A stretch of DNA of 64,000 bases from positions 34,038,001 to 34,102,000 of the forward strand of contig OZ320316.1 of NCBI GenBank assembly GCA_976226885.1, in the 5' to 3' direction. Shown here piece after piece: positions 1 to 64,000 of this stretch; position 1 is the first letter of the stretch; the number at the start of each line of letters is the position of its first letter. The notes below the pieces were generated by a model. The model saw only the letters and a list, made by a program, of their open reading frames with translations. It was not told the DNA's origin and searched no databases. The position numbers and the translations under genes were made by a program. Source of the DNA: Iphione sp. A-MEVVRFRX5 (lineage: Eukaryota).

Positions 1-788
1 AATTGGACTAGGCGCTCGATCTCGTCAGCCAAGTCCGCCAGGGCTTCGGATTTCTCCTGCCGCCGCCCTTTCAACTGCTGAATGTAAGCATCGGTCTGAT
101 GCTTAGACTGGAAGCGCTCAGTAAGGGCGTTCACGAGTTGCTGGTATGCCCCCGCTTGTCCCACGTCCACGCCGGTACTTCGCAGGACCGCCCGCGCTGA
201 CTTCCGAAGCGTTATACCCAGCTGGAGAGCCTTGTCAGCCTCTGTCCAATGGTTAGCGAGCGCTACTAACTCGAAGTGCTGAAGGAAGTCTCGAAGTGGG
301 GTACTACCGTCATAGGTGTCCGGCTTCACCTGGCCCTTCCTGCCGCCTTCGGGCCGCAGTGCAGAGCGGAGCCCTTCCACAAATCCAGTCCACAAGGGGG
401 GCGGAGTGGCCGTTTCCGCTTCCCCTTCTTCGGCACCTCCTTCGAGGTGTGGGTCATCACCTCCTACACCTTCATCGGCCGGGGCGCGGGGAGCGGAGCC
501 TAGGGCCAGCATGGGCCCCTCCTCTTCCTCTTCTGGCTCGACTCCCCTTCCTGGTGGGGTATCTTCGCTCTCCGGGGAACAGCTGTCCTCCTCTTCTGAA
601 CGTTCGTGGGCTGCAGCGGACTCCGGGCGGAGTTGGGCGGAGTCTGGCCAGACCACTGCAAACTCCGCCCCCTCTCCGGATTCTCCTGGTTCCGCCGCCT
701 CCGCCCGGATCTTCATCGACTCCGCCGAACTCCCCGGAGGGAAGATCCCACCGCTGCCACCAATTGTTCGCCCCGAACGAAGTGACAT
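1..788 (-). CDS. Ty3/gypsy Gag, 5' part (ORF runs off the left edge)
   Basis: Manual translation from ATG 788 is open to position 1: acidic/Pro-rich N-terminus, then KPDTYDGSTPLRDFLQHFELVALANHWTEADKALQLGITLRKSARAVL...YQQLVNALTERF...QLKGRRQEKSEALADLADEIERLV, typical retrotransposon Gag capsid motifs. Missing from the ORF track, probably because it has no stop in the window. Confidence 0.88.
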   Translation of the reverse strand, partial: MSLRSGRTIGGSGGIFPPGSSAESMKIRAEAAEPGESGEGAEFAVVWPDSAQLRPESAAAHERSEEEDSCSPESEDTPPGRGVEPEEEEEGPMLALGSAPRAPADEGVGGDDPHLEGGAEEGEAETATPPPLWTGFVEGLRSALRPEGGRKGQVKPDTYDGSTPLRDFLQHFELVALANHWTEADKALQLGITLRKSARAVLRSTGVDVGQAGAYQQLVNALTERFQSKHQTDAYIQQLKGRRQEKSEALADLADEIERLVQ

Positions 789-793
789 GGCAC

Positions 794-959
794 TGAAATT
801 ACTTTTGAAGTTTTATTGATAAGGATCAAAGGTTGAATGACACAGGGACTCCGCCCGGCTCCTATTTATACAATAATGCAACTCCGGGCGGAGCCCCCAA
901 CTCCGGTGAACTCCGGTGACACACTCCCTAGCGGAGTACTTTCTGGGCGGAGCCCAACA
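794..959 (-). mobile_element. Putative 5' LTR (~166 bp) of the gypsy element
   Basis: On the - strand it starts TGTTGG, contains TATAAATA and AATAAA, and ends ...TTTCA just upstream of the gag ATG. There is a sharp GC-to-AT switch at 960. The second LTR is outside the window, so the inner boundary is uncertain. Confidence 0.6.
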
Positions 960-1495
960 ATATATACATACTTTAAAGTTCATGCCCTTGGCAATATTTT
1001 AACATTATCTTTTTGAATGTACATGTCCAACATTCGCTTGAAAGAAGCAATATTTGGATGTTTCTGCTGTTTCCAACAGACGTAATTGATAGGAAGTAAA
1101 TTTTCATTTTTCAGAATTTTCCCAAAGACCAATAACAATTCAAGTACAATCATCCCTTATATCGTCATAAGCAAAACCTGTGCTCCCTTTTTCTGGGCCA
1201 GTCTTTTTTTTAAGCAGTTGTTAAATAACTCCCCAAGTCATTAAGAATATATGTAGTGCACTTCTTCACTCTTACATGCTACGCTAAGACTACCCTAAAG
1301 TAAGAGAACAGTAATAAAAACTTGCGTTTCTTAATGCTTGGGGCAGCGTTGACTCATTGACAGGTATGTCATGTCTGGTTTACAAAGGTTTCTATCTCTT
1401 GGTCAGAACTTAACATAAATTTATAAGATGTGAAAATAAAACTAATCTACTGAGTTGGTTATATTGCCTCAAATGTATGTTGTCATTCATTTCAG

Positions 1496-1585
1496 AAACG
1501 GTCCAGACGACGGTTGTGTATGTTGATTGCCACCGGTATCGTCATTGTGCTTGTGATTGCTGTCATCATCTATGCCTCCACCTGA
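1496..1585 (+). CDS. Terminal exon of a syntaxin-7/12-like SNARE (C-terminal TM anchor)
   Basis: Acceptor ttcatttcag, then KRSRRRLCMLIATGIVIVLVIAVIIYAST*: a basic stretch plus TM helix like the STX7/STX12 tail (KSRKKMCIL...). Upstream exons are not seen in the window. Confidence 0.7.
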   Translation, partial: KRSRRRLCMLIATGIVIVLVIAVIIYAST

Positions 1586-3148
1586 AGTGATAGATGAATC
1601 AACGTCCCACCTCTAAACACCCCCCCCCCCCCGCCCATCCCGTCACAAGAAGGAAAAAAACGCACTCGTCCAGCATAGGCTACTGCTGTCACGCTTCAAT
1701 TAACTCGGTTTCGGTTCCGGTCTCTTGGGTCTCCCCTCGTCTCACACATAACCTGGGCCATTCTCTACAGTCAGGTGCTTTTGTTTATGGGAAAGCGCTG
1801 CGTAGAAAGCATGAGAAACCTCGAACATATAGACACGGAAATAATTTTGAAACAAAAACATAGCCTTCTATTTTTTCTCGGCATTGTTAGAATATTCTGC
1901 AGAGGTTTGACTTTCCTTTAATACAGTATTCCATTATTTTCCAAATACATGTATATGCCTTTTTCAAAAGAAAATATACGCGTGTATAATGTGAAATTTC
2001 ATTCAGGATTCGTGCATCGGTCGTAATCATTTCACAGTGAACTGAGTTCATGTATAATCATTCAATGATCATGCTTCATTGCTTGATGGACATGCATATT
2101 TTCGGTTGTCTCTCCAAATAGTATAAAACTGTAAAACCATTTGGGGAAAAACTTGCTTTACAAAGTAGTGATGATAGATTCCATAGATCCAAACTTTAAT
2201 AAATATCCAGTAATCAGGAGGCTGCGTTAAGACAACGACTCAAGCGTTGACCGACAGGAGTGAAGAGACGAGGGAGGTCCGCATGTTGACCTTCCACAAG
2301 TGGCCACAAAAAAATTCCTAGGGGATGTAGCGTTGTGGTTACCAGCCTGAATGTAATATTTCTGTACTTTGTAATCACCTTTGTGTGTCTACACTATCAG
2401 ATCAGTACGCTGTGGAACCAATTGTTTTTCCCAGTATGATTTTTGGGCTGCTGATGTTATTTATGAAAGCGTTGTATATTATGTCAGCGAGATCCGTGTA
2501 TGGTTTGTCAGTGGTCAGACAGTTACTGTGTTCAGCATATCTAAAAAAAAAAAAAGATTGAAATTGCAAGATTGGTGAAAGCTATAAACAGTAGCCTGGC
2601 ACATCTGAAAATACAAACAGCGACCCATGCAGTAAGGAATATGCTAAGGTCATAATACTCTGTAATTATTAATGTGTTATCTTCAATAGGTGGTAAGCAA
2701 ATTTTGGATGTAGGGAAAGTGATGAGTTCAGTCAAAATGAGTTTCTTATATTGAAATCTGACTGAGAAGTGAGACTGATAAGTATACAATGTTGCAGCTG
2801 TGTCCCTGACAGAAACCTTTATGGGAACAGCCTGTTTGTTTACTACAGTTAAGAAGCAAAAGGTTTCACTTCCTGGTTTAAACCCGAATTCACATGTATG
2901 CCTATTATCTCTCCGTATTTTGCTCCAACCACAGAAATGTTCCTCTGATTGGGGCACCTACCAATCAAACGAAATTGGATCCATATTCAAAACGCGGAAA
3001 CATGGACAGAAAATATGCACATTGAAATCGAGACCAAAAGTATGATAACTCAAGAAAGAGCGGGTCGTCCCACATTCGAAGGGACCCTGTGGCTTACATT
3101 GGTCAGACATCCCACATAGTTGCTCACACTCCTAGCTGGACTGAATTA

Positions 3149-3327
3149 CAGTAACCCCTTGCTATTCCAAGCCCTCACTAATCCAGTCCCTTCGGTAATC
3201 CAATATAGTTTAAATGGGTACAGCATGAAACGACCTATAACACCAACCCTTCAGTATTCCAACCCCTCGTCATTCTAACCAAAAAAAAAAAAAGTTGAAA
3301 ACTGGTTGGAATAGGGAGGGGTTACTG
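3149..3327. mobile_element. Tc1/mariner-type MITE
   Basis: 22-bp TIRs CAGTAACCCCT(TG/CC)CTATTCCAA with 2 mismatches. TA on the left flank; the right flank reads TT. Confidence 0.65.
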
Positions 3328-6300
3328 TTTGCGTATCTTCAGATGGTATTCGGTCAATATCTTCAAGTTACACACGTTGTTTTCAAGCCTAGTGAGAATC
3401 CAGTACTTCCCTGCAAGAATAATTTGAGATGGAATATTAAGATTACCATCATATACTGTAAATGAAACGGTGGTCCAAGTGCACACGAGAGAACCATTGT
3501 GTATTGGTAGGGGCAGTCATGGAGAAGTCTTTATAACCGTTTTCCAAGGGTTCGGAACCAGGCTGTATCACATATCCATGGTGATATCATGGGTAGAGGG
3601 GAGATGTAGAGATGACTTCACCGGGAGGAGGCCAGATTACGACTACCCCGAAGATCCCTGAAGAAGTACATTCCTCACACGATGCTTCTCTAGATCCATT
3701 TGTCGATTTTGTATGGAGTAGCTGGTACATGTGTATTTGCATACAAGTACCATATCAGGATTTTGTAAATTCGTGGATCAGTAATTTTTCTCCCAGTCGC
3801 AACATGATTTGTTTCCCTGTAGGAGCAGATTTTCAGTGACTTTTCTGACTTAGTGCAACGGTGTTTTGCTCTGACACAAAAAAATGTACGGAAAAGGTAG
3901 TAAGATCCTAGCATTCATGTAGTCGTCGACCTTGAGAGCTCGACCAATGTATCAGGCTCCTTGACCGAATTCTCAAAATGTCCTTGTTTCTGGTGATTCC
4001 TAGTGTGCAGTCTCAAGTGTCCAAACTGTTTTTATTTCCAAAACTAAGTGGCTATGATAATTGTACACACAGATAATACGCACTAGTACAACTGAACGTT
4101 TTACTGTTTTTCTTCTGAAAAAAAAGGTTATGGAGAACAATATATGGCAAACATATAGGAAACCTTTATGTTTCAGATATCTATAGCCTTCAAAGTTTGG
4201 TTTCTTCGTAGCTGTCCCCTCCGTCAGATCCTTAGAATTACCTTGAATTCAGGTATTTCTATGAAAACCCATTTTATTACACAATTAACCTGGTAAGGAC
4301 ATGAGGAAAGGTGTAGGACTGACCCGAGTATTGAAAGAGTGCAGTTGACATACTTATCAGGAATGTAGGTGCAGATTTTCCTGTCGTAAGGCCATAAGGA
4401 TTGGTGGGATAACCTGAGTTATGAACGAGTGCAGTTGCCCTAATCATCAGGAGTGTATACGAACACAAATTAGAAAATTGCACAATTAGTGAAGATTAAT
4501 TGTATGGTCTAATACAGATCCAGCACGATGTCATCTATTGTTGGTTTGGGATATATCAGATTGAAAATGTATTTTGTCATACGTGCAATAAGAGAAAAAA
4601 AAGTACTTGTATCACTGCACCACGACACACCTTTTGGGTGTAAATGGGACCCGAGTTTGGAGGTTTCACTAAGGGATGACCTTAGTTCTACTGTTATACA
4701 CTAGTGTCTAGTTGAGATTCATGCACAGGAGGCGCCACTGCAGACAGTCCGTTCAGTTATCAGTCTTTGTGTGGCAATCATCTAGGTGAAGAGTGGTGTA
4801 ATCTGGTCTCCTCCTTTCGTCCTTAAAAAAAAAATTGTCAGAAAAAAAAACATGCACACGTGTAAAATTTACACCATATACCAAACTTCCAGAATCCCAT
4901 TTGTTCACTGTATTTTGAGAAAACCCTCCCCTCCCTCGGGAGTAAGTTGATCCTTAATATGTTGAAATTTTACAGTTATATAAACCACGTTTATATTGTG
5001 TGTACTGTACTACAAGTATCGTTCTGGGTGACATGCTGTAAAGAGTACATATCTCCACTATTCCAGAACAAAACTAAAACGGAGCGCCTATGATAATCCA
5101 CTATTCCGTCAGTGTATTAACTTTTCATTCTATTCAGAAAACCGCATGAAGAATTTCACTGATTAATGGTTATTGTGGGAACAAAGCTTTCATTGTTTAA
5201 TATCCACATATATTTGATTTATCCAAATCTAATTATTGACAACTCATTTTTGCTCATTTTCATATGTACATGTATATATACGAATTCTGTGATTCCTATT
5301 ATATCACGCTTATGTGCTTTATGTTTCTGTCGCTTTGGAATAGTTAAAAATGTTTAGTATACACTGTATTCATATGTGCAGTGTTAAATGTACAAATAAT
5401 GTTATCCTTGCGCTTGTTTGTAAATAAAGCGAAGTAACGATGTGTTATTTGAAAGAGTTTGATATTTATGAATAAAAACTAAAGGTCGAGGTTATTCAGG
5501 TACACTACACAGAGATTTTAAAGAACTTTTGATCGCGATTTTAGCATTTTCATTTTCTTAAATGAGCATGTAAGGAATTATCTTTTCATTTTTGTACTTT
5601 CGATTTGTTTTCATTCTATGATAACATCAATAAGAAGGTACTTCCTCGTAATTATTCTAGCAGATATTGCACTTATTACCAGGACTTTTCCAGTAGCCCA
5701 TATGTGAATGTGTAGGGTACTTCCTTGTGCCATTTGTACGTTCGTTTCTCGTTTTCCAAGGCTTCACGTGGACCGGTTTAGGTGCAATTTCTGTCTAGTT
5801 ATGTTTGTAACGTCCAGTTGATGAAAAAGAAGCTGCAGCAGCAGTGCCAGAAAAGATGTGGAGTTATATTTGATACCGATTTCTGAGTATACCTTGACTT
5901 TTTAAGGGTAACAAGTCCGTTGTATTGCTTATAAAAGGAATCTGTAACTCTAAACATCTAGCTTTACGACTGCGTTTGAACTGATAATAAACATCAAATG
6001 GAGTTCCATTGGCCAGTGCACTTTGTGTGGTGTCGTCTTTGTACACCGCATCTTCAAGTTGACTCTTCAAGCGTGAAGTGCAATTAAATAAGGAAATTAA
6101 TATCTGCGTCTAAATCGCTAAAATATACAAGTAATGACAATTCAGAATATTAGAGTTGATACATTAATACATTTGAAAATAATTTACTCGATCGACTGTC
6201 ATGTATATCGTTCTGCCGGTGTTTTTTTTCTTCAATCTATTTCTGATTTGTATGGAAGATGACTGCAGATTCTTGTCTTAACCCATGCACAAAGCATTAC

Positions 6301-7450
6301 GGGAATTATAAGCACCCTGCAAAGAATATGTATGCACAAATAATTACAGGAATTGTTTTTTCACATTCTGTATGGAAAGCATCCCAGAGTCCTTTCTAGA
6401 ATATAACGAACCAGGTCACTTACCCATAGAGTGTGAAGTTTGGTCAAAGCACATTAATTGGCCTAGTGAACGTAAATACATCACTTGCATCAAATTAAAA
6501 CAGCAAAGAAGAACTCCTAAATTTAGGGCTACAAAAGTCACCATAGATATATATAAAGAATACTGAATGCATAAAAGCACCTTTATCTTCATATGAAGTG
6601 CGAAAGTAGCGATGAACATTGCCAATGTGTAAAGTCTCTTTGGGTCAGATCAGTCTTCTGGGTGTAACCGTAAAGGTAAATAAGACATCTGTGGGAAAAT
6701 GATTATGCTGCTCCATACAAATCATCACCTGGTCTCAACATAGGCTCTATTATGTCAATTATACAAATATACATAGAGTAGAACGGGAAGAGAACGTGCA
6801 GGTGTCAGGTTGATTTCTGAAATTTGAACTCGGGAAGTTGGCGCTATAGATGGCAAAATGTACATATCCACCTCATCCCTCACCGGATGGACAAAGACTG
6901 AATTCAAACTTTTACTGTTTAAAAAATGGTTGTATTTTATTAGTTTTGATCTCACCTACTGGTTTGAAAAGGGAACGCCATGCTTTGAAAGCTAAAAGCC
7001 TAGTTTTATCAGTGTTGGAAAAACCTGTCCCTAATGTATTCTTCTGGAAGCATATGCTGCTTATGATACCAATAAAAATGTATGATAAAAAATGTCCATA
7101 GAGTATTCTCTCTTGGTTCACTACTTTCCGCTACTGAGGGGAAAAAATCAACGTGCTTTTAACCACTGCTACAAATATCTATAGCTACAAATATCCAAGT
7201 GAGGAGATTCGAGGCTCTCCCTTTGATGGAAAATTAAAGTCATACAAGACTTTGAGGAATGAACTGTTTCAACGACAGGGATCTTTTATAAATTGATGAA
7301 TGATTATTAATGTTAATAATACACCAAACACCCAGTATTCTTAAGCAAGTACATAGAATTTATTGACAACAATGTCAATACAAGTTAATATTAAAGGTCA
7401 GCTGGGATATGTAAAAGCGAAAATATAGCTACGTGATGCTGGTCATCATT

Positions 7451-9285
7451 CTATTTGATACCAGTATTTATAAAGTTAATAAATATATTGGCTAGTTTCT
7501 CCATGTCGTCCATTGGGTGTGCCTTGGTAAAGGTGATAAATTGCCTCCGTAGTCGCTGAAGCTCAGCAAGAGTAAGTGTTCGTGTATATTCTACCTGTGA
7601 ACAGTGACCCAAAACAGATTTACTCTTTGTTTAATACAAACTGAGACAGTCCATGGCAAAGAGTACACAAAGTAGGGTTATACAAAGGATATCAACTATA
7701 GATGAAGATTAAGAGAGAAAAAATGGCTTGCATCTTATTAGCCCCAACACAGATTTACGGTTTGCGCAATGCAAACTGAGACAGTCCACAACAAGAAGTA
7801 CACATAAAACAGGATTATACAAAGGGACATCAGCTGTAAATGAAGATTTAAGAGACAGAAAAAATGGCTTGCATCGTATTGCGTTAAATAATTACTTTGA
7901 CACACAAGCAGACATTACTATCAAGTTATGCTTCAGATTTCTCGACCAATAAATTGTACTCAACATATCCAGAAAAAAAACTTTCACTGCACATTAAAAC
8001 CACATGACATTACATAGTTTCAGGACATTGTCGGAAGAAGCATAAAACATCATTATATAATAGTGTTTCAATTAACAGGTCTGTAAATCTATTCAGTAAC
8101 TTCAAGCAGTGTCCCACAGAGAGACTATTTATGACATACCTTAACTGTAGCACCGGGAATTGTTATCTTATCTCCAGGGGCACACATCTTTTGACTGTCC
8201 ATGATGACCTAAGGACGATATTTAGCAATCACACACATGCTTTTTTGTATTTCCTTAATATAGATCAAATATATTTTGGACGTGTAAAGAGAGGAGTAGG
8301 TCCAAAGCATGTTCCACACACTGTACATGTGAAAGATTAAGAACTAAAACGTAATATCCAGGGTTTACATATATTGTATACATACCGAGATAGTTGCTTG
8401 CGTAATTCTATCCAACTCGTGCAGGAAGTTCGTAGCAGATAATGGTTGCTGTAAAAAGTAGAGATTCATAATTAAAAGTTAACAAACTAAAAAGAAACAT
8501 GAGCAAAAGCGCATGATGGAAAGAGAGAGTGACAGACAGGAAAAGCGACTGAGAAAGGCAGAGAAAGATGCAGTCAGCTAGACCAAGAGAGAATGATAAG
8601 CAGACAGACAAAGACAGAGAGAGATTGANNNNNNNNNNNNNNNNNNNNNNNNNNNNNNNNNNNNNNNNNNNNNNNNNNNNNNNNNNNNNNNNNNNNNNNN
8701 NNNNNNNNNNNNNNNNNNNNNNNNNNNNNNNNNNNNNNNNNNNNNNNNNNNNNNNNNNNNNNNNNNNNNNNNNNNNNNNNNNNNNNNNNNNNNNNNNNNN
8801 NNNNNNNNNNNNNNNNNNNNNNNNNNNNNNNNNNNNNNNNNNNNNNNNNNNNNNNNNNNNNNNNNNNNNNNNNNNNNNNNNNNNNNNNNNNNNNNNAAGG
8901 TACAAACTTTCAAACCCAGCCTCCAAACTCACCGATTGTGTAGACTTGTTGCGTGGCGGTGCTTTCCGGCCAAATATGGCATCAGCTATCTCAGTCAAAG
9001 GCAGTGGCTCATCTGGGTGGGCGAGGAAGAGGGGTGAGTCCCAGCGGTTACGGGAGTCAGGGCTCTCGAATCGCATGACCAGACCATCAAGACTAGCCAG
9101 AGAAGAAATGACAGATAATATTTAGATGCATTGCAGGCAGAAATAGTTGAACATAAATACTGACACGTACATGTATCTTAAAGTCAGATTCTGAAAGACG
9201 CAAATAATTCAATATATTGTGACATTCAAGTCCGTACAGATTTTGTAGAGCTTGTATAAACAATTTTTATGCTTGATCTTAGATG

Positions 9286-9379
<94 letters not shown>

Positions 9380-12300
9380 TGTGTCTGTGAGTGTATTGTA
9401 CACACACGTGTGCGTGGGACGGGAGGTGAGGGTCTGGATCTAACTTTGTTGGTATGAAAACTGGTCACATTAGACCCATCCTGCATAAATGAAGTGGTGT
9501 CATTCCTGTTCAACAGAGACATAAGATCTTGGGAAATTCCATACAGCTGGGACTGACGACAATATCAAACCATTTCCTTCCTTCAGAGCACTATATTGTC
9601 TGACTTTCATCTTTTTCTAAAATAGTGACATTAAGCGACTCCAGTATATACTCTGAACGTTCCATAAAACTTACACATCTTGCTTGTATTTCTCACCATC
9701 CTGTCGATCTGCATTCCGCTGAGTTGCCAACTCGTGACTTGTGCAACACTGAATCTATCAATCAAGAGATAAAATTTGATATGTGTGTTTGAATGTTGTT
9801 GTTAACCAGCAACTGACTGACTGCCCGCATCATGGGTACATATTACAAATGACAGCTGCACTAACTAATTTCAGTGCACAATTTTGTGATACATGAACAC
9901 ACAGAACTAACAAATTGCTAGACATTGTCTGTAGGAGTTTTCGTACTGCACCAGCAATTTCTCGGAGATGGGTAAGTTCGTTTAGTTATACAAGATGTAT
10001 GTTCACATATAATTTTCTATAAGGTTTTATAGTATTAAATTCCAGGGAAGTACATGGTAAATATATGGTACAAAAACGTGACGAGTATTCGTGAAAAATA
10101 TACATACCACACAGAAAGGTGTTTGGGCTGATTTTATGCTGCAGTACAGTTCATATCTGAAACCTAAGCAAAGCCAATTTCCAAATCCCGCAATATGAAA
10201 CTCACTGTACCTCTACATCAGATAAATAATATCAACGGGCAAAAAATACAGCCAGTCGAACTATTGAACAAATTTCACCACGGCTCAATCTAACATTTAC
10301 CGTGGTGGCACTTACGAAGTTGGATTTATTCAGTTACGGATAAAAGACAGTTCAATGTACTTATTTCATGTTGGAAATATTGTGTTTATGTTCCATTATA
10401 TATATACGTTATACTTATTTTAAATATGTTTCTAGTCAGCGCATATCATATACAGCCATTTGAAATCCTGAGCAATATCCATTGTTTTGCACCTAGATAA
10501 TATTCATCTGGTTTTCATGATTTCCAATTACAAACGCCTCCCAAATGGATAAATCTTGCACAATGAACATTTGTTAACCGAATAGAAATGGCAGAAACCT
10601 AGACACAGTTGCTTGTTTTATATTAGTGACATCAACGTCTCAGTTTGAGGAGAGAGTAAAGCATGGGACAGACAATATCTGACATCATTTTGTCATTGTT
10701 ACTAGTGTCTCCACACAGACACAATCAAATCTGTATAACAAGAGAACTTTTCTGATGGTAAGGATAATCCCCCCCAAAAAACATTCATATGCTCTCTTTT
10801 AAGTTTCATATACCCAATATGGAGAAGAAGCCTGATGAGCCAAGAATGGGCGGGACCCTGTTTCAGCCTATCACAATATATTCCAAAATACATGTAACTC
10901 CTTTGTCTGTATTATCAGTTGAAATACAGACTGGACTTGTGATCAAAGAAAATAATCTAAAAATCACTTATTTAAGAGTAACTACATCTCGTACACAGGT
11001 GATTCTCAGGGGAGCCTTAGCGATACAAGTAGGCATGACCAAATTTATGCCAGCTGTCATAACAGGGTAGCTCTTCACAGTCACCGGATGTATCACTTTT
11101 TCGCCTCGATAATACCTGACATCATGTCGGCTGCAAGTGTGGTCATTTGAAAGCAATTAGAATAAAGCTATCTGGGGGTACGGGGGGCTACTTGTTAATC
11201 TGATAGAGATATGATGCCGTTTTTTTTTAAAAAAAACTTGTAGCTGTGCCTGACGTCACAATGTCTCCTTCTTATACGGTAGTGTAACTGATGACCACGA
11301 TGGAAACTGCTCTCCCCCCAACTATGGATATTCTACATCCAGTAACCGAAAAGCAGTGGACTTCCATAATTCCTTATGAGTGCCTACGGGTAGTCTGTGG
11401 TCACAAGAGGTTGCTGGGCCACAAAACATGTTCCATTAACTGCACTGTAACAAAACCTTGTCGCCAGTGTATGACAGGGCCTTGAGCTGATCACCCAATT
11501 AAGGGATTGTCTCCATTTAAACATACGGTGCATTGCAAGTGGCTAGCTATTTCTCTGCAATGGTATGAGTAACGAGAATGTGGGTCTGACGTTCTCTGAA
11601 CTACTGAAACGATCCCAGTTAAAGTGGAACACTAGCAGCACCTGCAGACCTACAAGCAGGATTTCACTCCAAACATCCCTCCTTTTGCAAGGGCTGACAT
11701 TAACTTTTCAACTTGTATTTCTCCGCCTCCTGCCAAGAGTTACTATGCGGTTAACTAGACCACACAAGAGTAGTAGGAGTATGAAAAGGAGAGGAACTAG
11801 CCATATATGTTGGTAGGTCATTTCCCATCAATATTTCTCAATACAAGTAAAAATGTACAAGTAAGAACATGTACATGTGGTTAATATTTTTGTGGAACAT
11901 CACATGCTCATTTTCTCCTCTGAGAAGTTAACTGTAGAATATTTGTTTAAACTGCAGGCCTTAAGGTACTAGAAGCCCAGTTGAATGATAAATGAATGAT
12001 TTTGTGCACAGACAGTAAGACACATACTAATAGAGTAAGTCTGATGTGCCTGATTTGATAAAGTTTACCTTTAATATAATTTGGAGAATCTAGTATCACA
12101 ATAACATCCTTCTGGGTTGTTCTGAAAGGAGTACAAAAGACAACTAAATGCAGAAATACATTTTCATACGGTGATGCATGAACTTATATTGAAAAATTAA
12201 GAAAAAACTATATATCTTTAACTCACCAAATAGAAGACTGCTGAATCAAGACTGTCGAAATATTTGATCTTCACTTCTTCAAATATCACCATAGGCGAAA

Positions 12301-14257
12301 ATAGTAATGAATGAACTAAAACAAGAGTATAGTATATGTACCTTTGTAGAGCTGCTTTCAGATTACCACGTAAATCCTTTTCTTTTCTAGAATCTATCAT
12401 GAAAATGGAAATCATCACGTGAAAAATAAGATCACTCTATCAAATTAAGATTCATGAAAGTAATGCACATGTTCACCACAAAGTTGGCCACCTATTATAG
12501 AAATTATATTTGTCATTTTATATGAACCTTGTTGTATTCATGTATAGAGCAGCGGAGATTAATAAAATGGAGTAAACGATTGAGAGGTCCTTTTGAGAGT
12601 GAACGTATACAGCTTGTCTAAAGTTTTCAAGTTAATCACAATCGGTGGGGATATCTATTGGGTTTTCCTTGTCTCATCAGGAGAGAGGGACTAGGGGCCC
12701 TAAGTAGAGAATAAAAGGAGCTGAGCATTTCTGTGAAGCTATGTTCTTGTTTGTACCCTGGTTAGATAAATTATGAGACATACGGCATAGTTTTCAGGCA
12801 GAAGTGTCCACTCCATTTGATATGCCTCCGCTATAAAGACACTATATGAGTACACTGCCCTTCTACGGACAAATCACAATTCAGGGCTGGGCAACATGTT
12901 GCATTTTGCAAAAAATGTGTGACAGGCATTCAAAAATGCGACAAAATTCTTTTCCTGTCCACTGATTTATTTTGGTCTTTAGTGACACAGACATGAAAAA
13001 TGTGACAAAGTCTCTGCATGGGCACTGCAATTAGATCTCTTTGAGTGCCCAGCTCTGCAATTCTGGTCCTCTTTGCATTAAATTTAAATTTCAGTGTCTA
13101 ACATAAATATTCTTGTGTATTTTTGTAGATGTTCATCCAATAATATTGTTTGAAGCAATGCGGTTATAGAGTTCTTTTAAAAACTAGTGCAGTAGAATGC
13201 TCGGAGTCCTACTCATGTGAATTCATACAGTTACATATAAGTACAATCCCAGTAAACATGTCTGTATTGTTCCAATATCAATTTTGTACAGTTAGGTACT
13301 GGTAGTAATGGCAGATAAAAACCATTACCCAGGCAATAGTAGACAATATGTACATGGAAAAATCATCTCCTGACATTTGAAGAAATGCATGGGCACAGTC
13401 TCGGTGCCTAATATATGGGCCAGGCCCGTAACAACAGGGGGGGTCAGGGGGTACGCAATAATGCTTCACCAACAATTGAAACTACCTATAACGTTTAAAG
13501 AAAGGGCAGATAAGGCTTCACCAAGAATTGATTCTTTGATAACGTTTCACCAGAATATGCTGAATAACGTTTAACGCTTAATTCAGAGGGCAAATAACAG
13601 TTCACCAAGAATTCAGATCACCAATAACGCTTCACCAGAATAGTTGACCCCCCCTGTGTAACAAATGGAGTATCGGGGGTATCGTCCAATACCCCTCGGA
13701 GGAATCAATGCCTATGCATGTACATCGAGATAGTCACCAGCTGTTCCACCTCAGGTCTGATACTCCCCCACAACAAGTCCTGGTTACGGGCCTGTGGGTA
13801 CAAAGCTATCATTCCGCCCATCAGGATGAATTCCTTCCTGTTGGAATCTAATTATGTCATACACGTCCCTGACACATAATATCACATGTACGGTGGGTGA
13901 TGCTGTTAGACTGTAGGTGGCGTTATGGTTGCGGTTAAGGTGGCGCAAGCATTTCATCACTGTTGCAAGTATAACATACGTAAGTTGTCTTTAAACGGAA
14001 GGAAGGAAGACAATTATTAATGCAGCATGCCTTTCACTTCCTCACGCTGACAAAGCAGGCTAGTTACGTGTTCTGGTTTTACACAAGACTACTAGAATTC
14101 TCTTACCTGAATATACATCATTTTTATCTATACCAAAATCTTGATCCGAAATTACACTAACTTCTTTATGAGAGTTATCCAGAAAGAAATCTTTCAGTTC
14201 TTGGGCTCGTCTGGTTTTGCCACTGCATGGTAAACCACACAATATTATGACAGGCAT
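7451..14257 (-). CDS. KTI12: KTI12 homolog (Elongator cofactor, P-loop ATPase), 275 aa, 9 exons
   Basis: Exons 14107-14257, 12342-12393, 12069-12121, 10108-10163, 9675-9754, 8933-9092, 8386-8448, 8140-8208, 7451-7594. All GT-AG, phases consistent, 828 nt. Motifs MPVIILCGLPCSGKT, VILDSPNYIKGFRYELYC, RFESPDSRNRWDSPLF, TLAELQRLRRQFITFTK. Confidence 0.96.
8629..8896. other. Assembly gap (also 23296-23437 and 53692-53827)
   Basis: Runs of N, all within introns of the models above. Confidence 0.99.
9289..9376. repeat. (AG)n microsatellite; similar tracts at ~41822-41910, ~52975-53045, ~57040-57110
   Basis: Directly visible dinucleotide runs. Confidence 0.95.
12882..13057. mobile_element. hAT-like MITE with 5-bp TSD
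   Basis: TIRs CAGGGCTGGGCA / TGCCCAGCTCTG. CAATT immediately flanks both ends. Confidence 0.7.
13421..13794. mobile_element. hAT-like MITE (same family as 54325-54507)
   Basis: Perfect 12-bp TIR CAGGCCCGTAAC/GTTACGGGCCTG, internal repeats of TTCACCA(A)GAAT, flanks TGGGC/TGGGT. Confidence 0.7.
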
Positions 14258-14452
14258 TGCGAGTATCTTTGAGCGATATCAAGTGAAAAATTAATCACTA
14301 TCATTGGTTTTGTAAGTAAGTTTCGTAATTACGTAATTTAGTCAAGTTTTGATTGTCATCATCTTAATAGTTAGATAATATTATATAAAATATTTGAATA
14401 CTGAATACTTCTTCACAAATCCATTAAACGATTTTGCTTTATATACCGCAGA
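14258..14452. promoter_or_regulatory. Bidirectional promoter KTI12/DUT
   Basis: Only 195 bp between the divergent ATGs. Palindromic bZIP-type site AATTACGTAATT at 14327-14338. Function is inferred from geometry. Confidence 0.65.
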
Positions 14453-16641
14453 ATGTTTCGTATGAATATTTGGCGCCAAATTCGGACGGTTCCCGCGATT
14501 TGGAACAGTAGAGGTTTGCCATTGAAGTGCTACCTGCGTCAAATCTACAAAATGCCTGAAGTACGTAGTGAGACTTCGTCCCCAGTAACAAAGCAGCCAC
14601 GCATTGAAGAGTTGGAAAATGCAGCACCTGTCCTGAAATTCGCTAAGCTCAGTGATCAGGCCTTCACACCCACAAGAGGTTCTAAACAAGCAGCAGGCTT
14701 TGATCTATACAGGTGGGTATAGTGAGGAAAGGATGAACCAGTAGTTGATCAAATTTCAGGCCGAGTGAACAATACATTGGTTTTATTTTGGGATGCATTT
14801 TTAATACACATAGAATGGATAAGGATAAGTCTGCAAATAGCAGAACGAATACCGCTTGTGGTACCATTTGTGCACTTTAAAAAGAACCAACTACATTGTA
14901 CCACTGCACATTGGTTTTGGAAATGGGAGTTGCTCTGCTACTCCACAATAGATGTTGATCACGTTCATACTTTCTTTGTATTAATGTCACCGGTTGATAG
15001 TTAGAGATGCATTTATTTATTCGAAATTTTTGTGAAATCAGTTTCACTTTTGAATGTATAGTTCAGTATTTTTCCGGATCACTGGCATGATTTATGCTTC
15101 CCGCCATTTTTGCCAAAGCATGTTCATGTACATACTGTGGTGAGCACTGATAGGGTTCAGGCATACCGCACTGACTAGATGAACTGTTTCTGATCTGTCA
15201 GGGCACTGAAATACAAAGAAATTGAAAATTATAGGATCTTCCAAAGTACCGTCTTTTCTCGTCTGACGTTACTCCTCTTGTTCTTACCGCCATGTCAAAC
15301 TGTTCACTTTTGGCAGTAACCTGTATCACTATCAGTGTACTCAAATGTCCTTGCCACAGCCCTCTTGGAGTTATGTCAAAAAGCGTTTTCCCTTTTTGAA
15401 TAGTGCATACGAATACACCATTCCTGCCAAAGGCAAGGTGCTCGCCAAGACTGACATCCAGATTGCATTGCCAGAAGGTTGCTACGGACGTGTTGGTAAG
15501 TTTTTTCCTGATACTTTTTTGAAAATAAATGCAGTACAGTAGAACTTTGGTAATGGGACTCCACCCATACATCTCTCACCCGGAGCATGGGATACCCCTT
15601 TAATGGGGACGAATTCTGCTGGGACAAAGGCTTTTATATGTAGTTTATGTACCTCTCAGAACCAGGGACATCGCCTAAACAGTACATCACTTCTTTATTT
15701 TGGCTTCCTTTGAGGTAGCTGACAGTACATTAACATCTAGAAAATACACAGGTAAAAAAAAATGTAATGATTTTCTCTTTACAGCTCCTCGATCTGGCCT
15801 CGCCCATAAGCACTTTATTGATGTTGGTGGTAAGCACATCTCCTCCTATACTTCAGCTTTTGATACTAAGAAGTCAGTAGTTTATGGAAGTTTCCCTACA
15901 CATCGAAATGTCATTGGGGAGGAGCTAGAAACACTTGTTTAAATTTTTGTACTTGTTCTTCAGCCGGTGTGATCGACCAAGACTACCGTGGAAATGTTGG
16001 TGTGATCCTCTTCAACTTCGGGGAGGAAGAGTTCAAAGGTACTACACACAAAAATGTATCTAAAAATAACATTAGATTCCTGATTTGAAACTAGATACCA
16101 AAGTTATAAGCACGTTTTCATTTTATATTCTTCAATTTCCAAACAATCGTCATAACCTTAAGAAATCCCATAAAGCCCATTACTAGTAAATGATACAGTT
16201 TCTCCAGTGATTTAAATGAACTTTCCGGAACAGATTTTGGTGTTTCCAGTGCTTTTTTTTTCATTTTATTCTTTTTCATATTCTACTGAACGTCGTGACT
16301 GGTTTATCTATTTTTTTTTTAATTGTCAACGTTCCTTTTCAGTTGCACGGGGTGATAGGATCGCCCAACTTATCCTAGAAAGGATATTCATCCCTGACCT
16401 GGAAGAACTACAGGTTAATAACACCACTTACATTTTCTTTTGGAATCAGTGATTTGAGAGTTACTTTTCCGCCATAATTACGTCTTTTTGTGGACTCACC
16501 ACCAGCCACATTTTTCTTGCCTGAAGGTTTCATATTGCTCCTTTTTCTTCAACTGAATTTCGTGCATGTGGTTATCTTTTCCAGACCCTTGATGACACAG
16601 AGCGAGGTGCTGGTGGCTTTGGTTCCACAGGACAGAACTGA
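14453..16641 (+). CDS. DUT: dUTP pyrophosphatase, 199 aa from ATG 14453 (166 aa from ATG 14552), 6 exons
   Basis: Exons 14453-14712, 15404-15495, 15785-15829, 15964-16038, 16343-16413, 16585-16641 (600 nt, GT-AG, in phase). All five dUTPase motifs: [40 protein letters not shown]. Confidence 0.97.
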
Positions 16642-16847
16642 CCCAACTGCCAATGGAAGCAGATCTGAGGCATCCTTAAGAAGCTATGCTTTCATTTTGT
16701 CACCTGTACATATTTCTCTGTAGATATCAATATTGTGAGATCTCAACTAATCACGATGTAATAAACTTATGAAGAAACTCATATCCCTGTTCATTATGCT
16801 ATTTAATCAACATGAAGAGATAACATTTCTAGTTAGTATGCTAATGA

Positions 16848-17203
16848 CAGGGTCCCCACTCAAATTTCATTTTCAAATTCCCTGTTCTCACTGAGTTTTC
16901 CCTGTGCTGGTTTCTATACAACTTTACATGACAGGACTTATTCCAAGTTTGTTGTTCTCTAGCATATAATTTTTCAATTCCACAACTTAGACTCACTCCA
17001 GTGTGAACAGGTCATAATGCTGTCAGAAAGCCAAAGGAAAATATAAGCAGTTAAATGTTTGACTGCCATGAAATATTTCTTACTATTTGATTACATATAG
17101 ATGGTATTGACTAAAAAGTCTGATTTCTTGAAATTGATTTTCAATTTTTTTCCCCCTGTGTTTGCCCCAAATTCCCTGTTTTCCCTCTGCAGTAGGGACC
17201 CTG
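16848..17203. mobile_element. hAT-like MITE with 6-bp TSD
   Basis: TIR CAGGGTCCC/GGGACCCTG, subterminal AAATTCCCTGT repeats, TAATGA on both flanks (16842-16847, 17204-17209). Confidence 0.7.
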
Positions 17204-18290
17204 TAATGATAGCCTAATGTGATCTGTAATGTGATCTGAACTTGCTATATATATAAGTTGTTCGGGGAATCTGCCTAAGACAATGAATTTGGACCAGGAA
17301 TTAAATACATTCAGTTGAAACCACTGCTTTCTTGACAATTGTAAAGGAAGTTTTTCAGAATAGGTCTACAATTCAGAAATCAGTATGGGGCCTCGCCATT
17401 TTATCATAGCACAAGAGCTTTCAGCACTTTGGTTGTCTTGTGTGTCAGGCAGTTATAACAATTCGAGAAATTAAGACACTCATCACTGGTAAATGTGGCA
17501 ATTAAAGTTTCGAAAACTATTCAAAAATAAAGTGGTACTGGAGGTTCAGCCTTCAATTTGGCTCTAACATCAAAGAACAGGCTCATCCCCCTTTTCCTGG
17601 CTCCGTGGCTCCATATAATGGAGGTCATCCTATCTGCTGACCTTACATTAGCCTGCAGCAGATATGACCTCCATTGAATACATTAACAACCTCAATGCAG
17701 TCAGCCCATGTAGACATACTGCTAGCTCTAAACTACAGCCACCTCACCATCTAGTGTCTGTTTATTGCATAATGTCAGAATTCTGTTTAGAGCAAAATTA
17801 AAACTGGACAAAGCCTCAGATGGCAATTCCTCAATTACTACAGTTGACCACGTCATGTGTGATGCCTATAAAGCTACTGGCTAGAGTATGAATATGATCA
17901 GAATGGGTAGTGATCATATTGGTGAGGATTTAGGCACTATCCTCATGCATGTGAACTATACGTCGGTCACCTTTGGCATGGTCCAGGCTGTCTGGTTCTC
18001 CCCGAAACCTGCACTCACAAAGTTGGCTCAGTACGAAATCATCCTTTCTGCTGGGCTTTTACACCATGGGTAGTGTATAAATTTATATGCATACTATCTA
18101 GTAGACTTCAGTGTAGATGTAATCTGGAGGATGTTTGCAGTGATGCTTCCTAACCTGTACTTGCTAGATCGATATGAAACTGGTTGAAATACATGTACTT
18201 AGGTGAGGAATGTATATGTAGATGTATATATATATGCCTCTTGTCAAATGTATGCTGATGAAATTGAGAGAAACAAATGTATCCCAACAA

Positions 18291-21200
18291 CTACAGGTTG
18301 CTACCTGTAGTTAGGCCTGAGGTTGGCGCACTTTCTTTTATAAGACCCTGGACTTCCTTGAAGTTCGGATGGTTCTTGTCTGCAATCAACTGAAGTAAAA
18401 TGGCCTCACTAGTCGTCACTATTGCCCCAGAATGCCGGAACCGCTACAGCAATAAAAAAAGACGTAAAAGGAGTTAGCAACATCTCAGAATTGATGAGGA
18501 GACACTAGCCGACTATTTTTTTTGGGGGGGGGGGATGATCCTGTAAAGTAATGTGCCTGTATACATTACAAGTAAGGAGTACTAATCAGAGAAAATAAGT
18601 CACACAAATACAGTTGAATGCTGCTATGCAACCAGACGGCAAAGCTGGCGAAAACTTTATTGCGGCTAAATCAGCTCAGAACGTATTTGTCTCTGTTAAC
18701 CTATGTATCATACTAGCACAATGCGACCAGACCATAATGCGACCTTACCAGCCAGTGATCATATATCTTAGCGTTATATATATTATTTCAACACTGCAAT
18801 GTGACCAGATGTGTTAGCATGATAGTCGGATGTCCTAATCCAAAGTGTTGAAGGGATATTCATTGTTTAACCTGCTGGCAGAGGTGCTAGCACGACCACT
18901 TCACTCTAATAGAACAGAACAATTGAAGGGTAATTCTTTACATTTTTCAAATTCCGCACTTTTAGGACACTTCCTCGTCATATTCAGCACTTTCAAGACT
19001 CTCACTCATCAAATTTGGCACTCTGATGAGCTCATTGCGATCAGAGCCACAAATGCAACCACTCGAGCTTTGACCAGAGGGGTGGTGACAATATGGTATT
19101 CAACTCTATGTCCATTGGAAGCAGTACATGTATTTGGTACTCTTGGTTAAATTATATGAGATTTTGCAAAACACAACACTAAGACAAGCTCCATGTGTGA
19201 CTGGGAGGGAATAAGCAACTGTACCAATCTTCTGCGTTGCTGTCATTGTCCCAATAACAGATTTGAAATTGCTTACAGCTTATAAATGTAAATGGATTTT
19301 CCTGCAGTTGAGGTGGCGCGGAAAGTGTCTGAGAGAACAACACATTTATTACAAGTCAAATTCACCTAACCAGAGGTATCTGTGAGGTTGAAGTGGTACT
19401 CTGAAACAATATTTACTGGAGGTCAGATCCGTTCATATCGTTGAATATCATAAAGTGGTTACCTGACTTCCACTTCTGCAGGGGATTAAGAAGGCTACAA
19501 AGTTGTGTGGCAGAACTCTTTTAACTCGGAGCCAGTACCAGAAGCAGTTACCCAGGATTTGCTAAGGACTGACTGGGTGTTTGTGGAAGTGCTGATGCTG
19601 GTGGTTGGGAGGGGGCTTGCAAGCAGAGCCTGCCAGGGGTAACCATCTACCTTGCAATCAAATAGCCGGCAGCTAGGTGAGAGGGGGTTTCCAAGCAGAG
19701 CCCGCTGGTGCTACATAAATATCACCCTGCTGGACGGTGGGCAGCTAGGGGGAGGGGGATCATGAGCAGAGCCCACCAGTTTACCCATCCACCTTGCAAC
19801 TGGCCAGCAGCTAGGTGGGAGGGGCCTTGCAAGCAGAGCCCGCTAGGGGTAACCATCCACCTTGTGACTGGACAGCTGGCAGCTAGGCCCGAGGGGGCTG
19901 GTTAGCAGAACCCACTAGTACTGCATGAAAAGCTCCCTGTTTGAAGGCAGGAGGTAGGCGGACTGCGGGTGGAGTATGCCACTGCCATGGAAATTGCTCC
20001 CTGCTAGAGGGTGGGCAGCTAGGTGGGAGGGGAATCATGAAAGGAGCATGCTGGTTGGGCATGAATAGCTCCCTGCTTGAAGGCAGGAGGTTGGAGGATC
20101 TTGAGCAGAGACCACTGGTACCATACAAATAGCTGCCTGCTGACACGGATATGACCTCCACATAGCAGCATGGGCTGCACACTACAACTAGTGCTATCTT
20201 GTTTGAATTGTTGTCTTCTGCACAATATTTGAACCAGTGCAACAAGTGAAATGCTCACCTCAAAGGCAAAAATCCGATCCATCTGGCTGCGGGAAGAGGT
20301 TGCATCGGCCACAACATGCACCTCATAGCCTTTCTTGATAAGGTCAATTACCGTTTGTTGGACACAGACATGCGCCTGAGAGCAAAATGCATATACATTG
20401 TATTGTAAGTAATGGACTGTGCGACGGGGTAACTGAACCAGTATGGATTAAATAACATGCCACAACACAGTTATACGTTCATGTACTAATTTTTCATCGT
20501 TTACATTGACATGTACCCATATTTACTTAAAGGACAATGTCACTGGTAGTGTGAATCAACACTTCAAGGGTAACAGCTGCAGAGAATGGTTGCCATATGG
20601 GGAGTCTCCCGATTCATGACCATAAAAATCTACCATATACTTTGCACACTCTCCGTTTTTGAATCTTAACACCAGTACATCCCTGGCTGAGCTAGAATAA
20701 CTGCCTTGCCAATTATAATGTTGAAGAATAGGTCTCAGCTTTTATTTCATAGCTGCAGTGGTTGTACATCTGCATCGGGCAGATGATTTGGAGATGCCCA
20801 GTTAAGGGTCAACTGTACTAATAACATGATACTGTGAAAGTAACGGTTGTCAATTAATACCTACCTCAATACCAAATAAGACAATGGATTTCAGCTCCCC
20901 ACTGCATAAGGTAGGAAGTAGCTGTTCCACATCAGGGATGACCATACTAAACTTGGTCTTTTCGAAAACCCCGTGGGCATGGCTGATATCAAGTTCTTCA
21001 ACTGTGTGCAGGAGACCCTTTGGATACTATAAAAATAGAAGTAAATGCACGATCAAATATATTTTCCTTAAAAACAGACGAAAATATATCTCAAAATATT
21101 TCATATGTAGTGTAACAGTTGCAGTAGTGTTAACTGGTTACAGTGGTGGCATGATGCCAATTTTTTAAATGCAAGAAATACCTATACAGTGTATGTTAAC

Positions 21201-23724
21201 TTCAGTAGAGTAAAATGTTCGCTCTTACAATTCCTGGCAAGCAGAACATGTCAAATTTACATAAGGTTACCTGTTCAGTTACCACAAGAGGTATATTCAG
21301 TATCTTTGATGCTGCAACCTGAAACGGCAAAAATACGTTACGCACAATTTATCAACTTTATAGTCTTAAAAAGAATAGTGTACAGAGATAAGATCAGATA
21401 ATGTACTTTCCCGACTCTATCGCAAAATACATGTAACACATTTCCATTGGTCACAAGTCACAAAAGGCAAAAAATATTGTGTCATATCTGGGTGGCTTAC
21501 AGTTTGGCGATGGGTCAACAGACAGAGAATGACTGCTTAGATATTACTGGACTGTGGATGAAAGTATCCAAATCTACATTTGCTATCGTTAGAAATAAAA
21601 TTCCTTGGATATGTTGTATGCGAGTGGATAGTTCCAAGATGGCGCATCCAGCTAATAGCTTAATACATATGCATTTCTAACTACAATCTTCTGTCTAGTG
21701 CAATAGCCCCATAATTTAGGAGAATACCATATGTCCCTTGTGCATGGTGTCCATGTCCAACAATGCTGAACCTGCATAGTTCCCTAGAGAAAAGAACTGG
21801 TTGCTGATTTGCTAAGTTGCTACACTCTGTACTGCTGTACACAGATGTGTAACACACCAAATGAATCCACGTGGTAGGAAAATTTTGTTGTGTAAGCACA
21901 GAACACATCCACATCCACATATATGCATCATTGTCAGTTTGTGCTGGAGCTGGTACGTCCACAAGAAAATAATAGTGCATGTATGTGTATAACAAAATGT
22001 TACAAGTGAGCCGATACACTAAACCTCTGATTTTCCAGCAATAAAGCATTATAGCTCTCTAGCTGCAATCTTTGTGGAAAAATGAGTGGTGGGACATAAT
22101 GACCACATAATTAACGTTTAGCTAGAAGCCGTCACAACTCATGATTTTTACTATTTGTGATATCATAATGGGAAACCCACAAATGAGATTACATTATTTC
22201 CAGATGTTGTCTGAAAAAATGGTAAACATATACATGTACAGAGGAGACTAACTACAAGAATCAGTATTTTTGTTCCCATCTCAAATGGTCGTAATAGCAA
22301 TTAAGAATGGTCGTAAACTGATGTGGTCGTAAAAAGAGATTCTACTGTACATAGTAACGGTGTGGCTATCACTTTGGCGATCCCTCCATTAACTATACAG
22401 ACCAAGCGATTAACTGTACAGCTCTTCAATATCGAATTCTGGTTTAAGGCTTAATTTCTATACCTGTGCTTGTTTCATATGCGAGTCCATGGAAATGTGT
22501 TACAGTGATTAGTGGGAAACATGGAAAGATGTTATCCAAGCGTTTTTAAATGGATATGTGGTTTTTGTGTACTTGCACCTTGAACACAGATCTGTGCTCT
22601 GTGATAAATGGAATATGTGCCAATGTGAAACAAGGAGCCATGTTAGAACAAGCAAGTGCCAGTACATGAAAATACTGAACTTCTTAACCATAGATACCAA
22701 TAAATATGGAAACATGTATGGAAAACATACAAAAAATACACAGGTACACTGTTCCTTGTTCCTGTAAACAAAGCTTTCTAATCTGATACTATATTGACAG
22801 GAAAGTTCAGCTGCAGTCAGTAGTTGGAAATGAGGCGAGGACAGGAGGGTAAAATGACTGTCATTAAGTTTGATTTCACACCGGGAATTCAATGTACATG
22901 TATCTTATATCTCACCAACTATTTAAAACGGGGTGACGACGTCCGAAAAAAAACATAACTCAACAACCACTTGAGGAAGTTGAATGATTTGCACGATCAC
23001 AAAGCCAAGACTTTAGACTTTAAGGTGGACATACAAAAGAGTTTATCAAGTTTCAAGTGTCAAAAATCTAGTGCTACTAACCACCATTGTGTGCACCACT
23101 AAAACAGTGCATTCTCTTATCAAATCAGTATATGTGAGTCGATTACCTCAATTTACGCGAAGAAAATGGCGTTTTCATCTGGAAACTTTGAGTTAATGAT
23201 AAGGTCTATTATCACTACAATATAAACCACTGCTACTGGTGGAAATATTTTAGAATATGGTGACACCTCTGAATAAACTAGCAGGTGGAGGATATNNNNN
23301 NNNNNNNNNNNNNNNNNNNNNNNNNNNNNNNNNNNNNNNNNNNNNNNNNNNNNNNNNNNNNNNNNNNNNNNNNNNNNNNNNNNNNNNNNNNNNNNNNNNN
23401 NNNNNNNNNNNNNNNNNNNNNNNNNNNNNNNNNNNNNGTGAAAGATCATGGTATATGTCTGTGCTGTGACTGCGACTAAGCTGAAAACCTTTCCCTCTGG
23501 CTCCACTGTACACAAACCAGCGCTTGGCCGGTGACCCGGTATCGAAAAGCATCTAGTGCCTGCACGAAAACAAAAGGTTTGTAAGTAAAATTTACCAGTC
23601 TCTTAGAAACTTGAACTATGTCTGCAAAATGTGCAATGGCTGGTCGAAAACGTTCCTGCATATCACACATGAAAAATGCAGTTTTGTTGGCTGCAACATC
23701 ACCAAGAACTCTGCCGGCTGCCAT
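18291..23724 (-). CDS. ISOC1: Isochorismatase domain-containing protein (ISOC1-like), 202 aa, 5 exons
   Basis: Exons 23596-23724, 21271-21318, 20865-21026, 20259-20375, 18291-18443 (609 nt, all phase 0). Motifs [56 protein letters not shown] resemble ISOC1 more than ISOC2. Confidence 0.92.
19610..20110. repeat. Degenerate GC-rich minisatellite (~65-70 bp unit) in ISOC1 intron 4
   Basis: Recurring GCAAGCAGAGCCCGC...GGGGTAACCATCCACCTTG...GGCAGCTAGGTGGGAGGGG, then GCTCCCTGCTTGAAGGCAGGAGG variants. Confidence 0.75.
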
Positions 23725-24234
23725 CTTGGACTTTGTATTGATCATGTGATCAGTGTTTCTTGTCAAACTCCGACACAGGAGATTTCTTTTCCGCCAGAAA
23801 CAAACTCGTCAACATTTGACAGTTCGATCGGTATTGCCGGAGGAAAGTGTGCCAAAACCAGTCGTTGGCGATGGTAAATTTCCTTCTAAGAGGAAGAACG
23901 TGCGTAAACTTCAAGGTTAGTGTTTTTGATTGCCAAAAGAGTTTCGGTACGCTTGCAATTCTAATTAAACGTCTTATATGATAGCGTTGCTGTGTGTACA
24001 CACACGTAAACAGTTAACCGGGTTACAAAGGCAACAGGTGATATCACATCTAGCTGTCGATAACAGTGACCGTGGAACCTTGGGCAGTTGATATTAGCTG
24101 TACATTCGAATCAGTTTGATATTGTGAAGGGTTTATGGATGCAATACTTGAAGCATTAGCTCTCAAGAATTTATATAAGGTACACTTGGTTTGGACCTAA
24201 TTGCACTTGCAAGCAGGAGCCTGTTATTTGTTGT

Positions 24235-25144
24235 TTTCATTTCATTTCATTGTATCTTTTACCAGGAACTAGATATTTCCTATCACATGACAGGGCTCTT
24301 CTATATCCTCCTGGGATAGCATAATACCATCTATTATTGAGAATTGAGAGATCAGAATACCTATATAGTGTTGTCCCGTACTCTTATTGTCCCCCGCCTC
24401 ATAGAGGGGGGAACATTAGGAATGCTACCAGCTGGTGTCCCGACCATCCGTCACACTCTTGTGGGTCTTATAAGTCTTAAACCCTTCACTCAAAAAAACT
24501 GATTTTAATATATGATATTGTATATATGGCCCCATGGCACTGGGTAATTTTGGTAGTAATTTAAATATTTTGAAGGTGAAATTATGCCAATTTTACTCTT
24601 TTCTTAACACATCTACAAACATACATACCTGGTTCAGGGGTTCCTAGGTCTGACAATGCACATACATACATACTCAGTGCTCAGTCATGCAGAACCGAGG
24701 GTTTATAGCAGTCTGGTGCTCAGTGAGGCAGAACTGAGGGGGCTGTGCCCGGTCCGGCAGAACCGAAAGTTGTAAACCTGAAGGACTTAAACAAGTCTAG
24801 CCAACTACCCCCAAAACAAGCTGTCAATCAAGGTGGTTGTAAGGAGAGAAAGACACTACACACATACACACACAACACACACACACTCATTTTCTCTCTC
24901 TCTCTCAACTTCTCCCCCCCCCCATCTTTATGGGCAGTTGATGGTGGGGGACAATAGACCTCACAGGTCCACACTCTTGTTTCGAATAGGTTTTTAGGGT
25001 CTTTTTGTGCATAGGAGATAGAATCCTATACACCCCATGGCCTTTTACAAGTTGTGGACCACTCTAGGTTGGGGCTACAGTAAATCTGTCTGGTCTTGAT
25101 CAAGAGTCCCAGGCCCAGGATTCAACCTGCAACCTCTCAGTCAG
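24235..25144 (-). mobile_element. tRNA-derived SINE copy, 5'-truncated, split by an insertion at 24385-24981
   Basis: Both halves align to the intact copy at 34535-34874 (AGGAACTAGATATT..CCTATCA; GTTGTGGACCACTCT; AATCTGTCTGGTCTTGATCAAGAGTCC). Confidence 0.8.
24385..24981 (+). mobile_element. Non-autonomous Helentron/DINE-1-like (HINE) element
   Basis: Subterminal inverted repeats TATTGTCCCCC (24385-24395) / GGGGGACAATA (24946-24956), 3' hairpin GACCT-CAC-AGGTC (24957-24969), T-rich insertion site, no TSD. Confidence 0.7.
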
Positions 25145-25750
25145 TTAATATTATGTACAAGGTGAAAGTTGCAGGTACATCCTATTCCATTGCATTGCAC
25201 AGTGGGCTGACTTTGTAACACTTGACACAGAGAATGAGTGTCAAACTGTTGATAATGTACATTGTTATAGCCAGTGCTATTGAAAACACTACTCCAGTGT
25301 AAATGTGAAGTTTATTCTTGCATGATCAACAACAACAACAACCCGCCAAACCGCACAATTATACACCCTCCCTCGATCCACAACCTCTGTGCCCCTGCTG
25401 AACCTGCACCCCCCCCCCTCCTCTATTTTTCCCAATCTAATCCCTCCACTATGCTGTCTTCCCATCTGTCATCCTGCAATTCATAAATCAAATATATATA
25501 TGGTCAGTTCCACCAATTTTTCCCCCAATTATTAAAGATACAGAATTTTGCTAGATGAAAGAAAAACATGACAAAATATGCATTTTTCTTTCATTTTCCA
25601 GCCAGCATTCTTTGCAACAGCATAAAACAAATATCAGTTGAATGATCTGGGTTGGGGCATGCCTGAAATACTGAAAAAAAGTATTTAAAATGATGATAAT
25701 GGCCCTGTTTTATCAAACTTAAGTAAAAGTAGGCAGAGGGGAGGGGTAAG

Positions 25751-26028
25751 ATCAAAGGTGCATACCCCTTGCCTATAATTGAAGATATGCTGGATGTTCA
25801 AGTGGAGGCTATATTCTTCTCCATAATCATTTTGGCGTCAGGATGTTGGCAAGTCTTCGTGAAACCAGAAGACCAGGGAAAGATTGTGGTATGTACGCCT
25901 GGAAGACTCTTTTAGTTTTGAGCTATGCCCTTTGAGCTTTATAATGCTCTATCGACATTCAAAACATTGGTGGAGGTGGTACTGTGTGGTTTGGTAGGGG
26001 ACATCTGCCTGGTCTACTTGGACTTGTA
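25751..26028 (+). pseudogene. Decayed Ty3/gypsy reverse transcriptase fragment
   Basis: One frame reads IKGAYPLPIIEDMLD...FFSIIILASGCWQV..KPEDQGKIVVCTPGRLF*F*AMPFELYNALSTFKTLVEVVLCGLVGDICLVYLDL*. This matches the gypsy RT pattern DAYPLP..DLASGYWQ..MPFGL.NAPATFQ..YLDD, with stops. Confidence 0.85.
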
Positions 26029-26945
26029 ATGTCATGAGGGCCATGGTAGAGCAGATGTGCAACTGGCTAGTGGGGTTTCCACTGGCTACATGAAGCAGGC
26101 TTGAAGACCAAACGGGAGAAATATGGCAGCTGTAGACTGAGGCACAAGACAGGTGGGGGGTGGGGCAGTCTCCCTGCACGACATTGCTACAGTCTCAGAG
26201 CCATTCACGGAGGCAGAAGAAGGGGGGGGGGGGGCAGGGCGCCCCTCTACATCAGTGCTATCACCCAGGGGACAACAGCAGGGGCCTAAGATGGAGGGGC
26301 TGCCAGGTCGGCACCCTTCATATAAAACTGGCCGGCTATGGCAGAGTTGACCCTGGACCTCTATACTGAGGAGACAGCGAGCCGGCGGTAGGTACCTGGT
26401 GATGCTGCAGCGGACTGTGGGTAGTGAAGTAGGGAACTCTTAACAATGGGATTAGCGATGATTGATTCGCCTGCAGTCGGTTGTACCACTTTGATCACTA
26501 TTGGTTAATTTGGACTGTAAAAAAAATTAGGTCCTGTATCAAGAGTAGGTACAGAAGATTTAGTCACCTTTTTAGGGTACCCTAGGGGCTTAACTGCAAT
26601 TTGGAAACGGCAGGAAGGGGCACTGCCGCTACCCAGGTCGGATTGATGAGAAAGATTGAAAAGCACTATACATGTACAGCATGTAGAGGTTCTTTTTAGG
26701 AGTTTTCTTTGTGTTTCTGTTCCCATTTTGACATAAATGAGACTACCTGTGTTGGTTGTTAAGTGGATGATAGGTAGGGACATAACAAGAAGCTGCATCA
26801 TTTACATTATTCATCAGTCATATTCACTCATAAGTACATCGCACACTAGGTATCAATTCATTTATCACTCACCTGTAAAACGAAACTGAAAAATCGGTGG
26901 TATACAATACTGACTGTGACATCACTAGTGACGTAATTAAGACTG

Positions 26946-27160
26946 CTATTGCTTCCTCGTGATTTTCCCAACAAAAATATAAACAGTAAACATAATACAC
27001 AAAAGGCAAGCCTATCAATGGAGGAACATTTATTAGACAATCACATAAATCTCTCAGGAATGTACAGGGTCTCTTGAGACAGCAGTTGCTTCCTTTTAAC
27101 AATCAACATGTTGGGGTCTCTTGAGACCGAGAAGATATGTATAAGCGTACCATTTTAGGC
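26946..27160 (-). repeat. Repeat B2 (partner B1 27457-27672)
   Basis: 215/216 bp, identical except one A in a homopolymer. Contains AATAAA on the - strand. Confidence 0.95.
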
Positions 27161-27698
27161 AAAATACAGTGTATTACAACAAACCAAAAACCATGCACAG
27201 CAACATTGAGGATGCAACATACATGATAATACAGTTACAGACTTGTAAATAATTCATCGTACAGGACCGACTAGGTGGATATTACATCATTGAAATGAGT
27301 TCAGTCCAGAGGCGGGTGGGCGTGGTAAAACGGACTGGACCTGGGCACACACTGACGGTTATTCTTAGAATTGTCTATATATAGCCCAGTTGGCCCTGAA
27401 ACATTAGAGGGCACCACCATTCGAGCAATACCTGGCGATCTCTATGGATAGCTGTACTATTGCTTCCTCGTGATTTTCCCAACAAAAAATATAAACAGTA
27501 AACATAATACACAAAAGGCAAGCCTATCAATGGAGGAACATTTATTAGACAATCACATAAATCTCTCAGGAATGTACAGGGTCTCTTGAGACAGCAGTTG
27601 CTTCCTTTTAACAATCAACATGTTGGGGTCTCTTGAGACCGAGAAGATATGTATAAGCGTACCATTTTAGGCCATGCCAGTAAGGTGTTACGCAGATA

Positions 27699-28619
27699 TT
27701 ACTTATCTGATGACAAGAAACGTGTAACTTTTTGAGCTGCCTGCTGGCTAGCCATCTTTAGGCTGGAGTATACCAGGGCACTGGGTAGGCTCTTCCAGGT
27801 TCCCTGTGCTAACAATTGCATTTCTGAAGCCTCTGCCTGTTGTAACTGCTGGGCCCCCCCTCGACGAAAGCTATGTAGAGAAAATTCTAATGCTGGGTAT
27901 GACAAATTGGAGAGAATTGATCTTAACACCCTAGTCAACTTGGCAGCAGGGAATGGGCATTTGTTGATGGGATCAATAAATAGGGGTTGGCATGGGTCTT
28001 CGGTAGGAAGGAGACATAACATCCTTTGTAGGGTGAAAACTGGACATATCGGGGGGGAAGCTCTAGGCAGGGTGATTACTCTAGGTGAGCCCTTTTTAAT
28101 GGTCTTTGACCATTTAATGGTGAGCTGGAGACCCTCTTCAGACAAACTCACATTGCCCCTAGTCACCTGCTTAGTGTGATCAAAAGCATACAGGGTGTCT
28201 GCGCAGATATTACTTTGCCTTATGAGAGAGAAGTATAAAAATGAAAATATTGCCTGTAGGCAAATGCCTAGCGGACCTAGTTTCTCTGCGAACACCACTA
28301 ATTCGGTCAGGATAGGTAATGTGATGGGGGATTTTGGTGAAGGGGTGTGTGTGGTCACTTTATGGAGGGCCTTTAGTGCATTTCTGACCTGGGGGGAGTT
28401 GACAGCTGATGTGTCCATGTTCGAGTGGACGAGAACGAACCTCACGGACGATACGTATTGACTAACCACCGCTGGAGATAGTTGAAGGTCTGTGAGGTAT
28501 TCTATGTAAATTTGCAGATGTATGGGTAGTAAAGCATCAAAAGGGAGTCGATAATAATGAAAGAAGGCGATGGCCAGAGCTGCTTGGTTAATCCTATGCT
28601 TGTGGGTCCTTGGAGTCAC
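27699..28619 (-). CDS. Tyrosine recombinase (YR integrase), ~306 aa, no ATG at the 5' end
   Basis: Catalytic residues R (LIRQSN), K (IKWSKT), HxxR (HSFRRGGA), GTWKS and Y (ALVY). N-terminal core-binding region LTDLQLSPAVVSQYVSSVR. Confidence 0.92.
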   Translation of the reverse strand: MTPRTHKHRINQAALAIAFFHYYRLPFDALLPIHLQIYIEYLTDLQLSPAVVSQYVSSVRFVLVHSNMDTSAVNSPQVRNALKALHKVTTHTPSPKSPITLPILTELVVFAEKLGPLGICLQAIFSFLYFSLIRQSNICADTLYAFDHTKQVTRGNVSLSEEGLQLTIKWSKTIKKGSPRVITLPRASPPICPVFTLQRMLCLLPTEDPCQPLFIDPINKCPFPAAKLTRVLRSILSNLSYPALEFSLHSFRRGGAQQLQQAEASEMQLLAQGTWKSLPSALVYSSLKMASQQAAQKVTRFLSSDK

Positions 28620-28681
28620 GTCTTGGAATTGTCGTGCGACTGCCCTCTTATGCCATGCTGATAGGTTAGAATCTGTGTGGG

Positions 28682-31507
28682 TTAGAATGAGTTAATATGT
28701 GTTATGAGGGAGTCTGGAATCACTTTCCTGTGTAAGGAGGGCTGAGAGCGGATAAACCTATCTGCAATGGCCCTGAATTTGGGAGCTATAGATACTCTAG
28801 ACAACGCATCAGCTTGTATCATTTGGTTACCAGGGAGATGTGAAAAGAGCAAAGAAACATTAAACCTTGCAGCCCTATACCAAACTGCACGTAAAATCTT
28901 TGCCAGAAATGTGTCCCTGACTCGACCTGTGGACAGAACATACACTGTAGCTATATTATCGCAGTGCAATTCAATACGGGTGTCCCTGTTGTGTTCATCG
29001 ATAAACAAATATACTGCTACAGCTGCGTTAAAAGCTTCTAACTGACTTATTGGCAGTGAAGATATATTTTTGGGAACTGGTTGGCTATAATAATAATGGC
29101 TCGAGTAGGCGCCCATTCCTGAAGGGCAGGCATCACAATAAATGTGTTCGTAAATTTTAATAGGAGGTATAAGGCGGATACCATTCAAGTGTGGTAGGTA
29201 TACTGAATACCATCTAAGATCTTTTCTAACCTGATCTGTTATACAGATCTCCTTAGTATTCTTCATGTGGGCAACTCTCATTTCGTTGAGCAGTGAATTA
29301 ATAAAATACCTCGCAGGAGGGGAGCATTTTACAATGTGGTTGATCAGACCGATCAGAGACTGGGCCTTCCTTAACGGGATGCTGTCTTCTTCTATTACCT
29401 TCTGGAGGCTGCATAATAGTTCATTGATCTTTACTTTAGGGATGGACATGGTCCTAGATAAGGTATCAAATTCAACACCTAGCCAGATGAGAGACGTTGT
29501 AGGGGCATATGATTTTTCATGCGCTATATGTAGGCCCAGTGAAGAGATTAGTAATTTTAGCGACGTGAAGGCTTGGTTAAGAATTAGTTTGGAATCGGAA
29601 CAGAGGATATAATCATCCAGATAAGGCCATGCTGCAATCGAGGGGAACCGGGATGTTATGTTACCTAAAATGAATTGAGAGAGCTCCTGTAGGAGTAATG
29701 AAGAATAACGTGTACCGAAGGGGAGAGATGTATCCATGTAGAATTTGTCTTCGAATTGAAAAGTCAGGAGAGGCCATGCCAAGGGATCTACGTTAAAATA
29801 GCGGTAAGCTCGCTTGAGATCAAGACTGGCTAAAAAGATCTGAGAAGTACTACGTGCAATGTAATCAGCTACTACATGTGGTGTCGGCAGATGAACCTTT
29901 ATTGGGATGCCGTAGTAATTATTCTTTGGAATATAATCATTGACTTGTGAATGGGAAAGATCGAAAATAACTCTCCTGTCATTGGAGTTCTTTTTGGGCC
30001 TTGTCATAATTGGGTTGTGTATAGGGTCTGTTGGAAAAGGGGGTTCCTGATATGGCCCATTTATTGCGCCATGAGCTAATTCTGTACAGACATATTTTTC
30101 TATATGTGGGTCATCAGTTAGGGAAGTAGGATATGGGGGGATTGTTGGAGGTATGTTGTTACCTACAAAACCCAGGGGAAAACCATATTCTAAAAAATCA
30201 AGAAAAATCGTTTGTTTTGGGCCTGTAGGAGCTAGTAGGTTATACCAGGCACACATATTGATCTGAGTGGGGAGGTGAATGCGACACTCCAATGAGTTTG
30301 GTAGTCCTGACGACCTGACAGCTGTATAAATTGATGACAGGTGCCTAGGTAATGAGGGCCCGGGGTCTGGCCAAGAGAAAACATGTGGGTATATCATCTC
30401 ATAGTGCGACCGGGATTTGATCTGAAAGGTAGGAGAATCAATGTCATTAATGTGTTGAAACAGGGTGAATTCATGATCGGGAAGGTCGTAATGGTCGTGC
30501 GATTCTTGTAGTCCATCATCTACCAGTCTTGGCTGTCGTTCCTGGGTTGACGCTGATCCTTTGATGTCGGTTGCCAGGTCCTCTGCGGCTGTCTCTCGGA
30601 TGGTAGCTGTTGGATTGTCTGGTGGGTGACCTGCATTGGTCTGGTCTGGTGACCTGCATTGGTCCAATTTGTGCTCGAGGGACTTGTTATGTAAGATCAG
30701 ACAAAACGGGCATACATGAGATACAGTAACATCAGATAGTTGATGTGAAGCAGGCTCAGTACATTTACCAGTGGCCCATTTTGAACACGGTATCACTGTG
30801 TCTTTTGAACTTAACTGATTGTCTTTGGCTAAACGAGCATGTGAGTTGATAGCCCTGTGTTTCAGAGAGTCAATTCTACGAAAATCATCCCAGGAAAGTC
30901 TGTCGTTGGAGGTAAGGTGCCAGACCTCCACTACCCAGTCCTTGACTGGTGGCCAAGTACTTGCATGGACCTCCTCAGCACAGTCTCTCAAATGTTGTAT
31001 TAGAGTAAACAGGTCAGCGGGGTATACAATTGATTTGTCAAGAATCATAGAACACATTGCTGATACATATTGAGGAAAGCTGAATTTCCTAATGTCAATT
31101 TTTTCTGATTGGCCTGATACTACATACGCACTGGGGTGGTGTCTGGCAATCCTCTCACCTATGTTTTCTAATGCTTTGGGGTACATCTGGGAGAATATCT
31201 GCTGTATCTGGTTCACGGCGTCAGCCTTTAACACTGCTGGTGGTGGTGTTGGGTCGGTGGCATCCTCGTTTGAGCCTGTAGTGTCAGCTGAGGCCCCTGT
31301 ATCTTGTTGAGTGGTGTCGGTACCGGTGCTCGTTGACGGTCGTGGTTCCGCGGCCATTTTCGCTGCTGCTGCTCGCGTGGTGACCGATAGTGTACCTGCT
31401 GATTTCTTGCCTTTTTTAGGCTTGTCCTGCGCTCCTGAAGCCAAGGTGGACATATTGTCCACTTTTGCCTCCAGAGTCTTGATCTTCTGTAGAATTGCAC
31501 ATAGCAA
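28682..31507 (-). CDS. Fused Gag + RT + RNase H ORF (941 aa)
   Basis: Gag Cys/His finger CSKWATGKC..H....HVCPFC..H...C. RT motifs RVIFDLS, LDLKRAYR, LPFGTRYS, YLDD. RNase H motifs YCDAC, LEAFN, HCDN, ADALSR. The 5' codon is TTG; the first in-frame ATG is at 31453. Confidence 0.92.
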   Translation of the reverse strand: MLCAILQKIKTLEAKVDNMSTLASGAQDKPKKGKKSAGTLSVTTRAAAAKMAAEPRPSTSTGTDTTQQDTGASADTTGSNEDATDPTPPPAVLKADAVNQIQQIFSQMYPKALENIGERIARHHPSAYVVSGQSEKIDIRKFSFPQYVSAMCSMILDKSIVYPADLFTLIQHLRDCAEEVHASTWPPVKDWVVEVWHLTSNDRLSWDDFRRIDSLKHRAINSHARLAKDNQLSSKDTVIPCSKWATGKCTEPASHQLSDVTVSHVCPFCLILHNKSLEHKLDQCRSPDQTNAGHPPDNPTATIRETAAEDLATDIKGSASTQERQPRLVDDGLQESHDHYDLPDHEFTLFQHINDIDSPTFQIKSRSHYEMIYPHVFSWPDPGPSLPRHLSSIYTAVRSSGLPNSLECRIHLPTQINMCAWYNLLAPTGPKQTIFLDFLEYGFPLGFVGNNIPPTIPPYPTSLTDDPHIEKYVCTELAHGAINGPYQEPPFPTDPIHNPIMTRPKKNSNDRRVIFDLSHSQVNDYIPKNNYYGIPIKVHLPTPHVVADYIARSTSQIFLASLDLKRAYRYFNVDPLAWPLLTFQFEDKFYMDTSLPFGTRYSSLLLQELSQFILGNITSRFPSIAAWPYLDDYILCSDSKLILNQAFTSLKLLISSLGLHIAHEKSYAPTTSLIWLGVEFDTLSRTMSIPKVKINELLCSLQKVIEEDSIPLRKAQSLIGLINHIVKCSPPARYFINSLLNEMRVAHMKNTKEICITDQVRKDLRWYSVYLPHLNGIRLIPPIKIYEHIYCDACPSGMGAYSSHYYYSQPVPKNISSLPISQLEAFNAAVAVYLFIDEHNRDTRIELHCDNIATVYVLSTGRVRDTFLAKILRAVWYRAARFNVSLLFSHLPGNQMIQADALSRVSIAPKFRAIADRFIRSQPSLHRKVIPDSLITHINSF

Positions 31508-31553
31508 CTCGTTTCAGGCATGGTGGCAGGTACGCTCGAACTGACCAGAAACA

Positions 31554-31678
31554 GACTGGACCTGGGCACACACTGACGGTTATTCTTAGAATTGTCTATA
31601 TATAGCCCAGTTGGCCCTGAAACGTTAGAGGGCACCACCACTCGAGCAATACCTGGCAATCTCTATGGATAGCTGTAC
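31554..31678 (-). promoter_or_regulatory. Repeat A1 containing the element's putative Pol II promoter (partner A2 27333-27457)
   Basis: 125 bp with 3 transitions versus A2. On the - strand, TATATATAG is followed ~28 nt later by Inr-like TCAGT. Confidence 0.8.
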
Positions 31679-33494
31679 AACGTACTGGATGATATACATT
31701 TTGTACTTCAATTAATCCAGTGGGAAAAATAAGGTAAAAGAAAATGCCGAGTATACTGCTGGAGTGGAGAAATTTAGGTGGGCATTTCACAGACTGTGCA
31801 AATAGAGCTGATTAAGGACTTCAGGATGCCAGAGGGCTTAATCGTGGTGTCACCTAGTATGTCCTCATTCTGTGCTATTATTGTTTTACTTGACAGTGCA
31901 AGAAAACCAAGTCTGGTGCTGCCTGTCGATCGAAGAGTTCTTGATTTCTTGAGAACAAGATTCTAACAGAATAGGAGCAGTGTAGATGGTGGAGAGGGTT
32001 AAGACGATTGTGGTCTGTTGTACATGACTGTCTGTTGTGTCCTGGCTTTTGTTTTTGGGGAGGACTGGCCACAGAGTGTCCATCGTCCGGGTCATCTGCT
32101 GTAGCTGGTTATCTGCAGTGAGGAACACCACTGTATTTATAAGAAAGTAGCAATTGATAAAGGGGCTTTGCCATATGTATCTCCATTCTAATGTTATGGA
32201 GCATCTAGTTGGAATGATAACTTTTCAGCTGAATCACTTCAGGTATCGTATACATGGATGTGATCCATCATACAGCTGGCACAATAAATTACTTATGTCC
32301 TTGCCTAAAACAAATCCCATCTACCATATGCTACTGGTGTGTTGGAGTGCACTTGCTTAAAATTACTGGAAGTGTTACAGAATGGGACACTAGGTAATAC
32401 TGTATGGCACTACAAATATACCAATACACATATAGGACACCTCTTAATGGAATCAATATGTTCTTTAACAACAAACCTCAATGCAACATAATGCAACTGG
32501 ACACCTGCACAGATATGGAAACCAGGCCTTATGCTGTTAATATAACAAATAGATTGTATGTAAGGAATCAGAATAATGTGTATCTTACAAGAATTATCTA
32601 TTATTTTTCTTTTTTTATTTTGATTTCATACAGACACCAACATCAGCCCAAAGGATGGTTTTCAGGTGGGCCTGTGCCCAGAGAACATATCATATTATTG
32701 TTATATAATTCTTTGGTCATATTACACTGTTCTACACATTGTTATTGTTACACAGTGTGTTATTTAACATTGGAAATTCAAACATCTTTGTCCAGTGTCA
32801 TAATATAAAGAAATGTTTACAGTGTCATTAAACACTAGACATATCAATTGACATTAAATATTGACATAACAATATTGCCATAACATTTAAGAGCAGACAC
32901 TCTCTGCCTGCTCAATATTTACTCAGTCTGGTGGTCAGCCTTTAGTTTATGCCCCTGCTCTCTTCAGTGCTCTGTGCACACTACCTCACTGGGGGGTTCA
33001 TATATACTGACTGTGAGTGATGCTAGTCACACCATCCAAAGGACTATGTTTCCAGGGACATACCCTGGTAGTTCTGGTTGAGTACCCTTACCTTGTCATC
33101 AATCAGTACACCTACTGATCATTTACATTGATATCCCCTTGACAGGCTCCACCTATTGTGTACCTATTTTGCTTAATGTTAATATATGTAAATTAGTACA
33201 TGCTACAAAAAATATATGTAAATGTAATAGAAAGGAACATGTAAAAGACAACCTTAGTTGGGTTTTGTCTATCGTGTACATTTTATACCTGATACTAACA
33301 TATGTAAATATGTGTGCTACAAACTAAACAAAGTGTATATGAATATAATAAAAGGTACATACAGGAGAACCCGCCTAATGCGACCACCTAAGGGACTGAG
33401 CTGAAGTGGTCACATTAGGCAACTGGTCTCCTAAGGCATTGGTTGGCTCCCTCTGTCTCTCTATGTCCCTCTCTATGTGTCCTTCTCTATGGGA

Positions 33495-33705
33495 AATATT
33501 ATGGGGAAAAGAAGTCTAAATTAACTGAATATTATGGGGAAAAAGTCCAAATTAACTGAATATTATGGGGAAAATGTCCAAATTAACTGAATATTATGGG
33601 GAAATGTCCAAATTAACTGAATATTATGGGGAAAAAGTCCAAATTAACTGAATATTATAGGGAAAAGAAGTTTAAATTAACTTAATATTATGGGGAAAAG
33701 AAGTC
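33495..33705. repeat. ~30-bp minisatellite (AAATTAACTGAATATTATGGGGAAAAAGTCC, ~6 copies)
   Basis: Directly visible tandem units. Confidence 0.9.
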
Positions 33706-33789
33706 TACATGAATTGAATGTAAAATTAATACCCTGAAACAAGTGTGACAGGAGTCCCTCTAGGGTTGTTTTCATAGTATTTCTTGGGT

Positions 33790-33990
33790 ATTAGGGCCAG
33801 TGGTCGCCCTAAGCACCTTGAAATCATGACTTTGGTACTGGAAATAATGGTCTTAATGGCCAAATGGTCGCCCTATCCATTGGTCGCCATGGGCGAAGTA
33901 TCCCATATAGAGAATGTACTAAATTTCAGTTGGTTCTGGCCAAAAGTGGTCGCCATGGGCGACTGGTCGCCCCAGGCGGCTGGTCGCTAG
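33790..33990. repeat. Short repeat rich in TGGTCGCC motifs (MITE-like remnant)
   Basis: Six or more GGTCGC(C) motifs within ~200 bp. Ends not resolved. Confidence 0.45.
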
Positions 33991-34534
33991 GTGGGGTTCT
34001 CCTGTACATGCTTAGTAAAACACACACAATGTTACAAAAGCATCCCCCTTACAAGTAGACTTTGCTATAGAAATATAAAGACACAGATAAAAATAGTACC
34101 TATGTCATGATATGCAACACTTCATCTTTGATCCAAGGATTTAAGCTACATAACCTTGACCTCGACCTAAATGATAAAATACTGAGAGATAGAGATAGAG
34201 AGAGGAGGGACACAGAAGGAAAGACAGAGAGAGAAAGGAGAAAAAGGAAATAAAGTAATAGAGACAGACAAGGTAGAGAATGATAGTATGTGTGTATATA
34301 TGACAGGGATTGCGAGATGAAAGACAGAATAAAAGAGCTATTCACACAGATAGAACAACAGACACAATGAAAGACAGGAGAGACAGAGAGTAAGAGTGAG
34401 AGAGAGAGATTATTTTCAAGCTGAACCCCACCAAAATTGATTTCTGATGACAATTGCTATTACTACCATTTGAGTTCAGTCCTGAGTGACAGTTGCAAAT
34501 AGGGTTTTGATTGTACTCTCATTATAAAAGTAGA

Positions 34535-34874
34535 TTTCATTTCATGTATCTTTTATTAGGAACTAGATATTCACCTATCATATGATAGGGTTCTTATGTA
34601 TCCGTCTGGGGTATAATACCACTATCTATTATTGAGAATTGAGAGCCCGCAATACCCAGGATTGCCCCCTACTCTTATTTCAAATACATTTCTAAGGTCT
34701 TTTTTGGAGTAGAAAACAGAATCCTAGACACCCACAGCCTTTTAGGAGTTGTGGACCACTCTGGGTTAGGGCTACAATAAATCTGTCTGGTCTTGATCAA
34801 GAGTCCTAGGCCAGGGATTGAACCTGCGACCTCTCAGTCAGTGGACCAGTGCTATACCTCTGAGCTAACTCCCC
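34535..34874 (-). mobile_element. Intact tRNA-derived SINE (~340 bp)
   Basis: The - strand head GGGGAGTTAGCTCAGAGGTATAGCA...GGTTCAATCCC has Pol III A and B boxes, followed by a body shared with 24235-25144 and an (ATGAA)n tail. Confidence 0.85.
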
Positions 34875-35600
34875 ATCCAGATTTACACTTATCAAGTTAA
34901 CCTTTGACCTAACCTGTGTCAGAGGTCACATGTCATGCTCAGAAAGTATGCTTTTGATTAATTTGTATGTTACAGATTGGAACTCAAATTTTAAGACTTG
35001 TGTCTATCTGGACATTAGCCCACTTTACGTTTTATATTGGTTGCTATTTTGAAGGCAAGCATTAGTGATGCCATTAGTGATACCATTGGTGACCCTGACC
35101 TTGATATTCAGTATTTCACTGCAAACACTCTTAGTTTATCACAATTTCTTGCTCAAAAACGGAATTGACAAAATTACCATCTTGTTTGGATGGAAATGGA
35201 ATGCATTTCACCTTTGACCTTGTACCGCAATAGTGCAGTATGCAATATAATACCAATACAGTCTTGGTGGCTGGTATTGTTATGTGTGTACCGCATGAGT
35301 GGGGAATAAATGTAGGTCTGTGTACATGCAGTTCAAAATATATAGAGAAAATAACTACCTGGTTATGTGTTTTTAAGATGGGCTATTTCGCCTGGGTATC
35401 CTAAATTAATAGTATCCTTGCACAACAAAAATGTACATTAAAATGGTAAATTTTAGATATCTTAGATATCAAGTTTCATATCCATGCATGATTTCATGGG
35501 ATGCATATATTGCTACATGCAGTTTGAAAATACGAGATGTGTGTACAGTGACATGATCTGCCATATTTCTTTGTAGGTCAGCTAGAAGAGTGGACGCAAT

Positions 35601-38600
35601 ATGAATATCGATGCAGTGGTCTATGTCCGCCCCCCTGTCCGGGGGGAGACAGCTGCTCCATTGGAGATGGATGGTCCGAACCGTATCCTGACCAAAGCAG
35701 GAGGAGCTGCACTAGAGTACGTACATTCATGTATAGAGACCCCTCTGCATATGTACAACCAGTAACAAATCTTACCATTTCAGACAGCCTTACGCACATC
35801 TGTCAGATTTTGCATACATTTGAATGCAGATCAAGTAAGTAGTATTTAATTTGATATGATGAAACGCACTACGGAAAAAATGAAAGTAAAAAAGTCACAG
35901 AAATTCGAGTACATGACCAGCATGGCAGTTTCCTATCTTGAGAAATTGTGTCTGTCTTGAAGCCATCGATTTGTTAGTTTTAATCTGTCATTACCCAAAA
36001 TAAACCTATTCTCTGCAAAAGCAGTCAGACCGTCGATGTCCAATTTTGTGCTGTTTCAGAGTGCACGAACAGAGCAAAAAAGTAAATGTACCTTACTATT
36101 ACACTGTAAATGTACATTCATACATGCGTACATGTACCTGTAGTTACTTCGGTCAAACATTAGAGGCAATTACTTGTAGTATAAACATTAAAATTGGTAA
36201 CATTTTAGGTGTACAAGATCCTAAGAAGGAAACGGGAATGCGATTTGTTACATGTGGTATGCAAAACAAATGAGTCATAACAAACTCGGTAACCAATATC
36301 AAGATGCAAAATATTGTTACATATAAGGTATTTTGATAACAGCTGAGGTACATTACATTTATTGAGTTAATTTCAACCATGTTCTTCGTACTCCAGTGTG
36401 CAGCAGTTGTACAACGCCGGGACGCCACTCTCCGATGTTTTCCGGCGTTCTGTGGCTCCCCTGGTGGACCTGTTCATAGCTGGGTTCAATGTGTCTCTGC
36501 TTGTCACTGGCGAGAGTGGCTCTGGCAAGTCATATTTTATGGCTGGAGAGAACATCAGCAGGACGGGCACTGTCCCCATGTTAATGGAAGTCATATTTGA
36601 TCGTATACGTGAAGGTAATTTATAAAATGTCCTCAAAATTACACATAACTTCTCTGAAGTACATAAAATAATAAGATATAGTCATTATATGCAAGTACAC
36701 CTTATTCTTTGGCTATGGACTTGAGTACATACAGGGTATCAATATAGCCACCCTTCTTCACTCATCACATTTGCAAGTACACATGGAGTACTGCTGGTAC
36801 TTAAATTTTTGGCAAGAGCAGTTAACGTTTTGTAAGAGTGCCAACTTCTGAGTGGCAAAACAGTGCCATATGTAAGAGAGTGGTTTTTGTAAGAAGGTTG
36901 ATGATAGCTTTGAATAATGGTCCACATCTACTAGCTTCGTACAGGACACTCCAGTAATGCAAATGCTCTGTCACATAATTCATGGCACGTGACCGTCAAA
37001 TTACCGAAGGGACAAATTGAGGACATAACCACTGGGCACATGTCCACTTCATGTATGACTTTGACAGTTGTGTCTATTAATTTGGTAGATGCGCAGGTGT
37101 CACAGCCCATAGCACGTAGGTCTGATGCCCAGGTCACGCTGGAGGTTGTGGAAGTATACAATGAATTAGTGAAAGACTTGCTCCAGGTACCTGCACTCAG
37201 CCCACAGTACCTCAGCTTAGACGAAACCGCTACGGATGGAGTGCATGTGAAGGTACGCTGGGGTGTGGTGTAAGAGGTGCATGGACTGAATTTACTCACA
37301 AAGCATGTTTTGTTACCCTTTATGCTAACGAGAGGTAGCGAGGAAAACTTTATTTTACGTTGGAAGAACAACTGGAGGACTTCGACCACAACATTAAACC
37401 AAAAATATAATTGAGTTGGGGGGAAACATACTGGCATTTTCCGTTGCGAGGCATAAACAGATGCATGTTCTGCTGACCACTAGTCACCCTGCCGATGTCA
37501 GACTTTAATGGTCGATGCAAACATACATGTACCTTCTTTTCTGTCGACCCACACAGAACTGCAAGGTTGCGCCAGTGCGGAATGCCCAGGAAGGAGAGGC
37601 GTTGTTCAGACAAGCCTGGTCCAGACGGTCTGACCACTATACCGACTTCGGGCTGGCCAAGAACTACTCCTCCGTTATAGTGCATATAGACCTAATCATG
37701 GTTGGTGTTTGCTCATAACAACATTATCTGGCCCTTTTTTTCATCATCTGCAATACAGAATAATCATGTTTAACTATTTCCTGACCTATTTGTAGGCTCG
37801 AATAATAAAGCTCCTTGATTTGGGTACATTTCATAATTCTTTCTGATGTACAATTTCATGCAGTCAGAAGTCATGACATGTTTGAAATTAAGATGAGTAC
37901 ACCGTTTTAGTTGGATATATTTTATAGCAGATGTTACATTGACTTTTCGTTATGTTTTAAGCAATCAGCCGATAGTCTCCTGCCCAACAAATCACGTTTC
38001 ACTGTGATGGTAACACCGGGTGTGGAGAAGTTGGCTGGGGACACTCGTCAGTTGCGGGTCAGAGAGGGACCCACCTTGAGTAAGGGCATTATCGCCCTCA
38101 GTCAACTAGTGGCAGCATTGGCAAACCAGCCCTACGCTGACCGTTGCATTAATTACAGGTAATTTCTATTTCTTGCTTTTCACGCTAATTTTTAAATACA
38201 CGATCTTTTGTTAAAAAGAATTATTTCACTACATTGTCAGTAGATCTTTACCAACCTACCCCTGTAATGATAGTTATATAATTGGGAATTCTTATTCCTA
38301 TAATTAGTCACATACCTCTCATACAGGAGTCAATCGAAAATCTATTGAAGATTAGCACAGAGCTGATAAGAAGTGCTGGCCTCATCTCACCACACTATTA
38401 GCATAGTCACCCGCCCAATCTACCACAAATACAATACTTGTCTCCATGCGTTTGTGATGAATAGTGACACTGACAACTTGATCGTGTGGCATATAGATCC
38501 CCCTTTGGTAAAATAATGCTATACACGTATGTATTTCGGTCAACATCTTTTAAAAACAGAGACTCCCAGCTAACGTCACTGCTGAAAGATGAGCTTGGAG

Positions 38601-41600
38601 GCAATTGTAAGACGTTGGTCCTGCTGTGTCTGAGGCCCTACTCCGACCCGGACAAACTAGACCCTATCTTACGCTTTGTGCAGCAGTCTACACGCGTCGT
38701 CAACTTTCCCATACCCAATGATCCTTTCGCCCAGGTATGACATGTCCATTTGAGCACCTCAGAACACAAGGTTGTAATGCGAATACTATTCTGTCATGGT
38801 TGATGGATGGATGGCCTAAAAAAACAAAAATAATAAAAAAATAAAGATTTTATGTGTATATCGTCTGTTCAGTTATGGATACCTGGACCCGTCTGATACA
38901 TCCATCTATTACTAATCACATGCACGTCGTATGATAACTCATTTGGATATGATACATACACGTAAATATAATTTATATCGTTGACATTCTGTGTGAAATG
39001 GTTTACTATCAGCAAATGTCATAAAAAATTTGCCCTTTTTATCATCATTATAACCCCATTTTAGTTTAGTTTTACACAGCAACTAGCCGCAAAAATGGAA
39101 TTTTTTTTCTGAAACGTCCTCAGTGGTAACTATTTGATTTTGTAAAACCAACATGACATTGTGACTGCTGGGCTGCACATCCCCATTTTTTAAGTTTGGC
39201 TGTTGTTTTTTCCCTGTTTAGCAACTGCTCACCCAGTACCGTGCACAGATCCTGAACCTCCGGCAGCAGCTCGGTTGGAGCACAGGGGCCACAGACCCGG
39301 GCAAGCTGCATGACCTACACGATGAAATGAGGCGTATCCGCACGGAAAACGTAAAGACACCTTTTCTGTTATAAAGTTTCTGAAATGAAAAACAATTGTT
39401 GCTCTTAGTGTCAGCAAAATTTTCGCTGTAGATCATTACTTTTATTTCTATTATTGAGCTGATTTCTCTAAATAGTTTTCTAGTTTATGCTATAATCCAT
39501 GACAATGCAAAATGGAGTTTATTTTACCCACTCTTCCTCGTGTTTCCTTATAGATAATAATCCTATGTTTTGTATGTTCAAAAATCTCATTTCACGCTGA
39601 GTGTCCATGTTAGATAGTTTCGGCCATTCACACCCTCATTGTCCGTGTAAAATGTTTTTTCTATGTCCCATCATGGTAATATATATATGTTCTCCTGTTC
39701 ATTTTAGCTTATTTGATATCCCTCTTTAAAGCTTTTGGTCCGTATTCTAAGTTATGTCCACCCTTTTCCTTTTGCAGGTGACAATTCGAGACCAGAATGA
39801 TCGTCTCCAGGCCAGGCTTGACCATCTCCAGAGCAGGTTTGGGAACCTGGCAACTACCAAGACAGACCTCTCCTCCCAGCTACTCCTGACAGAGGAAGAG
39901 AAGCTGAAGGTAGAACTAACTCACCTGCCAGGATTCGATATCTGCACTTGAGCAACTTACCTGGGAATGCAGTCGGGATTCAATGTCTACACAGCCCTAA
40001 ATGTCAGGACACATTTTTCCCGAAACCACAGTCGTAACGTAGTTCTGAGACTCAATATTCAAATAAGCTCTATTTCCAAATATTTAACATAGTGCTGACT
40101 ATTCAGATATCGATTCCTGACTACATGTAGAGAATTTTTAACCTTTAGTACCAGGGGTAGACACAAGCTAAATTGAAAGCAAGTTGTGTGTGAGGGTCTT
40201 CTATAGTGGCGCCACCTGTACTGTATCTCTGATAAACATCTGTGCCCATACCCTGGTGCAAAACCATGACTACATTTCACTGGTAATTTCATGTAATCTA
40301 CTTATTTAAATTATTGTGCAAACATATGCATATATCCTCAAGCATGTTATTTTTTTGCTATCATTTATGTGCTTTGCATATCGCTGTATGCCATTCTGTC
40401 ACGAATATATGTAAGGAGTTATTATATCCATTTTTTTTACTCATACTCATGCAGTAACTGCCTAACTACAAAAACCCTTTGTCTTTAAATATAGACAAAC
40501 TAAACCCTTACTTTCACACTTTTCAAATGATATAACCGTGGTTCCTGGAGACTTGCAATTATTAGTATCATCAAAGATGTGATGCCACACCAGCTGAATA
40601 TATTATACACTGAAATAGTGCACTGTAATAGCCTCAACTGGAACACGATAAAAACCCATTTCACAGAATACAAATTTTTAAAAAACTGTTGTTAGAGCAG
40701 ACATCCCGATGAAACCGGTGGTAATTACAGTATTATATCTTCAATGGAACTATAACTATAGAAATAGATTCATAAGCACGAAGCAAGGCTGTTATGAAAG
40801 CCCCTCCCCCCCACCCCCATCAGGCCCAAGTAAGCTGCATGCAAGAGTAGGCTTCCTGGAAGGTTTGGATTATTTTGTAGAAATTAGAAAGAAGGTGTCT
40901 GAAATAGCAGCATCCCTTTTATGGAAACTAGAAAGGTGGGTCCAGTCTCGATGCTGACCTGGATGGAGTTCAGATGTAATATTCTGACACTTGTGATACT
41001 GGAAAAGCTATTGTAGGAGAAGTGGAAGAATATGTCCACTTATTACAATAGTACAGGTTCTTATTTCAGCCAATGAAAATATACGTGCACATAGTGTTCA
41101 TAGGTGTCTTACCAAGCCTAAGCAGCATCTGGGATCACTCTGATTAAAGTAGTAGTATATTATGAGGTAAATTGTATAACACCTGGTGGTACCACTATGA
41201 GTCATTGCTGATGCAGCCTTTAAAATTAAGTCGAAAGCTTCCACTCCCTTGAATAAGGTACAGTTGAATGCCACATGACTGTATAATCTAAAGATTTCGT
41301 TATCATCGTAGGTTTCAAAAACATTGGTGGAAATGCAGATAGAGAATAACAAATTGAAAGAAGAAATGGAAGCTGCCAAATTCGAATTGACCAATAAGGT
41401 GAGCGCATAACTATTCCAGAAACATGAATAGCCCATTACATTAATTTTAATGCCCAACATTTTTACTTCTATAATTCAACGCCACAGAATATGACTACCT
41501 ACATGATTTATTACTTGGTTATTGCTTATTTAATTTGCCCAAGTTTACGTGAATGATTATTTGACATTATTATTTCTTGCAAACTGGTGATGTAAGCTAT

Positions 41601-41866
41601 AACCAACCATTACTGAATCTCGAAGCTGTTTAGGTAGAACTATTTTACTCTTCTCGTAACACCACGATCAGATGTGGTTGTACTGGACAGTCACCTGAAG
41701 TAAATACACATATGGAAGTCAATTTTGAAGTTTCAAATGAACTAATGGGAGTACATTAATAGGGCAATTTGTGGTCAAAAGATAGAAACTGAAGTGTTTC
41801 TTTGACCTAGTTGTGACAATCAGAGAGAGAGAGAGAGGGAGAGAGAAGAGAGAGAGGGAGGGAGAG

Positions 41867-41916
<50 letters not shown>

Positions 41917-44900
41917 AATAGGCTAGGGGAAAACAAGGGAAAGAAGTATAGAAGGGAAGGCAGGTGAGGAGACGAAAAGGTGATGAGCGGAAAAGAGGGG
42001 GCGATACGTATATTACAGCTGAAAATCTGTCAGTAGATTCTCACTGAATATGATCTTAGCAAAAGCTCCCTTATTAACCCAATATTGACAATACTCTAAT
42101 ATTTCTTTTCACAGTTTAAGCATAACTTATAGTGTCAGCATTGTCCAACTGTGCCTATGAATGCATGCATGAAGATTATGTATCCCTCTTTGCGTTGAAC
42201 ACAGATCATTCACTTGGAAAGTGAGCTGACTCACCTTGATGTCAGTAGGGACAAGCACAGTAAGGCAGCTGCAATTGCAGAAGAACGACTTGCCACCATG
42301 GAACGAGATCGTAAGCAGATGGCTGATGAGTACATTGGTCTTAAAGCCAATTACAGTGCACTAAAGGAGGCCCACGACAAGGAGGTAAGTGTTCTATTTG
42401 TGGATTAGAAGTGTTGAATAAATGAAAGACTAACTCACATCTTGGATTCAAGGTGGCAGAAGGCTAATATTAACGTCTCAGAATGTAGTATACATGTACA
42501 AAACACAAGTTTTAGCAACTTTTTTCCTAAGTTAAAGGAACAAATATCCCAATATGTATTCATACTAGATAGAAAAACTAGATTTGAACATTTCTGTGGA
42601 TCTCCCACACATCACGGCATGGTCACAATGAGGACTGAATAAATATTACCAAACTTATGTTCATTTGAACTGGCCAGGCTGACAACAATAGGAATGAAAG
42701 CGGTCACAAATGATAAACTGCTGGTAAGAGTAATGTAAAGTGATGGTGAAGATTAACATTTTTATTTCTCCCTAAACAAATTGTGTTAACTGTGGGACAT
42801 TAAATAGTCTTTCATATTATCATTGTATCCAGAATCTTAGATTTCAGCCATTTGTATTTATTTTGACATCCCATTCAAACCGGATTGGTTATTTAAAGTA
42901 TTTCAATAGATAAACTCTTGTGCAACGTGGCAAACGTGTACGTCTTGTCGGTGCAAAAAAACAATAGATAAACTCTTATACAGGTAGGAAAGAACGAAGA
43001 GCTTAGTGTGGAGCTGCTCAATCTTGTCAATGCCAAAGCTGTGTTACTTCGGCGGCTTGAAAAACTGGAGAGCAGCCCAAAGCAACGGCTGAACCCAGAT
43101 GCTGAGCTGGAGCGAGTGAGAGCCATGGTTAGCCGCATGTCCACGAGAAGGGTAAGAAAACTAGGGCATTGACCATGTTCTTGTGAAAAAAACAAGATGG
43201 ACTCACTGTAATAAGATTTACTAACGGTTATTTAAATGGTTAGCTTGAAATATAATATATTGTTTTCAGTGCGTTTAAAGGCATATGGGGACCACCAAAT
43301 CTGCTTTTCAGTAACGTGATTTTACTCCACTAATTAATCCCAGATAATTTTAAAACTACTAAATAAAAACAGCATTGAGTGTGAAGTTTTAATTGACAAC
43401 TCCGCATGTTTTTCTGGTTTTTTTTTGTTAATTTATCACATGTTGCATCTGAACCAACTCAGCCCCTCTGTAATTCATTTGCCTTTAATTACTTGTTGCT
43501 CTTAGAAACTGGTACAAGTGTCTCTTGAGATATTCAATACATTAATGGCAAATTTACAAACTTGTCTGATTTCTCCCTCAGCCTGAAGATTTAGAAGCCT
43601 CTCAACAGGACCTGGCACGAACCGAGCAAAACGTAAGCCTCATTGCACGCTTATTAGCAGTTTAAATATATTTTCATATACATGTACTCATTTCTACACA
43701 ATTTCTCTCTGTACCCTAATGAAAGCTAGCTTGGTGGAAACACATCGATCATGCAATAACCGACCTAAGCATCATTTTTATTTACCGAATTGTGGTAAGA
43801 TACGAAGTTAGAGGCAAAATATGTAATACTTTCTCAATGAGATCGATACCCATTAGTCTGCATTTATTCCAAAGTTAACATCATACCGGAGGATTATAGA
43901 GAAACGTTATATCATGTATTGTTGCGAGTTGTGGTGTCGGAATGGAACACAAAGTATACATGTATTTCTCTTTGAAAAATCGTAACAGGTGTTTGGCTCG
44001 TATGTACAGCTTGAGGATGAAATTAAGGCCTTGAAGAGACAGCATGCTGAGGAAGTCCACAAACTTGAGCGTAGGCTGTAAGTACATATAAATGCAATGT
44101 AAGGCATACATATTAAACAGTGGAATGCCATTCCATAAAAAGATCGAGGCTGCAGACAAATCACAGCAGTACTTTATATATGTAGAACTGAATATATCTT
44201 ATTTCTTGTTCATTAATGACCGATGAATGGCAAGCCTGTTTATCTCAGCTCATAGAGTCACACATTTTATACCACACATCCTGGATATGGATCCCATCCA
44301 TGTCTAAACAGAGTCGTGTAACTATTGAAATTTCTGTTTCCATGGCGTGGCATTTCGCTGTATCGGGATCGCATGCTGAATAATGGGAATCAAATTTTGC
44401 ATATACTGTTCTTGGATGGTTTTTATTTTTACTACCACAATGCTAGTATTGCCCTTTAATTTCAGTGGCTTTCGCACAGTGTTTCTCTTGGTTGTAATTG
44501 CATTTGTCTTTATCATTACCTTGAAATAATAGTTTTTTATCGTAAAATATACTTGTTTTACACATATGCTTTAGTTCTTTTCCCCTTATTTTCTGTGCAG
44601 TACACGAAATAACATAATCACCAGATGATGTTTTTGATTTGTTATTTGTGTGTTTAGATGGGTTTTTGTTGTTCTATATGTTAACACAAAACCTTTGCAG
44701 CACTACTATGCGGAAAGAGGTCCATGATAGTAGAAACATTGCCAGGGAGAGGCAACGGAAAGCTTCCCAGATTAATGCAGTAAGTCCTGAAAAACTACTA
44801 ACTGCTGCCGTCACAAGTTATCAATCTCACGATCTAAAAACCCCTAGACGGAGCAGGTCAAATGCCTTTCTTGAAATGCAGAGCCCATACTGTAATATTC

Positions 44901-47900
44901 CCTTGCTGGGTAATAATAAGACAGATTTAACTTGGGTTTTCTACTCCTTTACTTCACTGCACATGTGGTGTTACTCCATGGCTCCTGGGTGGTGGTGTCT
45001 CACTCAGTGTTCACCCCTAACATGTTACCCGGTGGTACTGGTACACTACATCCCTTCCTTTCTTCAGAGACAAAACTTCCTATCATCCCTGACTTCAGAT
45101 GTACTTCAATACACAGTCATGATGTCCTAGATCACCCAGTGTTCCTATACTACTGAGTTCATAACCTTCCTTTGATTTCACAGAGTACTGCTCACTGTTG
45201 AAATTAGGTGCGCTCTGTGAATCCTTTTTCTTCCCTTTCACATAAATGAATGTGGCCTCTGCTGTTCCATCTTTTGTCTTCACCTTCTCATCCTCCATCT
45301 TCCTTGTTCTCTCCTCCCTTGTCATTGTTCTGTCCTCTGTCTTCAGAGTTGCATCCTTCAAATTCTTTTCCATATTTTTCTTCACCTTCCTCTTCACCTT
45401 CCTTTTCGCATCTTCCTTCTCAGTTGTGCCAGAATGTTGTCTGATGATGGCTTCATCACCCTTTTCACATTGGCAACATGGTAGCCTCCTCACTAGTTTG
45501 GCTTCCAGCCTAGTTGCCTCATTCACATGAGATTTCCTCTGGACCTCTTTCCAGTTCCCAATGTTAGTGGATACATTGGAGTCCTTCTGTTCAATGTCAG
45601 AGTCATTCCCCTTTGCAGTAGTGGAATGCACTCTTGGTGACTCAGGTGGTCCCACCCGTAGCAAATTCAACCTCTCTGCAGTCTGTTTACCAAGTAGAGT
45701 CCTTCCAGTCCCCTTGATAACAGTAAACTCATCTCGACAATGTTCCTTGCTGGCTGGACACACTATCTCAGCCTCAAATATTCCCAATACCTCTATGGGC
45801 TTGACCTGCCCATACGTAAATAGCTTCTTGTTGGACAGTCGGGACACACACTGCACTTTGTTGCATTTCATCATATTCCAGGTTGCCTTGTCCATGATGT
45901 TACAGGATGCACCTGAGTCAATCAACACAGATCTCAGTTTGACTCCTCCAATCTCCAGGTCAACCATACCATCCATCTTCTCTGCCCCTACTGCAAAGAT
46001 GTAGTCTCCATAACCTCCAACCTGTCCACTGCTTGATGCACCATAGTTCACTTGATATGTTTTTCCCTCTTCTTGGTGCTTCTCCCTTTGTCGCTTCTGT
46101 CGAGTGTCTTGGCCCTTGGTGCGACAGCATACTGCAAAATGTCCCATTCTCCCACATTTGCTGCATTCTTTACCTTGAGCAAGGCATTCCTGATCCTTTG
46201 CCAAGTGATCTTTCTTGTTGCAGCGGAAACATCTCTTTCTGCTGCCATGTCCACTGCTTCCTTCTCTGGTTGCACCTCTGGCTCCCTTGTGTTCCTCCTT
46301 GTTCCCCTTTGAGAAGTTACACTTCCTGTGTACTGCATTCACTTCAGTTGATGCCTCAGTCCGGGTCATCGACTTCATCTGTGCCTCAACTGCTTCGTAG
46401 GCACGCGCAATGTCCTCCAAGTCCTTCAATGTAGCATTCCCTGTCTTCTCCAAGAACTTGCGTCTCAGCCGCTGTTCCCGACACTTGTCGATCAGCTGAT
46501 CACGGATAGCCTCGTCAACATCCGTGAACTCACACGAGACAGCCTTGTGACGTAGCCGACACACAAACTGGTCGACTGTCTCCCCAGCTCCCTGCTCTAG
46601 CTGACGGAACAGGTGCCTCTCAAACGGTACGTTCACAGTCGGTATAAAGTGTGCGTCTAGTCGATCAATACACTCCTTGAGGGACATACCCGTCTCCTCA
46701 GGTACCAGAGTGTAGAACACCTCCTGTAGTTCCATACCTCCAGTGTGTAATAGGAGAGCAACCTTCTGCTCCTCCACAGTTACACCACGTGACGTCACAT
46801 ATAGGTTGAAAGCTCGCTTCCAACGCTTCCACCTTGCACATAGAGTAGTAGGCTCTCCCTTGGGGTCGAAGCAAGGAAGACTACTCACCTCCAGTGTCTT
46901 TAGGCCATCGACAGTACCAGTGTTAAAACCACTGCTGGAACTATTGCCACTTGCACGTTCAGCCATACTGCGTGTCTCCGTCGGTGCCATGATGGATCCA
47001 GACCAACACAGTATCTAGCTATGATAATTGAAATAATATACCACCACAGTATTTAAACAAAACCAGGTACCACCACACTTTTAGGCTACCTATACATAAA
47101 ATGCACCAACCACCTGAAAAACTAAAATATTGTCAACTACAGGATCAATACACAGTTCAATATCAGGCAAACATACAGGTACATGTACACATAAAATACT
47201 CCTGAAATAAAATGACAAAGTTAATGTCATAACAGGTTCAAGACCTCTGAATTAAATCAAATGTCCTTCAAAGTCCAGGTTCTAAACCTCAGAATTTAAT
47301 CAAGTGTCTTTTCAGTTCAACCACAGTACCAATGGTACTACCAGACTCTCAGTCTTTGTAGATTTCAGTATTTAAACTCCAGTTGTCACACATTAAAGTT
47401 CAGTATTTAAACTTTCCTGATCAAACAGCACACCCCAACGTCCTCAGTTCTCTTTGGGGTGTTCTCAGACACCTCTGTAGACAGTCCTTGCCGACTTTTG
47501 ACAACTTGTTACGCAGAACGGCGGCTTGTGACGACTTTTCCTCCTTGTTTGGGTCGTCAGCAACACACTCAATCAGTTGCACACTCCTAGACAGGTTCGC
47601 CGACTTTTGACAGCTTGGTATACACTGCCACGCCTCCTATAGGGTTCCCATGCTTGTAGACTGGCCGGCGAACACTTGACAGCTTTTGCGGCCTTGCCTC
47701 CAGGGTGACCACGCCTACCCACGCTATATTTTCGCGCCCAATCGCGATGACGACGTCCTCCTTGGCTCAGCTGGCCACCAACGCTATCTCTGGCGCGAAA
47801 ATTGCGAAAATCTTTTGACAACTTTTCCTGCTTGTCTGGGTAGTCGGCACACTCCAGACAGGCTCCGCCGACTTTCCTCCAGTTCCCACACATCTAAACG

Positions 47901-50900
47901 ATATCTCGGCGAATTCTGACGACTTTTACTCCTTGTCTGGGTTGTTCCCACACTGCAGACAGGCTTCTCCGACTTGTCATCCCTCTCTGAGCCGTCAGCA
48001 TCACTTTCAATCAGTTCCCACACATTGTAGACGGTCCTTGGCCGATTCTGACGAGTTTTACTACTTCTCTGTATTCAAACATTGTCTCCACACTTGTAGA
48101 TACACCTCGACAACTTTGACAGCTTTTGCGAGCTTGCCTCTTACTTGACCACCCCTCCCGACCGCTACCCACGCTAGTTTTGGCGCCAAAATCACGATAT
48201 GATGCTCCTGTGGGTCCCGAGGGATTTCCTGCCTCCCCGGCTGGCTGAGCGTGGTCTACTAACCACTTCACGAGTGTTTATAATCACAATTTCCTCATGT
48301 AACCTGCACACAAATGTGAGGAGCGTCCTTCTCTGTGTCTAACCACACTTTTACCTTGAAATCTTCTCTCCTTTCTAAGGAAATACAGCATTTAAGCTAA
48401 GCAAAGTCAGTATTCAACATGGCGGCCAACTCGGCCGTTACAGTGGGGAGCAACATGATTCAACACTCACCACCACTATTTCACACATATAGTTACTCAC
48501 ATATGCACAATAGTCCCTCTTCTGTGTCTGTCCACAATCCTGTTGATGTGTCCTCTCTCCTTTCTAGGAATCCAGCATTTAAGGTAAGTGTCCTACTTCA
48601 CTCCTCCTTTGTTGTGAGTAACTCCCCAGGCAGTGCACAAAACTTGATTTCCTTGGTAAATCCCTGTTTAGGACTCACTCAAAACTTGTTCCATTGATGC
48701 TCCTCATGTTCATCCTCGTCGCCATTGTAATATTCCCTTGCTGGGTAATAATAAGACAGATTTAACTTGGGTTTTCTACTCCTTTACTTCACTGCACATG
48801 TGGTGTTACTCCATGGCTCCTGGGTGGTGGTGTCTCACTCAGTGTTCACCCCTAACATGTTACCCGGTGGTACTGGTACACTACACATACTGATCTCTTT
48901 AGGTAGATTAGGGTCATCCCGAACACCTCTGTGTGAATGTGGTGAATACAGTATCGGTGCTCTCAAATGTGGTGCCCTTGCTGGACTAAATTTAAAGGCA
49001 AAATGGAATAAATTCTATCCACAGTGGTGCTAAATAGGGGGCAACTACCTGTCAATCCACGGAAGACTATTTCCCCAGTGTTAATGTTTAAAATAGTCAA
49101 CATCTGTTGTCTTCCCGCCTTTTCCTATCAGCACTTCCCGTGTTCGGGTGATTTCTAACCGTAGACTACCATTGAATAACTCGTACTCACTTTTTGACAT
49201 CATAAAAAGTATAGAAGTACAGTGAGCTCTCACTTAGAAGACCACCAGTGGCGCCGGAGAAATATGTTCTCTGTTAAGGTCTGGTCTGCACTGTAGTTTG
49301 TACTAAAAAGAAATATACTTTTGGGCTGCTAAGACTTGGTCTCTACCCCAGTCTGGTCTCTTCTGTGAAAGTCGACTTTACTCCACCTTGCGGCCTCTTT
49401 GGCCAACACTGGACACGATTTTGTACTCGCAAGCTGTTGCCGTAATGTACCTTTTCTAATGGAAAACAGGCTGTCCATCTGTTCTCAGTTATGACTTGGT
49501 TCCACGGGAAGACACTAAACATCTTTCTCTATAGAATAATTCTCTGAGTTCGAGCTACTTTTAAAGTCAGGTGCAGGTGTTACCTTGGAGAACAATATCT
49601 ACAAATTCTCTGATGGATCTACTCTTTTCTTTCACATTTCTGTTATCTCTCATGCAGCGCCTTATCACCCTAAAGGGGGAAGCTGACCATCTCCAGAACC
49701 AGAACAACAAACTCCAACATCGTCTGAAGGATTCCATCGACAATTTCCGGTCCCGTCTGGTCAAATACATCGATGACATAGCTGTGAGTTAATTGAAGTT
49801 TGAATACATGTACTAAATGGCGTCCCACTTTATTTTTACTCGCTTTTTTTCCCAGGGGAACAAACAGCAGAATATGCATTTGGGGAAGGGGAAGATAAAA
49901 TATTCACCTGGACTAGAGAAAACAAAATGATCACCCCTTCCTGATTCCAGCCATTGCTTGCACCACCATTGCTTAAATTCACAGTCATTATTTTCTTCTT
50001 CGTGTTTTGCAACGATATACATGTATATGTTCACGAGAAATCCACGCCAAAGCATGATAGCTTCGGATACTTCACAGTGGTATATGTTCACCGGGAAAAG
50101 GTATGAATTGCTATAATTCGAGCTGGCTTTGGTGCAAGTTAGTTATGGAGAGAGTTGGTTATGGGACGAATTGTCCTGGATCTGTGTTTTTTTTCAATGC
50201 CCCCTTCTAATCTCAGATGTCTTTGTCTCTGTGTTAAGGCCAAGGTTCATTTGTTCTTTGCTTCTTCCTTTAGGAATACATGGATAGTCGTGGTGACAGT
50301 CTGCGCAAAGCAGGTGAGCCAGATATGAGGCAGTATGTTGATGGGATGTTGGCTGATATGCGGAAAGCTCACAGGCAGCGAGAGGAGCAGCTCAGTCAAG
50401 CTGCACAGCAGTACTGCAATCAGCTCAAGGCAGTAACACACACCCATGAGCAAGTTCTCATTGCTTATAGGTCAGTGTTAAAGATATGTAAAGTTTTTAG
50501 AAGATAATGTGATTAATGTTACAAATATGCTCTAGGCAGAAGGATTGATTCATAAATATAATAGCGCTTAATATTTTAAGTGATATTTAGCGTAATTTGC
50601 CAGTGTGTTTTTAGTAATTGCTGTAAAGTTAGAATTTTGTACTTCAGGTGGTCTATTAATATGCCTAAATTGATATGGTACAATTTCTTGATTAACAGTA
50701 AAGTAGTGCGAGAAGTTCCTCTGTACATGTACATGAAATGAGATATAAAAATTGATATCGTTTTAAAAAATGTTCCTTTTTACCTTGTTCAAATGTACCC
50801 AAATAGTGAGCTGAGGGAAAAACTAGGAAACAGTCAGTTAAACGACCTCGAACAGGGTCCAGATGTGGGTGAATTAACCCTAAATGAACCTGAGTTTGCG

Positions 50901-53010
50901 TCTGCTCATCAGAAAGAGATTGAAAAGTTACGTGAGCAGCTTGAACGTGCTCACCGCCAGTTGGAATCACTAAAGTTGGGCGTGAGTAGAAAATGTTTAG
51001 TACTGACCTCATATACTTTATACTTTCAGACCTCAATTCTTTGAATCTCTATGGTTTTCCAGAATTTTGCCTGAACTACGGAATGATTTGAAGAATGAAA
51101 TCGTAGTAAAATATAAAATAGTAAAGCTATTGTTTTTCTCATGTTCAAAGTATTGAAAAACTCCAACTTTTGAATACTGAAACAGAGTAGAGAGGTTTGA
51201 CTGTAATATCCGTCACAAGGCAATCACTTGTCGAAAGTAGGTCAATTTTATCTCAGCAATTGGTGAGCGGTTACAAAACTTCATAACTTTTATCCACTAT
51301 TTGCTAACCTTGAATTTCCATACGGTTTGTTAAAATATGCAGTCCATGTAATCAAGTTCACACTACTTTATATACAGTGGAGACACATTTACTCTTCGGA
51401 TATCTAATTACAAAAGTGGTTTATCCTTTGACATCCTCAATTGTAATTGAGGATCTGAATGCGTCCAGTTAATATTAGAACACGTTTAATTAAGATTAGG
51501 CCATAACTAGAGCGTACAGGAAATTCATATTAATTTTTTGCTGGTTACAACAGAAAATATACGTCTTTTTTCAGCTTAAAGTCGATCATTTAGGTGATGA
51601 AACTAAGACCAAGTAAGTATCTGTCTTTTCCTTTGGCCTCGTAACTGATCTTACTGTATCGTTGCTCTGACCATAAGTAAGTCCTTTGTCCGTTCTTAGT
51701 GCTGTTTTCGTTTGGTAAATACTGAATAGTTCATTCCCAATTTTTATCACCCCTTCCTTCCTATCATTTGTAAAAACCCCAGCTTCTTATCAATTACAGA
51801 CATCTCTCGGTTCTTTAAAAAAAACTATCAGTATTACAGATATGTTCGAGCCATATATGGAATATTTCCTTATGTGGACTAGTTCCTTTAAAAAAAAGTG
51901 TCCTCTACACGTCTCTCCATCGGCAAGAAGTATACTGTCGTGTTTCAAATCGCTTCGGCCACCATTCAATCACGTTCATCGATATTCATGATTCAGGCGT
52001 CCAGATCCAGGGCAACCTGGGCAGCAGACATGGGCAGCATTGAGACGCCAGATGAGAGAGTGGTCTGAGTCCACGCAGCAAGAGCTGGAGCAGGAACGTG
52101 CACGCTTACTCACCAACAACACGCTCCTGGAGGAGGAGAATAGTGAGCTGCGCTCCTATATCGAGACTCATCTCAAGAGGTGGGTCAAAGACAGAGTACT
52201 CTACGTAATGACAGCATTGCACCATGATTACGAGGCCAGGAAGCAAACGCAGCGCTACTGTGTCTGATCTCCAATAAATATATGGTACTTTACATACCAG
52301 CAAGGTATTAAATCATAACCCCGACAATATCACCAATGAATAGACTGGACTGTTAAAAGTGGCCCACCTATCTAACCTGGACTAATGCTAGTCCTGCGTT
52401 TTGTTGATGAAATGAGGACCAATTTGTATTCCCAATGAATTAGTTGATATTTGATGAATTACAATGAATTTCCACTGCCAAACGGTAAAGTTTCAATGAG
52501 TGAATGTCACTGGGAACCTTGGAGGGATATTAGGTAGAACTTGACTGAACACTTTACAGGATGTCTTATGGCTGCCATGATAAATTCTGTCAAATGGCCA
52601 TATTTGAATATATCTGAAGTTAAACGATGTCATCATAAGACATTAAATTGAGGTTACCAGGGATGGCCTTAAATGACCTGAAATAATATACATGATGGCA
52701 CGCGTCGTACCACTATCACACCAAAGGCACCATTATATGATTAACAATATTAACATTGTGTTACTTCATATGAGATAACTGCACAAGTATGTAGCCTGGG
52801 TTGCTTGAGGAACTCACCTGTACAAACCGAGATTCAGTTATTAGTTTCCGGATTTCACGCCAGGTGTCAGCAGGTCTAGAATTTTACGTCGGTCAGAGAC
52901 ATTGTTAACATTGATCACTTTAATATATATACATGTATACACAAGTGCCTTCGGCACTTGCATTCGAATTTGATACTCTCTCTCTGTTTTTCTTTCTTGC
53001 TCTCTCTCCC

Positions 53011-53048
<38 letters not shown>

Positions 53049-54123
53049 TCTCTTATTGCTTATTGGTATATCAACACACTTCCTTTTGTAAAAGGCTCAC
53101 CGATTGGCCGGCTCCCCTTCAGGCATGCACAGTGGCTAGAAAGTATGGGGACTACTTCCAAGAGCTGTTATATAAGTGTGGTGTAACTATCCCGACTGCA
53201 TCGACCTCTGTACTGTCTTTCATAACCAGACAGCCATCTGCACGCGTCAAACACTCCTCATTCCTTTCATCTTTTATTGCTATTCCGCCTTAGTCACACG
53301 TCTTCCAAGTCCAAGTGAGCTTTTGACCCATGGAAATTGGGAGAGGCTGTGGGGGCTGATACCGGAGTTCGTTTAACTGTCAAAAGTTAGGTTAACTGAG
53401 AGCTGTTGACAGTATCCCACTGAGAAGGGAACAACTTCTGGTGCTGAGCCAACCCACAGGCACAAATAAAGTCTTTGGAAAGAAGACCAGGTCCAAACCG
53501 CTCAGCACCACATTCTATCTAATTTTGGCACCTCCCTTGGCCGCCCCAGCAACATCTGATGACAAGGTAATCAACAGACAGATTGCACTCAATTCCAGGC
53601 CGCCACTCAGGGGCGCAGGTCGCGGTTGTTGGTGTTGAGTTGATATTACTAGATGTCATCGGCCCCAGCCCTTGGAGTGACCCGGTTATGTNNNNNNNNN
53701 NNNNNNNNNNNNNNNNNNNNNNNNNNNNNNNNNNNNNNNNNNNNNNNNNNNNNNNNNNNNNNNNNNNNNNNNNNNNNNNNNNNNNNNNNNNNNNNNNNNN
53801 NNNNNNNNNNNNNNNNNNNNNNNNNNNATGTCTATAAGCTGGCCATGTCTGCTATATAGTCCGTCCATAACGTGGCGTTCCAGGGAACCAAAGTTTGAGA
53901 ACTGCAATGTGTGTACAGTGTCCTGGCAACTTGTGCCTATCTGGACCATCTCGTCTAACCTTTATAACTGTTGTTTTCACTATGTACAATATTGTTTATT
54001 TGTCCATGTTTCAGGTATAAGGATGAGATTAGCCGGCTGCGAGAGATGATTGGGGTGACGGATGCTGGAGGTCTGGTCAGCCCAGGACCGGTCACACGGA
54101 GAGGTGTTGATCGCCTGCGATAG
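35601..54123 (+). CDS. CCDC78: CCDC78-like protein with N-terminal kinesin-like domain, ~918 aa, 20 coding exons
   Basis: Exons 35601-35716, 36397-36614, 37089-37252, 37557-37700, 37962-38158, 38560-38734, 39222-39350, 39778-39909, 41312-41398, 42205-42384, 42984-43151, 43582-43632, 43989-44077, 44701-44779, 49658-49783, 50274-50470, 50807-50981, 51575-51612, 51997-52179, 54015-54123 (2757 nt, GT-AG, phases close). DUF4472-like VSKTLVEMQIENNKLKEEMEAAKFEL. The C-terminus WAALRRQMREWSESTQQELEQERARLL...YIETHLKRYKDEISRLR resembles vertebrate CCDC78. The exon 1 donor and exon 3 acceptor are less certain. Confidence 0.85.
45095..46990 (-). CDS. Gag-protease ORF (631 aa) with in-frame deletion of RT/RNaseH/integrase core
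   Basis: Gag WKRWKRAFNLY...FERHLFRQLEQ, two Cys/His knuckles (CFRCNKKDH..C, CSKCGRMGHFAVC), aspartic protease LIDSGAS. No YxDD or RNase H/DDE motifs before the stop. Confidence 0.92.
   Translation of the reverse strand: MAPTETRSMAERASGNSSSSGFNTGTVDGLKTLEVSSLPCFDPKGEPTTLCARWKRWKRAFNLYVTSRGVTVEEQKVALLLHTGGMELQEVFYTLVPEETGMSLKECIDRLDAHFIPTVNVPFERHLFRQLEQGAGETVDQFVCRLRHKAVSCEFTDVDEAIRDQLIDKCREQRLRRKFLEKTGNATLKDLEDIARAYEAVEAQMKSMTRTEASTEVNAVHRKCNFSKGNKEEHKGARGATREGSSGHGSRKRCFRCNKKDHLAKDQECLAQGKECSKCGRMGHFAVCCRTKGQDTRQKRQREKHQEEGKTYQVNYGASSSGQVGGYGDYIFAVGAEKMDGMVDLEIGGVKLRSVLIDSGASCNIMDKATWNMMKCNKVQCVSRLSNKKLFTYGQVKPIEVLGIFEAEIVCPASKEHCRDEFTVIKGTGRTLLGKQTAERLNLLRVGPPESPRVHSTTAKGNDSDIEQKDSNVSTNIGNWKEVQRKSHVNEATRLEAKLVRRLPCCQCEKGDEAIIRQHSGTTEKEDAKRKVKRKVKKNMEKNLKDATLKTEDRTMTREERTRKMEDEKVKTKDGTAEATFIYVKGKKKDSQSAPNFNSEQYSVKSKEGYELSSIGTLGDLGHHDCVLKYI
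48711..48724 (-). other. Primer-binding site complementary to tRNA-Ser(GCU) 3' end
   Basis: TGGCGACGAGGATG, 1 nt inside the 5' LTR. It complements the recalled metazoan tRNA-Ser(GCT) terminus ...CATCCTCGTCGCCA. Confidence 0.8.
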
Positions 54124-54324
54124 GAACCTGGCTCTTGTAGAAAGCTGTATATTTATCTGTCAGGAGCCATGCTAAAGTATTGATTTACTTTGATAGCCGT
54201 GAAAAGCAATATAAACTAACAAAAGTAGATGCATACTGAACATTTAAATTGTCAGTTGAAAAACTGTTCCAGTCACAGATACAACTTAGAGAGTGGACAA
54301 AGCCATCCATTGTACCTGCTCTTC

Positions 54325-54507
54325 CAGGCCCATAGCCAGGAATTGTTGTGGGGGGTATCAGGCGATACCCCCAATACCCAAGAGGTAATCCTCCTCGAGA
54401 TCAAATGTCTATACGTAGGCCTATAGGCATTAGGTTTTGTGTGTGTGTGTGGGTGGGGGGGGGGTTATCAGATGATACCCCCGGGTACCCCCTTAGCTAC
54501 AAGCCTG
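54325..54507. mobile_element. hAT-like MITE (family of 13421-13794)
   Basis: The start CAGGCCCATAGCCAGGAATTGTTGTGGGGG matches the reverse complement of 13760-13794. End GCTACAAGCCTG. Flanks TCTTC/TATTC. Confidence 0.65.
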
Positions 54508-54626
54508 TATTCCCACATCAAATCAATGTATAATCTCTAATGCAATATACATGTGTTTAGGGTACTTTGTCTCCTGCCAGTCTGTTAACAAATAATCAGT
54601 AAGGTCTCGCTACCGCGAATCTTCAT

Positions 54627-54696
54627 GGTTGTAAGAGTTTTTTGTCTGACGTAGAGCATAATTATGCTCTACGTCAGACAAAAAACTCTTACAACC
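54627..54696. repeat. Perfect 70-bp palindrome (35-bp arms, no spacer)
   Basis: GGTTGTAAGAGTTTTTTGTCTGACGTAGAGCATAA followed directly by its exact reverse complement. Confidence 0.97.
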
Positions 54697-55627
54697 AAAA
54701 TGTACATAACAACACTATCGTTACCTGATATGTTTGAATAATAGAGGGATTCAAAGCTAATTTTGTCAGTTTCATGGAAATAGTTGTAAATCTTATTACA
54801 ACCTCACATCCACCATATTTATGAATATAATGGAAACTAGTCAGTAAAGATGTCGCTGTGTTTGGCTCATCAGATTTCAGCAAGTGCCTAAATCCTGAAA
54901 GAGATGGATAGAAATTCCACATGAATCAGTTTTCGCCTTCCAAAGGACGCCTTGGCCGCTTGTGTAATAATCTGTTCTGGCTAGATATCATGGGACCATT
55001 AACTGACCAGTAATGATATGTGATGCTCTGTGAATGATTTGTATGTACATTGTACCCTCGTAAGCAGTCGTTAATTCTTCAGTGGGAATGTATATACACG
55101 TACTTCAACATTGACAACCAATAGTCGTCTCTCAGCATTGATTAAGAGTAAAACCACTTCGCTGTTTTTCTGTCTGATGTTATAGTATCCACAGAATTCA
55201 TACAGAGACGTGTAGCATTCATTTCCAAATGACATTAAGAAGTTTCCAGATCCTAGCACGCTTCGGCGTGGCGTTGATCGGATTTCAAGCAAAGAAAAAG
55301 CTCTCAGGGGGTCAGGAAGTAATGGTGTAATTTGGCACGCAACAGGCATGACAAAAGCCCCGCCCTCTGAAAACCGACGATTTCCTACACTACTTAGGGT
55401 CGCGTATACTGAGCACAACTCCATCAATGCAGTTCAGGATAGAGATATTTTTGCCATTCATAACTGCCACATTTAGCACTCGGGAATGCACTAATGATGA
55501 AAATTCGGTATATGCTTAGGTTTCTCGGATATGGTTATGAAATGAGTTACATTATGATTTTCCGATACCAGTCCGCCGTAGGTGAGCTCAATACTGCTAC
55601 TATGTGTACGTATCCGCATCCACACCT

Positions 55628-55785
55628 GCACCTGCATCTGTGTATACTTCAGATCAGTCAGGAGGCAACCTTGTGCCGATGCGGATATACAGAGGACGAT
55701 ACTCCACTTGTTTCTAAATCGCTATTACATGTTCTAACCCCGTGTGTCTGCATCCTCACTCTGAAGTATACATAGATGCAGGTGC
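55628..55785. repeat. Inverted repeat, 26-bp arms (25/26 match) around ~106 bp
   Basis: GCACCTGCATCTGTGTATACTTCAGA / TCTGAAGTATACATAGATGCAGGTGC. Confidence 0.8.
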
Positions 55786-57037
55786 GGATACGGATACATG
55801 GGAGCTGCTCTGTACATGTACATGCATACATACGGATGATCTTATCTTGATCTTGATCAGTTGTGGGTACATTTTAGTCAATAGAGTAAGCTATACTGAT
55901 GAACAGGGATCAGTTCAACCTTGCCAGTGTAAAGAAATATTCCTGTGGTAGTCCTGGGACGTTACCTGTGTCAGCATAGTTCTCTTTTCCCAGTGAATAC
56001 AAATTTCCTCCTCGGAATAAAATGTTCCAGCATGCGATGAGTTGTGGACGTGAGAACAGGTAAGCAGACAAGAAAAATGGACAGTTTTTTTTAAAAGAAA
56101 GAGACACTAGCGATGGGCGATGGAACATAGGATGGAATTAAATTTAAGTTATTGAAAATCCATTAAATAACGAACAACTCATGTATTGTCTGCCGCGGAT
56201 TGTCTGCCACATCTTGCCAGCAAGACAATGCAAGGCAAACTAACGTTTGCAAATAGCTTGGATAAGCTTGCCTGTGCACATTTCTACTGCCATCTAGCAT
56301 AACTGTCAACGTCTTTTATAATATTATAGAATCCTTGACGTCAATGAAATTGGTTTGAGTATCATGTTTAGTATGGATACCTTTCCATCGCATTTTTTCA
56401 ATAATACTGCCATTCGCACCTACGTCAGAGTGAACCTATTTCTCACCCCTACCATCTGAGCTAAATCAACCGTACCTCTTCTCTTGAGTGTTTCGCCTTA
56501 GTGGTACTTTGCTTAAAAGGAGGCAAGAAAGGAGGCAATTACATGTTTCGGCAGCTTGACCCTCTTCAATTTACAGTCCTAATTCCCAATTTGCAAGAGA
56601 CAGACGCAGCGTCTTTCACGACGCTATTCGATGGGTTGCCGTCGCGAGATGTCCTCGCAGGGAGCCTTCACTTTCCACGTTTGCCGCTAGAGGTGAAGTG
56701 CATGTATTGGCCTTGTTACATGATGAAGGGACGCCTTTTGGAAGCGTTTCCTCCAGAATAAGAGTACAAACAATACCTTGTTATATAGAATGCAATGGTT
56801 TTAAATAACGACACTGTAAATTTATTGTACGCCTATTCGTGTGGTTAACCTGTTCAAGACTAAGTGATGAAAGTTGTAGTAAAGTGGATCTACCTTCATT
56901 GAAGGGGACAATGTTTGTTTCTAACTAACAATCAACCTAATTAGAATGTACTTAATATCGAGACTTAAAAATCTTAACATCTCACTTTTTATCCCTATCC
57001 CAATCTGTCACCCTCTCAACATGTCAGTTTTCCATAT

Positions 57038-57114
<77 letters not shown>

Positions 57115-58435
57115 GTGTAAAAGTGCAAGGTAAAGGCGGAAAGGACGAGCATCCGAAATGGAGATTTTCTCAAAGAAAAGTTTTACAGGTAGATAGCTAA
57201 AGAAAGTAAGAAAATCAGAAGACCTCCCAATATATTTAGTGAGTTTGATCCCAGGCCCATAACCACGGGAGTTTTGGTAGTTCACCTGGACCCTCGACAG
57301 ACCAACTCGCTTTCAGCTAGCTGGTAGTATTATGCACTTTCATGCTACATATTATGTACAATGCCTGAGTTCGCATTAGTGAATAATTTCTAATTAATTA
57401 ACATCAACAAAACTATTTTAAGGGCTCAATTATCATGCTCTGACAGTTTCAATAGGACCCCAAATGAACCCGTACCTCCATGAAGGGGCAAGCTATGTGT
57501 GTATAGCCCTTGTTAACTTACTGCTCAGCATACTTCTCTCCAATATGGAAACATACATGTACTAAGTTTGTCGGTACTCATCGTCTCATAATCTAAGTAT
57601 GCTGTATTGTCTTCGCATGACAAACAAATGCATAGCTTGTGCATCAGTTTCACAATCTTGGGCCCAGCTTCCATATCTGCATTGGTGTCCATGTGTGTTG
57701 TGGTGCATTGAGGTGTGTTTTTATACATTATGTTGACTTAATTGAGGCGTCTTCTATGTGCATGTGTGCATTGAGGTGCATCCATTGTTGATTATTGAAC
57801 ACTGCTTGATGATTTAACACACAGATGCACAAACACAAGCTTATTTCCTCACCTCTGCAGTGATTAACCATGTTTATTCACAAATCTGTCCCTTTTCATA
57901 CTTTTCCTTGTTATTTTCACCATTTTCACCGGTTTCCCTTCAAATTTGTCCATTCACATACTTTTCCTCAGTTTTCATGGCTTTTCCCATCAAATTAATC
58001 CTTTTTCGTACTTTTCCTTGTCATTTCCACCAGTTTTCAGGGCTTTTCCTGTCAAATTCGTCCTTTTTTCTACTTGAACCATAAAATCTCCTGCAGCCTC
58101 GTGCAGCTTATATGGAACACCTCACTCCATGAGGCTCCATGAAGCTGCTTGAGAAACGAAATGCATAGTGACAGATGCAGAGTTCTAGCACAGCCCATGC
58201 CGCCCAATTCACATATGGAAACTGGGTCTTATAAATTTATTTGGTAGTCTCAGCAGGTGCTCACTATAAGATGCTTGCTACATGTGACAGCACAGCATCA
58301 TTGTAATAAAATACATGTATATGACATCTCTGCAGCAGTATCTCTCTAAAAAATCTGACTACCCGCCACCTGGTTTGATCTCAGAACTCTGTTGCGTACA
58401 TACGTTATGTGTTGTTTCTTTCTACTCCCCTTCAA

Positions 58436-58783
58436 GGCCAAAAAAATAGGTGTGTTTCTGGTAACCCACCCCTACCTAGTGAAACCTCACCCTACCTAAA
58501 AAATGTTTGGCCCCAAAGAGTTTCCAAGGCTGAATTTCCTTAGATATGTGTTTTCATGACATATGTTCTTGGTAAATTCAGTAAAAAAAAACCAGAATCC
58601 ATGGAAATTCACCAAAAAATTGTAAAACTCATACAAATTAGTCAAAATTCTTCATGTTGTCTTTATTGTTATTGAAAACCAAAGGAAGAAAGTGGACAAA
58701 AATTTAAAAGAAAAAAAGATACCCCCCCTCCCTACCTAGATTTTTGGCTGGTCATGACCAGAAACACACCTATTTTTTTGGCC
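58436..58783. mobile_element. PIF/Harbinger-like MITE
   Basis: Long TIR GGCCAAAAAAATAGGTGTGTTTCTGGT and its reverse complement, subterminal CCTACCTA motifs, flanks CAA/TAA. Confidence 0.75.
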
Positions 58784-59775
58784 TAATGAAGGTAGATGAG
58801 TACACATCAGTTTCCGATTCCAGTGAGATATTCCGTTTTCATATATTTAGGTCCATTCCTGAATTACACAGTACTTTTCTCAAAAAACTGCTGAAGATTA
58901 CTTGAAGGTAAACTGACGAAGTTTCCATCATGGTTCCAGCGTCTTATAAAGGACACAACTCACTCAAGCTAGCCATATTTGACTCGAAGGAATCATCCGT
59001 GGGTGTAAATTGAATCGTCGAATGTTTTATTCGTAAATTTTACCAGGCTAGACACGTTTCCTCGTGAGAAACTGATATATAAAGTCACCTCTAATATTAT
59101 CTCGTCCGACAAAGTAAGACAATGTCTGCAGTTTTGTCGATGAAATAGGAGAGCCATTAAATGGAAATGCCAGTGAGCTACCGCTATAATCTCATGTGTT
59201 CTTACGTCGCGGGGAGGTAAATAGTCTCGCTATAAGCACCTAGTTTATCTTCAAGTCGCTTACGCAGCTTTTCTCGTTCCCTCAATATACCCTTTTTCTT
59301 CCGGCCTCTCTCCACCTCTCTCTTCATCTATCTATCCATCTCCCTCTGTCGCTTGTTCGCTCTGTCGCTCCCTCTTAAATATACTTCATGATAGTCTATA
59401 AGCTACTAAACAAACTGGAGTTGTGTCGCTGAATACTAGTACGGATCTTGATGACAAACTCTAGTAGCTAGGTGTATTACTGTGCATTAAAAACTACCTT
59501 CCAGACAGACTCCATGAATTTAACTTACATCTGCTTGCGGAAATCCACATGTATGATGATCTCGAAGATTTTTCTTTCTTGAAAGGGTACACAAATGAAA
59601 CATGACCTTCGACAAGATTTAAATGACATGTAGTTCTCACAAACCGTGCCAATATACATTTACCGACATGAGGGAAAATGATCGAGAGGATGATGCTTTC
59701 ATAGACCATAGGTAATAATGATGTCTCTTAGTAATGATATTGTATGAATTTTTGGTATAATTAAGGTGTTCTTTA

Positions 59776-60096
59776 GGTCTAGTAAAAACAATTCTGTGTT
59801 TCCGGTAACCCAACCGACCCTACATTAGAGCCAATTGTAACTTTTTCTCCTTGTTTAAAAAAATAACGTCAGAATGAATAAAGGTAGAGACACATACTGC
59901 ATCATTTTGTTGCTTACATTGTTAGCTTTTACTTGATATATATTTCATTAAGATCTAAGATGTATAAGTGGCATTACCATACACATCTGTTGCTTTCAGA
60001 ACCTTTTAGCATTGGGAAAAAAAGAAAAAAATGAGACCTACCAACTGACCCTGTATTTTTCAGCTTGTTACCGGAAACACAGAACTTTTTTAGGCC
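59776..60096. mobile_element. Second PIF/Harbinger-like MITE, related TIR design
   Basis: TTCTGTGTTTCCGGTAAC / GTTACCGGAAACACAGAA plus terminal A-run/GGCC, subterminal GACCCT motifs. Confidence 0.65.
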
Positions 60097-60494
60097 TTAT
60101 CAAACTGCTTGGACTTGAAAGTAGACACATACGACATCCTGGCTGATGAGGGGAACATGGTCTCAATTGATATAGAGCATCTACCAAGATTCTCAAACAC
60201 CTTTTCAGCACCCTTTCATTTTTGTTGATGTGTGAATGGTTGAAAGAATGTTGCTACTAAGATTAAGTGCTATCCCCAAGGACACAAACCTTCCACACCC
60301 GCTGCCTTTTGTATGGAAAGCAGGAAGTCCTGCCCAAGCAGTTAACATACAACTATCCCCACACACACGGACATGTCTGGACATGCCACCTGCTGTGTGC
60401 AAGACAATCGGTGTTTATCTGGGGAGCCCGTACCCCTCCACCTCTTACGTGTTGTGAATAGAATATAACATAATAGAATAGAGTAGCAAAGATA

Positions 60495-60620
60495 GGAATT
60501 CAATGAGATCTGTACAAAAAATACATTTTTTAATACAAATTTGACAGGAATTCAGTGAGATCTGCACAAAAAACATGTTACTTACACAAATTTGACAGGA
60601 ATCCAGTGAGATATGCACAC
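60495..60620. repeat. ~50-bp tandem repeat (about 2.5 copies)
   Basis: GAATTCAGTGAGATCTGCACAAAAAA...ACAAATTTGACAG units. Confidence 0.75.
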
Positions 60621-63600
60621 ATACACACACACATCAGGAAGACAATGTATATAGGTCGCGCACATGGGGGTAGACCCTGCCACCTGTTGCAGGAAGGTCC
60701 AGGTAGCACGCACCATGCCACAAGTTGCATACTGACTATTCGTGTCCATGGGAACAGCACTTTAGAGTTCAATAACAAATGCCAGTATCCTCTTATTCAA
60801 ATGTGATATGTATGTAACAATTTTCCAGGAATACACAAGCAGAGTAAGGCAGACCTTCCATGTACACATATTTGTGATGTTGGCTATTTAGCCGAGATAT
60901 GCCAGAAAAACCAGGACAGGAATCTTCAATACCTATCTGTGTGTGAACATAGAGCATAAGCATGTGTGAACATTTTGTTAATCAGTTGTCAACCGGTTTT
61001 CACACATATGGTTGTGTCTGCGTTGCACAAGGTAGGTTAATTCCAACCTCCAGCAGTTGTCAACCTGGCTCCATGGTCATTCTGTCTATTATAGCGAATA
61101 TGTGTACATGTACATGGAAAGACCAGCATGCAGTCCAACCAAGGAGCGTGTGGGACCACACGTTTTGGAACAAAACCTATGCCAGAAGCCGTGTCCACGG
61201 AAAACCCACCTAAGAATAATATTGCCATCAGAATCATCCCTATGGTGCATTCCTCTTTTCTCTTACATATGTAGATTATTATAATGGCAACATCTGCTCC
61301 CACGTAATTGGCATTCTAGTCTACTTTTTGCTGCATAAAAGCCACGTAAATTGATTTCTAAGTGAGTATACTGCCTTATACAGCAAAGCAGTTAAATATA
61401 TGATTTCAAACGTGAGCATAAAGATCCTTATTTTTTGCCATTCTCGTATTTTTTTAGTCTCTCGTTTACACAAGGACAACTATAGTCTCCGGTTGCATTA
61501 CCTATGCTATATGTCCCTTCCATTTATAAAAGTGTAAAGAATCGTTCTATATTTCCGTCCATTTAACTCTTAGTGTATTGACCCTACCTGCTTCTATAGT
61601 CTTCCAGAAGATGTCACATGATGAATATTATCGAAACAAAGCATTATAAAAATAAGCCTGGATGGTTGCTTTCCTATATTTCTCATCTCCCTAGTTGTTA
61701 ACATACATTCTAGTCGGCTTTGCCTCGCCCTGCCATTTATGCCCGCTTGTCCTTGCAAAATTTCCAACAGAGCTGCGATCAGAACCATTCCAGCGAGAAA
61801 ATGGCCATAAAAGCCCGCCAGGCCGGTGCAAGAATGTATAGACCTACCACAGTTTTTATATGGCCAACAAATTCATATTCTCTTTGGTGATGTTTTATGG
61901 CTGAGAGTTACGGGGCTCGTGTACGTGCTCTCACCGGGAAAGTTTATACACGGGGAGAAGAGTTCGGCCACTGGGGTGTGGGGCGTGAGGGCGTATATAT
62001 GTACGACTATGCTAGACGTGCGTTAGCAGTTGGAAGGGTGAGGGCGTGATTGTGGCAGGAGGGAAGAAAAGGAGAGGAAAGGACGGAGGTCGTTATCCTA
62101 GGAAGATGAGGGTGGCAGGGGTCAAGTAAAGGTGAGGGGTGGGGGAGCGCTAGGGCGCTCACAGAATACCGTCCTCAAACCGAACTTAAGTCAGCCTGTC
62201 TCAGCTCGTGCGGTCTGGGGTGAGGGAAGTACAAGGTGGGAGGGGGCATCCAGATCCTGGAGCAAATATTCTGCACTGATGGGCTCGGACAAGACAATGA
62301 ACCCAATTATTTCCTCTGTTGTGTTGGGGAGACCGGGGACAATGTGGTAAAGTATCCATTCGAGGCACAGAGGCTTCCATATACATGTACATATACATTA
62401 TGTTGGGATTTCCGTTAGCCCTGAGGACTATCTTGGTAGGCAGAATTCTGAGCAGCGACTGTCTGTCAAATATGACGGAGTGCACATTTAATGCGCGATG
62501 GATCTTCATACGAAGCACACTGCATTATATCGGTATCTTTAGCATGTTCATAAATGAAAAGAAATAGGATATATGGGAAGCAGCTGGTACATTTCCTATT
62601 ATTTTGATTTTTTATGCACATTACGGCAAAGTACATCCATATGAAACGAATGAGACATACAAGGAAACACTGTCTTAGTTGAGAGGACAAATCCATGCGA
62701 GGACAAATTGATCTTCGGCCAAGTTATCACAAGTGTTAGGGACATTGTGTATTAAATATCCAGTTATAGGAAAGAGCTGACTTGATAAGAGTTTTAACCT
62801 GGCTGTGGAGTACATTACCACAACAGCAGTTTAGTCAGGAGACGCGAATGTAGTGTAAGGCTGAATTTCCTTGTATCCGTGAAGTATGCCTCTGTATTTT
62901 CGCTGTGAAATTGGGGGACTATCATTAACAGGAGTACATCCATGCACATGTTGAGTGTGTATTATGTATTGTGTAAGGCCCTCATCATATGTCTGTATGA
63001 CTTCTGGACAAATATTATGTCTACGGGTCTGGAGATGTGGAATACCTCCTGCTGAGTGTACTAGTACATGTATGTAAAACCAGATGTTTTTTCACCATTG
63101 CTTCCTATGGACTACGCATCCGTAGACATAGAACATGGGTCCTGGACAGGTTTGGCATCTACATCTATGTGTGCGCATCCATAGAACAACACATCTACAT
63201 GTACATCTGAATGGTCTACATAATTTCCATGGTATGGGTAAAATACGTCTATGGATTTGTAGCCATATATTTATAAGTACACATACATGTGATAGGGGCC
63301 TTCCATGGGATACGTTTTGGATTAAGAGTTGTCCCATTTCTCTGTGAAAGTCTTCCATGTTTCTAATGTGTTTTTTTGGTCTATGCTTATGAACAGACAT
63401 GTGTCGTGAAAACACGTTGCAAACACATGACATCATGTTTACAGCAGTTATAGGATTAGCAAAGTGCTATTTGTTCACAGTGGCAAACATGGACCAAAAC
63501 ATACTACATTCAAAGGTACAAGGAAATTAAGCCAAAGAAACCTTTGCCATATGCAGCAGATGTTTTACTTCACTTTGGACATTGATCATAAGGGTCAGCG

Positions 63601-63774
63601 ACCTTGAAATTGCAATCCGATCAGAGAAGGAGTGGCTCACCTGGACAGCATCACCTATTCCTGGCTGGTAATTGGCATTTAACATATGTGAAGATACACC
63701 TTAACATATGTTAATTGTTAAAAATCAATATCAGAGAATAGAATCGAGTCTTTGTGCTGAAAGTGACACATGTT

Positions 63775-63915
63775 AGTGGAAATTGTGAGGCTCTTTGTTG
63801 AAAATGAGACATATCAGTGGAAATTGTGCATCTTTGTGTTGAAAGAGGCATATCGGTGGAAATTGTGTGGCTCTTGTCAAAAGTGAGGTATATTGGTACA
63901 AATTGTGTGGCTTTT
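63775..63915. repeat. ~40-bp tandem repeat (3-4 copies)
   Basis: GTGGAAATTGTG..GCTCTTTGTTGAAA..GAG.CATATC units. Confidence 0.8.
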
Positions 63916-64000
63916 TTTGCAAATGATATGCAAATTAGGTAAAAAATGTACCATATGTTAACACATTTAACATATGTTAAAATAGTGCATATAGCCCCTG

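What the first reader, a model, noticed from the sequence alone, without database searches (positions are those of the whole stretch)
35601..38734. CCDC78 carries a pseudo-kinesin head: P-loop kept, switch I/II lost
Seen: the first ~338 aa follow kinesin motor order: VYVRP, GFNVSLLVTGESGSGKSYFMAG (P-loop), LEVVEVYNELVKDLL, TLSKGIIALSQLVAAL, INYRDSQLTSLLKDELGGNCKTLVLLCLRP, VVNFP. Where NxxSSRSH should be it reads TDFGLAKNYSSV, and where DLAGSE should be it reads VTPGVE. ~580 aa of CCDC78-type coiled coil follow. Known: switch I/II are required for microtubule-stimulated ATP hydrolysis, and mammalian CCDC78 as I recall it has no motor domain. Inference: an ancestral CCDC78 is a nucleotide-binding, non-motile kinesin-fold scaffold that may anchor basal bodies or centriole-amplification sites to microtubules. 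I cannot confirm offline whether this architecture is already reported.
Basis: partly seen in the sequence, partly recalled or inferred. Interest (0 to 1): 0.72.

Follow-up and report, generated by a model that had tools for sequence, protein, structure and literature searches.

The report
Annelid CCDC78 with degenerate kinesin head
This is a normal, intact annelid copy of the cilia gene CCDC78 that still carries the family's old kinesin-like head, with the ATP-binding loop kept and the hydrolysis switches degraded; databases already annotate this domain layout in many animals, so it is mostly ordinary.

Summary
Positions 35601-38734 hold six GT-AG exons with matching phases, giving a 338-residue kinesin-like head. 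Thirteen further exons, up to 54123, encode a DUF4472/CCDC78 coiled coil. The model is 896 aa in total.

The protein aligns end to end with about 900-aa RefSeq "CCDC78(-like)" proteins. It groups with annelids in a gene tree that mirrors the species tree.

The head is a full-length kinesin fold. Its motif states are:
- The P-loop is kept (GESGSGKS).
- Switch I is degenerate (GLAKNYSS where NxxSSRSH is expected).
- Switch II has lost its Asp but keeps Gly and Glu (VTPGVE).

These states belong to the family or the lineage, not to this gene alone. No member among 60+ has SSRSH. Annelids share (V/I)TPG(V/I)E.

Kinesin+DUF4472 is already annotated from sponges to sharks, lungfish, salamanders and alligator, and is published for Tetrahymena. 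This is therefore a new member of a known kind.

Two points seem unreported:
- The head is retained in several vertebrate lineages, although a 2025 paper says it is absent from vertebrate Ccdc78.
- The P-loop is broken in tetrapods that still keep the head.

Loss of motor activity is inferred, not shown. No RNA run for this genome was listed.

The parts
35601..35716 (+). Coding exon 1: start ATG and beta1 with YVRP in the place of the RxRP (N4) motif. An acceptor-like site at about 35576 hints at an upstream non-coding exon.
   Evidence: the N-terminus MNID matches orthologues
36397..36614 (+). Coding exon 2: alpha1-beta3 and the P-loop GESGSGKS.
   Evidence: Pfam Kinesin E 1.4e-11
37089..37252 (+). 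Coding exon 3: beta4 region with the VEVYNE..DLL motif.
   Evidence: Pfam Kinesin E 7e-4
37557..37700 (+). Coding exon 4: alpha3 and the degenerate switch I (TDFG-LAKNYSS).
37962..38158 (+). Coding exon 5: beta7, the partly degenerate switch II (VTPGVE), L11 and alpha4.
38560..38734 (+). Coding exon 6: L12/alpha5 (YRDSQLT..LGGN), beta8, alpha6 and a neck-linker-like VVNFPIPND.
   Evidence: Pfam Kinesin E 5.5e-7
39222..39350 (+). Coding exon 7: neck coiled coil (QLLTQYRAQI...), contiguous with the head in all orthologues.
39778..39909 (+). Coding exon 8: coiled coil.
41312..41398 (+). Coding exon 9: first part of DUF4472.
   Evidence: Pfam DUF4472 E 5.8e-10
42205..42384 (+). Coding exon 10: second part of DUF4472.
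   Evidence: Pfam DUF4472 E 2.1e-9
42984..43151 (+). Coding exon 11: coiled coil.
43582..43632 (+). Coding exon 12. It is short; its borders were chosen by splice sites and frame only.
43989..44077 (+). Coding exon 13.
44701..44779 (+). Coding exon 14. The following intron holds an LTR-flanked insertion (LTRs at 44891-45050 and 48726-48885).
49658..49783 (+). Coding exon 15.
50274..50470 (+). Coding exon 16.
50807..50981 (+). Coding exon 17. The donor is uncertain: 50974 is an alternative, and a small exon may be missing before the next one.
52025..52179 (+). Coding exon 18. The acceptor is uncertain (51997, 52025 or 52028).
54015..54123 (+). Last coding exon, including the stop. The intron before it holds the N run 53692-53827, which was left as it is.

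Best explanation
Shown: the window holds the single-copy annelid orthologue of CCDC78. It is a gene of about 18.5 kb with at least 19 coding exons, encoding about 896 aa. The protein has an N-terminal 338-aa domain that is a complete but divergent kinesin motor fold. A conserved neck follows directly, and then the DUF4472/CCDC78 coiled coil. The head belongs to a distinct, old kinesin-like lineage that is always fused to DUF4472. That lineage is defined by a GE[ST]xSGK[ST] P-loop, a T[DT]xG loop in place of the start of switch I, and xLPGxEKL in place of DLAGSER.

Inferred: the P-loop and the adenine-side (R)xRP motif are conserved, while the gamma-phosphate sensor is gone. The Ser-Ser-Arg of switch I and the Asp of switch II are absent in this gene. 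The head therefore most likely still binds nucleotide but hydrolyses it very slowly or not at all. On this view it serves as a static or nucleotide-gated microtubule-attachment module, not a stepping motor. The coiled coil dimerises it and recruits partners such as CCDC33. By analogy with Tetrahymena I7LVY1 and vertebrate CCDC78, the likely site of action is the capped distal tip of motile cilia and/or sites of centriole amplification in multiciliated cells.
For: - Gene model and splice phases.
- Pfam Kinesin and DUF4472 hits on exons.
- Nine about 900-aa orthologues scanned here: eight carry both domains, and the sponge Dysidea protein matched Kinesin only in that scan. In the wider search, nearly all of the first 80 or so listed proteins have both domains precomputed. 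RefSeq names many of them CCDC78(-like).
- The window head scores 421.7 bits against the family HMM and 163 bits against a canonical kinesin HMM. Canonical kinesins score 140-200 bits on the family HMM.
- The family profile matches solved kinesin motors over the full length at E 8e-59.
- The AF2 model of the Branchiostoma head has pLDDT 85.6, and Foldseek finds kinesin motors at TM 0.75-0.88.
- Motif table over 60+ members.
- The head is as conserved as the tail: 42-48% against 40-43% identity to lophotrochozoan and deuterostome orthologues. This argues for purifying selection.
- The gene tree mirrors the species tree, and the window groups with Capitella and Paralvinella at SH-aLRT 95.
- Transcript-type contigs with an AATAAA signal and a terminal A-run carry head plus DUF4472 in one 964-aa ORF, in four runs of another animal.
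- Ciliary-tip localisation of the Tetrahymena kinesin-CCDC78 protein and of vertebrate CCDC78: PMC10522465 and PMC12796433.
Against: - No RNA run of this genome was listed, so the single transcript is inferred from orthologues and exon phases.
- No biochemistry exists for any member, so loss of ATPase and motility is deduced from motifs alone.
- Gly and Glu of switch II and the family-specific loops are conserved, which leaves room for a non-canonical catalytic cycle.
- The key kinesin-1 tubulin-contact Arg in L12 is present here but variable across the family, so microtubule binding by the head is not certain.
- Headless vertebrate CCDC78 still reaches the ciliary tip and bundles microtubules with CCDC33 (PMC12796433), so the head is not needed for that in those species.
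- No X-box (RFX) motif was found near the start.
Confidence: 0.6

Rival explanations
1. The head is still an active, unconventional motor or ATPase. The conserved family-specific loops (T[DT]xG..., xLPGxEKL) would substitute for the canonical switch residues.
For: The P-loop, the switch II Gly and Glu, alpha4 and L12/alpha5 are strongly conserved, and the head is as constrained as the tail. Cnidarian, starfish and protist-like members keep the switch I Arg.
Against: In this gene, Ser-Ser-Arg of switch I and Asp of switch II are all replaced (KNY and V). These residues coordinate Mg2+ and close the phosphate tube in all studied kinesins (established knowledge). The replacement residues vary between phyla, which is not what a new catalytic solution would show.
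Confidence: 0.15
2. The head is kept for a role other than microtubule binding, for example nucleotide-dependent autoinhibition, or docking of a partner in the tip complex or deuterosome.
For: The L12 Arg used by kinesin-1 to contact tubulin varies across the family. Headless CCDC78 binds or bundles microtubules with CCDC33 (PMC12796433).
Against: The alpha4 and alpha5 elements that form the tubulin interface are among the best conserved parts of the head. Legal et al. suggest that the Tetrahymena member binds central-pair microtubules.
Confidence: 0.15
3. The head is a decaying relic in this lineage, with no function left.
For: This annelid lineage has the most degraded switch II, (V/I)TPG(V/I)E. 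Capitella also has GK-A in the P-loop. Whole-head loss has happened in several vertebrate lineages.
Against: The 338-codon frame is open, all six exons have canonical splice sites, the P-loop is intact, and the head is 48% identical to other annelids, as conserved as the tail.
Confidence: 0.07
4. Two neighbouring genes, a kinesin-like gene and a CCDC78 gene, have been wrongly read as one.
For: No transcript data for this genome. A prokaryote-style gene caller split the homologue into two ORFs on metagenome contigs L006 and L007.
Against: Exon 6 ends in phase 0 without a stop, and exon 7 continues the conserved ...NDxxAQ-xLxTQYRA... junction found in all orthologues. There is no start codon context or terminator between them. 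mRNA-type contigs in another animal join both parts. Most of the proteins listed in the wider search, including RefSeq models from many animal phyla, join them.
Confidence: 0.03

Closest known systems
RefSeq/UniProt 'coiled-coil domain-containing protein 78(-like)' proteins with a kinesin domain, e.g. Capitella teleta CAPTEDRAFT_226630, Paralvinella palmiformis, Lingula anatina, Mytilus edulis, Branchiostoma, Chiloscyllium
   Same: The length is about 900 aa and the order is the same: kinesin-like head, neck, DUF4472, long coiled coil. Identity is 37-49% end to end. They share the P-loop type, the lack of SSRSH and the xPGxEKL switch II. The two annelids share (V/I)TPG(V/I)E.
   Different: Only species-level divergence. 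The protein of this genome itself is not in the searched collections; the best exon hit was 55-70% identical.
Tetrahymena thermophila I7LVY1 (kinesin motor + CCDC78 domain; ciliary-tip cap-complex candidate; Legal et al. 2023, PMC10522465)
   Same: The papers describe the same two-domain layout. It is linked to the ciliary tip, and Lee et al. 2025 (PMC12796433) regard it as a distant CCDC78 orthologue.
   Different: It is 1066 aa. I could not retrieve its sequence, so the states of its switch motifs were not compared. Its function is also only inferred from proteomics.
[quoted passage not shown]
   Same: The DUF4472 coiled-coil part is orthologous, and the gene tree follows the species tree.
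   Different: These proteins lack the head entirely. The window protein keeps it.
Immotile or catalytically impaired kinesins such as KIF7/Costal2 (cilium tip organiser) and KIF26A/B (from my own knowledge)
   Same: They have a kinesin fold and are used as a microtubule-binding or scaffolding module without normal stepping. KIF7 also acts at cilium tips (He et al. 2014, cited in PMC10522465).
   Different: No specific sequence relationship was seen. The CCDC78-head profile scores about equally (175-202 bits) on kinesin-1, -2, -3, -4, -7, -8 and -12 structures. The tail domains also differ.

Membership tests
Kinesin superfamily (motor-domain fold, PF00225) | Sequence and fold homology over the whole roughly 330-aa motor domain | tested here: met
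   Exon-level Pfam hits are collinear with HMM positions 50-116, 120-164 and 279-308. The family profile matches the KIF4 motor at E 8e-59 over 309 positions. The AF2 model of the orthologous head matches kinesin motors at TM 0.75-0.88.
Kinesin superfamily (catalytically competent motor) | N1 P-loop GxxxxGK[ST] | tested here: met
   The window has GESGSGKS. The family consensus is GE[ST]xSGK[ST].
Kinesin superfamily (catalytically competent motor) | N2 switch I NxxSSRSH | tested here: not met
   The window has GLAKNYSS in those columns. None of 60+ family members has SSRSH.
Kinesin superfamily (catalytically competent motor) | N3 switch II DxxGxE (DLAGSE) | tested here: not met
   The window has VTPGVE: Asp is lost, Gly and Glu are kept. 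Other members have D, E, R or K at the first position.
Kinesin superfamily (catalytically competent motor) | N4 RxRP adenine-side motif | tested here: inconclusive
   The window has YVRP: the second Arg and the Pro are kept and the first Arg is Tyr. In the family alignments this motif reads R-x-R-P in most members.
Kinesin superfamily (catalytically competent motor) | Microtubule-stimulated ATPase and motility | not testable with these tools
   This needs a purified protein.
CCDC78 family (DUF4472, PF14739) | DUF4472 domain above the Pfam threshold | tested here: met
   Two exons score 40.2 and 38.4 bits (cut-off 26.6) and cover profile positions 8-37 and 35-97.
CCDC78 family (DUF4472, PF14739) | End-to-end collinearity and orthology with proteins named CCDC78 | tested here: met
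   BLASTP covers 1-891 at 821 bits to Capitella. The tree follows the species tree and the window sits inside annelids.
CCDC78 family (DUF4472, PF14739) | Localisation at deuterosomes or the ciliary extreme distal tip | not testable with these tools
   Known only for Xenopus, mouse and human (PMC12796433).
Any named kinesin family (kinesin-1 to -20) | Clear affinity of the head to one family | tested here: inconclusive
   PDB profile scores are flat across families. Wickstead et al. 2010 list the Capitella orthologue Capsp_226630 as 'ND, divergent', and it carries no family assignment. Kinesin-17 members there have canonical scores of 449-500, unlike this family. No full phylogeny was run, for lack of labelled reference sequences.

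The most novel reading that the evidence does not exclude
The CCDC78 heads form an old, unclassified kinesin family, set aside as 'divergent' in the 2010 kinesin census. On this reading it became a nucleotide-binding pseudo-motor that anchors the cap at the extreme tip of motile cilia. Its decay can be followed stepwise:
- Protist-like and cnidarian members keep parts of switch I and II.
- Bilaterians lose them.
- Tetrapods then break the P-loop.
- The head is finally lost several times independently (ray-finned fishes, turtles, snakes, birds and, from the literature, frogs and mammals).
The well-studied headless CCDC78 of Xenopus and mammals would then be the decapitated remnant of a kinesin.
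Probability: 0.4. Interest if true: 0.5.

Novelty: new member of a known kind. Interest (0 to 1): 0.33.

Why it matters
For this window the finding matters little: it is an ordinary orthologue whose domain layout the public databases already annotate. For the family there are three modest points:
- It shows that CCDC78, a protein of ciliary-tip and centriole-amplification biology, descends from a kinesin.
- It corrects the published generalisation that vertebrate Ccdc78 lacks the kinesin domain. Sharks, rays, lungfish, coelacanth, caecilians, salamanders and alligator are predicted to keep it.
- It offers a natural series for studying how a motor becomes a pseudo-enzyme and is then discarded.

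Invertebrates with large multiciliated cells, such as annelid trochophore larvae, would be good systems to test what the head does.

Tried and rejected
- RNA evidence in this genome: two run searches listed nothing.
- Kinesin-17 as the home of this family: rejected. Kinesin-17 members in Wickstead 2010 have canonical HMM scores, while the Capitella orthologue is listed as 'ND divergent'.
- Tetrahymena I7LVY1 and other named protist members: not retrieved. Long hits of the exon search were ordinary kinesins without DUF4472. The profile word search listed only animals in its top 120. The Atlas search gave only the molluscan cluster and generic kinesins. Two unnamed protist-like metagenome members served as a partial substitute.
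- RFX X-box scan as a sign of ciliary regulation: 8 matches against 4.9 expected, none in the 1 kb before the ATG.
- tRNA-like look of 34790-34870: ARAGORN found nothing.
- Structure prediction of the window's own head: not done. The spliced protein has no reference, and I did not type it. The Branchiostoma orthologue was folded instead.
- A literature search for DUF4472 found no paper.
Full report
**1. What is in the sequence**

The window is animal DNA with short exons. It has three N runs, which were left untouched.

Reading the DNA and joining the pieces at GT-AG sites with matching phases gives these exons: 35601-35716, 36397-36614, 37089-37252, 37557-37700, 37962-38158 and 38560-38734. 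Together they make 1014 nt, or 338 codons, without a stop. The finding's start is the ATG and its end is the last base of exon 6.

Pfam scans of the unspliced exon translations gave:
- Kinesin PF00225 for exons 2, 3 and 6 (E 1.4e-11, 7e-4, 5.5e-7), at collinear profile positions.
- DUF4472 PF14739 for two downstream exons (E 5.8e-10, 2.1e-9).

**2. One gene**

A search of 1.84 billion representatives with exon 2 found proteins of about 900 aa whose match lies at residues 40-110, as it does here.
- Eight of the nine scanned carry Kinesin plus DUF4472; the sponge Dysidea protein matched Kinesin only.
- Most are named CCDC78 or CCDC78-like in RefSeq. They come from bivalve, amphioxus, Nematostella, sea urchin, starfish, shark and sponge. 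The hemichordate and flatworm models are unnamed.

tblastn of three of them against the window found collinear pieces from residue 1 to about 890, spread over 35601-54081.

I chose splice sites by frame, site quality and orthologue length. The result is a 19-exon, 896-aa model.
- It aligns in a single BLASTP piece over 1-891 with about 900-aa orthologues: Capitella 47%, Paralvinella 49% (partial protein), Lingula cluster 46%, Mytilus 45%.
- The head-tail junction...NDPFAQ | QLLTQYRAQI..., is conserved in all orthologues.
- Two junctions near exons 17 and 18 remain uncertain.
- Intron 14 holds an insertion flanked by two identical 160-nt repeats.
- The last intron holds an N run.

Indirect transcript evidence comes from four Logan contigs of 3.7-3.9 kb, from four runs of another animal. 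Each holds one uninterrupted 964-aa ORF with both domains. One ends in AATAAA followed by an A-run and another ends in adapter sequence, which is what mRNA-derived contigs look like. Several further Logan clusters of 905-1005 aa lie on contigs of 2.9-4.7 kb.

**3. Whose gene**

A maximum-likelihood tree of 40 full-length members follows the species tree: cnidarians; echinoderms with hemichordates; chordates; lophotrochozoans.
- The window groups with Capitella and Paralvinella (SH-aLRT 95), next to Owenia. The genome is therefore an annelid's.
- This was the quick search. The careful search did not finish in the time allowed.
- The gene behaves as a vertically inherited single-copy orthologue.

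**4. The head**

- An HMM of 20 CCDC78 heads scores the window head at 421.7 bits over its full length. An ad hoc HMM of eight canonical kinesins gives 163 bits. Canonical kinesins score 140-200 bits on the family HMM.
- The family profile matches solved kinesin motors over about 309 positions (KIF4, E 8e-59). Kinesin-1, -2, -3, -4, -7, -8 and -12 all fall within 175-202 bits, so no known family stands out.
- AlphaFold2 of the Branchiostoma head, using the 20-row alignment, gave pLDDT 85.6 and pTM 0.87. Foldseek returned only kinesin motors, at probability 1.0 and TM 0.75-0.88.
- Wickstead et al. 2010 list the Capitella orthologue (Capsp_226630) as 'ND, divergent' with an HMM score of 25.7, against 400-560 for classified kinesins. 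Kinesin-17 members there have canonical scores. The lineage has thus stayed outside kinesin classification.

**5. Motifs**

The following comes from alignments against canonical kinesins.

| Motif | Canonical | This window |
|---|---|---|
| P-loop (N1) | GQ[ST]xxGK[ST] | GESGSGKS |
| Switch I (N2) | NxxSSRSH | GLAKNYSS |
| Switch II (N3) | DLAGSE | VTPGVE |
| Adenine side (N4) | RxRP | YVRP |

P-loop:
- The window has GESGSGKS, and GE[ST]xSGK[ST] holds in invertebrates, sharks and lungfish.
- In caecilians, axolotl and alligator the Gly before Lys is Arg or Lys, and the alligator also ends in Trp.

Switch I:
- No member among 60+ has SSRSH.
- The preceding T-D/T-x-G is a family signature.
- The Arg survives in cnidarians, starfish and two protist-like members.

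Switch II:
- The family pattern is x-L-P-G-x-E-K-L.
- The first position is Asp in sharks, lungfish, amphibians, alligator, starfish, hemichordates, flatworm and acoel.
- It is Glu in molluscs, sea urchins and most cnidarians, and Arg in tunicates and amphioxus.
- It is Val or Ile, with Thr-Pro following, in this window, Capitella and Paralvinella.
- Gly and Glu are kept almost everywhere.

Other elements:
- The adenine-side motif is YVRP here and RxRP in most of the family.
- alpha4 and L12/alpha5 (..NY.DSKLT.LL.D.LGGN) are well conserved.

The head is as conserved as the tail, at 42-48% against 40-43% identity to lophotrochozoan and deuterostome orthologues. It is therefore under constraint and is not decaying in invertebrates.

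**6. Mechanism (inferred)**

In studied kinesins the switch I serines and Arg, and the switch II Asp, Gly and Glu, sense the gamma-phosphate, hold Mg2+ and close the site for hydrolysis. This is established knowledge.

With Ser-Ser-Arg and Asp replaced but the P-loop intact, the most likely state is nucleotide binding with little or no turnover. The head would then be a static or nucleotide-gated microtubule-binding head, dimerised by the neck and coiled coil.

The literature places the family at cilia:
- The Tetrahymena kinesin-CCDC78 protein I7LVY1 drops at least fourfold in cilia lacking the tip protein FAP256. It was proposed to bind central-pair microtubules in the cap (PMC10522465).
- Vertebrate CCDC78 marks the extreme distal tip with CCDC33, bundles microtubules with it, and also marks deuterosomes (PMC12796433).
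- A 2026 preprint adds another pseudo-enzyme, Jhc1, to that tip domain, but does not discuss a kinesin head.

None of this tests the head itself. An unconventional active cycle, or a role not involving microtubules, remains possible.

**7. Distribution and novelty**

The profile word search lists Kinesin plus DUF4472 proteins in these groups:
- cnidarians, an acoel, a flatworm, annelids, molluscs, echinoderms, hemichordates, amphioxus and tunicates; a brachiopod (Lingula) was identified by cluster look-up;
- among vertebrates: sharks, rays, lungfish, coelacanth (partial), caecilians, salamanders and alligator.

DUF4472-only proteins of about 550-640 aa are listed for sturgeons, bichir, gar, bowfin, teleosts, turtles, python and birds. 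Alligator has both forms.

Lee et al. [quoted passage not shown] That holds for frog and mammals, but not for the lineages above as RefSeq predicts them.

Two unnamed metagenome members look non-animal:
- One lies on intron-poor contigs, where a 404-aa kinesin ORF abuts a 549-aa DUF4472 ORF.
- They have the GESGSGKT P-loop, A-R-S in switch I, and NVAGSE or MTAGME in switch II.
- They suggest that the fusion and the family signature predate animals and that the switches decayed stepwise. Their origin is unknown, so this is a lead only.

The architecture is therefore known. This gene is a new member. The pseudo-motor description, the vertebrate retention and the tetrapod P-loop decay appear not to be discussed in the papers I could search.

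**8. Limits**

- The spliced window protein could be used only inside scripts, so Pfam, PDB and AlphaFold were run on exons or on orthologues.
- No labelled all-family kinesin phylogeny was run.
- The sequence of I7LVY1 was not obtained.

Noticed in passing
window 44891-45050 and 48726-48885: Two 160-nt direct repeats, 100% identical and 3835 nt apart, flank an insertion inside intron 14 of the CCDC78 gene. A 631-aa ORF lies on the minus strand at 45095-46990. This matches the young LTR element that another first-stage note flagged.
   Followed up: partly
window 28682-31507 (minus strand): A 941-aa ORF with a 306-aa ORF next to it lies about 4 kb upstream of the gene. Another first-stage note flagged it as a YR retrotransposon. 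I did not examine it.
   Followed up: no
L006 949-3809 and L007 938-3798: Marine metagenome contigs carry a 404-aa kinesin-like ORF that overlaps by 4 nt a 549-aa DUF4472 ORF. This is probably one intron-poor gene of a unicellular eukaryote, split by the gene caller. It has the family P-loop GESGSGKT and more canonical switch remnants.
   Followed up: partly
P0210, P0213, P0216, P0219, P0230 (caecilians, axolotl, alligator): In tetrapods that keep the head, the P-loop Gly before Lys is replaced (SRKS, SKKS, SRKW). Sharks and lungfish keep SGKS. This looks like relaxation before the head is lost.
   Followed up: partly
P0011 (Ruditapes XP_060564516.1), residues about 175-200: The RefSeq model lacks the switch I segment and has unrelated residues there. 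Its Pfam kinesin match is split in two. This is probably a missed or wrong exon in the annotation.
   Followed up: no
window 35566-35600: A good acceptor-like site (tttctttgtag|G) lies 24 nt before the ATG. The first coding exon may therefore be preceded by a non-coding exon, with the promoter further upstream.
   Followed up: no
window 53692-53827: An N run lies inside the last intron of the gene. It was left as it is, and the last exon (54015-54123) lies beyond it.
   Followed up: no
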